From: Eledone cirrhosa
Taxonomy: Eukaryota
DNA: 64,000 nt
Direction of reading: 5' to 3'
NCBI GenBank assembly: GCA_964016885.1
Contig: OZ024741.1
Location: 275,900,001-275,964,000 of the forward strand
Both the position numbers and the translations under genes were made by a program. Positions within the stretch are counted from its first letter, which is position 1. Each line of letters begins with the position of its first letter. Positions 1 to 64,000 of the stretch are shown piece by piece. The notes under the pieces were generated by a model. That model searched no databases, had not been told where the DNA came from, and saw only the letters and a list, made by a program, of their open reading frames with translations.

Positions 1-16
1 TAATAACACTCCCTGC

Positions 17-300
17 ATGCAGTTCTGATATCAATACAAAACTACAGCAGCTGTGATATCAAGATAATTTCATTTCTGATATTTACACCCCTACAGTTCT
101 GATATTTAAACCCCTACAGTTCTGTTACCTAGACAACTACAACTACAGTTCTTCTGATATCAGAGATAACTATATCTCTGATATCCAAACCTAATACCAC
201 TGGGATATTTACCCACCTACATCTCTGCTATTTAAACCGTGTTGAGACAATTACAATTTTGATATCAAGATCCTAACAGTTCTGACAACTAAACCTCTAC
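17..300. repeat. Degenerate short tandem repeat (ctacagttctgatat-like motif)
   Basis: Recurring cagttctgatatc / ctacagttctg motifs at roughly 30-45 bp spacing. Confidence 0.5.
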
Positions 301-635
301 AATTACATGTTTGGAGTCATAAATACTGCATCACTACAACTTTGGTAAGTTAACTCAGAGATTTTTATTTGTTTGCTTAGAGTTTGCTTCTAAAAGTCAA
401 GCATTTCTTTTATATATATATGTGTGTATGTGTCTATGTGTGTGTTGGGGGTATATGATTGTTAGGTGAAAAGTTTATAGACTGACCAAGATACTCTCAT
501 GGAATGACCAAATGAGGTTTATTTTTCAACAGTGTCTGGAAAGCAACAATGCAGTTGATAATAAGAAGAGTTGAAATTAATGCATGCAAGATTTCACAGC
601 TCTAGCATCACTCCTTCATAGCTTATGAATTTTTC

Positions 636-1900
636 ATAAATACATACATACACATACACACACACACATAAATACATACATACAAATACACACACACATA
701 AATGCATACACACACACACAGATAAATACATACACACACACACACATAAATGCATACACACACACACATAAATACATACATACATACATACACATACACA
801 CACACATAAGTACATACACACACATATACATAAATACACCCACATTCACATAAATACACACATACACACAAATACATACACACACACATAAATACATACA
901 CAAGTTTTGCTGGGTCTGCCTTCTATAGATGTATATGGGCCCACACAAAAGCAGACAGGCAGTAACACTTACACACGCACACACTTACACATGAACACAT
1001 ACATGGAAACATGCATATACATGCAGACATGCACATACAGGCATATGCATATACACATACGCACACCCATAAAAATATATGCACACAAACACACACACAT
1101 GCAAAAATAGGCATACACACACATGCATACCTATACAAGTATATGCATACAAACACACATGCAAACTAACATATAAACAAATACACATACACACAAACAT
1201 GCAAGATTATGCATAAGTACACACACATACACATGCTAACATATACACACTCACACTAACATACAAACATATACACACACATATACAAACATAAATATAT
1301 ATACGCACACACACTCAGCCACACATTCAAATATATGCACACACACACATGCACATGCAAACTTAAGCATACATGTACACAAACATGCACATATATGCAC
1401 ACATACACACACATACAAACATACATACACAGGCACACATGCAACCTAGGCATGCACATATACAAACATACACATACACACACACATACACATACAAACA
1501 TATGCACATACATATATACAGACATACATAAATACATATATGTATGAATACACAACTGTTACACATCTATAAACATAATTCACCCATACACATACACATA
1601 TACACACACATATACACACACATACACACTTACACACACACATACACACACACACATATACACACACATACAAACATACACACACACACACATAATTCCA
1701 CATATAGACACAATAAATGTTACACATCTATAAATATAATTCACACACACACACACATGCACATACACACGCAAATGTATAACAACATACATATAACTAC
1801 ACAATAACCTTTATACACCTATAGATATAATTTATACACACACACATAAATATGTAAAGACATACATAAATACATATATATATACGTAATAAGCATTACA
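636..1900. repeat. Degenerate (CA)n/(TACA)n microsatellite
   Basis: Low-complexity CA/TA runs; the overlapping ORFs are C/V/Y or H/T/I repeats. Confidence 0.95.
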
Positions 1901-1902
1901 CA

Positions 1903-2133
1903 TCATCATCATCATCATCATCATCATCATTTTATGTCCGCTTTTCCCTGCTTGCAAGGGTGGGACAGGTTCTATTAAGCACAGCATCTCTCCACTTGTC
2001 ACGGTCCTTCATCATCTGCTCCATGAGCTTCAGTGATCTGAGATCTGCTCTCACCACCTCCACCCATGTTTTTCATGGTCTTCCTCTACTGTGTCTTCCT
2101 TCTACTGGCATTTTTTGCCACTTCTTTACACAG
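1903..2133 (-). mobile_element. RTE-clade LINE 3' end fragment
   Basis: Reverse complement matches the 3' end of the RTE copy at 27140-27362 (acccttgcaagca..gaaaagcggac, (GAT)n tail). Confidence 0.85.
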
Positions 2134-2135
2134 CT

Positions 2136-5100
2136 ATAAATATATTTCACACACACATACATAAACACATATAAAGGCATACATAAATACATATAGCTAC
2201 ACAGTAAGGATTACACATCTATAAATATACTTCACACACATACATACATAAATACATATAACTACACAGTAAGGATTACACATCTATAAATATATTTCAC
2301 ACACATACATAAATACATATAGCTACACAGTAAGGATTACACATCTATAAATATATTTCACACACACACATACATAAATACATATAGCTACACAGTAAGG
2401 ATTACACATCTATAAATATATTTCACACACATACATACATAAATACATATAACTACAGTAAGGATTACACATCTATAAATATATTTCACACACACATACA
2501 TAAATACATATAACTACACAGTAAGGATTACACATCTATAAATATATTTCACACACACACATACATAAATACATATAACTACACAGTAAGGATTACACAT
2601 CTATAAATATATTTCACACACACACATACAAAAATACATATAACTACACAGTGAGGATTACACATCTATAAATATATTTAACACACACACATACATAAAT
2701 ACATATAACTACACAGTAAGGATTACACATCTATAAATATATTTCACACACACACATACATAAATACATATAACTACACAGTAAGGATTACACATCTATA
2801 AATATATTTCACACACACACATACATAAATACATATAACTACACAGTGAGGATTACACATCTATAAATATATTTCACACACACACATACATAAATACATA
2901 TAGCTACACAGTATGGATTACACATCTATAAATATATTTCACACACACACACATACATAAATACATATAGCTACACAGTAAGGATTACACATCTATAAAT
3001 ATATTTCACACACACACATACATAAATACATATAACTACACAGTGAGGATTACACATCTATAAATATATTTCACACACACACATACATAAATACATATAA
3101 CTACACAGTAAGGATTACACATCTATAAATATATTTCACACACACACATACATAAATACATATAGCTACACAGTAAGGATTACACATCTATAAATATATT
3201 TCACACACATACATACATAAATACATATAACTACACAGTGAGGATTACACATCTATAAATATATTTCACACACACACATACAAAAATACATATAACTACA
3301 CAGTAAGGATTACACATCTATAAATATATTTCACAGACACACATACATAAATACATATAACTACACAGTAAGGATTACACATCTATAAATATATTTCACA
3401 CACATACATAAATACATATAGCTACACAGTAAGGATTACACATCTATAAATATATTTCACACACACACATACATAAATACATATAGCTACACAGTAAGGG
3501 TTACACATCTATAAATATATTTCACACACATACATACATAAATACATATAACTACAGTAAGGATTACACATCTATAAATATATTTCACACACACATACAT
3601 AAATACATATAACTACACAGTAAGGATTACACATCTATAAATATATTTCACACACACACATACATAAATACATATAACTACACAGTAAGGATTACACATC
3701 TATAAATATATTTCACACACACACATACATAAATACATATAACTACACAGTAAGGATTACACATCTATAAATATATTTCACACACACACATACATAAATA
3801 CATATAACTACACAGTGAGGATTACACATCTATAAATATATTTCACACACACACATACATAAATACATATAGCTACACAGTATGGATTACACATCTATAA
3901 ATATATATCACACACACACATACATAAATACATATAGCTATACAGTAAGGATTACACATCTATAAATATATTTCACACACACACATACATAAATACATAT
4001 AACTACACAGTGAGGATTACACATCTATAAATATATTTCACACACACACATACATAAATACATATAACTACACAGTAAGGATTACACATCTATAAATATA
4101 TTTCACACACACATACATAAATACATATAGCTACACAGTAAGGATTACACATCTATAAATATATTTCACACACACATACATAAATACATATAACTACACA
4201 GTAAGGATTACACATCTATAAATATATTTCACACACACACATACATAAATACATATAACTACACAGTAAGGATTACACATCTATAAATATATTTCACACA
4301 CATACATACATAAATACATATAACTACACAGTAAGGATTACACATCTATAAATATATTTTACACACACACATACATAAATACATATAACTACACAGTAAG
4401 GATTACACATCTATAAATATATTTCACACACACACATACATAAATACATATAACTACACAGTATGAATTACACATCTATAAATATATTTCACACACACAC
4501 ATACATAAATACATATAGCTACACAGTAAGGATTACACACATCTATAAATATATTTCACACACACATACATAAAAACATATAACTACACAGTAAGGATTA
4601 CACATCTATAAATATATTTCACACACATACATAAATACATATAACTACACAGTAAGGATTACACATCTATAAATATATTTCACACACATACATACATAAA
4701 TACATATAACTACACAGTAAGGATTACACATCTATAAATATATTTCACAAACATACATACATAAATACATATAACTACACAGTAAGGATTACACATCTAT
4801 AAATATATTTCACACACATACATAAATACATATAGCTACACAGTAAGGATTACACATCTATAAATATATTTCACACACACACATACATAAATACATATAA
4901 CTACACAGTGAGGATTACACATCTATAAATATATTTCACACACATACAAAAATACATATAACTACACAGTGAGGATTACACATCTATAAATATATTTCAC
5001 ACACACACATACATAAATACATATAACTACAAAGTGAGGATTACACATCTATAAATATATTTCACACACACACATACAAAAATACATATAACTACACAGT

Positions 5101-6890
5101 GAGGATTACACATCTATAAATATATTTCACACACACACATACAAAAATACATATAACTACACAGTGAGGATTACACATCTATAAATATATTTCACACACA
5201 TACATAAATACATATAGCTACACAGTAAGGATTACACATCTATAAATATATTTCACACACATACATAAATACATATAGCTACACAGTAAGGATTACACAT
5301 CTATAAATATATTTCACACACACACATACATAAATACATATAACTACACAGTAAGGATTACACATCTATAAATATATTTCACACACACACATACATAAAT
5401 ACATATAACTACACAGTAAGGATTACACATCTATAAATATATTTCACACACACACATACATAAATACATATAGCTACACAGTAAGGATTACACATCTATA
5501 AATATATTTCACACACACATACATAAATACATATAACTACACAGTAAGGATTACACATCTATAAATATATTTCACACACACACATACATAAATACATATA
5601 ACTACACAGTAAGGATTACACATCTATAAATATATTTCACACACACATACATAAATACATATAACTACACAGTAAGGATTACACATCTATAAATATATTT
5701 CACACACACACATACATAAATACATATAACTACACAGTAAGGATTACACATCTATAAATATATTTCACACACATACATACATAAATACATATAACTACAC
5801 AGTATGGATTACACATCTATAAATATATTTCACACACACACATACATAAATACATATAGCTACACAGTAAGGATTACACACATCTATAAATATATTTCAC
5901 ACACACATACATAAATACATATAACTACACAGTAAGGATTACACATCTATAAATATATTTCACACACATACATAAATACATATAACTACACAGTAAGGAT
6001 TACACACATCTATAAATATATTTCACACACATACATAAATACATATAACTACACAGTAAGGATTACACATCTATAAATATATTTCACACACATACATACA
6101 TAAATACATATAACTACACAGTAAGGATTACACATCTATAAATATATTTCACACACATACATACATAAATACATATAACTACACAGTGAGGATTACACAT
6201 CTATAAATATATTTCACACACATACAAAAATACATATAACTACACAGTGAGGATTACACATCTATAAATATATTTCATACACACACATACATAAATACAT
6301 ATAACTACACAGTGAGGATTACACATCTATAAATATATTTCACACACACACATACAAAAATACATATAACTACACAGTGAGGATTACACATCTATAAATA
6401 TATTTCACACACACACATACAAAAATACATATAACTACACAGTGAGGATTACACATCTATAAATATATTTCACACACATACATAAATACATATAGCTACA
6501 CAGTAAGGATTACACATCTATAAATATATTTCACACACATACATAAATACATATTATAAATATATTTCACACACACACATACATAAATACATATAACTAC
6601 ACAGTGAGGATTACACATCTATAAATATATTTCACACCCACACATACATAAATACATATAACTACACAGTAAGGATTACACATCTATAAATATATTTCAC
6701 ACACACACATACATAAATACATATAGCTACACAGTAAGGATTACACATCTATAAATATATTTCACACACATACATAAATACATATAACTACACAGTAAGG
6801 ATTACACATCTATAAATATATTTCACACACACACACATACATAAATACATATAGCTACACAGTAAGGATTACACACATCTATAAATATAA
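2136..6890. repeat. ~60-bp tandem satellite, roughly 80 units
   Basis: Unit ctacacagtaaggattacacatctataaatatatttcacacacacacatacataaatacatataa with variable internal (CA)n. Confidence 0.97.
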
Positions 6891-6902
6891 TTTATACACT
6901 TG

Positions 6903-7018
6903 ACTATGGGATTAAGGGATTGACTTTGTAACTACATGGTTTTGATACTATAGCCTCAGGTTGATCAATGCTTTGTGAGGGGAATTTGGTAGACAGAAAC
7001 TGTGTGAAGCCTAATGTA
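6903..7018 (+). mobile_element. Degenerate SINE-like dispersed repeat
   Basis: tatagcctcaggttgatcaatgctttgtgag...gaaactgtgtgaagcc resembles 46080-46230 and 49170-49305. Confidence 0.5.
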
Positions 7019-7019
7019 C

Positions 7020-7090
<71 letters not shown>

Positions 7091-8100
7091 CATTGTCATG
7101 ATCAAACCGCCACCCTCCTTCAAAAACGAAGGAGAGGCGGTTTTCCTTTGTGTGATAGCTATGGCGAAAGAGGTTGTATGGTGGACAAGGTTGAAAGGGC
7201 TGAGGTCAGACACCTTTCTCTCCGGCCAACAACTGATTCTTTTTTTCAAATACCACTTTGGAAGAAGAATCAGGATGGAGAGAGAGGTGCTGTACCCCAG
7301 CAAGTTTTATGAAAGGTGGGTGAAAGTGGCGAGAATGGCCCGAGTGAATGGGCCTTCTCTCTATATCAGCCTGTAGGTTGAGGAAAAGGAGGAGGAGAGG
7401 AAAGGAGTACAAGCTCTTCGTACTCCTGGAGATGAGGGTTGCACATTTTTTCGGGGGTATGTGTTACCCATATAAACTGTCTCCCTCTATTGGGGAAAAT
7501 CGACTAACTTTTAAATTCCATCTGTGATAACATTTTACACGTTTTTATTGTATGTAAACTTCCCCCTTTGTATTTGTCCCCTTCTTTTGTGCCCCTGTGG
7601 CTAATAAAGAAATATATCTATCTATCTAAAAATTGAAGAAGGATAAGAATGGAGAGAGAGGTGCTTGGCCACAGGCAGTTTTATGAAAGGTGGGTGATAG
7701 TGGCGAGAATGGCTCATGTAAATGGGCCTTCTCTGTATACCATCCTGTAGGTAAAGAAGTAAAGGAGAGGGGAGCACCTTCTCCATGTGCTCCCCGGGCA
7801 AAGGATTGCACACTTTTTCGGGGGTGTGTGCAACCCCCATCACGTCCCCTCCCTTTTGAGGTTATTTTCGATTATTTTCATGTTACACCCTTTTTACTCG
7901 ATTATATGTAAACTCCCCCTTTGTATTTGTCCCTTCTTTTTATGCCTTTATGGTAAATAAAGAAATCTATCTATCTATCTAAAAATCGACTAACTTTTAA
8001 ATTCCATCTGTGATAACATTTTACACGTTTTTATTGTATGTAAACTTCCCCCTTTGTATTTGTCCCCTTCTTTTGTGCCCCTGTGGCTAATAAAGAAATA

Positions 8101-8138
<38 letters not shown>

Positions 8139-8500
8139 CCACTTTGGAAGAAGAATCAGGATGGAGAGAGAGGTGCTGTACCCCAGCAAGTTTTATGAAA
8201 GGTGGGTGAAAGTGGCGAGAATGGCCCGAGTGAATGGGCCTTCTCTCTATATCAGCCTGTAGGTTGAGGAAAAGGAGGAGGAGAGGAAAGGAGTACAAGC
8301 TCTTCGTACTCCTGGAGATGAGGGTTGCACATTTTTTTTCGGGGGTATGTGTTACCCATATAAACTGTCTCCCTCTATTGGGGAAAATCGACTAACTTTT
8401 AAATTCCATCTAGGATAACATTTTACACGTTTTTATTGTATGTAAACTTCCCCCTTTGTATTTGTCCCCTTCTTTTGTGCCCCTGCGGCTAATAAAGAAA
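7091..8500 (+). mobile_element. Four stacked 5'-truncated non-LTR retrotransposon 3' ends (Tx1/L1-like) in a (TATC)n tract
   Basis: Copies at 7091-7612, 7628-7965, 7981-8098 and 8137-8500 each end in aataaagaaa followed by (TATC)n. The first retains an ORF C-terminus (AKEVVWWTR...FFKYHFGRRIRMERE...FYERW) resembling Tx1/L1 ORF2 ends. Confidence 0.7.
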
Positions 8501-8619
8501 CATATCTATCTATCTATCTATCTATCTCTATCTACTTATCTAACTATCTCTCTATCGATCTATCTATCAATTAATCTATCTATCTATCTATTTATCTATC
8601 TATCTCTATCTACTTATGT

Positions 8620-8666
<47 letters not shown>

Positions 8667-8688
8667 TATCTCTCTCTATCTATCTCTA

Positions 8689-8781
<93 letters not shown>

Positions 8782-8800
8782 ATATATATATATATATATA
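8501..8800. repeat. (TATC)n/(TC)n/(TA)n microsatellites
   Basis: Direct inspection. Confidence 0.95.
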
Positions 8801-8884
8801 GTAATAATAATAATATTTATACTTATATATGGTTTATATATAATTATAAATATGGAGAGTAGTACTAAGTACTAACCAGTTCCC

Positions 8885-8916
<32 letters not shown>

Positions 8917-8918
<2 letters not shown>

Positions 8919-9047
8919 AACCAGTAAGACCCCGACAGCTGAGCTCAAGCCGTTTCGACGGCTAATTCTATTACCCACTCTACTACCTCAAGTATTGAGT
9001 ACTTTGGTGCGTTATGGTCCACCTGGTTCCTTACCACATTTCCTTCG

Positions 9048-9049
<2 letters not shown>
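8917..9049. mobile_element. Inverted fragment pair of an HHR-related short element between (TA)n tracts
   Basis: 8917-8969 and 8968-9049 are opposite-orientation pieces of the same element seen at 10258-10439. Confidence 0.65.
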
Positions 9050-9083
<34 letters not shown>

Positions 9084-9202
9084 TAGCGAGGTTTTTTATA
9101 TGAAATCGTGTGTCGAAACAGATATTGTTATATTTGGGGAGACTGAATAAAAAAATGGCGTAGACATACAACACAACAGGAGGAACAATGAATATAACAC
9201 CA

Positions 9203-9230
9203 CTGACGATGTTGCAGATGTGCAACGAAA
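9203..9230 (+). ncRNA. Partial hammerhead core (no stem I partner)
   Basis: CTGACGA-t-GTTGCA-gatg-TGCAAC-GAAA; no properly placed NUH or stem I downstream. Confidence 0.45.
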
Positions 9231-9444
9231 GATTTATGTAAATTATGTAAACTATATATATGTGTTTGTGTCTATATTGTATCTGTATTATTTTTGACCG
9301 TCGGTCAGTCAATGGCAACATTGAGGACCGAGTAAGTTAGATCGCAGATATAAAAGACAGCGAGAAGTGAAAACCAACCAAACAGTGAGTGTGTTCTGTT
9401 ATTAATTCTGGCAATATTACGCAAATATGACCCTCCCCAAATAT

Positions 9445-9483
<39 letters not shown>

Positions 9484-9492
9484 ATATTCAAT

Positions 9493-9548
<56 letters not shown>

Positions 9549-9570
9549 ATTATATATATATATATTCAAT

Positions 9571-9630
<60 letters not shown>

Positions 9631-9636
9631 ATAATA

Positions 9637-10150
9637 ATTGAATATAAAAGAAAGACAGACACAGATATATACATATATGTGTTCAAATCGTAAGGGAACA
9701 GATTCTCTAAGGTGAAAAGAATACTAACTATAGACAATAGGGTTTGCCAGACTCAATTTAAGGATAAATCAAGAAAATAAATACAAACCGGAATTGTGGT
9801 AACTACCAATCACCCAGACAGCTTTGGTAAGGCTATTTCGCAAAATTAATTGTGAAGAGGAATACCAATTCTTGCTCATCAGTGGGTGAAGAATTAGTGT
9901 CCTGGTCACTTCTAAGTATATTAAAAACCTCTTCACAATTAATTTTGCAAAACAGCCTTACCAAAGCTGTCTGGGTGATTGGTAGTTACCACAATTCTGA
10001 TTTGTATTTATTTTCTTGATTTATTCTTAAATTGAGTCTGGAAAACCCTATTGTCTATAGTTAGTATTCTTCTCACCTTAGCGAATCTGGTCCCTTATGA
10101 TTTGAACACATATATGTATATATTTGTGTCTGTCTTTCTTTTATATTTTA
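9637..10150. mobile_element. Penelope-like/retrozyme-type inverted-repeat element containing an HHR
   Basis: Arms ~9637-9860 and ~9928-10150 are reverse complements with scattered mismatches; (TA)n lies on both sides. Confidence 0.75.
9810..9889 (-). ncRNA. Type I hammerhead ribozyme, canonical core
   Basis: Minus strand: tcaccca CTGATGA gcaagaatt..aattttgc GAAA tagc-cttaccaaa-gctg TC tgggtga; stems I (7 bp), II and III all pair. Confidence 0.88.
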
Positions 10151-10257
10151 TTATAATATATGGCTTTGAAAAATCTCTTTCCTAGAGCTATTTTATTGTA
10201 AGAGACTATTTTCAGTTTCTAACTCAATATATACCTTTGATATATATATATATATAT

Positions 10258-10439
10258 AACGAAGGAAATGTGGTAAGGAACCAGATGCACCAAAGTACTC
10301 AATACTTGGGGTAGTAGAGTGGGTAATAGGAACCAGTAAGACCCCGACAGCTGAGCTCAAGCCGTTTCGACGGCTAATTCTGTCCAGAATTAGCCGTCGA
10401 AACGGCTTGAGCTCAGCTGTCGGGGTCTTACTGGTTCCT
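10258..10439. mobile_element. Fold-back element with a perfect palindrome carrying 3' half-hammerheads
   Basis: 10329-10437 is a perfect inverted repeat around tgtcca; each arm reads gaattagccgtc GAAA cggc-ttgagctca-gctg TC ggggtc; flanked by (TA)n. Confidence 0.7.
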
Positions 10440-10646
10440 ATATATATATATATAAATATATATATATAAATATATGTTAGTTAGGGTTATAACCACAGTT
10501 ACAGGCAACACGTCATTCGAAGCATTCAATGCTGTTACGAGGGTTTGTCTCATGTGGATTGTATTCCAGACTGAAGGTGGCTGTAGTGTGCAGAGTGTAA
10601 AGAAAGTAAGTAGAATCAAAGTCAGTGTTGCAGCATATGTACAAAC

Positions 10647-10736
10647 TTTATTGACAAAATTGTTTCGATATCAATCAACTCAGGGTACAATCAAAATGAT
10701 GGGGCCCAACACTTTTTCGACATCTTGTCAGATATT
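10647..10736 (-). ncRNA. Degenerate hammerhead-like motif
   Basis: Minus strand: CTGACAA gatgtc...gatatc GAAA caa-tt-ttg TC aataaa; G8 is mutated and stem I is poor. Confidence 0.4.
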
Positions 10737-10898
10737 TGAGTTTATATGTGCAAAGACATATTAGATGGCTGAATCCCCTTCCTATCACCAATCACTTTAC
10801 AGAGAGTATTATGAGTGTTTGTGTAGATTACCAACACAAGGGAGGGCGTCATGTCCTTCACATAACTGTGGGATCCCCCCAGCCCTTTGTTTGGAAAG

Positions 10899-10937
<39 letters not shown>

Positions 10938-10941
<4 letters not shown>

Positions 10942-13061
10942 AAAGGGAATGATACAGGTGAGCTTGCCCTCACAAGTGCTGAGAAGAAAGATGCATGGAA
11001 GAGTCATTATGATAGATTACTACATGAGGAGAATGCATGGGAACAAGAGACCCTACCCCAAGTAGACCCTATAGAGGGGCCAGCAGTACAAGTCAGCAGC
11101 AATGTAGTAAGTAAGGCAATCAAAGATATGAAGATGGGGAAGGCAACCGGTCCATCGGGTATAGCTGCCGAGATGGTGAAGGCATCTGGGTCTGTAGGTC
11201 ACACTATAACCACATGTATTGTTAACCAGGTAATACTAGAAGGTGTCATACCAAAAGATTGGTGCAGTAGCATCATTGTCAACTGCTACAAAGGTAAAGG
11301 TGATGCACTAGATAGAGGAAACTATAGCGGTATAAAGCTGGTGGACCAGGTCATGAAAGTAACAGAAAGAGTTATAGCACAGTTGATTAGGGACCGGGTG
11401 AAACTGGACGAGATGCAATTTGGGTTTGTACCAGGAAGAGGCACCACTGATGCCCTCTTCCTTGTGAGGCAGTTACAGGAAAAGTACCTAGCTAAAAGTA
11501 AGCCACTCTACCTGGCATTTGTCGACCTTGAGAAAGCCTTTGACAGAGTTCCATGTGCTATAATCTGGTGGGCTCTTAGAAAACTAGGAGTAGATGAATG
11601 GCTTGTGAAAGCAGTACAAGCCATGTATAGGGGAGCAATCAGCAAAGTTAGGATTAGCAATGAGTATAGCGAGGAATTTAGCGTACAGGTTGGGGTCCAC
11701 CAGGGCTCTGTTCTTAGCCCTCTCCTGTTCACCATAGTCCTGCAGGCAATAACGGAGGAGTTTAAGACCGGATGCCCATGGGAACTCGTATGCCGATGAC
11801 CTCGCACTTATAGCTGAATCTATGGTAGAACTAGAGAAGAAATTCCAAACTTGGAAGCAGGGACTAGAAAGAAAGGATCTCAAAGTCAACATGACAAAGA
11901 CTAAGGTCCTTGTAAGTAGATGAGAAAACAGAACCCAGATCCCCTCAGGGAAATGGCCTTGCTCAGTGTGTAGGAAAGGTGTAGGTAGGAACTCCATTCT
12001 CTGCCACAAATGCAAACAATGGGTACACAAGAGATGTAGCGGGATCTCAGGAAGCTTAATTAAGAATGTAGGCTTCACATGCAACAGCTGTGTTGGGACA
12101 GCAAGCAGCAAACAGCCACAGGAAACAAGTACCACCAATCTCTGGGAGGGCTCTGTAGAAACAGTAGACAGCTTCTGCTACCTAGGTGACCGAATTAGCA
12201 GCGGAGGTGGGTGTTCAGAAAGTACAATAAGTAGGGTAAGAACGGGATGGAAGAAGTTTAGGGAACTACTACCACTGCTAGCTGCAAAAGGCTTCTCCCT
12301 CAAAATGAAAGGCAGACTGTATGATGCGTGTATCCGAACAGCGATGTTGCATGGTAGTGAGACCTGGGCGCTGAAGGTGGAAGACTTACGTAGATTAGAG
12401 AGAAACGAAGCCTGCATGCTCCGATGGATGTGTAACAGTAATATACGTGAACGACAAAGCATAAATGAATTGAGAGAGAGACTAAGCATAAGAGGAATCA
12501 AATGCTGTGTGCAGGAGAGGCGGTTGCACTGGTATGGACATGTGATGCGTATGAAGGATGACAGCTGCATAAAAAGGTGCAGAGCACTAGAAGTCGATGG
12601 AAACCACGGAGTGGGAGACCCAAGATGACCTGGGATGAGGTGATAAAAGCCGACCTTACCCAATTACACCTCTCAAAGACGATGACACACGACCGTGACC
12701 TCTGGCGTCATGCAGTAATACAGAGTACCCGACCTCCCATGGGTACAAGCTGAAGCATATAGACAATATGCCCCCACACCCCCCACCGCAAGGTGGTCGT
12801 GGAGGTGCCACGGCAAAAAAGCACCCAGCCCACACTGTAAAGTGGACGTGTAGGCGCCACGAAAAAGCACCCAGCACTCACTGTAAATGAGGTTGGTGTT
12901 AGGAAGGGCATCCAGTTGTAGAAATCAAGCCAAATAAGTTCCTGTATGAGCAAGGCATGGTCAGCCGACCAGACACTGCCCACAACAGGACAACCCGTCT
13001 AACCCATGCTAGCATGGAAGAACGGACGTAAAACGGTGATGATGATGATGATGATGATGAT
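10938..13061 (+). mobile_element. RTE-clade LINE, 5'-truncated and frameshifted (family A, long 3' UTR)
   Basis: RT motifs KATGPSGI, YKGKGD, QFGFVPGRGTTDA, FVDLEKAFDRV, GVHQGSVLSP, YADD (frameshifted), YLG and RRLHWYGHV; (GAT)n tail. Confidence 0.95.
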
Positions 13062-13072
13062 ATATATATATA

Positions 13073-13315
13073 TCATCATCATCATCATTTTTTAACATAC
13101 ATTTTCCATGCAAGCATGGGTAGCACGGGCTGTCCCTTTGGGAGAGATCAGATCAGAGGACCGTGTTTCACTCACACAGGGCTGAATTTAGCTTGGTTTC
13201 TACAGCTGGATGCCCTTTCTAACACCAACCACTTTACAGAATGGACTGGGCACTTTTTGTCATGCCGCCAACACAATCACTTTACAGTGTAGGCTGGGTG
13301 CTTTTTTCCTTGACA
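13073..13315 (-). mobile_element. SINE or LINE 3' fragment with RTE-type tail and aagggcatccagctgtagaaa motif
   Basis: Tail-to-tail with the preceding RTE across a short (TA)n. Confidence 0.7.
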
Positions 13316-13699
13316 CATATATGACCACTACACAGGTCAAACAATAGTATTTCCTCAAACAATAGTATTTCCATTGTTGAGGATAATCCCTATGTTTTTT
13401 AAACCCTGAGGCCATTTTCTAGAGAGTTTTTTTATTGTGGGGAGAAAGGTTAGTAATTTTAATCTTCACACATTCCTGATCTCCAAAGCCCCTCTATCTG
13501 TTGCACAACTGTGTTGTGAGTTCCAGGTTCAATCAGGGGTAACCACAATTAGTAAGGTATTCAATATATTAGTAGAGTGTAAACATGATGATTTCTTTTG
13601 AATGAAACTGTTCTATTCTTGTAGAAGCCATTTCTATATTAAACATGGCACATATATATATATACATATATATATATACACACCCACTCACACATAAAA

Positions 13700-13878
13700 A
13701 TAATTGTTTCTACTTTTGGCACAAGGCCAGCAATTATCCAGTGCATTACTGGTACTTTATTTTATCGACCCCGTAAGGATGAAAGGCAAAGTCAACCTCG
13801 GCGGGATTTGAACTCAGATCGTAAAGGGACGTAACTATGCTGGAAAGCATGGCGTCCGACCCTCTACCGATACTGCCA
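13700..13878 (-). mobile_element. tRNA-derived SINE with Nin/Deu-like central domain
   Basis: Reverse complement of the SINE at 51381-51570 (tggcagtatc.gtagag A-box-like, gagttcaaatcc B-box, gcctttcatccttacggggtcgataaaataaagtacc). Confidence 0.85.
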
Positions 13879-13879
13879 A

Positions 13880-15192
13880 GGTGTATTTAGCACCACTGAT
13901 GCTCAAAAGAAAGAGGTCTGGAAATGTTACTATGAGAGACTGATGAATGTAGAGACTGAATGGGAGGAAGAGAAACTACCCCAACCCACCCACCCAACAG
14001 AAGGGCCCACCATTGAAGTTGACAGTTATAGGGTTAAAGAAGCAAGTAAAGAGATGAAAAAGGAGAAAGCTGCATGACCATGAGATAACTACTGAGAGGC
14101 TAAAAGCATCAGAAGTAGGAGTCAAACTAGTGACCCACATAGTCAATCAGGTAATGCAGAACAGTATCATACCCAATGAATGGTGCAGCAGTATAATCAT
14201 AAATTGCTACAAGGGCAAAGGTAATGCCATAGAGAGGGACAACTATAGAAGAATAAAACTAATGGGCCAAATTATAAAAATTATGGAAAGAGTTATAACA
14301 CAACAACTAATCAGAGAAAGAGATAAATTGGATGAGGTGCAGTTTGGTTTCATGCCTGGGAAAAGTACTACATATGTATTTTTTTAGTTAGACATCTATA
14401 AGAGAAGTTCTTAGCCCAAAACAAGCTAGTATTTTCATTGATCTAGAAAAAGCGATTGACAGAGTACCCTGATCTATTATCTGGTGGTCTTTAAGGAAAT
14501 TAGGTTTAAAAGAATGGCTTATGAGAGCAGTGCAAGCCATGTACAGAGGAGCTGTCAGTAAATTGAGAGTAGGAAGTGAGTTTAGTGAGTTTAGTGAGGA
14601 ATTCAAGGAACAAATAGGAGTTCATCTAGGTTTCGGCTCTTAACCCACTACTATTATAGTCCTCCAAGCTATAAAAGAGGAGTTTAAGACTGGCTGCCCA
14701 CGGGAACTTCTCTATGCAGATGATCTGTATGATGCCTGTGTGCAAAGTGCAATGTTGCATGGTAGTGAAACATGGACTGTGACTGCAGAGGATGTACGTA
14801 GACTGGAGAAAAACGAAAAAACCATGCTTCGTTGGATGAGCAATGTAAGTGTGAGAGAAAGGCAGCGCTTGGCAAATTGATGGTGAAGTTGGTTTTAAGA
14901 GGAATTCGAAGAAGTATATAGGAGAGAAGACTGCATTAGTTTGGACATGTGATGTGCATGGACAATGATCGTTGGGTGAAGAAGTGCCAGGAAATGCCAG
15001 TGGAATGAAGTCGCAGTAGAGGTAGACCAAGAAATATCTGAGCAGAGGTTGTGAGAGCTGACCTCAAATCACTGAGACTCACAGAAGTGATGACAAAGAA
15101 TCATGATGTGTGGAGAGATGCCGTACTGAGAAGGACCCATCCAACCCATGCAAGTGTGGAAAAGTAGACGTAGAAACGATGATGATGATGAT
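13880..15192 (+). mobile_element. Decayed RTE LINE with an internal deletion
   Basis: RT motifs with stops and frameshifts; jumps from YADDL directly to YDACV at ~14725; (GAT)n tail. Confidence 0.9.
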
Positions 15193-15233
15193 TATAACAC
15201 TCACACATACGTTTCATACATACACACATATAA

Positions 15234-16052
15234 GGCATAGGTTAATTATAACGTTCGCGAAAATGAAAGTAGGTTTTCTGACAAGTGAATGTGTTTTTTT
15301 TTTTTTTTAGATTGAAAGTTATGATACAGTTTGTTTATTTACAACAGGTCTCTATAGTGATATGGTGTTAATTAGTATTGCGTGTGTGATTATTTTCTCT
15401 TATATATATATGTGTGGGTGTGTATATGTGTGTATATATATGTGTGTCTGTATGTATATATATATGTGTGTTTGTATATATATATGTGTTTGTGTCATCA
15501 TCGTTTAGATGTTTTTCTCCATGATGTTGTTGTGCACCAACGGAACTTTGTCGATCCTGAAGACCCTAATGTGCACACACAACTCATAGAGAACACTTGG
15601 AGCTGTGCGAAGAAAAAGCTTCGTCGACAACATGGGACAAGCGACGATTTATTCCCCTCATATTTAGCTGAATTTCTTTGGCGGCAGAGAGTTGGTGCCA
15701 ACAAATTTGGCGAGATGATCAACTGTATTTCAGCTATTTATACGGTCTAATAAGGATGTTGATAAGGTACGTCAATTTATATGTTATATGCAACAAACGT
15801 CTAACTATGTAGTTATTTTAAAAAAATTTATTTCTTTCAGCACACAATGTCATTTTCCGTACACACAATACACAAAAAAAGAAAAAGAAAAAATAATCAC
15901 ACACGCAATACTAATTAACACCATATCACTATAGAGACCTGTTGTAAATAAACAAACTGTATCGTAACTTTCATTGTAAAAAAAAAAACAAACACATTCA
16001 CTTGTCAGAAAACCTACTTTCATTTTCGCGAACGTTATAATTAACCTATGCT
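15234..16052 (+). mobile_element. Merlin (IS1595/ISXO2-like) DNA transposon, internally deleted
   Basis: ~160-bp TIRs beginning ggcataggttaattataacg (15234-~15396 and ~15888-16052); 9-bp TSD cacatataa at 15225-15233 and 16053-16061; transposase remnant inside. Confidence 0.88.
15520..15750 (+). pseudogene. C-terminal fragment of a Merlin/IS1595-family DDE transposase
   Basis: VVHQRNFVDPEDPNVHTQLIENTWSCAKKKLRRQHG...LFPSYLAEFLWR fits the V.H..NFVDP...HTQ.IE..W...K / YL.EF.WR signature. Confidence 0.85.
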
Positions 16053-16132
16053 CACATATAAATATAATACACAACCCACCCATGCTAGTGTGGAAGATGG
16101 ACGTTAGATGAAGATGATGATGATGATGATGA

Positions 16133-16433
16133 CAAACACATACACACTTAAATATTCTACACACACAGATATATATATATATAAATAGATGCATAAGCTC
16201 CTCAAAGTACATACATTTAAATATCACACCTACATATACACATATATGCACACACACAAATATATATATAAGCATACTTAAGCACAAAACAGTACACACA
16301 CACATATATAAATGTAGTTTAAATGATGATCATAATGATGATGACACACATACTTCAACATACAAACACATATAAATGCATGCATAAGCTAACATATGTA
16401 CATACACACATTTAAATATACCCTCTACCCACT

Positions 16434-16470
<37 letters not shown>

Positions 16471-16840
16471 CCACACAATTACATTTACACATACACACAT
16501 AAACACATACATATACACTTATATTTTAAAATCCTTACATAACCACACAACAGTACATACACACATAATATAACACAAACACACACACACACAAAGACAT
16601 AAATACACACAAACACACAAACACACTCACGCACAAACACATACCAAAACACATACACACAAACACATACATACACATACACTCAAACACACAAATACAT
16701 ACACACATAAACACACACACGCATACACACATACACACACAAACACATACACACAAACACATACACACACACACACACATACACACACATACAGAAACAC
16801 GTAAACACACACACACACACATACACACACAAACACACAG
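16133..16840. repeat. Degenerate (CA)n microsatellite region
   Basis: Direct inspection; preceded by a short RTE-type tail at 16075-16132. Confidence 0.9.
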
Positions 16841-18144
16841 AAACTTTTAGTAACTACTCACCTAGAGTTAATCCTTTAAACATTACTTTAATGAAATACA
16901 CCTGAGAGTAACTCCAACTAATTAATTAACTGCATTACTAACCTAGACATACTTATATATCGTTAACTTAATGTTAACTTAATTAATATAATAAGCATTA
17001 AAAAAAACTAACCAAAAGTAATTATGTAACAAGGAAAAGACAATATTAGCCTTAATCTTAGTCTTTGATTATATCTTCATTTGTAAGAAAATTAGCATCA
17101 CTACCCGGCTTTACCTGAATTTATTAAGACTTTTATTATCATATTTCTAATGAAAAACACTGTCTATGTGATTCAAATGATTTTGAAAATATTCAAAATT
17201 TTCATGATCAAGTTGATGTTTGAGATGTTACTTAACAAAAAATTCTTACATAAATTTGTAATGGAGTGTTTTAATTATCATAACTCTAACCCTTATGATC
17301 AAGTTGATATTTGAGATGTGACTTAACAAAAATTTCTTACATAAATTTTAATTATCATAACCCTAACCCTCAAGATAAACACTTTAACCCTTTAGTTACC
17401 AACCCAGCCAAAACCAGCTCTGGTTCCATGAAATAGAGTCACCTATTTTAAAGAATTCCAATTTAAATTAAAATTTTCTAGTATAATTTTATATAAGAAC
17501 CTTTCACTAAGTTACTATCTTAGTAATGAAATAATTAATAATTTACATAAATCCCTTAAAATTCTTCATTAATTAATTGAAATGAAGTGTATTTCATTAG
17601 AAATATGGTCATGAATGGGTTAAAATGAAGAGTTTTGTATCACTAAACAACAAGGAGTTTCTTATATAAAATTATGATGGATGGTTTTTATATAAGGAGG
17701 AATACTTAAAAACAGGAAGATTTCAATCACAGAATGATGGGCAATTTCAGGCAGCTTGGTATCAAAAGGGTTAATACCTAATATAAATACCACATAAATT
17801 CCTTATATTTTGGATAGATTATTCAAATCGGTGTTGACCATCATCAGTTGGTCTGGAAATTTTGATTCACTCAGGATTGTTGCATCCAACATATTCAAGT
17901 TGATCAGATTGAGCTTCAGAAAAATGTACAAAAGAAAAGAAAACAAAACAACAAAAAGACATAAATATAGAAAGTAAAAGTCACAGTCTATGATCGGTGG
18001 ACCCTCAGCTTACAACATAGATACACACATTTACTTTTATGGAAGTGCTGACCCCGATGTGATTCAAGTATGCAGTATTCTGATCAGATATGCTACAGTT
18101 GTAAAATAGGGACTCTCTAGCGAGGAAGGAAAAGCTGACCCCGA

Positions 18145-19200
18145 TGTGGTGGTGGTGGTAGTGGTGATGGTGGTGATGGTGGTGGTGGTGGTGGTAATGG
18201 TGGTGTTGGTGATGATGGCGGTAGTTGTGGTGGTGGTGGTAGTGGTGGCGATGGTGGTGTTGGTGATGATGGTGTTGGTGATGATGGTGGTGGTGATGAT
18301 GGTGGTAGTGGTGGTGGTGGTAGTGGTGGTGGTGGTGGTGGTGGTGGTGGTGGTGGTGGTGGTGGTGGTAGTGTTGGTGATGGTGGTGTTGGTGATGATG
18401 GTGGTGGTAGTGGCGGTGGTGGTGGTGGTGGTAGTATTAGTGATGGAAGTAATTGTAGTAATTGTGAAAATAATAATGCCCATGATGATGATGAAGGTAA
18501 AAACGATGATGATGATGACGATGATGATGATGATGATAAAGGTAAAAATGATAGTGCAGATGATAACGATACAAGTGTGATGCTAGTGTCTGGTAGGCTG
18601 TGACCTCTATTTTAATACATCTTAAACGTTCACCTGTACCTGGGCTTAAATGTCAGTTAAACCTCTTCTAACTAATCACTGGATTAAATAATTTACTTCC
18701 TATTTGTGTTAATTTTTCCTGCTTCACCAACACCACCACCGCCGCTTCTACCACCACTGCCGCTTCTACCACCACCACCGCCACCACCACCTCTACCAAC
18801 ACCACCACTACCACCGTCACTTCTACCAACACCACCACCACCGTCACCTCTACAAACACCACCACCGCTGCCTCTAGCACCAATATTACCACCACTGCTG
18901 GCTCTACCACCAACACCACCACCACCGCCACCACCACCACCACCACCACCACCACCACTGCCATCACAACCACAACTGCCTCCACCACCACCACCACCAC
19001 CACTATCGCAATCACCACCACTATCATCATCACTACACCATCAGTACCAAATTAATTCTCATCATCCTTACTTTCATTACTATCATCCGCCCACTCTTTA
19101 TCATCCTCATCATTGACGTCATCACCATCATCATCATCATCATCACCATCATCATCATCATTATCATCATTGTTGTCATCATCATCATCTTCTTCGTCAT
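18145..19200. repeat. (GGT)n/(GAT)n tract followed by (CCA)n/(CAT)n tract
   Basis: Trinucleotide tracts at 18145-18560 and 18725-19200; poly-V/T/P ORFs are artefacts. Confidence 0.92.
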
Positions 19201-19202
19201 CA

Positions 19203-19390
19203 TTGTGGTTTGGCAGTATCGGTAGAGGGTCGGACGCTATGCTTTCCAGCATAGTTACGTCCCTTTACGGTCTGAGTTCAAATCCCGCCGAGGTTGACTT
19301 TGCCTTTCATCCTTACGGGGTCGATAAAATAAAGTACCAGTAATTTACTGGGTAATTGCTGGTCTTGTGCCAAAAGTAGAAACAATTATG
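19203..19390 (+). mobile_element. tRNA-derived Nin/Deu-like SINE
   Basis: Near-identical to 51381-51570; older copies at ~19683-19870 and ~23090-23240. Confidence 0.85.
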
Positions 19391-20122
19391 ATGATGAGAT
19401 GATGATCAGGATGATGAAGAAGATGATAATGATGATGAGAAGGGGGATGACCAGTATGATGATGATGATAATGATTTATTCTTGTACTGTTTTCAACCAC
19501 TGGACTTTGGCCAAGCTGGAGCACCACTATAGAAAATATCAGTCAAATATATAAGACCTAGCAGTACTTAGTCTGGGCTTTTTATTAATTGAATGGCTTA
19601 AATTGGCAAGGCTGTGGATTATGTTAAGGTGTCAGAGGCACTGGAGCGCCAGACAAAATACCTTGCAACATTTGTTCTATTTAGGGTAGTGGATTGGCAA
19701 TATTGGTAAAGCATTGAACAGTATTAGTAAAGCTTTGTGGTATATAGTTACATCCTTTTACATTCCGAGTTCAAATCCTGCTGAGATAAGCTTTACCTTT
19801 CATCCTTACTGGGTCCAATAAAATAAAGTACCAGTAATGCACTAGGCTTGATTTAATCAACTTTTTCCTTCCCTTTTGTTTTGTGTCAAAAGGAAAAACA
19901 ATATTTGTTTCAACTTTCTGTGTTCTAAATTCAATTCTCTGAGGTTGATTTTCTTTTATTTTTTTCATTCTTTCTGAGTCAATAAAATAAATTATAAAGG
20001 TATTGGACATGGATGGATTGGCACAGAATTATTAGATAGGATAAGGCACCTTGTAGTATTTGTTTTAGCTCTTATATTCAGAGTTTAAATCCCTGAGTGG
20101 CCAACTTGGTTGGTAGACTTAC

Positions 20123-20273
20123 TCCAATACATGGGTTAGCACTATCAACTTCTCAACAGACATCACTCTGCTGTAAGCATTCAGATCAGCTTGAAGTTTC
20201 AAGATCCCTTCCCAAACTCCTGCCCAGCAGCCATGGAGACTTTGAAAAGTGTCAGGGACACTGTCATTCCCTC
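20123..20273 (-). CDS. Candidate internal coding exon of an unidentified gene
   Basis: Non-repetitive 151-nt block, strong donor GA|gtaagt, weaker ttaag acceptor, open frame GNDSVPDTFQSLHGCWAGVWEGILKLQADLNAYSRVMSVEKLIVLTHVL. Confidence 0.4.
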
Positions 20274-20363
20274 CTTAACTAAGTAGTAAAAAACTGAAAT
20301 AAAGTTGACCTAATATCTTCTCTGTACTATCAAGGTTTTATACACTGAAAAACAACAACACAA

Positions 20364-20490
20364 ACCCTAACCCTAACTCTGACTCTACCATAACTCTAAA
20401 CCTAAACCTAATCTTAACCCTCACCCTAACGCTAACTCTAACCCTGCCCTAATCCTAACTAACCCTGACCCTAACCCTAACCCTAACTCT
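20364..20490. repeat. Degenerate interstitial (CCCTAA)n telomere-like repeat
   Basis: About 20 degenerate ccctaa/ctctaa units. Confidence 0.75.
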
Positions 20491-20827
20491 ATACTACCAG
20501 GTTTTTGTGCACTGAATCAACAACACAAAACTTACAAATATAGATACAAACTTGTGTAAAATAGAGGTCAGGCCATCTCCTGTTTTACCGATCAGCTGCA
20601 TTCAGCAAGGATTATTAATGTCCTTTAATACTCAATGAGGCATAGAATTGACATGGTAGTGGTTAAACACTTGTACAACATACACATGTCCTTATCAGAC
20701 TAGGGTGATTAGTGGTTGCTAAATTAACACTGCACTCGGCACATATGAGGGTAGGAAGGCGTGATTTACTTATTTGTCGACCTCTATATGTATGAGTGGG
20801 TGTGTTGACATTTGTATAAATCATACA

Positions 20828-23015
20828 TCATCATCATCATCATCATCATCGTTTAACGTCCATATTCCACGCTTGCATGGGTTTGGACGGGAGTTTTCCC
20901 GTTTGAGGCAAGAGTGGTTGTCTTGCTAGCATAGGACTGTCTGGCGGGTTTTCTACAGCTGGATGCACTTCCTAACACCAACCATGTTTATAGTGTGGAC
21001 TGGGAGGTTTTTACCGTGTTACCTACATGGCCACATTACAGCGTGGACTGTGTGTTTTTTTGTCGTGACACCTACACGACCTCATTTGTTTCGGACTGGA
21101 TGTTGTGGTACCAACATAACTTTACATTGAAAGGGGTGGTGTGGATGGGGTGGGGGTAGTGGGACGGGGGTGTATTTTTGTTAGAGGTGCCTACTGACTG
21201 TAGTAGGTTTCACTTTGTACTTAGGTAAGGCGGGTCTTCTGTATTACTGTGTAGCGCCAAAGATCTCGGTCCAGTGACATTGTCTTGGAGAGGTGTAAGT
21301 GTGTGAGGTCGGAATTTATCAAGTCATCCCAGGTTTTTCTGGGTCTGCCTACTCCGTCTATTTTTATTGCCCTGCACTTTTTTATACAGCTGTCGTCTTT
21401 CATGCGTATCACGTGACCATACCAACGTAGTCTTCTCTCGAGTAAACAACATCTGATCCCTCTTATTTCTAATTTTTCCCTTAGTTCGTTTATGCTTTGC
21501 CATTCACTTATATTTCTATTACACATCCAGCGGAACATGCAAGCTTCGTTCCTCTCCAGTCTGCGTATATCCTCTGCACACAATGCCCAGGTCACTGCCA
21601 TGCAGCATTGCTGTTCGTATGCAGGCATCATACAGCCTGCCTTTCATTTTTAGAGAGAACCCTTTAGCGGCTAATAGTGGTATAAGCTCTCTGAACTTTT
21701 TCCATCCAGTTCTGACTCTAGCTACTGTACTTTCAGAGCACCCTCCCCCACTGCTGATTTTATCACCCAGGTAACGGAAGTTGTCCACTATTTCTATAGA
21801 ACCATCTGTGCAATGGAATGAGCTAGTATTCTGTGGGCACTTGCTGCTACTTATTGCACCAGAGCACCGGCCACATATAAAATCTATGTTCTTAGTTAGC
21901 TTACCTGTGATCCCACTACATCTTTTATGCACCCATACTTTGCATTTGGGACATAAAATGGAGTTTCTACCTACTCCTTTCCTACACACTGGGCATGGCC
22001 ATTTCCCGGATGGGACCGATGCCCTATTTTCCTTCCTACAAACTAGAACTTAGACAGGGCCATGCTTCCATGTTTGGAATTTCTTCTCTAGTTTGGCCAT
22101 TGATTCAGCTATGAGCATTAGATCATCTGCGTATAAGAGTTCCCATGGGCAGCCGATCTTGAACTCCACTGTTATAGCCTGAAGGGCAATAATAAATAGT
22201 AGGGGGCTAAGAACGGAGCCCTGATGAACACCAACTTTTACGCTAAACTCTTCACTATATTCGTTGTTAATTCTAACCTTGCTGACTGTTTCTTTATACA
22301 TGGCTTGTATAGCTCTCACAAGCCATTCATCAACACCTAGTTTTCTAAGAGCCCACCAGATAATGGAACGGGGGACTCTGTCAAAGGCTTTCTCCAAGTC
22401 GACAAAAGCTAAGTATAGGGGTTTACTTTTAGCTAGGTACTTCTCCTGTACTTGTCGTACAATGAAAAGAGCATCTGTGGTACTTTTACCTGACACAAAC
22501 CTGAACTGCATTTCATCTAGATCAATTCGCTCTCTGATTAGTTGCACTATTACTTTTTCTGTGACCTTTATGACCTGGTCGATTAATTTAATGCCTCTAT
22601 TGTTACCCCTATCTAGGGCATCTCCTTTACCCTTGTAGCAGTTAATGATGATGCTGTTACGCCAGTCCTTCGGAACAACCCCATTCTCTATGACTTGGTT
22701 TACTATCCGGGTGACCATGGTATGTCCCACCGTTCCAGAAGCTTTCAGCATTTCAGCAACTATTTCCGAAGGCCCAGCCGCCTTACCCATCTTCATATCT
22801 TTGATTGCCTTACTTATTATACTACCTTCGACTAACACTGCTGGTCCCTCTATTGGATCGATGTGGGGGAGACTGTCTTTCTCCCATTTATTCTCCTCAT
22901 TTAGTAGCCTTTCGTAGTGACACTTCCAAGCTACCTTCTTATCAGCGTCAGTGATGGCAAGTACACCATCATCATTAAGGACACACTTCTCCCCGACAAT
23001 ATCACGGTTTTCCTT
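20828..23015 (-). mobile_element. RTE LINE family A, 5'-truncated and frameshifted
   Basis: ORFs 22050-23066, 21519-21989 and 21221-21631 carry RT motifs (WELLYADDL) and the Cys/His finger; (CAT)n tail at the left end. Confidence 0.95.
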
Positions 23016-23299
23016 GTATACATATAGTTTTAAACCTCTACTTACATAAAATATGAGGTTTAACATAGGTGATGGTTAGTCTCTCAGTATGGTAGTAAAT
23101 CGGCAAAATCATAAAAGCGTTCAATTAAATATGCCTCAGTATTTGTTCAGTTTCACTGCATATTGAGTTCAAATCCTGCCGTGGTTAACTTAGCCTTTCA
23201 TCCTACAGAGGTCAATAAAATAAAGTACCTGTAAAATACTGTAAAAGACAATGCCTGCTGTAAAATGGTTAGTGATAGGAAGGGCATCAAGACATAACA

Positions 23300-23599
23300 C
23301 CAACCACATTTACAGTGAGGACTGGGAGCCTTTTCACCGTGTCTCCTACATGGACACCTTACAGTGTGGACTGTTGTGTCATTGACACAGTGCATGGAAC
23401 TGGAGAGGGAGGATGGGTTAGGGTGGGGTGTACATTGAGTGAAGAGGTGTCTACTGACTGTAAGTTTGTATGCAATGGCAGTCGGGTCTTCAGTACAACT
23501 GCATGGCATCAAAGGTCTCGATCCAGTGTCATTGTCTTAGAGAGGTGTAGGTGGGCAAGGTCAGTTTTTATCACCTCGTCCCAGGTTTTTCTTGGTCCA

Positions 23600-23601
<2 letters not shown>
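23300..23601 (-). mobile_element. Short RTE family A 3' fragment
   Basis: GPRKTWDEVIKTDLAHLHLSKTMTLDRDL; 5' end abuts (TA)n. Confidence 0.8.
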
Positions 23602-23645
<44 letters not shown>

Positions 23646-23653
23646 CATATATA

Positions 23654-23777
23654 TATAGTAGATAGCCAGGGCCCGAAGGCTGAGCTCTTGCCATTTCAAC
23701 TGCAAATTCTAGACATCTGGAATTTGGTGTCGAAACGGCTAGAGCTCACATGTTGGGCCCTGACACTCTACTATATT
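23654..23777. mobile_element. Degenerate fold-back relative of the 10329-10437 element
   Basis: gggccc..gagctc..tttc / gtcGAAAcggctagagctca..tgttgggccc in inverted arrangement next to (TA)n. Confidence 0.55.
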
Positions 23778-23903
23778 TACACCCTACTATTCAAAATATC
23801 AAGAACTCTGCTTAATAACGGCCTTACTAGTTTATAACTGGTATAATCCCAGATCCCCCTCTCTCTCTCACTCTCTCTTTCTCTCTCTATATATATATAT
23901 GTT

Positions 23904-23950
<47 letters not shown>

Positions 23951-23956
23951 ATATAT

Positions 23957-25540
23957 CATCATCATCATCATCATCATCGTTTAACGTCCATCTTCCACGC
24001 TTGCATGGGTTTGGACGGGAGTTTTCCCACTTGAGGCAAGAGTGGTTGTCTTGCTCGTATAGGACTGTCTGGCGGGTTTTCTACGGCTGGATGCCCTTCC
24101 TAACACCAACCATGTTTACAGTGTGGAACTGGGAGGTTTTTACCGTGTTACCAACACGGCCACATTACAGCGTGGACTGTGTGTTTTTTTGTCATGACAC
24201 CTACACAACCTCATTTATTTTGGATTGGATGTTGTGGTACCAACATAACTTCACATATTTTTGTTAGAGGTGCCTACTGACTGTAGTAGGTTTCGTTTTG
24301 TACTTAGGCAAGGCGGGTCTTCTGTATTACTGTGTAGCGCCAAAGATCTCGGTCCAGTGACATTGTCTTGGAGAGGTGTAAGTGTGTGAGGTCGGAATTT
24401 ATCAAGTTGTCCCAGGTTTTTCTGGGTCTGCCTACTCCGTGGCTACCGTCTATTTTTATCGCCCTGCACTCTTTTATACAGTTGTCATCTTTCATGCGCA
24501 TCACGTGACTGTACCAATGTAGTCTTCTCTCGAGTAAACAACATCTGATCCCTCTTATTCCTAATTTCTCCCTTAGTTCATTTATGCTTTGCCGTTCACG
24601 TATATTACTATTACACATCCAACAGAGCATGCAAGCTTCGTTCCTCTCCCGACTGCGTATATCCTCTGCACACAATGCCCAAGTCTCACTGCCATGTAAC
24701 ATTGCTGTTCGTATGCAGGCATCATACAGCCTGCCTTCCATTTTTAGAGAGAAACCTTTAGCGGCCAATAGTGGTATAAGCTCGCTGAACTTTTTCCATC
24801 CCGTTCTAACTGTAGCTACTGTACTTTCAGAGCACTCTCCACCACTGCTGATTTTGTCACCCAGGTAACGGAAGGTGTCCACTATTTCTATAGAGCCATC
24901 TGTGCAATGGAATGAGCTAGTATTCTGTGGGCACTTGCTGCTACTTATTGCACCTGAGCACCGGCCACATATAAAATCTATATTCTTAGTTAGCTTACCT
25001 GTGATCCCACTACATCTTTTATGCACCCATACTTTGCATTTGGGACATAAAATGGAGTTTCTGCCTACTCCTTTCCTACACACTGAACATGGCCATTTCC
25101 CAGATGGGACCAGTGCCCTATTTTCCTTCCTACAAACTAGAACTTTAGTCTTAGACAGGTTAATTTTAAGGCCTTTTGATTCTAGGCCATGCTTTCATGT
25201 TTGGAATTTCTTCTCTATTTCAGCCATTGATTCAGCTATGAGCGTTAGATGATCTGTGTATAGGAATTCCCATGGGCAGCCGGTCTTGAACTCCTCTGTT
25301 ATAGCCTGAAGGGCAATAATAAATAGGAGGGGGCTAAGGACGGAGCCCTGATGAACACCAACTTTTACGCTAAACTCTTCACTATATTCGTTGTTAATTC
25401 TAACCTTGCTGACTGTTTCTTTATACATGGCTTGTATAGCTCTCACAAGCCATTCATCAACACCTAGTTTTCTAAGAGCCCACCTGATAATGGGGCGTGG
25501 GACTCTGTCAAAGGCTTTCTCCATAGCAACAAAAGCTAAG
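23957..25540 (-). mobile_element. RTE LINE family A, 5'-truncated
   Basis: ORFs 25195-25524 and 24304-25083; closely similar to the 20828-23015 copy. Confidence 0.95.
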
Positions 25541-25564
25541 TATATATATATATATATATATATA

Positions 25565-27328
25565 TGTCATTATGTCATTATGAGAGATTGATGAATGTGG
25601 AGAACAAATGGGAGAGAGAGAAATTACCCTTGGTAGATCTGACAGAGGGACCAGCTATTGAGATTGACGAATATAGGGTCCAAGAGGCGATTAGGGAAAT
25701 GAAAAATGGTAAGGCTGCCGGACCATCGGGAATAGTTGCTGAGATGCTGAAGGCATCAGGGGACGTAGGCACTAAACTGGTTGCACACGTCATCAATCAG
25801 GCTATATATGCTGGTGTCATACCCAAAGACTGGTGCAGCAGTATTCTCATAAATTGCTACAAAGGTAAAGGGGATGCTTTGGAGAGGAGCAATTATAGGG
25901 GTATAAAACTGATAGATCAGGTTATGAAAGTGGCAGAAAGGATTTTAGCACAACTAATTAGAGAAAGGGTCAAACTGGATGAGATGCAATTTGGTTTTGT
26001 GCCTGGGAAGAGTACAACAGATGCCCTCTTCTTGGTGAGACAATTGCAAGAGAGGTTCTTAGAGAAGAATAAGCCACTATACTTAGCCTTTGTTGACCTA
26101 GAGAAGGCCTTTGATAGGGTACTCCGATCTGTCATCTGGTGGTCCCTAAGGAAACTAGGTGTTGAGGAATGGCTTGTGAGAACAGTACAAACTTTGTACA
26201 GAGGTGCTGTCAGTAAAGTCAGGGTAGGAATGGAGTTTAGTGAGGAATTCCAGATACAAGTAGGAGTACATCCAGGTTTGGTCCTCACCCAGCTCTTGTT
26301 CATTATAGTCCTCAAGCCATAACAGAGGAGTTTAAGACTGGCTGTCCATGGAAACTTCTCCATGCTGACGATCTGGTTCTTATAGCAGAATCAGTAGAGG
26401 AGCTAGAGAATAAATTCTGGCTATGGAAACAGCAGTTGGAAGCAAGAGGACTGAGAGTGAACCTAGCTAAGACAAAAGTGTTGATGAGTAGAAAAGAGGA
26501 CAAAACTCGGATTCCGTCAGGGAAATGGCCATGTTCGATATGCAGAAAAGGAACTGGCATAAATTCTATAAAATGCACACAATGCAGATCCTGGGTACAC
26601 AAGAGATGTAGCGGGATAGCAGGCAAACTAACAGGTAGGGAGAAATATGTATGCAGTAGATGTACAGGGAAATTAGACAGTAGAAGTCGCATTGATAGAC
26701 ACATTTTTCAAATGCAGGAGGGCGCTATAGAAGTGGTGGATAGCTTCCGGTACCTAGGAGATCAGATTAGCATGGGAGGAGGGTGTTCCGAGGCCATAGT
26801 ATCTAGAATAAGGGCGGGTTGGAAGAAGTTTAGGGAGCTGCTTCCTCTGTTGACGAAGAAGGGTTTCTCCCTGCGTATGAAAGGCCGGTTGTATGATGCC
26901 TGTGTGAGGAGCGCGATGCTGCATGGTAGTGAGACATGGGAGCAACTGCAGAGGATATGCGACGGCTGGAGAGAAATGAGGCAAGCATGCTCCGTTGGAT
27001 GTGCAGTGTAAATGTGCGTGAACGACCCAGCATAAATGTGTTGAGAGAAAAACTGTGTCTGAGAGGGATAGAATGTAGTATACGGGAGAAGAGACTGAGG
27101 TGGTATGGAAATGTGATGCGCACGGAGGATGACCGATGGGTGAAGAAGTGCCAGTTGAAGGAAGACGTGGTAGAGGTAGACCACGTAAAACATGGGCGGA
27201 GGTGGTGAGAACAGACCTCAGATCATTGAAGCTCATGGTGGAGATGACGAGAGACCGTGACGAGTGGAGAGATGCTGTGCTGAATAAGACCTGTCCCACC
27301 CTTGCAAGCAAGGAAAAGCGGACGTAAA

Positions 27329-27362
<34 letters not shown>
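25565..27362 (+). mobile_element. RTE LINE family B (ORF runs to the tail), 5'-truncated
   Basis: ORFs 25564-26322, 26436-27011, 26936-27208 and 27136-27327, ending KTCPTLASKEKRT* immediately before (GAT)n. Confidence 0.95.
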
Positions 27363-27363
<1 letters not shown>

Positions 27364-27450
27364 ATATATATATATGTGTGTGAATAAATGAAGTAATTCC
27401 GTCGGAAAAGTCCAGGAAAAAAGGGTGCTCTATGTAGGTTACAGAGCTTA

Positions 27451-27647
27451 ATAGTTATGTAATAAACAGCATAAGGCAATTATTCCATTTACCAGTGGTT
27501 TCTTAAAAGCAAAAAATTTTGCTTTCAATCCTCAGAATGAAAAAAGAGACCAGGATTTTTTCATTCTGAGGATTGAAAGCAAAATTTTTTGTTTTTAAGA
27601 AACCACTGGTAAATGGAATAATTGCCTTATGTTGTTTATTACATAAC

Positions 27648-27650
<3 letters not shown>
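27451..27650. repeat. 200-bp near-perfect palindrome with 3' half-hammerhead-like arms
   Basis: ~95-bp arms around gagaccagga; minus-strand arm reads aggatt GAAA gcaaaa-tt-ttttgc TT. Confidence 0.8.
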
Positions 27651-27688
<38 letters not shown>

Positions 27689-27689
27689 G

Positions 27690-27721
<32 letters not shown>

Positions 27722-27797
27722 TATACATTATGAAGAGAGAAGAAACATTTAGATATAATTAGTAATAAAATGTATCATACCTAAACTGCTCCTAAAT

Positions 27798-27887
27798 TCC
27801 TCGACTACGTAGTTTCGTGGCATAAACAAAAACAATATATCATAAAGACATAGAGTCCCTGCGAGGTCTGCCGACTTATCAAGAGGA
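27798..27887 (-). ncRNA. Type I hammerhead ribozyme, U3-A8 variant (copy 1)
   Basis: tcctc TTGATAA gt(c)ggca...tgccac GAAA cta-cg-tag TC gagga. Confidence 0.8.
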
Positions 27888-28392
27888 TACCTCATTTTAC
27901 TAGTCTCAAGAACGCGTCTACACGACGTGAGAAAGAATCCCAAAAGGCGGAGGGGGAGATAGTCACGCGATATAACGGTTGAGAAACAGAGCTAAGCCTC
28001 CTATAACCTCGAAGAAAATACCACGGAGGCGGAGGGGGTATTTATATCGAGGCCGCAGAAGAGGTGGTGAAGAAGGCGAGAAGTATGAGTAATGGAAGCT
28101 TTCCAGCTGTCCCCACACTTCAAAGATTGCTCGACCAGAGGGAGTTATTAACAATATATTTAGAAACACACAGATACATGCGGACACACACATATATACA
28201 TGAATGCATCCGCACCCAACTGTGAGTTAAGGGTGCCAACTTCACCGATGTTGCTCAATGAATGACTGGGACAGACCAATTCAGTTGAACTAGACTGAAC
28301 CAGTATCAGAGTTAAAAATACATTATGAAGAGAGAAGAAACATTTAGATATAATTAGTAATAAAATGTATCATACCTAAACTGCTCCTAAAT

Positions 28393-28482
28393 TCCTCGAC
28401 TACGTAGTTTCGTGGCATAAACAAAAACAATATATCATAAAGACATAGAGTCCCTGCGAGGTCTGCCGACTTATCAAGAGGA
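28393..28482 (-). ncRNA. Type I hammerhead ribozyme, U3-A8 variant (copy 2)
   Basis: Identical to copy 1, 595 bp away. Confidence 0.8.
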
Positions 28483-29320
28483 TACCTCATTTTACTAGTC
28501 TCAAGAACGCGTCTACACGACGTGAGAAAGAATCCCAAAAGGCGGAGGGGGAGATAGTCACGCGATATAACGGTTGAGAAACAGAGCTAAGCCTCCTATA
28601 ACCTCGAAGAAAATACCACGGAGGCGGAGGGGGTATTTATATCGAGGCCGCAGAAGAGGTGGTGAAGAAGGCGAGAAGTATGAGTAATGGAAGCTTTCCA
28701 GCTGTCCCCACACTTCAAAGATTGCTCGACCAGAGGGAGTTATTAACAATATATTTAGAAACACACAGATACATGCGGACACACACATATATACATGAAT
28801 GCATCCGCACCCAACTGTGAGTTAAGGGTGCCAACTTCACCGATGTTGCTCAATGAATGACTGGGACAGACCAATTCAGTTGAACTAGACTGAACCAGTA
28901 TCAGAGTTAAAAATACATTATGAAGAGAGAAGAAACATTTAGATATAATTAGTAATAAAATGTATCATACCTAAACTGCTCCTAAATTCTAAATGCGGAT
29001 GCATTCATGTATATATGTGTGTGTCCGCATGTATCTGTGTGTTTCTAAATATATTGTTAATAACTCCCTCTGGTCGAGCAATCTTTGAAGTGTGGGGACA
29101 GCTGGAAAGCTTCCATTACTCATACTTCACGCCTTCTTCACCACCTCTTCTGCGGCCTCGATATAAATACCCCCTCCGCCTCCGTGGTATTTTCTTCGAG
29201 GTTATAGGAGGCTTAGCTCTGTTTCTCAACCGTTATATCGCGTGACTATCTCCCCCTCCGCCTTTTGGGATTCTTTCTCACGTCGTGTAGACGCGTTCTT
29301 GAGACTAGTAAAATGAGGTA

Positions 29321-29410
29321 TCCTCTTGATAAGTCGGCAGACCTCGCAGGGACTCTATGTCTTTATGATATATTGTTTTTGTTTATGCCACGAAACTACG
29401 TAGTCGAGGA
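29321..29410 (+). ncRNA. Type I hammerhead ribozyme, U3-A8 variant (copy 3)
   Basis: Stem I tcctc 29321-25 / gagga 29406-10; core TTGATAA 29326-32; GAAA 29392-95; predicted cleavage after C29405. Confidence 0.8.
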
Positions 29411-29915
29411 ATTTAGGAGCAGTTTAGGTATGATACATTTTATTACTAATTATATCTAAATGTTTCTTCTCTCTTCATAATGTATTTTTAACTCTGATAC
29501 TGGTTCAGTCTAGTTCAACTGAATTGGTCTGTCCCAGTCATTCATTGAGCAACATCGGTGAAGTTGGCACCCTTAACTCACAGTTGGGTGCGGATGCATT
29601 CATGTATATATGTGTGTGTCCGCATGTATCTGTGTGTTTCTAAATATATTGTTAATAACTCCCTCTGGTCGAGCAATCTTTGAAGTGTGGGGACAGCTGG
29701 AAAGCTTCCATTACTCATACTTCTCGCCTTCTTCACCACCTCTTCTGCGGCCTCGATATAAATACCCCCTCCGCCTCCGTGGTATTTTCTTCGAGGTTAT
29801 AGGAGGCTTAGCTCTGTTTCTCAACCGTTATATCGCGTGACTATCTCCCCCTCCGCCTTTTGGGATTCTTTCTCACGTCGTGTAGACGCGTTCTTGAGAC
29901 TAGTAAAATGAGGTA

Positions 29916-30005
29916 TCCTCTTGATAAGTCGGCAGACCTCGCAGGGACTCTATGTCTTTATGATATATTGTTTTTGTTTATGCCACGAAACTACGTAGTC
30001 GAGGA
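29916..30005 (+). ncRNA. Type I hammerhead ribozyme, U3-A8 variant (copy 4)
   Basis: Identical to copy 3; predicted cleavage after C30000. Confidence 0.8.
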
Positions 30006-30744
30006 ATTTAGGAGCAGTTTAGGTATGATACATTTTATTACTAATTATATCTAAATGTTTCTTCTCTCTTCATAATGTATTTTTAACTCTGATACTGGTT
30101 CAGTCTAGTTCAACTGAATTGGTCTGTCCCAGTCATTCATTGAGCAACATCGGTGAAGTTGGCACCCTTAACTCACAGTTGGGTGCGGATGCATTCATGT
30201 ATATATGTGTGTGTCCGCATGTATCTGTGTGTTTCTAAATATATTATATATATATATATATATATAATCCCACCGTCTTCACATCCATTCCAATATCATA
30301 CATGAATCTTTCTCTCTCTCTCTCTGTCTGTCTCTCTCTCTCTTGCTTTCTATCATTCATTCTATTATCTTATCTTGTCACCTCCCTAATTCCCCCCTAT
30401 TTATCTTTTGTTAATCTCTCTTCTCTTGCTTGCGCAATCTTTTCTTTCCTCCTTCTTTCCCTACATTTCACTATTTGTTAGCTTGACTGTCAGCTGGCTG
30501 CTGAATATTTTATATTCTCGCTTCATTCTACCCTGTCAATATCTCTCACTTACATAACTTTCAATCTTATGTCACTCTCTTTATGATAATTTTTTAATCT
30601 CTCCTCCATTTCTCTAAGCCCAGTTAATGCTTTTTCCTTCCAGTGAGGCAAAAAGAGAGAAAGAGAGACAAACCAACTAAAAAACTTGACACGTGACTAA
30701 GGATTTTATATCTTACAAGGTTTTCCCTTCAACATCATCAATGT

Positions 30745-31611
30745 CAATCTCAGTCACAATCTCGTTATTATCACAATCTCGTTATTGTCAGTCACAATCT
30801 CTTTATTATCAGTCACAATCTCGTTATTATCACAATCTCATTATTGTCACAATCTCGTTATTGTCACAATTTCGTTATTATCAGTCAAAATCTCGTTATT
30901 ATCAGTCCCAATCTCATTATTGTCTGTCACAATCTCGTTATTATCGCAATCTCGTTATTATCAGTCCCAATCTCGTTATTATCAGTCCCATTCTCGTTAT
31001 TGTCTGTCATAATGTCGTTATTATCACAATCTCGTTATTATCAGTCACAATCTCATTATAGCTCACAATCTCGTTATTATCAGTCACAATCTCGTTATAT
31101 CAGTCACAATCTCGTTACTGTCAGTCACAATCTCGTTATTATCAGTCACAATCTCGTTATTATCAGTCACAATCTCGTTATTATCAGTCACAGTCGCGTT
31201 ATTATCAGTCACAATCTCGTTATTATCAGTCACAACCTCGTTATTATCAGTCACAATCTCGTTATTATCAGTCACAGTCGCGTTATTATCAGTCACAATC
31301 TCGTTATTATCAGTCACAATCTCGTTATTAGCAGTCACAATCTCGTTATTATCAGTCACAATGTCGTTATATCAGTCACAATCTCGTTACTGTCAGTCAC
31401 AATCTCGTTATTATCAGTCACAATCTCGTTATTATCAGTCACAATCTCGTTATTATCAGTCACAGTCGCGCTATTATCAGTCACAATCTCGTTATTATCA
31501 GTCACAATCTCGTTACTGTCAGTCACAATCTCGTTATTATCAGTCACAATCTCGTTACTGTCAGTGACAATCTCGTTACTGTCAGTCACAATCTCGTTAC
31601 TGTCAGTCACA
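30745..31611. repeat. 21-bp minisatellite (tcagtcacaatctcgttatta) with 17-bp variants
   Basis: Direct inspection. Confidence 0.95.
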
Positions 31612-31849
31612 GTTGGGTGGGTAAATGGGTGGATGCATGGGTAGCTGGATGGGTGGAAGAATGGGTAGATGGGTGAAGGCATGTATGGATGTGTGAATGG
31701 GTAAATACGTGGATGGGTGGGTGGTTGACTGGAGGGATGGGTGGGTTAATACAGAGGGTGTATGGATATGCAATAATTTTAATTTCCATATTTTCCAAGT
31801 TAGCCTGGCCTAAATAAACATATGAATAGCAAAAATCAATCATGTTCCC

Positions 31850-34800
31850 ACAATTGGTACAACCACTCACTGGGGTGTCACTCTAGATGTGCTACTGGTA
31901 CAACCAGTTGTGGGGTGTCACTCTAGATGTGACACTGGTACAACCAATTGTTGGGGTGTCACTCTAGATGTGCCACTGGTACAACCAGTTGTTGGGGTGT
32001 CACTCTAGATGTGCTACTGGTACAACCAGTTGTTGGGGTGTCACTCTAGATGTGACACTGGTACAACCAGTTGTTGGGGTGTCACTCTAGATGTGCCACT
32101 GGTAAGTCAGTTGTTGGGGTGTCATTCTAGATGTGCCACTGGTACAGTCAGTTGTTGGGGTTCCATTCTAGATGTGCCACTGATACAGTCAGTTGTTGGG
32201 GGACCACTCTAGATGTGCCACTGGTACAGTCAGTTGTTGGGTGCCACTCTATATGTGCCACTAGTACAGCCAGTTGTTGGGGTGTCACTCTAGATGTGCC
32301 ACTGGTACAACCAGTTGTTGGGTTTCACTCTAGATGTGCCACTGGTACAATCAGTTGTTGGGGTGTCACTCTAGATGTGTCACTGGTACAGTCAGTTGTT
32401 GGGGTGTCACTCTAGATGTGCCACTGGTACAACCAGTTGTTGGGGTGCCACTCTAGATGTGCCACTGGTACAGTCACTTGTTGGGGTGTCACTTAGATGT
32501 GTCACTGGTACAGCCAGTTGTTGGGGTACCACTCAAGATGTGCCACTGGTACAGTCAGTTGTTGGGTGCCACTCTAGATGTGCCACTGGTACAGTCAGTC
32601 GTTGGTGTGTGACTCTAGATGTGCCACTGGTACAACCAGTTGTTGGGGTGTCACTCTAGATGTGCCACTGGTACAGTCAGTTGTTGGGGTGTCACTCTAG
32701 ATGTGCCACTGGTACAGTCAGTTGTTGGGGTGTCACTCTAGATGTGCCACTGGTACAGTTAGTTGTTGGTGTGTCACTCTAGATGTGCCACTGGTACAAC
32801 CAGTTGTTGGGGTGTCACTCTAGATGTGCTACTGGTACAACCAGTTGTTGGGGTGTCACTCTAGATGTGACACTGGTACAACCAGTTGTTGGGGTGTCAT
32901 TCTAGATGTGCCACTGGTACAGCCAGTTGTTGGGGTTCCACTCTAGATGTGCCACTGATACAGTCAGTTGTTGGGGTACCACTCTAGATGTGCCACTGGT
33001 ACAGTCAGTTGTTGGGTGTCACTCTGGATGTGCCACTGGTACAGTCAGTTGTTGGGGTGTCACTCTAGATGTGTCACTGGTACAGCCAGTTGTTGGGGTG
33101 TCACTCTAGATGTGCCACTGGTACAGTCAGTTGTTGGGTGTCACTCTAGACGTGCCACTGGTACAGCCAGTTGTTGGGGTGTCACTCTAGATGTGCCACT
33201 GGTACAGTCAGTTGCTGGGGTACCACTCTAGATGTGCCACTGGTACAGTCAGTTGTTGGGGTGTCACTCTAGATGTGCCACTGGTACAGTCAGTTGTTGG
33301 GGTGTCACTCTAGATGTGTCACTGGTACAGTCAGTTGTTGGGGTGCCACTCTAGATGTGCCACTGGTACAGTCAGTTGTTGGGGTTTCACTCTAGATGTG
33401 CCACTGGTACAGTCAGTTGTTGGGGTGTCACTTAGATGTGCCACTGGTACAGTCAGTTGTTGGGTGCCACTCTAGATGTTCCACTGGTACAGTCAGTTGT
33501 TGGGGTGCCACTCTAGATGTGCCACTGGTACAGTCAGTTGTTGGGGTGTCACTCTAGATGTGCCACAGGTACAACCAGTTGTTGGGGTGTCACTCTAGAT
33601 GTGCCACTGGTACAGCCAGTTGTTGGGGTGTCACTCTAGTAGTGCCACTTGTACAGCCAGTTGTTGGGGTGCCACTCTAGATGTGCCACTGGTACAGCCA
33701 GTTGTTGGGGTACCACTCTAGTAGTGCCACTTGTACAGCCAGTTGTTGGGGTGCCACTCTAGATGTTCCACTGGTACAGTCAGTTGTTGGGGTGTCACTC
33801 TAGATGTGCCACTGGTACAGTCAGTTGTTGGGGTTCCACTCTAGATGTGCCACTGGTACAGTCAGTTGTTGGGTACCACTCTAGATGTGCCACTGGTACA
33901 GTCAGTTGTTGGGGTGCCACTCTAGATGTGCCACTGGTACAGTCAGTTGCTGGGGTACCAGTCTAGATGTGCCACTGGTACAGTCAGTTGTTGGGGTGTC
34001 ACTCTAGATGTTCCACTGGTACAGTCAGTTGTTGGGTGCCACTCTAGATGTGCCACTGGTACAGCCAGTTGTTGGGGTTTCACTCTAGATGTGCCACTGG
34101 TACAGTCAGTTGTTGGGGTGTCACTCTAGATGTGCCACTGGTACAGTCAGTTGTTGGGTGCCACTCTAGATGTGCCACTGGTACAGTCAGTTGTTGGGGT
34201 GCCACTCTAGATGTGCCACTGGTACAGTCAGTTGCTTGGGTACCAGTCTAGATGTGCCACTGGTACAGTCAGTTGTTGGGGTGTCACTCTAGATGTGCCA
34301 CTGGTACAGTCAGTTGCTTGGGTGCCACTCTAGATGTTCCACTGGTACAGTCAGTTGTTGGGGTGCCACTCTAGATGTGCCACTGGTACAGTCAGTTGCT
34401 TGGGTGCCACTCTAGATGTTCCACTGGTACAGTCAGTTGTTGGGGTTCCACTCTAGATGTGCCACTGGTACAGTCAGTTGTTGGCGTGTCACTCTAGATG
34501 TGCCACTGTTACAACCAGTTGTTGGGGTGTCACTCTAGATGTGCCACTGGTACAGTCAGTTTCTGGGGTGCCACTCTGGATGTGCCACTGGTACAGCCAG
34601 TTTTTGGGGTACCACTCTAGATGTGCCACTGGTACACTCAGTTGCTGGGGTACCACTCTAGATGTGCCACTGGTACAGACAGTTGCTGGGGTGCCACTCT
34701 AGATGTTTTACTGGTACAGCCAGCTATTGGGGTGCCACTCTAGATGTGCCACTGGTACAGTCAGTTGTTGTGTGCCACTCTAGATGTGCCACTGGTGTAG

Positions 34801-37800
34801 CCAGTCGTTGGGATCCCACTCTAGACGTGCCACTGGTGTAGCCAGTCGTTGGGATGCCACTCTAGATGTGCCACTGGTGTAGCCAGTCGTTGGGATGCCA
34901 CTCTAGATGTGCCACTGGTACAGCCAGTCGTTGGGATGCCACTCTAGATGTGCCACTGGTACAGTCAGTTGTTGGGGTGTCACTCTAGATGTGTCACTGG
35001 TACAGCCAGTTGTTGGGGTGTCACTCTAGATGTGCCACTGGTACAGTCAGTTGTTGGGGTGCCACTCTAGTGTGCCACTGGTACAGTTTAGTTGTTGGGG
35101 TGCCACTCTAGATGTGCCACTGGTACAGCCAGTTGTTGGGGTACCACTCTAGATGTGCCACTGGTACAGTCAGTTGTTGGGGTGTCACTCTAGATGTGCC
35201 ACTGGTACAGTCAGTTGTTGGGGTACCACTCTAGATGTGCCACTGGTACAGTCAGTTGTTGGGTGCCACTCTAGATGTGCCACTGGTACAACCAGTTGTT
35301 GGGTGCCACTCTAGATGTGCCACTGGTACAGCCAGTTGTTGGGGTACCACTCTAGATGTACCACTGGTACAGTCAGTTGTTGGGTGCCACTCTAGATGTG
35401 CCACTGGTACAGTCAGTTGTTGGGGTTTCACTCTAGATGTGCCACTGGTACAGTCAGTTGTTGGCGTGTCACTCTAGATGTGCCACTGGTACAGTCAGTT
35501 GTTGGGGTGCCACTCTAGATGTGCCACTGGTACAGCCAGTTGTTGGGGTGTCACTCTAGATGTGCCACTGGTACAATCAGTTGTTGGGGTGTCACTCTAG
35601 AAGTGTCACTGGTACAGTCAGTTGTTGGGGTGTCACTCTAGATGTGCCACTGGTACAGCCAGTTGTTGGGGTGTCACTCTAGATGTGCCACGGGTACAGT
35701 CAGTTTTTGGGGTGCCACTCTAGATGTGCCACTGGTACAGCCAGTTGTTGGGGTGTCACTCTAGATGTGCCACTGGTACAGTCAGTTGTTGGGGTGTCAC
35801 TTAGATGTGTCACTGGTACAGCCAGCTGTTGGGGTGCCACTCTAGATGTGTCACTGGTACAGCCAGCTGTTGGGGTGCCACTCTAGATGTGCCACTGGTA
35901 CAGTCAGTTATTGGGTGCCACTCTAGATGGTACAGCCAGTTGTTGGGGTGTCACTCTAGATGTGCCACTGGTACAGTCAGTTGTTGGGGTGTCACTCTAG
36001 ATGTGTCACTGGTATAGTCAGTTGTTGGGTCCCACTCTAGATGTGACACTGGTACAACCAGTTGTTGGGTGCCACTCTAGATGTGCCACTGGTACAGCCA
36101 GTTGTTGGGGTACCACTCTAGATGTGCCACTGGTACAGTCAGTTGTTGGGTACCACTCTAGATGTGCCACTGGTACAGTCAGTTGTTGGGTACCACTCTA
36201 GATGTGCCACTGGTACAGCCAGTTGTTGGGGTACCACTCTAGATGTGCCACTGGTACAACCAGTTGTTGGGAGTGCCACTCTAGATGTGCCACTGGTACA
36301 GTCAGTTGCTGGGGTGCCACTCTAGATGTGCCACTGGTACAGTCAGTTGTTGGGTACCAGTCTAGATGTGCCACTGGTACAGTCAGTTGCTGGGGTACCA
36401 GTCTAGATGTGACACTGGTACAATCAGTTGTTGGGTGCCACTCTAGATGTGCCACTGCTACAGTCAGTTGTTGGAGTGTCACTCTAGATGTGCCACTGGT
36501 ACAGTTAGTTGTTGGGGTGTCACTCTAGATGTACCACTGGTACAGCCAGTTGTTGGGTGCCACTCTAGATGTGCCACTGGTACAACCAGATGTTGGGGTG
36601 TCACTCTAGATGTGCCACTGGTACAGCCAGTTGTTGGGATACCACTCTAGATGTGCCACTGGTACAACCAGTTGTTGGGTGTCACTCTAGATATTCCACT
36701 GTTACAGCCAGTTGTTGGGATTCCACTCTAGATGTGCCACTATTACAACCAGTTGTTGGGAGTTCCACTCTAGACGTGCCACTGGTACACTCAGTTGTTG
36801 GGTGCCACTCTAGATGTGCCACTGGTACAGTCAGTTGTTGGGTCCCACTCTAGATGTGCCACTGGTACAGTCAGTTGTTGGGGTGTCACTCTAGATGTGC
36901 CACTGGTACAGTCAGTTGTTGGGGTGTCACTTAGATGTGTCACTGGTACAGCCAGCTGTTGGGGTGCCACTCTAGATGTGCCACTGGTACAGTCAGTTAT
37001 TGGGTGCCACTCTAGATGGTACAGCCAGTTGTTGGGGTGTCACTCTAGATGTGCCACTGGTACAGTCAGTTGTTGGGGTGTCACTCTAGATGTGTCACTG
37101 GTATAGTCAGTTGTTGGGTGCCACTCTAGATGTGCCACTGGTACAACCAGTTGTTGGGTGCCACTCTAGATGTGCCACTGGTACAGCCAGTTGTTGGGGT
37201 GCCACTCTAGATGTGCCACTGGTACAGTCAGTTGTTGGGTACCACTCTAGATGTGCCACTGGTACAGTCAGTTGTTGGGTAACACTCTAGATGTGCCACT
37301 GGTACAGCCAGTTGTTGGGGTACCACTCTAGATGTGCCACTGGTACAACCAGTTGTTGGGAGTGCCACTCTAGATGTGCCACTGGTACAGTCAGTTGCTG
37401 GGGTGCCACTCTAGATGTGCCACTGGTACAGTCAGTTGTTGGGTACCAGTCTAGATGTGCCACTGGTACAGTCAGTTGCTGGGGTACCAGTCTAGATGTG
37501 CCACTGGTACAGTCAGTTGTTGGGTGCCACTCTAGATGTGCCACTGCTACAGTCAGTTGTTGGAGTGTCACTCTAGATGTGCCACTGGTACAGTTAGTTG
37601 TTGGGGTGTCACTCTAGATGTACCACTGGTACAGCCAGTTGTTGGGATTCCACTCTAGATGTGCCACTGGTACAACCAGATGTTGGGGTGTCACTCTAGA
37701 TGTTCCACTGGTACAGCCAGTTGTTGGGATTCCACTCTAGATGTGCCACTAGTACAACCAGTTGTTGGGAGTGCCACTCTAGACGTGCCACTGGTACAGT

Positions 37801-40800
37801 CAGTTGTTGGGGTGCCACTCTAGATGTGCCACTGGTACAGTCAGTTGTTGGGTCCCACTCTAGATGTGCCACTGGTACAGTCAGTTGTTGGTGTGTCACT
37901 CTAGATGTGCCATTGGTACAGTCAGTTGTTGGGGTGTCACTCTAGATGTGCCACTAGTACAACCAGTTGTTGGGGCGTCACTCTAGATGTTCCACTGCTA
38001 CAGTCAGTTGTTGGGGTGCCACTCTAGATGTGCCACTGGTACAGCCAGTTGTTGGGGTACCACTCTAGATGTGCCACTGGTACAGTCAGTTGTTGGGGTG
38101 TCACTCTAGATGTGCCACTAGTACAACCAGTTGTTGGGGTGTCACTCTAGATGTTCCACTGCTACAGTCAGTTGTTGGGGTGCCACTCTAGATGTGCCAC
38201 TGGTACAGCCAGTTGTTGGGGTCTCACTCTAGATGTGCCACTGGTACAACCAGTTGTTGGGGTGTCACTCTAGATGTGCCACTGGTACAGTCAGTTGTTG
38301 GGGTACCACTCTAGATGTGCCACTGGTACAGTCAGTTGTTGGGGTGTCACTCTAGATGTGTCACTGGTATAGTCAGTTGTTGGGTGCCACTATAGATGTG
38401 CCACTGGTACAGCCAGTTGTTGGGGTACCACTCTAGATGTGCCACTGGTACAGTCAGTTGCTGGGGTACCACTCTAGATGTGCCACTGGTACAGTCAGTT
38501 GTTGGGGTCCCACTCTAGATGTGCCACTGGTACAACCAGTTGTTGGGGTGTCACTCTAGATGTGCCACTGGTACAGCCAGTCGTTGCGGTGCCACTCTAG
38601 ATGTGCCACTGGTACAGTCAGTTGTTGGGGTGTCACTCTAGATGTGCCACTAGTACAACCAGTTGTTGGGGTGTCACTCTAGATGTTCCACTGCTACAGT
38701 CAGTTGTTGGGGTGCCACTCTAGATGTGCCACTGGTACAACCAGATGTTGGGATGTCACTCTAGATGTGCCACTGGTACAGCCAGTTGTTGGGATTCCAC
38801 TCTAGATGTGCCACTGGTACAACCAGTTGTTGGGTGTCACTCTAGATGTTCCACTGGTACAGCCAGTTGTTAGGATTCCACTCTAGATGTGCCACTAGTA
38901 CAACCAGTTGTTGGGAGTGCCACTCTAGACGTGCCACTGGTACAGTCAGTTGTTGGGGTGCCACTCTAGATGTGCCACTGGTACAGTCAGTTGTTGGGTC
39001 CCACTCTAGATGTGCCACTGGTACAGTCAGTTGTTGGGGTGCCACTCTAGATGTGCCACTGGTACAGTCAGTTGTTGGGGTGTCACTCTAGATGTGCCAC
39101 TAGTACAACCAGTTGTTGGGGTGCCACTCTAGATGTGCCACTGGTACAGCCAGTTGTTGGGGTACCACTCTAGATGTGCCACTGGTACAGTCAGTTGTTG
39201 GGGTGTCACTCTAGATGTGCCACTGGTACAGTCAGTTGTTGGGGTGTCACTCTAGATGTGCCACTAGTACAACCAGTTGTTGGGGTGTCACTCTAGATGT
39301 TCCACTGCTACAGTCAGTTGTTGGGGTGCCACTCTAGATGTGCCACTGGTACAGCCAGTTGTTGCGGTGTCACTCTAGATGTGCCACTGGTACAGTCAGT
39401 TGTTGGGTCCCACTCTAGATGTGCCACTGGTACAGTCAGTTGTTGGGGTACCACTCTAGATGTGCCACTGGTACAGTCAGTTGTTGGTGTGCCACTCTAG
39501 ATGTGCCACTGGTATAGTCAGTTGTTGGGTGCCACTATAGATGTGCCACTGGTACAGCCAGTTGTTGGGGTACCACTCTAGATGTGCCACTGGTACAGTC
39601 AGTTGCTGGGGTACCACTCTAGATGTGCCACTGGTACAGTCAGTTGTTGGGGTCCCACTCTAGATGTGCCACTGGTACAACCAGTTGTTGGGGTGTCACT
39701 CTAGATGTGCCACTGGTATAGTCAGTTGTTGGGTGCCACTCTAGATGTGCCACTGGTACAGCCAGTTGTTGGGGTACCACTCTAGATGTGCCACTGGTAC
39801 AGTCAGTTGTTGGGATGTCACTCTAGATGTGCCACTGGTACAGTCAGTTGTTGGGGTGTCACTCTAGATGTGCCACTAGTACAACCAGTTGTTGGGGTGT
39901 CACTCTAGATGTTCCACTGCTACAGTCAGTTGTTGGGGTGCCACTCTAGATGTGCCACTGGTACAACCAGTTGTTGGGTGTCACTCTAGATGTTCCACTG
40001 GTACAGCCAGTTGTTAGGATTCCACTCTAGATGTGCCACTAGTACAACCAGTTGTTGGGAGTGCCACTCTAGACGTGCCACTGGTACAGTCATTTGTTGG
40101 GGTGCCACTCTAGATGTGCCACTGGTACAGTCAGTTGTTGGGTCCCACTCTAGATGTGCCACTGGTACAGTCAGTTGTTGGGGTGTCACTCTAGATGTGC
40201 CACTGGTACAGTCAGTTGTTGGGGTGTCACTCTAGATGTGCCACTAGTACAACCAGTTGTTGGGGTGCCACTCTAGATGTGCCACTGGTACAGCCAGTTG
40301 TTGGGGTACCACTCTAGATGTGCCACTGGTACAGTCAGTTGTTGGGGTGTCACTCTAGATGTGCCACTAGTACAACCAGTTGTTGGGGTGTCACTCTAGA
40401 TGTTCCACTGCTACAGTCAGTTGTTGGGGTGCCACTCTAGTTGTGCCACTGGTACAGCCAGTTGTTGGGGTGTCACTCTAGATGTGCCACTGGTACAGTC
40501 AGTTGTTGGGTGCCACTCTAGATGTGCCACTGGTACAGTCAGTTGTTGGGGTACCACTCTAGATGTGCCACTGGTACAGTCAGTTGTTGGGGTGCCACTC
40601 TAGATGTGCCACTGGTACAGTCAGTTGTTGGGGTGTCACTCTAGATGTGTCACTGGTACAGTCAGTTGTTGGGGTGTCACTCTAGATGTGCCACTGGTAC
40701 AACCAGTTGTTGGGGTGTCACTCTAGATGTGCCACTGGTACAGCCAGTCGTTGCGGTGCCACTCTAGATGTGCCACTGGTACAGTCAGTTGTTGGGGTAT

Positions 40801-41407
40801 CACTCTAGATGTGCCACCGGTGCAGCCTGTCGTTGGGGTGCCACTTTAGTTGTGCCACTGGTACAGCCACTCGCCGGGTGTCATTCTAGATGTGCCACTG
40901 GTACAGCCACTGGCTTGGGTGCCACTCAAGATGCACCAGTGATACAATCAGTTGTTGGGGTGCCACTCTAGATGTGCCACTGGTGCAGTTAGTTGTTGGG
41001 GTGCCACTCTAGATGTGTCACTGGTGCTGCCTGTCGTTGGGGTTCCACTCTAGATGTGCCACTGGTGCAGCCAGTCGTTGGGGTTTCACTCAAGATGTCC
41101 CACTGGTGCAGTTAGTTGTTGGGGTGCCACTCTAGATGAACCAGTGGTACAGTCAGTTGTTGGGGTGCCACTCTAGATGTGCCACTGGTGCAGTTAGTTG
41201 TTGGGGTCCCATTCTAGATGTGCCCCTGGTACAGTCAGTTGTTGGGATGCCACTCTAGATGTGCCACTGGTACAGCCACCCTAGATGTGTCACTTGTGCA
41301 GCCACTCGCTGGGGTGCCACTCTAGATGTGCCACAGGTACAGCCAGTCATTGGGGTTCCACTTTAGATGTGCCACTGGTGCAGTCATTGTTGGGGTCCCA
41401 CTCTAGA
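31850..41407. repeat. 41-bp satellite, ~9.5 kb and ~230 units, with higher-order repeats
   Basis: Unit ctctagatgtgccactggtacagtcagttgttggggtgtca with 40-bp variants; divergent edges. Confidence 0.98.
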
Positions 41408-41749
41408 CACTTTCATAGTCAGCTATCACCACAGGTCTCTATTCTCTGTCATGTATAGGAGGATCTCGTTGTTGTGACCAGTCCCGTCATAAATAAAACA
41501 CATCTGCATTATTCCAAGTTTGAGGTATAACCTAAGGTTTAACTTAACTCTTTAGCATTTACATTATTCTATATTTACAATTATAATTTCACGGTTAAGA
41601 CTTTTCCTCACATAATTATCTCACATAATGTCGATTTAAATGCTAAAGGGTTAAGCCGACTTTTTCCATTTAACTGTGTTCTATATTCCCATTAAATTTA
41701 TAAAATGATTTATTTATTGGCATGATACATTGTGGTGTCATTGATATAT

Positions 41750-41769
41750 TTTTTTCTCTATCTTTTCAG
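41750..41769 (+). promoter_or_regulatory. Splice acceptor upstream of the long ORF
   Basis: tttttctctatcttttcag|G; would give ~346 nt of 5' UTR in the same exon as the ATG at 42116. Confidence 0.6.
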
Positions 41770-42115
41770 GTGAATTAAAACTTTGAAACCTTGTAATTGA
41801 TTTAATGACAAATGGAGCTTTCTAACCTATGAAGCCTTGTCAACCAAAACTGATACAATACATTAAGTAGCTCTGCTTGGACGAAAAACAAACATCTGAC
41901 CAGACAAATAAAAGGTCAGTGGATTTAACTAGGAACAAAACTGAGACAATATAATTATATATAAAAGGTCTTCTTGGGTTTTAGCAGAAGCTAAACCTGG
42001 AAAACTTGAAGAAATTACAGCATAAAATATTAAGGAAAGTGAAAATGACCCGTATTGAAGACATTCGTTGTTTTGTATGTAATAGCTGGTATAAGTAGAA
42101 AAACAAACTGCAACC

Positions 42116-45100
42116 ATGTCGTACGCTTGGGGTGATGACGAGGGCTGGAAACAACTCCAAAGGAAAGAAACAAGGAATACTAGTGGCAGATGGGGCAGAC
42201 ATTACAACAGTGATTCAGTGAATGGACATTTTAGAGAAAGATTGACTAGAAAAGAACAATATGATACCTGGGGATCTGGATATGGATTTGATGATGATGA
42301 TGAACAGCAGCGATGCCAACAACAACAACAGTACCACCAACAGCAGCAGCAGCGTCACAGTCACAGACGAAGTCAGAGGAAGAGAAATGAGAAGCATGGA
42401 AGTATATCATCTCTTCCTATTTTGCCATCTTCATCATTACGAAGTATCTTGAAATCATCTTCTTCAACTGAACACCTAATCCGTAGTGATTACTTAGACA
42501 AAAGAAGTCGAATCGAAGATGAGGTAGGAGCTGTCCCACCAGGGGTAAAGGTTTATTGGATGAGGGATCAGCAATTACGAAAAAGTCTCAAACAAGGCAA
42601 GAAAGTTCAATTTAATGAAAACTCTAAAGCCAATAAAAGACACAACCAACAATATATACGTAGATGTAATGATATTATTTCTGATGGCGAAGAAAGTGAA
42701 TTAGGATCTATTTTCCGCAGTGATGAAGAAACATATTGTCAGAAACGACCAGTCACACCAGTTTTCAAAAGAAATGTTAAAACTTTATCAAATGGAACAG
42801 GGAGGTCCCATTGCAGAGATTTGCGTAATAGTTTCAAAGCCCATAATGATACCAATAGCAGTCACAGAAACAATGTCCCTTCACAGAGAAAGGATCATGT
42901 ACGTACACAGCAAGATTTCAGTCATCCAACTAAGTCCTCACAACAGGAAAAATGTCCGTTCACACGAAGCTATACAATGGCAGCTGCTGAAACAAATGAA
43001 GATGTCATCCAGTTTAATGCTCTCCGTCGTAAAAGCATACACAACATCAATTCTTTTGCTCGTAGCTCTGCCAGATGTTCCCAACGCAGCAACTTTGGAA
43101 ACAGATCATCTCAATGCAGGCGGGCCACTCTTGTTGATCCCCGAGCTAGCTTCCATAACTTCCCCCATCCAACTACATCAAACCATGTTCATCTGCAACA
43201 GATATTGAACCCTAGCAGTTATGATTTTGATCCTTATGATGAACAGCTACAGGTTCCTGTTCGTTCTTGCAGGCAACGATCTTCCAGCCGTAATTTTCAC
43301 AACAATAGAAGCTTCAATAACAACATCAACCACTGTTACTCTCAAAAACCTCATTACGTGGAAGATAGAGATGAGAAAACAGTTTCAGATGGAAATCAGA
43401 ATAATTCTTCATTTCAAAGATCATTCTCAACAAGAGAGTATGGATCAAGGGAAGGTAGAGATCAGAATAATCACAACAGGAGTATGCGACGAAGAAATAG
43501 CAAACTACAGGTTCATTTGACTGATGTTACACAACTATCCAATGATGAAAGTGTTTCTAATAGACACAAAGAAGCATCTAACCCCAAAGTTTTACACGGT
43601 TCCATGCGAAGAAAGTCAGTGTTTAACATGTTACCAAACTCTGTCCCTGGAAACTCTCAGATTATATTTGAAGAAGACAACCCTGAAACAACAGAGGATC
43701 AACACATTTTTGCTACAGAAAACAATAACATCAGTAACAACAGTAACATGAGTAGTATGATCAATGCTAATAGTGGTATAAATATCAATGTTAATAATAA
43801 TGGCTTTAGTGATCGTGGTGTTGGAGAGTGTAACAGAAATATCAACCAGCCTCCATTTGTACATGTTATGACACCAACTCAAGCCAGTAACAGTGAAGCA
43901 AAAACAACAGAGGAACAGCTCCCTTATTGCCCCTTTTCAAGATCGGTAACCTCAACCAGAAATGAAGATTCCGTCAATGCAGCCGAGATGGTACCTGTTG
44001 TGGGTGGAGAGCGTAATGGATGGTCATCTCTTGCCAGACCATTGGCACAAGAGGCTGTAGCTGCTGCTTTACGTCGTTCAGCAAGACAACAAAGAAACAG
44101 CAAGTATTTATCTGTTAAATCTGAAGTCAGCAGTTCGTTGAAGAGTTCAGACGCCACTTCTGAATGTCAGGTACGACAACGGAAACCTCTTTCCCAAAAC
44201 GTAGGAAACACAGACAGCTCAGCTTCTGTTCCAGAACTGCAAACACCACAGATTAGTTATCAGCACCATGTTTCTCCATATGCATCTCCATATGCATCTC
44301 CATATGCATCTCCATCTCCAGATCAATCCAGATCCTTTAATGAATTTACTCAAAACCAACAAGAACCAATCCGTTTTGATATACCTACATTTCAGGAAAG
44401 TACTTTACTGAAGACCCCCACCTACCGTCCTTTACCACCAATACCATCAATGGCTCCACTTCAGTCTTTAACAGAGATGTTTCCTCCTGTTGAAGAGAAT
44501 GTCCCATTACCTCAGTTTCCACCTTTAAATTCTAACTACAACTTGCCCCTTGGTGTTGTCAAACCACAACCTGTAGTTTTATCTCCACTGCAGTTCCCAC
44601 CTGATCTCCTTCCAAAACCAGTTCGACAATTGGAGGTAAACCCTCATTCTGACTCAAACGAAGGCCCTACTCTAGCTAGAGATGCTAATGTAGAGGAGTC
44701 AAAGGAGACAGACATACCAAAAACTGTCATCTGTAAGGATGGAAAAGAGAAACCGAAAAATGATAAGAAAGACCGAAAGAAGAAGAAAAAGAGGAAAAAG
44801 AAAAGGAAAGACAAGAAGAAGAAAGAGGAAGAAGAGAAGAAAAATAATGAAGATAAGAAGAAGGAGAAGGAAAAGTCAAATGAGGAAAAAGAGAAGAAAA
44901 AGACAAATATTAAGAATAAAAAGACTAATGCAAAGAAAGATGTCAAAAATGAACCCAAGTTAGAGATAGGAGACAGTGACTGCACTGATGCCTTTGAAAC
45001 ACCACCATCTTCTTTGAGAGAGACAAAAAGTACAGTAAGTAAGGTGAATAAGTCAGAAGGTAAAGAGGTAAAGGTGAAGAAACAGAGGAAACATCCTAAA

Positions 45101-45691
45101 GAAAGAAAGGATTTGGTGAAGAAATCAGCTGGTAGTAAAACTGAGCGACAGGGAAAGAATTGTGCTGATGAAGGTAATTCTTGTGACGGTCATGAGAATA
45201 AGCTAGACGACACCCGAGGTCGCAGTTTTAGTCGTCTTACTCGTAAGATATCTCACCGTGTCCGCTCTTGGAGTAAAGAACTTGGACGGCTTTTGAACTT
45301 CAAAGTGGAAAGGTCGCCAAGTCCAGGAAAAAATGTCAATGATGCCAAAGAAAATTCCAGTAATGGCAACAAACAGAATGCCAAACAGAATGCCAAACAG
45401 AATGCCAAACAGAATGCCAAACAGAATGCCAAGAAGCCAGCAAGTATACAGAAGTCTTTGAGTGATATTTCCAACACTGAAGATGACATAGGCAATCTGG
45501 ACATTGAATTATCTAAAGTCAATAATGGTGATTGTGATGATGACAATGAGGATGATGATGACTTGAATTTCTGCGATGAAGGTAAAACAACTCAAATTAT
45601 CAACTGGCTCCATGAAATGTATTCCACAAACCCGACAGACTCGAGAATATCTTCAGTCATGGCTGCTACAACGATTGCTACACAGTTTTAG
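42116..45691 (+). CDS. 1191-aa intrinsically disordered protein in a single coding exon; possible PP1-interacting protein
   Basis: 3.6-kb uninterrupted, mostly non-repetitive ORF; accATG context; S/R/N-rich, Pro-rich and Lys/Glu-rich segments; SILK and KKVQF motifs; no recognisable folded domain. Confidence 0.88.
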   Translation: MSYAWGDDEGWKQLQRKETRNTSGRWGRHYNSDSVNGHFRERLTRKEQYDTWGSGYGFDDDDEQQRCQQQQQYHQQQQQRHSHRRSQRKRNEKHGSISSLPILPSSSLRSILKSSSSTEHLIRSDYLDKRSRIEDEVGAVPPGVKVYWMRDQQLRKSLKQGKKVQFNENSKANKRHNQQYIRRCNDIISDGEESELGSIFRSDEETYCQKRPVTPVFKRNVKTLSNGTGRSHCRDLRNSFKAHNDTNSSHRNNVPSQRKDHVRTQQDFSHPTKSSQQEKCPFTRSYTMAAAETNEDVIQFNALRRKSIHNINSFARSSARCSQRSNFGNRSSQCRRATLVDPRASFHNFPHPTTSNHVHLQQILNPSSYDFDPYDEQLQVPVRSCRQRSSSRNFHNNRSFNNNINHCYSQKPHYVEDRDEKTVSDGNQNNSSFQRSFSTREYGSREGRDQNNHNRSMRRRNSKLQVHLTDVTQLSNDESVSNRHKEASNPKVLHGSMRRKSVFNMLPNSVPGNSQIIFEEDNPETTEDQHIFATENNNISNNSNMSSMINANSGININVNNNGFSDRGVGECNRNINQPPFVHVMTPTQASNSEAKTTEEQLPYCPFSRSVTSTRNEDSVNAAEMVPVVGGERNGWSSLARPLAQEAVAAALRRSARQQRNSKYLSVKSEVSSSLKSSDATSECQVRQRKPLSQNVGNTDSSASVPELQTPQISYQHHVSPYASPYASPYASPSPDQSRSFNEFTQNQQEPIRFDIPTFQESTLLKTPTYRPLPPIPSMAPLQSLTEMFPPVEENVPLPQFPPLNSNYNLPLGVVKPQPVVLSPLQFPPDLLPKPVRQLEVNPHSDSNEGPTLARDANVEESKETDIPKTVICKDGKEKPKNDKKDRKKKKKRKKKRKDKKKKEEEEKKNNEDKKKEKEKSNEEKEKKKTNIKNKKTNAKKDVKNEPKLEIGDSDCTDAFETPPSSLRETKSTVSKVNKSEGKEVKVKKQRKHPKERKDLVKKSAGSKTERQGKNCADEGNSCDGHENKLDDTRGRSFSRLTRKISHRVRSWSKELGRLLNFKVERSPSPGKNVNDAKENSSNGNKQNAKQNAKQNAKQNAKQNAKKPASIQKSLSDISNTEDDIGNLDIELSKVNNGDCDDDNEDDDDLNFCDEGKTTQIINWLHEMYSTNPTDSRISSVMAATTIATQF

Positions 45692-45792
45692 ATCGACCAT
45701 TTGGAAGATGTGAAAGAGAAAACAATATAAGAACAATAATAATGATAAAAATGGTTTCTGATTTAGGCACAAGGGGCCAACAATAATAAGCA

Positions 45793-45922
45793 GTGAGTTG
45801 GCAGAACCGTTAGAGCATTGGATCAAATGCTTTGCACTAAAGTCAAATCAAGCCAAGGTTAACTTTGCCTTTTATCCTTTCAGGGTAGATAAATAAAGTA
45901 CCAGTCCATTACTGGGGTCGAT
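45793..45922 (+). mobile_element. Degenerate Nin/Deu-like SINE
   Basis: aggttaactttgccttttatcctttcagggtagataaataaagtaccag. Confidence 0.7.
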
Positions 45923-46556
45923 TCTTCTTCTCTTTCTTTCAAACACACACTCTCCTCTCTCTCCTTGGAAGAAATTGGCTGTCATCAGACCTTCGATGCT
46001 CTGCCACATTATAAAACTGCCGAAGACAGTAATTGAGGTTCCATGGTAATAATAACAGTATGATATAGACTAAGATAGTTGTGTGGTTAAGGAGAATACT
46101 TCGCAACTATTTGGTCTTGGATTTGCTCCCACTGTGCAGAGAATCTTCAGCAAGTGTCTACTGTAGCCTTGGCTTGACCAATGCCTTGCAAGTGAAATCT
46201 GGCATACGGAAGCTGTGTGGAAGCTCGTCATATATTTTCTTCCCCTTCTAAGGTCGATAAAATAATAAACACCACTCTAATTATTGAGGTTTATATAACT
46301 AACTCAAATCCTTGAAGTATGGCCAAATTCCTGAGATTGAAATCAGTAAAGGAATAAAAGAATATGGCTCCAATGACTGAAAGAAGAGCTACAACTGTAA
46401 AAAAAAAGAAAAAAGGAAAAAAAAGGAGAAAAAGAAATAGAAACATTGTAATTCTGTGGTGAGATGTTTATTTGCAAATTATTATTATTACTTTTTTGTG
46501 CAATTCTACCCAATTGGAAATTAATGAGGTAGAATTCTAAGTATTTAAACCAAATT

Positions 46557-47000
46557 CTCAATAGTACAGATGTAATGAACAAGAATACAGATGTGATGAA
46601 CAATAGTGCATATTTGATGATCAAGAATAGAGATGTGATGATCAATAGTACAGATGTGATGAACAATAGTACAGATGTGATGATCAAGAATACAGATGTG
46701 ATGATCAAGAATACAGATGTGATGAACAAGAATACAGATGTGATAATCAAGAATACAGATGTGATGATCAAGAATACAGATGTGATGAACAAGAATACAG
46801 ATGTGATGATCAAGAATACAGATGTGATGATCAAGAATACAGATGTGATGAACAATAGTACATATGTGATGATCAAGAATAGAGATGTGATGATCAATAG
46901 TACAGATGTGATGAACAATAGTACAGATGTGATGAACAAGAATGCAGATGTGATGATCAAGAATACAGATGTGATGATCAAGAATATAGATGTGATGAAC
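46557..47000. repeat. 21-bp minisatellite (gatgtgatgatcaagaataca)
   Basis: Direct inspection. Confidence 0.95.
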
Positions 47001-47454
47001 ATTATAACCAAGAGAATCTATCTCAATTAATGAGCATTTCATCTCCATTTCACAACAAAAGTAAAATCAGAAGATGTGAGATATTACATGCAGAGGTTTA
47101 CAAGATGCTAAGATATGGAACTCATTTTCTTAGCTCCAAATCCTCAGATTTTTTGTAGCCTATGGTTCTTGCTATTGTCTACGTTGTTGTTGTTTAGCCT
47201 TGAGTCAGTCCTGATTGAATAGACCTATGATTACTTACATTCCATCAATGACCATGCCACCTCTTTAAGACTGCATTGGCTAATGTGCTTGTTTTCTTTT
47301 TCTTACAAGAGCAAGAAGTGGTTTCAAGGAAATTTGACTGCTATTTCTAGTGGATGAATCGATCACATAGTTTGTTCCCATTGATACATTGTTGTCATCT
47401 CTGTTGATGTTTCTTTTGTAAACAATATTCATGTTATTTTTGTTGTTAAAAACA

Positions 47455-47920
47455 AGGCTGTAAATGCCTTAAATGGTATCCTGCCATACATAATATGGCA
47501 GTGAACATCTTAAATGGTATCCTGTCATACAAAATAAGGCAGTGACTGCCTTAAATGGTATCCGCTCATACAAAATAAGGAGATGAGTGCTTGAAATGGT
47601 ATCCTGCCATACAAAATAAGATAGTTAATGCCATACAAAATAAGGCAGTGACTGCCTTAAATGGTATCCTCTCATACAAAATAAAGAGATGAGTGCTTGA
47701 AATGGTATCCTGCCATACAAAATAAGTCAGTGAGTGCCTTAAAGGGTATCCTGCCATACAAAATAAGGCGGTGAATGATAGAAATGGTATCCTGTCATAT
47801 AAAATAAGGCAGTGAGTAACTGAAATGGTATCCTGCCATACAGAATAAGGTGATGAATGAAAGGAATGGCATCCTGTCATGCAAAATAAAACAGTGAGTA
47901 CCTGAAGTGGTATCCTGCTA
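47455..47920. repeat. ~43-bp minisatellite (aaatggtatcctgccatacaaaataaggcagtgagtgcctt-like)
   Basis: About 10 divergent units. Confidence 0.9.
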
Positions 47921-49050
47921 CACAAAAAGCCCAAGTCATTCACTGGTCCAGACACCAAATATGTGGCCATAAGACAATGCTAGAGACTACTTGGTGTTGT
48001 TGTTGTCATTGATGTTATTCCTTCCATTATTGTTGTTGTTATTGATGCGGTTATTATTATTATTTTTTATTGTTGCTGTTTAGCCCCAGGTCAGTTCTAA
48101 TTAAGCAGACCTATGATCAAACAAACAAACAATTATGTTCAGCCTTGACTATCTTTTTTTTAATATATATATATATATTTTGTTTTGTCAGGCATAGTGT
48201 ATCTGGGTATATATTATCCAATGTGTTTTCTCCATATTTCTAGCAGGGAAACAACCAATGGAGAGGCTCCCTTGTTCTTACTGCTGTTATTGATGCTGCT
48301 ACTGATGTTGCTGTTGTTGTTGTTATTGTTGTTGTTATTGTTGTACAGCAGCACTCAGCTGTGGTTGAAACAGTCTAATGACATAAGAGCTGTTAACCAA
48401 ACGTTAGATACACCATGGTGAATAACACAATTGAAATCCTACCCAGGTATGGCCACCATCCATGACAATCAACCCTGAAATATATTATTATCTGGGTATT
48501 TGTGCTATCAACCTCTTTATCCTTATCTCAGGTATGGCTAAATGGTAAAGAAGTTTACTTTGCTGTAACGAGGTCATGGGTTTAGTCCCATTGAACAAGT
48601 ATCTTTTACCATAACCACAAGATGATCCAGGACTTATGAGTGAGAGAGACAAAGTAAACAAGAACTGTGTGGAAGCCCATCATATGTAGGTCCAGTCTTG
48701 TCACACACTCTGTCATGCTGATATTATGCTTGAGAAGGGTACATATGACAGTGGAATACTCAGCCACTTTGCTCTTTAAATCAATGAACAATTCACTCAG
48801 CTAACTGAACAACTCAAGCACTCATCCACAGTTCATAAAAGGAGAGTCTATTAAATCTTAACCCTTTCAATGCCAAAACTGCCTCTGGTTCCCTGTAACT
48901 AAACCATCCATTTAAAAAGTGCCTATTTGAATTTAAATTCTCCAATATAATTTTATCCAAAAACCCTGTTGTTACATTACAAATACCATCTTAAAACCAA
49001 AATGATTTTCATAAATCCCTCTAAATTCATATATATATGTAAGTATATAC

Positions 49051-49133
<83 letters not shown>

Positions 49134-49674
49134 TGTGTGTGTGTGTGCGTGTGTGTGTGCAGGCATGTCTGTATGGTTAAAGTGTTCACTTCACAACTAT
49201 ACCTAATCTTTGCTACCACTATGTGAACCCATCTTCTACTATAGTCTTGGGTTAGCCTATGCCTTGTGAGAGAAATTTGGGAGAAAGAATGAGTAGAAAC
49301 CTGTCACACACACACATATGTGTGTCTATCTGTGTTTAAATCCTTAATTTAGCAGTACATCAAAAAGAGCCTGATAAAATATAACACTTGACAAAATAAG
49401 TACTGGGGTCAATATGATTGACTAAATCCTTTTAAAGAAGGGCCTCAGCATGACTGAAACAAGTAAAAGAATAAACGAACAATAATATATTGTTAGTAAA
49501 CTAGACTGATCTTGTTCAAACCAGTCTAATCCAGTCTATCCAGACCAATCCAGATCAGTCTAGCCTAAACCAGTTTGTCTGAGATCCAGTCAGTCTCAAT
49601 CTATTAGTGTATTATTAATAACTCCTTAACCTTTATTTGGTAAAGACCAATGTGGTGTATATGTCAGATTACTG

Positions 49675-50750
49675 ACAGCATTGGTCATATGATACACCAC
49701 AGAGGTTGTATCACTGATAGTATTAGTCACATGACATACCACAGAGGTATCAGACAGTATTGGTCACATGATTTATAATGCTAGTCACATGACACACCTC
49801 AGGTTGTGTCACAGACAACATTGGTCACCTGACTTACAATGTTAGTCGCATGACATACCACAGAGTTTGTGTCACAGACAGAATTGGTCACATGATTTAC
49901 AATGCTAGTCACGTGACTTACAATATTAGTCACATAAAATACCACAGAAGTTGTGTCACAGACAGTATTAATCACATGACTTACAATGCTAGTCACATGA
50001 CACACCATAGAGGTTGTGTCACAGACAGTATTAATCACATGACTTACAATGCTAGTCACATGACACACCATAGAGGTTGTGTCACAGACTATTAATCACA
50101 TGACTTACATTGCTAGTCACATGACCTACAAGGCTAGTCACACGATATTGGCCTGGGATTCAGTGGAGTGTTTAAATATTTACTGCACGCCACTTCAAAA
50201 AGATCCTTTCATGCCCACTTGATATTTGAAAGGAGTTCTCTCCCCTTCACATTTCCTAGGGTCTGAAAACAGTTTTGTTCTACATTTCTCCCAGTTACAC
50301 TGATCATATGACTGACAAACTGGTCACATGGGTGACATTGCAGATCACATGACTTACACCTGGTCATATAATGTAGCAGATATTGTGAGACAGGCAATAG
50401 AGGTCACATGGGTGACAAACTGGTCACATTAGTAACAATACTGATCACATGACTTACAACATTGGTCACATGTCAAATATAAATAGTTTAACCACTGACA
50501 GTGTTGTTTGCATTACAGATAACAGTGATCACATGACTGATAAAATTGGTCACATGAATGATAAAAGTGATCACATGACTGATAAAAGTGATCACATGTC
50601 TGATAAAATTGGTCACATGAATGATAAAAGTGATCACATGACGGATAAAAGAGGTCACATGACTGATAAAAGAGGTCACATGACTGATAGAAGAGGTCAC
50701 ATGACTGATAAAAGTGATCACATGACTGATAAAAGAGGTCACATGACAAT
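49675..50750. repeat. gtcacatga-core minisatellites (21-bp unit and a ~57-bp composite unit)
   Basis: Blocks at 49675-50143 and 50295-50750. Confidence 0.85.
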
Positions 50751-50811
50751 CATTTAGAATCACACAATGAATGAGGAAAACCTGATTCTCTTCACAAATT
50801 GTAGCCAGGGT

Positions 50812-50886
50812 GGGGATGATGATTATGATGATGTGATGATGATGATGATGTGATGATGGTGATGGGAATGATGATGATGATGATGT

Positions 50887-50933
<47 letters not shown>

Positions 50934-51090
50934 GTGGTGATGGGAATGATGATGATGATGATGATGCTGATAATAATGATAATGATGCACACGATGTTGT
51001 TGATAATGATGTTGATGATATAATGATATATGATGATGATGATAATGGTAATGGTGATGATGATGATGATGATGATGATGATGACTATAA
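50812..51090. repeat. (GAT)n microsatellite
   Basis: Direct inspection. Confidence 0.95.
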
Positions 51091-51199
51091 CGATATGCAA
51101 ATTAGAATTAGACAATTTTGTGATCAGGAGAACCAGAGAGGACTAGAAGAATCTATGAAAGTAACACAGCACTGGAATAGTTATGTTCTGAAATCATCC

Positions 51200-52310
51200 T
51201 TGCTTTTCATCTTACCAAGGTGGATAAGGTATGGTACCAGTTAAGTACTGGGGTTGATATAATCAACTTCACATCTTTCCTTAAATTGCAGGCCTTGTGC
51301 CTAAATTAGAAACCATTATCATTAGAGTATTTTAACTGATAAATAAAACATTTCATTTATATTGTTATTAGTATTATTAAGGGCGGTGGATTGGCAGTAT
51401 CAGTAGAGGGTCGGACGCCATGCTTTCCAGCATAGTTACGTCCCTTTACGATCTGAGTTCAAATCCCGCCGAGGTTGACTTTGCCTTTCATCCTTACGGG
51501 GTCGATAAAATAAAGTACCAGTAATGCACTGGGTAATTTGCTGGCCTTGTGCCAAAAGTAGAAACAATTATTAAGGGCACCATGCTTTGAAACATAGAGC
51601 TACCTCCCTTTATGATCTGAGTTCAAATCCCGCCGAGGTTAACTTTACCTTTCCTCCTTACGGGGTCGATGAAATAAAGTACCAGTAATGCACTGAGATA
51701 ATTGCTGGCCATGTGCTAAAAGTAGAAACAATTATTATTATTAAGAGCGGCAGATTGGCAGTAATTGGTAGAGTGTCGGACACCATGCTTTGCTGCATAG
51801 AGTTATGGCCCTTTACGTTCTGAGATCAAATTCCACCGAGGTTAGCTTTGCCTTTCATCCTTACAAGGTCGATAAAATAAAGTACCAATCAAACACTGGG
51901 GTCGATTTAATCGACTTTCCCCTGTCCCCAAAATTGTTGGCCTTGTGCCTATAGTAAAAACAATTAATGGCGGTAGATTGGCAGTATCGGTAGAGCATCA
52001 TACACCATGCTTTGCAGCATAGAGTTATGGCTCTTTACATTCAGAGTTCAAATCCCGCCAAGGTTAACTTTGCCTTTCATCCTTACGGGGTCGATAAAAT
52101 AAAGTACCAGTAATATACTGGGTAATTGCTGGCCTTGTGCCAAAAGTAGAAACAATTATTATTATTACATTCTAAGTTCAAGTCACACTAAAGTCAACTT
52201 TGCCTTTCATCCTTTTAGGGTTGATGAAATAAAGTACCAGTAATGACCTGGGGTCGATTTAATAGAATTTCCTCTTCCTAAGGTAGCCTTCTGCCCAAAT
52301 TTGAAACAAT
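51200..52310 (+). mobile_element. Head-to-tail cluster of about seven Nin/Deu-like SINE copies and fragments
   Basis: Repeated gagttcaaatccc...ggggtcgataaaataaagtaccag...gtagaaacaattatt units. Confidence 0.88.
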
Positions 52311-52496
52311 TAATAACAATAATATTGTGAAATCTTCTCAATTCAAAGGTACAACAGTGTAGTCTAAAATAAGAAAATACATAAGGTACACATCACAGTT
52401 TTAATATGTATACATCTATATGTATTGTGTGTGTGTGTATATGTATATATATATATATATATATTAGTATACGGTGAAATACGGTGAAAGCTATTC

Positions 52497-52556
<60 letters not shown>

Positions 52557-52585
52557 TATACGGTGAAATACGGTGAAAGCTATTC

Positions 52586-52619
<34 letters not shown>

Positions 52620-52642
<23 letters not shown>

Positions 52643-53018
52643 CACACACACAATACATATGGATGTATACTTATATGTAATATATGTATATACTTACACA
52701 CACACACACACACACACAGATATATATATATATATATATAAAGTAAGTATGTTTTGAAACAGTGAGCAGGTTTGAAATTAGAAAATAGAATAGCTTTCAC
52801 CGTATTTTTGACTAAAAGAATTTTAGCCTGATAATGGGGTTTAGAACCCTCAGATAAATGGAAAAAGATGAGTATAGACGTACGTCAATACTCATCTTTT
52901 TCCATTTATCTGAGGGTTCTAAACCCCATTATCAGGCTAAAATTCTTTTAGTCAAAAATACGGTGAAAGCTATTCTATTTTCTAATTTCAAACCTGCTCA
53001 CTGTTTCAAAACATACTT

Positions 53019-53071
<53 letters not shown>

Positions 53072-53146
53072 GTGTGTGTGTGTGTGTGTGTGTAAGTATA
53101 TACATATATTACATATAAGTATACATCCATATGTATTGTGTGTGTG

Positions 53147-53160
<14 letters not shown>
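52620..53160. repeat. Large near-perfect palindrome centred at 52881/52882
   Basis: Unique arms 52741-52876 and 52887-53022, with symmetry continuing through the flanking (TA)n/(CA)n. Confidence 0.9.
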
Positions 53161-53237
<77 letters not shown>

Positions 53238-53671
53238 ATATATATATATTACATATATGTATGTGTGCATGTATATATATATGTATACATATATGCATAT
53301 ATATGTATATATATATATATATGTATATATATGTATGTGTATATATGTAAAGAGATGAGAAATGACTGCAACAAGTGGTGAGAAACTGTGTGGGAGAAGA
53401 CTTATCCAACCCACACAGATTCAGTTACTCTGCAATCAAATATATATAATATAGTTTATCACAGACAAGGCTAGGGTTTCTGAGTATATATATATATATA
53501 CACACACATACATATATAGAATATGCATATATGGTTATATATATATATATATGTAAATGCATATTACATATATATATGTATCTATATATAAGCATATGTA
53601 CACATATATAAACACATACATATATATATATATATATATGTACATATATACATATATACATATATATATGT

Positions 53672-53757
<86 letters not shown>

Positions 53758-53779
53758 TTGTCAATTAATTTATTTGTCC

Positions 53780-54054
53780 TACCACACCATCCGCCCCGTC
53801 CACACCATCCGCCTCGTCCACCCCATCCACCCCATCCACCCCACCCCACCCCATCCACTCCATCCGCCCCATCCACCCCATCCACTCCATCCGCCCCGTC
53901 CACCCCATCTGCCCCATCCACGACATCCACCCCATCCACGACATCCGCCCCATCCACCCCATCCACCCCATCCGCCCCGTCCACCCCATCCACCCCATCC
54001 ACCCTATCCACACCATCCGCCCCGTCCACCCCATCCACCCCATCCACCCCATAC
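53780..54054. repeat. 9-bp (ccaccccat)n repeat
   Basis: Direct inspection; G-run rich on the minus strand. Confidence 0.9.
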
Positions 54055-54179
54055 ACCAACAAATGAATGCGGACTTGTGGCTTTCTTCCATTTCGGTGAA
54101 ACAAAAAGAAATTTCGACAGATATGACGCCAGATGCGACTGCACAGTCTCCATCACTGCATTCCAACTGCGTCTCTGCC
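54055..54179 (-). CDS. Candidate exon of an unidentified gene
   Basis: Acceptor ttctttcttacag|, donor |gtatgg, non-repetitive; open frame [41 protein letters not shown] (a second frame is also open). Confidence 0.35.
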
Positions 54180-54499
54180 CTGTAAGAAAGAACAACACAA
54201 ACCACACACCACGTCTATTTGACCAGGAGCTGGTTTCTATCGCCACCATAATCTCCACCATCCCCCCACCCCCCACCAGTACCCTAAATCTTGAACAGCC
54301 GCCTTCCCAATCCCAGCCTCAGACAATAGTCGTTAGATGTGATAAGTGGTAGAATTATATTATATACAACAATAACTGCAACGTCTGTGAAGGGTCTTTA
54401 GCTCAAATAATATGATGTTGTACCATCATCGTCATCATCATCATCACCATAATCATCATGATTGTCATCATCGTTGCCATTATCATCATCATCATTGTC

Positions 54500-54870
54500 A
54501 GCCCCTTATATCAACAAAACACTATGTACAGTCTTTGGTGCCTTCCATCAAGGAAACACTATGTACAACCTAATTTTGTAAGTGTGTTGGTCCCTTACAT
54601 CAACAAAACACTATGGCCAGCCTAACTTTATAGGTGTTTTGGCCTCTTCCATCAAGGATACACTATGTAGAACCTAACTCTGTAGATGTTTGGTCCCTTC
54701 CATCAAGGAAACACTATGTATAACCTAACTTTGTAAGTGTTTTGGCCCCTTACATCAACAAAACACTATAGCCAGGCTAACTCACTAGGTGTTTTGGTCC
54801 CATCCATCAAGGAAACGCTGTGGCCAGCCTAACTCTGTAGGTCTTTTGGTCCCTTCCATCAATGAAATAT
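54500..54870. repeat. ~52-bp minisatellite with alternating variants
   Basis: ccttccatcaaggaaacactatgt and ccttacatcaacaaaacactatgg units. Confidence 0.85.
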
Positions 54871-55857
54871 CATGTCAAGCTGATTGATTGCTGTGAACAT
54901 ACATACCAAAACATATGGATGAATGACATACTGTCCAAAGGGAATGTCTTGTGCAATACTGCTAAATCATGATCATTTACCCTAACAATACAAACAGATG
55001 TATAATGATTCACTGAACAGGGTGTATAGAAAAGGGTGTATAGAGCAGGGTGTATAGTGATTCATAGAGCAATGTGTATAAACAGGTAAGTAGTATTAGT
55101 AGTAGATCAACTAAACCATTTATACCTTTTCACCATTTCTTTATTTCTACACATAGTTGTTAAAGATGACATTAGCCCTTTAGTGTTTGCATTACTCTAT
55201 ATTTCTTTTATATTTTCATGGCAAACACTTTACCTCACATAATAACAAATCTATGAGATTTTGATGTTATTTATTTTGAGAACAATGCCTTAATATAAGT
55301 ATGAGCAGCTGGTTACAGCTGGTTTGATCAGAAAGAGGTGAGAGAATTTTAGCCAAATATGGCCAATTTAAATGCTAAAGGGTTAAGATACACACTGTTG
55401 ATAAAAGCACAGAAAGGGATTTAATAGACTGAAATATTTCATATATAACAGTCCATATGATATACTGAACATACAGTAATATGAAATGTCACCACCCTAC
55501 TTTAATACTTTTAATACCAAATTGCCTGAAATACCCCTGGTCCTAAGATACAAAGCTGTTTGTTTTAAATTGTTTATATATATCTCAAAACCTTAAGTGA
55601 AACCACTCCTGGTTCTATGATACAAGGCCGTTTGTTTTAAGCTGTTTATATATATCTCAAAACCTTAGGGTATAATTTTATATAGGGACATTTGTTAAGT
55701 TATGTTCCAGACAATGTGAAAGTTTGTAGGTAACATTACTAAATCCCTTCAAATTCATAATTATTTTTCAAAGTTCTTTGAAAATCATTGGCAGTATCTT
55801 TCATTAGAAATGTGGTAATGAAATGGTTAATGACAAAATATTTTAAAATAGACATAC

Positions 55858-55974
55858 TGTATTGATACAGGTGATAATTGCAAAAAGGTATATTGTATTG
55901 TCGCAGATGAAAGCTTGTCCCATTTTCTGGGGACATCGCATTCTCACAAATATCTCCTCTCTTTCAAAAGTCTG
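55858..55974 (-). CDS. Candidate exon of an unidentified gene
   Basis: Strong acceptor tttctcttttattttgtag|cag and donor |gtatgt; reading frame ambiguous. Confidence 0.3.
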
Positions 55975-56271
55975 CTACAAAATAAAAGAGAAATTCATGA
56001 CATGTGAAATAAATATAAAATATAAATTATCAATATCTTGTTTGTTGTTGCTGTTTCTTTCAATATTGTTAATGAAACAATCCTTATGATGTGTGGTTGT
56101 CACACTTGGTGGTGAATTGATGGTCGTTTTTGTTTTTGTTTTTGCTTCCCCCTTTTTTTCTTTTTTTCTTCTCATTTATGCATTTATATTTGTGTTTATC
56201 AATGACATTATATTTGTAATGTTATTCTGAAAGAATTGTGATCAATTTGTAATGTTATTTATGTATATAAC

Positions 56272-56505
56272 AAACTACCTGCATCAGTTGTTAAATGTCA
56301 GGACACTGCATCTTCCAAAACTTGCATTCTTCCCGAAATTTGCGAACACTACACCTGATATTCTCCCTCCTTACACATGCACGCATGTGTGTATATCATG
56401 ACTTGACACTGTTCACTTTCCTGATATTTGTACATTATTCTATGTACGCTCCATGCACCTTTGATGAGTTGTAGAGCACCTGAGCACTGTACATAATAAT
56501 TTTCA
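56272..56505 (+). mobile_element. CR1-like LINE 3' end
   Basis: KLPASVV-like remnant plus a 3' UTR homologous (inverted) to 56815-57075. Confidence 0.65.
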
Positions 56506-56507
56506 TT

Positions 56508-56690
56508 TGGATTGGCAGTATTGGTAGAGGGTTGGACGCCATGCTTTCCAGCATATAGTTACGTCTCTTTACGGATTGAGTTCAAATCCTGCCAAGGTTA
56601 ACTTTTCCTTACGGGGTCGATAAAAGACCAGTAATGTAGTGGAAAATTGCTGGCCTTGTGCTAAAAGTAGAAACAATTATTATTATTATA
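56508..56690 (+). mobile_element. Nin/Deu-like SINE
   Basis: Same family as 51381-51570. Confidence 0.8.
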
Positions 56691-56814
56691 TTATTTAATA
56701 AAAAATATAATCATAAATCTGGTTCTACTACAAATACTGAAGACCTGTATACATTAATTAACAAAATGTTGTTCATATAATTAATTGTCAGAGACATTAG
56801 AGGATATTTGTGGT

Positions 56815-57245
56815 ATTCATAACAATAATAATGAAAATTATTGTGTAGAGTGTTCAGGTGCACTACAACTCATCAAATATGCATGTATAGTATATAGAAT
56901 AATATACAAATGTCAGGAAAGTGAACAGTGTATGAGTCATGATATACATACAGATACATGTATGTGTGAATGGAGAGGGAATATCAGGTGTAGTGTTGGC
57001 AAATTTCAGAAAGCATGGAGGTATTAAAGGATGCAGTGTTCCAACAGCTAACAACTGATGCAGGTAGTTTGCTCCATGCTTCAGCAACTCTGAGCGTGAA
57101 AAATGTTTCCAAAAGTCATGGGAGCTGTACTGTTTTCTGACTTTGAAAACATGTCCACAGTTGTTAGACATATGGAATTGAAAAAGGTGCTCAGGGTTGT
57201 TGTTGGAAAGATGGGTAATAATTTTGTGAGTGTCTAGCAAGTCAG
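56815..57245 (-). mobile_element. CR1-like LINE 3' end
   Basis: PEHLFQFHMSNNCGHVFKVRKQYSSHDFWKHF resembles the CR1 ORF2 C-terminal TRGH..K..K...RKHFF motif. Confidence 0.7.
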
Positions 57246-57354
57246 AGAGTTCTGAGTTCAAATCCTACCAGGATCAACTTTGTCTTTGATTCTTCCAGGC
57301 ACTAGATGAATACAAAACCAACCTAAAACTTCAATTGATTTTTTTTCTCCATTA

Positions 57355-57528
57355 GTAGGAGTATAGGATGACTAAGAAAGACCTGAGCAGAGTTTGTGAG
57401 ACCTGACCTCAAATCGCTAAGACTGGCAGAAGAGATGGCGAAGGAACAGGACAAGTGGAGAGATACCATGCTGAGAAAGACACATCCAACCCATGCATTC
57501 GAGGAAAAAACGGACGTAAAAGTGATGA
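57355..57528 (+). mobile_element. RTE LINE 3' end fragment
   Basis: DLKSLRLAEEMAKEQDKWRDTMLRKTHPTHAFEEKTDVK. Confidence 0.8.
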
Positions 57529-57599
57529 TATTCTTTCTTTCAGATTTGGCTATGTTGGTTGATCTGTTGGCTGCTGTGTTGGTGAGCTGGGATACATAT

Positions 57600-57726
57600 A
57601 TCATCATCATCATCATCATCATTTTACATCCGCTTTTCCCTGCTTGCAAGGGTAGAAGGGGAACTGATTCTGGCTTCTTGATTTCTACAGCTGGATGCCC
57701 TTCCTAACACCAACCTCATTTACACA

Positions 57727-57776
<50 letters not shown>

Positions 57777-57900
57777 TGTGTAAATGAGGTTGGGGTTAGG
57801 AAGGGCATCCAGCTGTAGAAATCAAGCCAGAATCAGTTCCCGTCCCACCCTTGCAAGCAGGGAAAAAGCGGATGTAAAATGAAATGATGATGATGATGAT
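57600..57900. mobile_element. Inverted pair of SINE/RTE 3' ends around a central (TA)n
   Basis: 57600-57730 (-) and 57773-57900 (+) are near reverse complements truncated at the same nucleotide. Confidence 0.85.
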
Positions 57901-58084
57901 ATATATATATGTTGGTGTGTGGAGGTGACTGGAGGGGGGGGGGGGGGGAGAAGGGCAATATACAACACAAGTTCACACACACATCTTCACCCTCATCGGC
58001 TCTCGGACCAGCAAGATGGTTTTGCATGATTTAATTGAGAGTACCATTATAAAATGCTCGATCGTGCAACAGAAAAGTGGATCT

Positions 58085-58460
58085 TTATGTTGGTGTGATG
58101 TGTGTGTGATGTGTGTGTGATCGAGATGAAGCGATGTTGGTGTGATGTGTTGTTGGTGTGATGTGTGTGTGATGTGTGTGTGATCGAGATGAAGCGATGT
58201 TGGTGTGATGTGTGTGTGATGTGTGTGTGATCAAGATGAAGCGATGTTGGTGTGATGTGTGTGTGATGTGTGTGTGATGTGTGTGTGATCGAGATGAAGC
58301 GATGTTGGTGTGATGTGTGTGTGATGTGTGTGTGATCGAGATGAAGCAATGTTGGTGTGATGTGTGTGTGATGTGTGTGTGATCGAGATGAAGCGATGTT
58401 GGTGTGATGTGTTGTTGGTGTGATGTGTGTGTGATGTGTGTGTGATCGAGATGAAGCGAG
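58085..58460. repeat. ~47-bp minisatellite (gatcgagatgaagcgatgttggtgtgatgtgtgtgt...)
   Basis: Direct inspection. Confidence 0.9.
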
Positions 58461-58906
58461 AGTATATTTTAACAGCTGTTCTAGCGATGAGTTTTCTCAT
58501 TTTTCTATGAATTGAAATATGCTCTGTTTCCATCTTGATCCGGGACAACAATGCCTATACATCATAGCTGTGATTACCTTTCTATTTAGCACAGACACCA
58601 CAGCTTGAGGTCTAGTATCCTGTTATTTTCGTATCTTTGTCTTCTTTTGTCCTTCTATCTTTATTTTATCAGACACACGTCGTGCCGGTGAAAGGATTTG
58701 TTTTTCTGTTGCACGATCCAGCAATTGTGTGAAACAATATTGATGGTTCGGGGCTGGTGGGGGTGAGGATGTGTGTGTGTGTGTGTAGATTTGTCTTGTA
58801 TGTCATTTTTCTCTGTTTCCTTCCTCGGGTCACCTCTATGTGCCAGCACACTTCCGCTCGTCAAACCTCCTCTCCCAATCATTTCTATATTTTTTATCTG
58901 CCTGTC

Positions 58907-58943
<37 letters not shown>

Positions 58944-59045
58944 TGTGTGTGTATATGTGTATATATGTATGTATATGTGTGTATATATATATGTGTATAT
59001 ATGTATATGTGTGTATGTATATATGTGTATATATGTATGTGAGTA

Positions 59046-59090
<45 letters not shown>

Positions 59091-59242
59091 ATATGTGTAT
59101 GTATATATGTGTATATATATATGTGTATATATATATACATATATATGTGTGTATATGTGTATATAGGTGTTTACATATATGTGTGTATATATGTATATAT
59201 ATATATATACATGTGTATGTGTGTATATGTGTATATATGTGT

Positions 59243-60935
59243 ATCATCATCATCGTTTAACGTCTATCTTCCACGCTAGCATGGGTTTGAACGGGAGTTT
59301 TCCCACTTGAGGCAAGAGTGGTTGTCTTGCTCACATAGGACTGTCTGGCAGGTTTTCTACAGCTGGATGCCCTTCCTAACACCAACCACGTTTACAATGT
59401 GGACTGGGAGGTTTTTACCGTGTTACCTACACGGCCACATTACAGCGTGGGCTGTGTGTTTTTTTGTCGTGACACCTACACAACCTCATTTATTTAGAAC
59501 TGGATGTTGTGGTACCAACATAACTTTACAGAGAAAGGGGTGGTGTTGATGGGGGTGGGGTTGAGTTGAGGTAGTGGGATGGGGGTGTATATTTGATTAA
59601 GAGGTGCCTACTGACTGTAGGTTTCGCTTTGTACTTAGGCAAGGCGGGTCTTCTGTATTACTGCATAGCGCCAAAGATCTCGGTCCAGTGACATTGTCTT
59701 AGAGAGGTGCAAGTGTGTAAGGTCAGAATTTATCAAATCGTCCCAGGTTGTTCTGGGTCTGCCTACTCCGTAACTTCCGTCAATTTTGATTGCTCTGCAC
59801 TTTTTTATACAGCTGTCGTCTTTCATGTGCATCACATGACCATACCAACGTAGTCTTCTCTCGAGTAAACAGCATCTGATCCCTCTTTTTCCTAATTTCT
59901 CACTTAGTTCATTTATGCTTTGCTGTTCACGTATATTACTATTACACATCCAACGGAGCATGCATGCTTCGTTCCTCTGCCGTCTGCGCAGATCCTCTGC
60001 ACACAATGCTCATGTCTCACTGCCATGTAACATTGCTGTTCGTATGCAGGCATCATACAGTCTTCCTTTTATTTTTAGAGAGAAACCTTTAGCGACCAAT
60101 AGTGGTATAAGCTCTCTGAACTTTTTCCATCCCGTTCTGACTCTGGCTACTGTACTTTCAGAGCACCCTCCACCACTGCTGATTTTTCACCCAGGTAACC
60201 GAAGGTGTCCACTATTTCTATAGAGCCATCTCGGCAATAGAAGGAGCTAGTATCCTGTGGGCACTTGCTACTACTTATTGCACCTGAGCACCGGCCACAT
60301 ATAAAATCTACGTTCTTAGATAGCTTACCTGTGATCCCACTACATCTTTTATGCACCCATACTTTGCATTTGGGACATAGAATGGAATTTCTGCATACTC
60401 CTTTCCTACACACTGAGCATGGCCATTTCCCAGAGGGGACCTGTGCCTTATTTTCCTTCCTATACTAGAACTTTAGTCTTAGACAAGTTAACTTTAAGGC
60501 CTTTTGATTCTAGGCCATGCTTCCATGTTTGGAATTTCTTCTCTAGTTCAGCCATAGATTCAGCTATGAGCGTTAGATCATCTGCATAGAGAAGTTCCTA
60601 TGGGCAGCCGGTCTTGAACTCCTATGTTATAGCCTGAAGGGCAATAATAAATAGGAGGGGGCTAAGGACAGAGCCCTGATGAACACCAACTTTTACGCTA
60701 AATTCTTCACTAAATTCATTATTAATTCTAACCATTCATCAACCCCTAGTTTTCTAAGGGCCCACCAGATAATGGCACGGGAGACTCTGTCAAGTCAACA
60801 AAAGCTAAGTACAGGGGTTCACTTTTAGCTAGGTAATTCCCCTGTAGTTGTCGTACAAGGAAAAGGGCGTCTGTGGTACTTTTACCTGACACAAACCCAA
60901 ACTGCATTTTGTCTAGATCAATTTGCTCTCTGATT
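59243..60935 (-). mobile_element. RTE LINE family A, 5'-truncated and decayed
   Basis: ORFs 59635-60006 and 60147-60413 and the tail of 60746-61477 ([15 protein letters not shown]); both ends sit in TA/TG microsatellite. Confidence 0.95.
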
Positions 60936-60938
60936 GTG

Positions 60939-60987
<49 letters not shown>

Positions 60988-61380
60988 GTATATATGTGTA
61001 TATATGTATATATATATGTGTGTGTATATGTATGTATATATATACGTATATATATGTGTATGTGTGTATATATATACATATATATGTGTGTGTGTATATA
61101 TGTATGTGTGTATATATATGTATATATATATACATATATGTGTGTATATGTGTATGTATGTATATGTGTATGTGTGTGTATGTGTATGTATATATATGTG
61201 TATGTATATGCATATATGTGTGTATGTGTGTGTATGTATGTATATATATACATATTTGTGTGTATATGTGTATGTATGTATATGTGTATGTGTGTGTATG
61301 TGTATGTATATATATATATACATATATATATGTATATATGTGTGTGTATGTGTGTGTATGTATGTATATATACATATATA

Positions 61381-61434
<54 letters not shown>

Positions 61435-62494
61435 TACACTTTCTCTCGACTGACCTCTTCCTCACACTTCCACTCACTCACTGTTTCTCCCCTTCTCACT
61501 TCCTCCCATTTGGCTTGTAGTGGGTCTCTTCTTGCTTACATCTCACACACATCGGACGGTCTGTACCTCTCTCGCTCATGAAATCCACCCAGCTTATGCT
61601 GACCGTACAACCATGTTGCTTGTTTATTTTCCTATCTTCGGTTTGCTTTTATCCTTCTATGTTGTTTACTTGTCCCCCTCGCCTTACGCGATTTACTGGT
61701 CCCAATAACTTTTTTTAGTTATTGCTTGCACCAACCTGAGGTATCTGATTTTTAATGCGTTGAAATACCAATGATGGTTGGAAAATCACTGACGAAGGAC
61801 TATTTTTATCATATGTAACCCATGTGCAACCATGCAGTATTCTTCTTACTTCTCATGTTTTTTCTATATATATATATGTGTGTATGTGTGTGTATATATA
61901 TCTGTTAGAACACGAAAAGTGTGAAACAACAGAATGTTCACTTTTCGTGTTCTAACATATATGCGTAGCTTCTTAAAAAATTTTTCGGGGATAGCCGTGG
62001 TGGTGGTGATCGTATGTCATTGGCTAATTTTCAACCAATCAGAGTACCTCTCTCTATATCTCTTCCACTGTTACTTACGCCTGTTTCTCTCTATCTGTTC
62101 CGTCTCTATATATATCTCTTACTCTTTCGCTTTGCACTCCTCCCCTTCAATACCATCTCTCCCCCTCTCTATATATTTGTTACTCTATCGCTGCACGCTC
62201 CTCTCCTTCAATATATCAATTACACACGCTTTACACTCCTTTATCCCCAGCGCCCTATATATACACCCCCCCCTCTCCCGCATCTATATTTTAATGTACC
62301 GTTGCACCGTGAATATATGTGTCTATATATATATACATATATATTGTATATACACATTCATGTATGTGTATACACACTCATGTATGTATATACACTGGTT
62401 TTATGTGTGTATTGTAAATTTGTACTGTTAAAACACGAAACTAACATTCGATTGACACTTTGATTACCTGTACAGGCAATAGTTATTAGAATGC

Positions 62495-62533
62495 TGTTGA
62501 AGTGTGTATATATTTTTGGGGGACATCCTGTAT
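62495..62533. mobile_element. Solitary Tc1/mariner-like terminal repeat
   Basis: Reverse complement reads TA-caggatgtcccccaaaaa, similar to mariner CAGGGTGTCCC ends; no partner TIR or transposase seen. Confidence 0.4.
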
Positions 62534-63314
62534 ATACACACATTATATATAATACAATAAACAGATAAATACACACATATATATATGAGCTTATTTAATT
62601 ATAAATATTGTGAATTTTTAACTCAGTTCAATTATATATATAAATGGTTTCTACAGGACTAGAACTGTTTCATTCGAAAGAAATCATCATAATATTGAGA
62701 GGGGGGACTAGATAAAATATTTCAAATCAAATGTGTATAAGTTATAAGTTAAAATGTATAAATAGAGACGATAGTGGAGGTATATCTGTTTAGTGGAACA
62801 GTAGACGATAGAATTAAATACAGACGAGAATCTCCCTTTAATGAAACAGCAGACGATAGAATTAAGGCAATTTAAATTTTAAGCATTTGCATTTTTGCCT
62901 TTCATCGTTACGGGGTCGATAAAATAAAGTACCAGTAATACACTGTCACTAGACGACTTTCAAATTGAATTGTTGGTTCCATTTCTTTAGTATTTTCAAT
63001 TGTAGTTATCTACTTAAAAAGCGTTACACGGTTAGAGACATAATTCGTAAGTTATATCTTCCCTATTAAACCATTGCATTATTTCGCCTACAATAGAACA
63101 AAAATGAAATGTTCTTTAAAGAAACAGGAATATAACTTTATAAAAAAAAAAGTTGCATCCGCTTCTTTTATCATTGATAATTTTTTCGTTTTAATATTAA
63201 TTGTTTTTTGTAGTTGTTTATATTAAAAATCTTACTGTAATATTTACTTAAACGAAGGCAAACATCTAAACTTATAGATTAATCTTGAGCGAAGGACTAG
63301 ATAAATCTCTCTCC

Positions 63315-63345
<31 letters not shown>

Positions 63346-63737
63346 AACGAAGAATGATAAAATTTCAAGCAAAGAGTTTAATTAGGTATATTTTGTAATA
63401 TTATTAACTAATTATTATAATTAACGCGCATATTTTGCTATCCTCAAACACGTTTACACATGGCATGAAATATAACTAATCCGAGATGGCTAGGTTTCAT
63501 CTTCTAACTGGATATACGAAATCCATTATGTCTTGACAACAACATGAGGTAACATTATGTTATTCACAGACACACTTTGTACACTGTTCCATATCAGAAT
63601 GTATTTCCTTCGTCACATTCACAAACAGTATTGAAAATATGTTCTTCGGCAAATAAAAATGTTTTGTTCATAATATTTCAACTAGCGATTGCTCTACTCC
63701 ACGCACGACCACCATAAATTAATGACCAGCTCAACAC

Positions 63738-63912
63738 AAGTATTGGTAGAGCGTCAGACACCATGCTTTGCAGTATTGTTATGGTCCTTTGCATTCTAAG
63801 TTCAAATCCTGCCGAGGTTAACTTCGACTTTCATACTTACTAATTCGATAAAATAAAGTACCAGTAATGGACTGCCGTAATGGATTTGTGCCGAAAAATA
63901 GAAACACTATTA
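63738..63912 (+). mobile_element. Degenerate Nin/Deu-like SINE
   Basis: Same family as 51381-51570; an additional fragment lies at ~62890-62945. Confidence 0.75.
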
Positions 63913-64000
63913 ATGTGCAATAAGAGCAAAATATAACGACATTGCTCAATTATTTTATCTAATGTTGTAATAACACAAGGAAATGTTGTTTGTGTATTTT

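Follow-up and report, generated by a model that had tools for sequence, protein, structure and literature searches.

The insertion at 27723-30245 of the window, the 64-kb stretch of DNA analyzed here, belongs to a non-autonomous retrozyme family that probably moves as a circular RNA monomer, copied by rolling target-primed reverse transcription from two start sites by the protein of a Neptune-type Penelope-like element (PLE). It is an active-looking retrozyme of a known class and is new in its core, tail length, and insertion form; retrozymes, U3-A8 hammerhead cores, units of this length, and inverted Penelope ends are already published. In the accessible parts of PMC7229834, PMC8557442, and 10.64898/2026.07.22.740005, the re-entry of retrozymes into the genome and the origin of PLE inverted ends with a one-sided tail are open questions. 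The family offers thousands of young, short, and easily aligned insertions, from which exact start sites, a pairing rule, and a one-template signature can be read. Together with resident candidate helpers, these insertions make both questions directly testable biochemically and serve as a natural experiment on PLE and retrozyme mobilization.

The window insertion consists of two head-to-head arms, of 2.13 and 2.10 units, within a (TA)n tract (Table 1), and 4 extra bases separate the minus-strand arm from the plus-strand arm at the central joint. Unit position 1 is defined as the base after the predicted cut (window 29406). The repeat period across 27723-30245 is 595 bp, and the sole internal substitution, at 29129, is private to the right arm (28994-30245), which agrees with an earlier note on this DNA that described a near-identical 595-bp unit with one change at about 29129. 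The same note read the region as one tandem array; 27723-28989 is instead the reverse complement, joined head-to-head to 28994-30245. That reading missed the three most informative features of the insertion: its inverted arm, its pair of fixed ends, and its (TA)n target.

Six-frame translation of the unit and the 64-kb window yields short frames only, without a PLE protein match, and neither contains a reading frame for a reverse transcriptase (RT) with GIY-YIG. The 165-nt tail between the two start sites contains a conserved hairpin at 29581-29640. The TATA-like word at 29757-29764 and the GC-rich box after it are, as a guess, a candidate internal promoter, and similar words are visible in copies of a sister family. 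Sequencing runs of three organisms contain the window's stretch. Their contigs have TA joints at 29485 and 29649-29652 in X1 and X6, and at 30244 in X5, which indicates that the unit ends are not assembly artefacts.

Table 1. Features of the retrozyme insertion and its flanks, in window coordinates.
Feature	Position	Strand	Detail
Left (TA)n target tract	27648..27722		
Left arm, 2.13 units	27723..28989	-	outer end at unit position 80 (near start site); inner stop at position 4
U3-A8 type I hammerhead	27798..27887	-	predicted cut 27803/27802
U3-A8 type I hammerhead	28393..28482	-	predicted cut 28398/28397
Head-to-head junction	28990..28993		4 extra bases
Right arm, 2.10 units	28994..30245	+	inner stop at unit position 184; outer end at position 245 (far start site)
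Type I hammerhead, first copy	29321..29410	+	predicted cut after C29405
Stem I	29321-29325 with 29406-29410	+	
Core TTGATAA (UUGAUAA in RNA)	29326-29332	+	
Stem II	29333-29339 with 29386-29391	+	bulged C29335
Stem II extension hairpin	29340..29385	+	46-nt insert
GAAA	29392-29395	+	
Hairpin taking up 3' strand of stem I	29406..29476	+	unit positions 1-71; near start site follows its base
Predicted monomer, 595 nt	29406..30000	+	cut site to cut site; putative circular RNA
165-nt tail	29486..29650	+	between near (29485) and far (29649-29657) start sites
TATA-like word	29757..29764	+	GC-rich box after it
Type I hammerhead, second copy	29916..30005	+	predicted cut after C30000
Right (TA)n target tract	30246..30266		

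The host genome is 3.0 Gb in size and rich in microsatellites. An exact hammerhead 32-mer occurs in it 6,676 times and its reversed control not once, so the hammerhead is not a chance motif. The exact junction of position 80 with TA has 2,382 occurrences genome-wide, and one phase of the position-245/TA junction has 619. A search with the unit produced 1,683 candidates; the 38 that were scored mostly match it at 96-100% identity. Loci differ from each other by about 3% (median), as expected of a dispersed multicopy family that spread recently. The 32-mer count, the single haplotype of each insertion, and the variant pattern described below bear out the earlier proposal of a recently active, non-autonomous, Penelope-related retrozyme family, and the genome-wide search suggested with that proposal finds it dispersed and not confined to a single locus. 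An older sister retrozyme family aligns with almost the full unit at about 73% identity; it is non-coding and has the same hammerhead, with a different stem II extension and unchanged end positions. Three of its four listed places were examined (L244, G000 C12:19398297; L245, C3:154162231; L246, C4:94562587), and L245 has the far-plus-near two-armed form of the window family.

Each unit contains a type I hammerhead whose stem I, TTGATAA core, stem II, GAAA, and palindromic stem III lie where the earlier note had put them. The motif has the elements of its type in U3-A8 form: the 3-8 pair, G10.1-C11.1, GAAA, NUH, and three stems. The stem II insert, previously given as about 45 nt, and the predicted cuts after C29405 and C30000 are likewise correctly placed (the insert is 46 nt); what that account left out is a further pair of hammerheads on the minus strand. 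The insertion thus holds four complete hammerheads, two on each strand, because its left arm is a reverse complement. Rfam scans of the site, the covariance-model check that had been suggested, matched no hammerhead model and returned only weak microRNA-type hits.

In predicted folds, the catalytic hammerhead lies at -21.6 kcal/mol, 2.4 above the local minimum of -24.0 kcal/mol. The stem III palindrome forms no hairpin alone, and its intermolecular duplex is predicted at -12.9 kcal/mol. Stems I and III are unformed in the full-circle fold prediction (probability 0.0). The hairpin of positions 1-71, also conserved in the sister family, would tie up stem I; it may act as an off-state of the ribozyme and could protect the circle. 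Across nine aligned sequences, 10 of the 12 pairs of stems I-III are invariant and the other 2 are broken in some copies, with no covariation, and the alignment of the whole hammerhead structure does not exceed column shuffles. The stem II extension hairpin has 13 pairs with 96.6% of cells paired in the same nine-sequence alignment, a value not above shuffles, and the pair is kept in 5 of 5 shared variants at its paired sites. The hammerhead stems are invariant in the sister family, about 73% identical overall.

The form of the insertions was established at 101 loci, comprising 30 best hits, 48 taken in chromosome order from the matches to the hammerhead 32-mer, and a further 23 found by end pattern; the counts omit L151 and overlapping duplicate loci. 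Arm ends do not lie at the predicted cut. They lie past it, by about 80 nt (near) or about 245 nt (far; range 241-253). Sixty-two loci are two-armed and head-to-head, and 39 are single-armed. Among the 62, 58 pair a near with a far end, 1 has two near ends (L023), none has two far ends, and 3 have one irregular end (L097, L123, L221). The 48 loci chosen without regard to their ends include 21 near-plus-far pairs, no same-type pair, and 2 irregular ones, and their single arms are split between 13 near and 12 far; independent choice of ends is rejected in this set at p = 4.8e-7. TA runs adjoin 157 of 163 outer ends and 36 of the 39 inner ends of single arms. Central junctions of the two-armed loci show overlap in 41 cases, blunt joining in 9, short inserts in 6, and complex structures in 6. 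Arm length exceeds one unit in 82 of 163 arms and two units in 29, with a maximum of 7.55 units, and both arms are longer than one unit in 13 loci. The form typical of PLEs, an inverted 5'-truncated copy with a one-sided tail, is present in 58 of the 62 two-armed loci, with a tail of 165 nt and not 30-40 nt.

Some loci show further detail. The arms of L238 are separated by a short inserted piece whose end lies at the near start site. In L087, L128, L174, and L211, one arm crosses the cut site and stops 10-14 nt later, close to the stem II base. At L151 (G000 C1:19618400-19625500), an entire far-plus-near insertion is duplicated 2.55 kb away.

Each locus carries essentially one haplotype. Counted from substitutions only, since a divergence of 1.2% with gaps was largely gap placement, divergence between the arms of one locus is 0.48% (44 of 9,255 sites), compared with 2.9% between loci, and same-register sites within loci disagree at 68 of 20,088. 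No variant is mirrored in both arms of a locus among the 101 loci. At sites covered at least 4 times, within-locus variants are 46 singletons versus 1 variant shared by two adjacent units (L123). Arrays that are uniform inside and differ from each other imply a one-unit bottleneck followed by regrowth, for which a sealed circular monomer would be the simplest source. The predicted cut site is crossed by at least 140 of 163 arms, and genome-wide its junction shows 1 deletion and 0 insertions beside the 6,676 exact copies. The near absence of indels at this junction and the single haplotype per locus indirectly support a circular intermediate.

Seamless junctions and passage across the cut site would be accounted for equally well by two-site PLE priming on an uncut linear multimer, with a slow or silent hammerhead and long arrays kept by local DNA duplication. 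Uncleaved RNA is the main in vitro substrate of the green anole PLE in the accessible text of PMC11167929, a local-amplification model is published in the accessible text of 10.64898/2026.07.22.740005, and the L123 arm, with its variant common to two adjacent units, is what such a process would leave. It is nevertheless an unlikely template: arrays uniform inside and about 3% apart would need the bottleneck and regrowth in most cycles, the within-locus variants are nearly all singletons and unmirrored, and propagated variants avoid the hammerhead. A linear cleaved monomer, turned into tandem units by end-to-end template jumping, would give the exact monomer register that is observed, and a few arms do stop within 4 nt of the cut (the window's left arm and L224 at 4, L123 at 1). 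The rarity of cut-site indels largely refutes it, however, and it is very improbable given that inner stops fall at positions 1-30 in only 9 of 107 cases, with no pile-up at the cut site among these 107 stops, and that no haplotype switches were seen in the examined loci.

Several observations are signs of RNA function. Changes at template level, found in several units of a locus, are strand-biased: A>G affects 28 of 131 A and T>C affects 12 of 213 T (p = 5.5e-5). Private changes show no such bias (8 A>G, 14 T>C). This difference points to an RNA stage, and its candidate causes are A-to-I editing and selection for G-U pairs. Of the 28 A>G sites, 23 are paired (p = 0.027) and 9 have a 3' G (p = 0.055), with no significant depletion of 5' G, a sequence context that weakly favors editing. 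The circular fold has a z-score of -5.8 on the hammerhead strand and -1.4 on the opposite strand (40 shuffles each), and over the whole fold shared variants keep pairs in 41 cases and break them in 18, which is not significant (p = 0.07). In 52 loci picked by their ends only, variants common to at least 2 loci affect 1 of 44 hammerhead positions (the predicted bulge) versus 77 of 551 positions elsewhere (p = 0.02, or 0.16 when at least 3 loci are required), and singletons occur alike at 11 of 44 and 119 of 551. This depletion of shared variants suggests a ribozyme under selection, with self-cleavage predicted from its sequence.

The unit is most improbably the pseudo-LTR of an unfound autonomous PLE, or a DNA-level fold-back or satellite with a vestigial hammerhead: only 38 of 1,683 unit candidates and 150 of 10,596 GIY-YIG candidates were scored, and Neptune solo pseudo-LTR fragments share the two-armed form, but unit abuts unit without a coding insert in 101 loci, the sister family is also non-coding over nearly its whole unit, and DNA-only spread is a misfit with strand-biased mutations and fixed asymmetric ends.

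The preferred mechanism, a circular monomer rolled from two start sites, begins with retrozyme arrays that would be transcribed on the hammerhead strand. By analogy with known retrozymes, the hammerheads, probably as dimers, would excise 595-nt monomers, which a host ligase would circularize. A PLE protein acting in trans would cut both strands of a (TA)n tract, and the two DNA ends would prime at different places on one RNA, roughly 80 nt beyond the cut site for one end and roughly 245 nt beyond it for the other. The positions of the ends and their pairing are observed directly; the single RNA and a protein dimer are presumed. Each enzyme would then roll through the sealed junction, for between a fraction of a turn and 7.5 turns as seen in the arm lengths. 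The two cDNAs would join mostly by microhomology, giving the observed head-to-head insertion with a 165-nt tail on one side. Extension of only one strand would leave a single arm in (TA)n.

A more specific version is advanced tentatively, as its chances are slightly below even. A Penelope-type protein dimer may bind one retrozyme circle at two sites juxtaposed by the RNA fold, one for each cut (TA)n strand, and roll both cDNAs. Recognition of the RNA would depend on position and structure, not on sequence homology with the helper, and heritable A>G changes may enter the family through A-to-I editing. If true, the insertions would be a genomic record that explains the inverted-repeat-plus-tail structure of PLEs and the retrozyme life cycle together. 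It is hypothesized that the near and far start sites pair in the RNA: their helix has a probability of about 0.99 in the linear fold of positions 1-260 and 0.0 in the full circle, on which imposing it costs a predicted 8.2 kcal/mol.

Candidate helpers are plentiful. A genome-wide GIY-YIG search gave 10,596 candidates, of which 150 were scored, and the genome has many GIY-YIG retroelements. At least five Neptune-type families occur among 50 GIY-YIG loci, where the clade label rests on the Cys-rich linker as described in the accessible text of PMC8557442. The L061 family (G000 C1:145868500-145877500) encodes RT and GIY-YIG domains with such a linker; of the 49 matches listed, 42 combine about 98% identity with an RT-EN frame that stays open for at least 771 aa. 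Its hammerhead is also U3-A8, its target is (TA)n like that of the retrozyme, and its ends, flanked by TA, lie at +82 and +150 relative to the cut site of the L061 family; L020, L066, L070, L072, L080, and L112 each have one end of either kind. Its far end TTTCTAATATAT resembles the far end of the unit TTTCTAAATATAT, and its near end has TTTCTTTATA in common with the sister retrozyme family. The likenesses are confined to core type, near-end offset (80 versus 82), and these short end motifs. Local alignment of the post-cut segments of the unit and the L061 family scores below shuffles (463 of 500 at least as high), and DNA comparison of the unit with the 50 GIY-YIG loci gave only simple repeats and one nearby retrozyme insertion (L056).

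A second Neptune-type family (L057, L067, L073, L077, and others) has a U3-A8 hammerhead with GCAA instead of GAAA and two TA-flanked ends about 35-40 nt apart. Because there are at least five Neptune-type families and this one is also U3-A8, the partner is not fixed; judged from sequence, the L061 family is the best helper candidate and not a proven partner. Descent of the unit from the L061 family is not supported, as the unit shows no sequence homology to the L061 pseudo-LTR. No autonomous element carrying the unit was found by two hammerhead-variant patterns, which returned Neptune copies, mutated family copies, and the sister family.

The Neptune loci yielded other observations. Many short two-armed solo ends of the L061 family share TA tracts with the retrozyme. 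L114, considered as a retrozyme-Neptune chimera, is instead a small two-armed Neptune insert abutting a retrozyme arm. In many L061-family copies the protein match contains a single TGA, which seems to lie immediately ahead of the 775-aa RT-EN frame; this stretch is perhaps an intron or frameshift region. Reading the recurring TGA as selenocysteine was discarded: it is not in the C-terminal region inspected, and the listed matches imply a site before the 775-aa frame. Canonical-core hammerheads with a long stem II and a palindromic stem III, followed about 45 nt later by ends in (TA)n, occur at L066:33 and L073:4462. Another Neptune-type family (L064, L068, L074) has, by eye, a canonical-core hammerhead and two TA-flanked ends 3' of its frame, although an automated motif scan gave no signal there.

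The following comparisons draw on the accessible parts of the cited papers. Retrozymes are described as circular RNAs with PLEs as candidate mobilizers (PMC7229834), and a PLE origin has been proposed for them, with animal family lengths of 51-972 bp and with 24 of 57 Xenopus families matching known elements, nearly all PLEs (10.64898/2026.07.22.740005). At 595 nt, the unit falls within this range and is not unusually long for animals, as had been supposed. Like metazoan non-LTR retrozymes (PMC7229834; 10.64898/2026.07.22.740005), the family is built of tandem units that do not code for protein and that each bear a single type I hammerhead with a weak, palindromic stem III; it too exists in thousands of copies and shares its genome with PLEs. 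The U3-A8 core and the 46-nt stem II extension set it apart from them, as do its dispersed two-armed insertions, joined head-to-head, whose fixed ends are paired and lie in (TA)n. Unlike those 24 Xenopus families, the unit has no homology to the PLE pseudo-LTRs sampled. The word 'inverted' is absent from the main text of PMC7229834, and the accessible text of PMC13282606 does not use the word ribozyme.

An inverted copy, a one-sided 30-40 bp tail, and a (TA)n bias (Neptune, Naiad) are on record for PLEs (PMC8557442, PMC3846280). Like Neptune-clade EN+ PLEs, the family has an inverted 5'-truncated copy joined head-to-head and a one-ended tail, inserts into microsatellites, and carries its hammerhead ahead of the 3' end. 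It lacks their reading frame, its tail is 165 nt compared with 30-40, and both arms can span several whole units. Head-to-head junctions have been explained by self-priming (PMC3846280), which does not predict two fixed outer ends. In Poseidon PAc of the green anole, whose protein is a predicted dimer, two internal start sites likewise define a tail and both target strands are cut and extended (PMC11167929). Hammerhead cleavage is not needed for its insertion in vitro, where no start-site difference between strands is reported, whereas here the arms of one insertion almost always differ.

Minimal U3-A8 hammerheads occur in the Cercyon PLEs of Schistosoma (PMC4209133), a published case with which the core shares its covariation. 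The same paper reports opposite-strand hammerhead pairs 100-700 bp apart and proposes circular templates. The Cercyon motifs are heterogeneous, mostly single, and without helix III, in contrast to the uniform tandem unit and palindromic stem III of this family. Non-autonomous Chlamys elements such as MRC1 are PLE derivatives with similar multicopy head-to-tail insertions, but at their 3' ends they are usually similar to autonomous families, and canonical hammerheads are missing from most Chlamys elements (PMC8557442). Literature searches covering mostly open-access main texts turned up neither this family nor a U3-A8 retrozyme, nor any pairing rule backed by counts. Strict near/far pairing, a 165-nt tail, and evidence for a single template were likewise absent from the literature covered.

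Other elements surround the insertion. A separate small two-armed insert at 27371-27650 adjoins the same left (TA)n tract and has 95-nt inverted arms at 27451-27545 and 27556-27650, the left arm being about 75 nt longer. Its near/far form recurs in L135 and L098, and it is probably another PLE-type family. Broken RT frames at 10765-12628, 21221-25194, and 25540-27363 are presumably fragments of RTE-type LINEs, and the last of these ends in an (ATG)n tail at 27329-27363. The window also contains tandem arrays at 2178-6553 (65 bp, 68 copies), 30750-31611 (21 bp, 42 copies), and 31871-41407 (41 bp, 234 copies).

Follow-up and report, generated by a model that had tools for sequence, protein, structure and literature searches.

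A very young insertion of two head-to-head arrays of a non-coding 595-nt repeat with a predicted hammerhead, and a one-A-plus-one-B rule for the 3' ends of its family

The window, the whole 64-kb stretch of DNA analysed here, contains a head-to-head pair of arrays of a 595-nt unit, flanked by (TA)n (Table 1). Units are numbered from the first base after a predicted GUC ribozyme cut (position 1), and a single base differs among the 4.2 units present. The left (A) arm of 1267 nt lacks the GAG of positions 1-3 and has no mismatches, the right (B) arm of 1252 nt has one mismatch (29129), and the 3' end of each arm points outward into (TA)n. The arm lengths, the TAAA filler between the arms and a left 5' end lying 3 nt past the predicted cut all agree with the original prediction, and unit mapping also bears out its outward 3' ends merging into (TA)n and its arms of more than two units each. 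The filler is a continuation of neither arm. Together with the next T it reads TAAAT, as do the last bases of the arm, which suggests that it was probably templated, likely by the TAAAT at 28983-28987 (CTAAAT repeats 10 nt upstream). The 595-nt period, a longest stop-free stretch of 87 aa and a GC content of 0.42-0.43 mark a non-coding tandem unit, and an open reading frame for reverse transcriptase plus GIY-YIG endonuclease is absent from it. The locus is a very young head-to-head insertion of this hammerhead-motif repeat. A near-perfect palindrome of 200 nt (27451-27650; 95-nt arms, 98%) adjoins the left (TA)n tract; it resembles a small DNA element with inverted repeats and appears to have no relation to the unit. 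The window also contains large minisatellites of 41 nt x 234 (31871-41407), 65 nt x 68 (2178-6553) and 21 nt x 42 (30750-31611).

Table 1. Features of the head-to-head insertion, in window positions.
Feature	Position	Strand	Basis
Left (TA)n target remnant	27648..27722	.	sequence
A arm of 2.13 units, from unit position 4 (5' end) to fixed site A at position 80 (3' end)	27723..28989	-	
Terminal A module: predicted long hairpin, 3' side ending UGUUUCU, plus 18 nt to the end site	27723..27802	-	predicted fold
Predicted type I hammerhead (UUGAUAA core, long stem II, palindromic stem III)	27798..27887	-	manual; no Rfam match
Predicted type I hammerhead, second copy in left arm	28393..28482	-	manual
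Filler TAAA, 4 nt, at head-to-head junction	28990..28993	+	sequence
B arm of 2.10 units, from unit position 184 (5' end) to fixed site B at position 245 (3' end)	28994..30245	+	
Predicted type I hammerhead, cut after 29405	29321..29410	+	manual
Predicted type I hammerhead, cut after 30000	29916..30005	+	manual
Terminal B module: predicted long hairpin, 3' side ending UGUAUCU (unit 220-226), plus 18 nt to position 244	30173..30245	+	predicted fold
Right (TA)n target remnant	30246..30266	.	sequence

Each unit carries a predicted type I hammerhead, found by hand, with stem I (UCCUC/GAGGA), a UUGAUAA core, a long stem II, GAAA, a palindromic stem III and the GUC. An Rfam search with E up to 1 returned no hammerhead in 25000-33000 and matched only microRNA-like hairpin noise. 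The stem III regions of two copies are computed to pair at -14.3 kcal/mol, and the folding of the unit is far stronger than that of its shuffles (z -7.05). A relative of the unit, about 80% identical (487 of 605 aligned columns; 154 matches in the genome), keeps the hammerhead core and stem III, and its changes in stem I preserve pairing. Penelope hammerheads have been described with a U3-A8 core and with a palindromic stem III through which dimers fold (PMC4209133; this and the other papers are cited for the parts drawn on here).

The unit represents a dispersed, high-copy mobile family, as a 26-mer spanning the predicted cut has 5134 exact matches in the 3.0-Gb source genome. A first sample consisted of the window and 78 stretches, of which 38 were chosen by similarity and 40 were the first new places along C1. 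Its 81 insertions comprise 45 head-to-head and 36 single ones, with no tail-to-tail arrangement, and its 130 segments end at site A in 63 cases (59 at exactly position 80), at site B in 58 (positions 243-252) and elsewhere in 9. Genome-wide, site A followed by TA has 2457 matches and site B followed by AT-rich sequence has 1864, against 6 for the longest internal TA run (position 206). Therefore, the 3' ends sit at two programmed sites, A (80) and B (about 245), rather than at the best microhomology, and priming by the longest TA microhomology is ruled out by its six matches. The expectation that reverse transcription was primed inside the RNA at (TA)n thus stands for the internal positions and falls for the use of any AT-rich microhomology. 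A DNA transposon with inverted ends is also ruled out, since the inversion point and the length are individual to each copy. Sites A and B are 165 nt apart, each lies 18 nt past a UGUWUCU that closes a predicted long hairpin, and both end in AURUAU; judged by these sequence features, the two modules look like a duplicated start module. The predicted fold of the terminal A module is kept in the 80%-identical relative. Loose A and B ends tailed with TA are also present in contigs of runs X1 and X3, possibly from the assembly's own sample.

The largest insertion seen (L034:764-9234) has 6.7 and 7.55 units head-to-head with only three single-copy differences. L077 and other loci look duplicated in the assembly. 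Runs X4, X5, X6, X8 and X11, with several organism codes, carry the unit as one or few haplotypes. In the runs labelled as other organisms (X4, X6, X8 and X11), the unit occurs in few contigs, and in X4 as one unit on one 620-nt contig. Among raw DNA reads of organism C (X22; 1938 million letters), only 5 microsatellite-like reads match the unit.

Two-armed insertions follow a one-A-plus-one-B rule. A count made independently of the first sample, using nothing but the end lists for the initial 104.6 Mb of C1, covered 100 A and 74 B ends; each of the 42 pairs of head-to-head neighbours within 10 kb combines an A end with a B end. The first sample agrees, with 41 of 45 inverted groups being A+B (window included; one duplicated locus counted twice) and the remaining four having an interrupted arm or two merged insertions. 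In the 80%-identical relative, 5 of 5 intact pairs are A+B. These counts support the original prediction that both ends of a (TA)n break primed synthesis on the same RNA and are stricter than it, as each DNA end has one fixed site. The fold-back artefact that had been named as the alternative is very unlikely, because fold-back would give like ends (A+A or B+B), which were never seen. The older relative (loci L202-L213) is 596 nt long, and (CT)n takes the place of (TA)n at some of its B ends.

The 5' ends behave otherwise than predicted. The junction had been tied to the ribozyme cleavage site, with one cDNA ending at the self-cleaved 5' end, whereas the 5' ends of the family are scattered. 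Of the ends in the first sample, 1 of 116 lies in positions 1-10 (1.9 expected); among pairs chosen by their outer ends only, the count is 3 of 78 (1.3-1.7 expected), and pooling gives 3 of 132 (2.2 expected). Positions 1-4 hold 1 of the 132 pooled ends (0.9 expected). Short copies stopping at the cut escape the first sample, so the genome was probed for matches beginning in positions 1-4. The probe found 16 matches, and control probes of identical design gave 29 at position 475 and 16 at position 526; the cut-site probe is blind to insertions with A at position 14 (36 of 114, a third), and the corrected count is about 23. The 15 other matches, in 13 stretches, include one deletion variant and four that seemingly represent one duplicated insertion. 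Counted by start, independent copies number about six at position 1, four at position 2 and one at position 3, with one more in the C1 end lists, against 4 and 5 copies at the first position of the respective control probes. There is no pile-up of 5' ends at the GUC cut, with a small excess at position 1 possible, and termination at the self-cleaved end fails as the mechanism of the family; for the window copy alone, it is improbable. The 3-nt distance looks like chance, because a 4-nt target in a 595-nt circle is met by about 1.3% of two-armed insertions, of which there are thousands in the genome, and the family has no pile-up. The left arm of the window copy crossed the predicted cut twice before it stopped at position 4, and arms pass over the predicted cut with their sequence unaltered.

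At the junctions, at least three bases are shared in 8 of 35 filler-free cases (5% expected); 31 of the 66 junctions, those with fillers or nearby private changes and one without an anchor, were left out of this count. One junction filler, 59 nt long (L098:4906-4964), repeats a 12-nt piece from the 5' end of its own arm about five times. Templated fillers occur in polymerase-theta end joining. Within pairs, arm length shows a weak negative correlation (rho -0.32, p 0.046, n=39), one arm being long and the other short, with rho +0.23 (n=18) in a set picked by the ribozyme. The anticorrelation rules out length-matched arms, an idea taken from the two arms of more than two units in the window. 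The arms overlap in sequence in 36 of 39 pairs, and 40% of 94 arms are longer than one unit. An arm ends within 15 nt of the other arm's start site in 2 and 1 of 66 cases (3.4 expected each), and for a 380-nt threshold on the longer arm, set after seeing the data, the count is 1 of 39 (5.3 expected). A collision model (arms of 430 + 165 nt) and a stop at the partner's site were both ruled out by the arm-end data. The negative correlation of arm lengths would fit one cDNA end annealing along the other and trimming it. At the L095 and L101 junctions both arms begin at one shared position, and overall the 5' ends of the two arms are unrelated.

The template appears to have been a single RNA. Arms within one insertion differ at 70 of 16,332 sites (0.43%), compared with 29,110 of 1,191,130 (2.4%) between insertions, and in 31 of 37 cases no other locus is closer to an arm than its partner arm. 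Across 117 insertions, 29 private alleles are fixed in all copies of their insertion (16 of them in both arms), 123 are single-copy and 5 are partial. A 14-unit array has only three singleton differences, and no unit-specific variant was found in both arms of any of 16 long insertions. Because the private alleles are fixed in all units, a step from monomer to multimer is needed, for which a circle is the simplest template; circles have been proposed as templates (PMC4209133, PMC7229834). These results support the predicted template longer than one unit, circular or multimeric. The shared haplotype and the fixed private variants favour one RNA monomer that would have been copied repeatedly, although the shared haplotype could instead reflect a single source locus that was active in one cell, and not a single molecule. 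Three of the 16 long insertions (L086, L168 and L186), which have variants in some units only, do not fit. In L086 and L168 the variants occur in runs of units, and in L186 (335-2907) five successive passes read T, A, T, A, T at one site, the alternation expected of a dimer-length template; the three patterns fit a dimer template, a template switch or a later duplication.

Alleles present in at most three loci and fixed across their insertion include 16 A>G and 8 T>C changes (p 0.006 against base counts), compared with 10 and 21 among single-copy alleles (Fisher p 0.015 vs the fixed class). The excess is gone for strictly private alleles (5 vs 5), and polarised segregating sites comprise 13 A>G, 5 T>C, 9 G>A and 6 C>T. 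The A>G excess modestly favours a sense RNA template that may have been edited before copying, presumably by ADAR.

A search for GIY-YIG domains gave 10,595 candidates, of which 150 were scored. Twenty loci with long frames represent about six young families encoding a YLDD reverse transcriptase, a CxxC linker and a GIY-YIG domain at the C terminus, with (TA)n as the target; RVT_1 is below the Pfam cut-off in 2 of 3 proteins tested from these families. Their domain order, compared with that given in PMC8557442, suggests that they are Neptune-like. Among head-to-head copies of the six autonomous families with both ends in view, 14 of 14 combine a long end with a short one; where the two are defined, they lie about 35-62 nt apart. 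This difference is the Penelope tail, which is described as optional and located on one inverted pLTR (PMC3846280) and often occurs at one end only (PMC8557442). Candidate partners with long open frames in (TA)n and two 3' ends each include L142:4809-7622 (-), L144:1775-5062 (+), L145:4822-6729 (-), L157, L159 and L160. Comparison of the unit with 40 GIY-YIG stretches of the 10,595 candidates gave only microsatellite-like matches and no unique similarity to any partner pLTR, and the A/B motif is absent from these 40. The lists of hammerheads for the GIY-YIG stretches are incomplete, since the regular expression used did not recognise the hammerhead of the unit itself. A Penelope protein, for which dimerisation is predicted, has been seen in vitro to cut and extend both strands and to begin at two internal RNA sites, by which the tail is defined; uncleaved RNA was the dominant substrate, and the start site did not differ between strands (PMC11167929).

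Taken with the paired ends, these features suggest that a Penelope-like reverse transcriptase-endonuclease probably cut (TA)n and extended both DNA ends at sites A and B of the same RNA, which was probably a monomer circle. Tandem transcripts would self-cleave, probably as ribozyme dimers, and be ligated to circles. The enzyme, probably as a dimer, would cut (TA)n and hold two hairpin modules of one RNA, giving one to each DNA end. Each copy would run round the circle until it falls off, and the two cDNA 3' ends would be joined by short microhomology or templated filler, with the joining trimming one arm. The left arm of the window copy would have stopped at position 4 by chance, after two passes over the cut. 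A more specific version, to which we give somewhat less than even credence, is that the enzyme dimer performs programmed twin priming on one RNA circle, with one hairpin-plus-18-nt module per DNA end, both copies rolling and the cDNA ends joined. If true, programmed twin priming would explain the Penelope tail and its presence at one end only, the head-to-head inversion and the tandem retrozyme arrays.

The template for the same two-ended priming at A and B could have been a linear multimer left uncleaved, or a pair of transcripts from one source array, in which case the ribozyme would be unneeded for insertion. We consider this unlikely, although several results fit it. Ribozyme mutants show normal insertion in vitro, no RNA-seq reads end at the cut (PMC11167929), only 1 of 9 Xenopus retrozyme dimers was cleaved (10.64898/2026.07.22.740005), the absent 5'-end pile-up fits a linear multimer too, and so does the occurrence of variants in runs or alternation of units in L086, L168 and L186. 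However, a linear multimer needs a separate route from a mutation in one unit to a variant of the whole array, given 29 fixed and 5 partial alleles, and it does not account for the lack of unit-specific variants in both arms of the 16 long insertions. Moreover, linear-only copying can only shorten arrays, yet two-fifths of the arms exceed one unit, and the hammerhead core is kept in the 80%-identical relative. Run-off of the left cDNA at the self-cleaved 5' end of a linear RNA has a low probability. The 3-nt distance and the copies starting at positions 1 to 3, counted with a probe that misses a third of insertions, speak for run-off, whereas the control probes gave as many matches or more, the pooled 5' ends in positions 1-4 are at expectation and the window copy starts at position 4, not 1.

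Other rivals concern the inversion itself. Self-priming or fold-back on an antisense template, as proposed for Penelope (PMC3846280), and L1-style twin priming on linear RNA would share the head-to-head layout and the junction microhomology, and the arms of L095 and L101 do start at the same position. Either is very improbable, as the arms end on different programmed sites, the 5' ends of the two arms are otherwise unrelated and the A>G excess is on the sense strand; for L1-style priming, arm ends beside the other arm's start are also fewer than expected. An assembly or chimeric-read artefact, or array expansion at the DNA level after insertion, is the remotest of these readings. None of the listed contig pieces of runs X1, X3, X4 and X5, which are possibly from another individual and have 2513 further pieces besides, bridges 28989-28994; some loci look duplicated, and assemblers can homogenise tandem units. 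On the other side, mirror ends were never seen, the junction differs from insertion to insertion, TA-bearing A and B ends are present in the run contigs, and private alleles are common to both sides of the inversion.

Several known systems share parts of this footprint. In L1 twin priming, two primers from one break give a head-to-head junction with microhomology, and the first cDNA ends beside the second primer site. The 595-nt repeat differs in having fixed sites for both primers, overlapping arms, no poly(A) and no stop at the partner's primer. Metazoan non-LTR retrozymes (PMC7229834; 10.64898/2026.07.22.740005) are likewise non-coding tandem type I hammerhead units with strong self-pairing, thousands of copies and co-occurring Penelope-like elements. 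Their units are 170-400 nt (PMC7229834) or 51-972 nt (10.64898/2026.07.22.740005) long, compared with 595 nt here, and the parts of these two papers cited here do not describe head-to-head arms or fixed paired ends, which the 595-nt repeat has in addition to its U3-A8 core. Metazoan retrozymes are expressed as circular and linear RNA monomers, forms that the 595-nt repeat would take under the reading proposed above. By its sequence, the repeat is a new retrozyme family with a Penelope insertion footprint.

Endonuclease-bearing Penelope-like elements (PMC3846280, PMC8557442) share the head-to-head inverted copy, 5' truncation, microsatellite target and one-end tail, and non-autonomous multicopy forms exist among them (MRC1). 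Unlike these elements, the 595-nt repeat has no open reading frame, its ends are 165 nt apart rather than 30-40, and each end has its own hairpin module; the one-of-each ends, counted here, are called optional in the description of PMC3846280. PAc Poseidon in vitro (PMC11167929) also extends both strands at an AT-rich target and has two internal starts downstream of the hammerhead (about 85-92 nt past the cut, compared with 80 nt for site A). However, the cited parts of that study report uncleaved linear RNA as substrate, no strand preference or one-of-each pairing, and start sites not homologous to the target, whereas both sites of the 595-nt repeat end in AURUAU. The hammerhead of Schistosoma Cercyon (PMC4209133) has U3-A8 covariation, a short stem I and a palindromic stem III for dimer folding, and circles were proposed in that study as templates for more-than-unit copying; the 595-nt repeat has a much longer stem II insert and is non-coding.

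Retrozymes, the Penelope tail and the circle hypothesis are already in print. In the literature found, supplements and subscription papers aside, there were no head-to-head retrozyme arrays with paired fixed ends and no counted pairing rule. The origin of tandem and inverted Penelope-like insertions and the agent that copies animal retrozymes into DNA are left open in the cited parts of PMC8557442, PMC7229834 and 10.64898/2026.07.22.740005. Any mechanism must meet the counts given here, namely the pairing of an A end with a B end, no halt of copying where the ribozyme would cut and a single haplotype in each insertion. A 595-nt substrate with two defined start modules suits the existing in vitro assay, and the repeat, with its duplicated module 165 nt apart, would be a minimal substrate to prove programmed twin priming. 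Another tandem repeat of about 490 nt in the same genome (L152:7579-9901 and L153:1-394) carries a canonical CUGAUGA hammerhead and an inverted arm.
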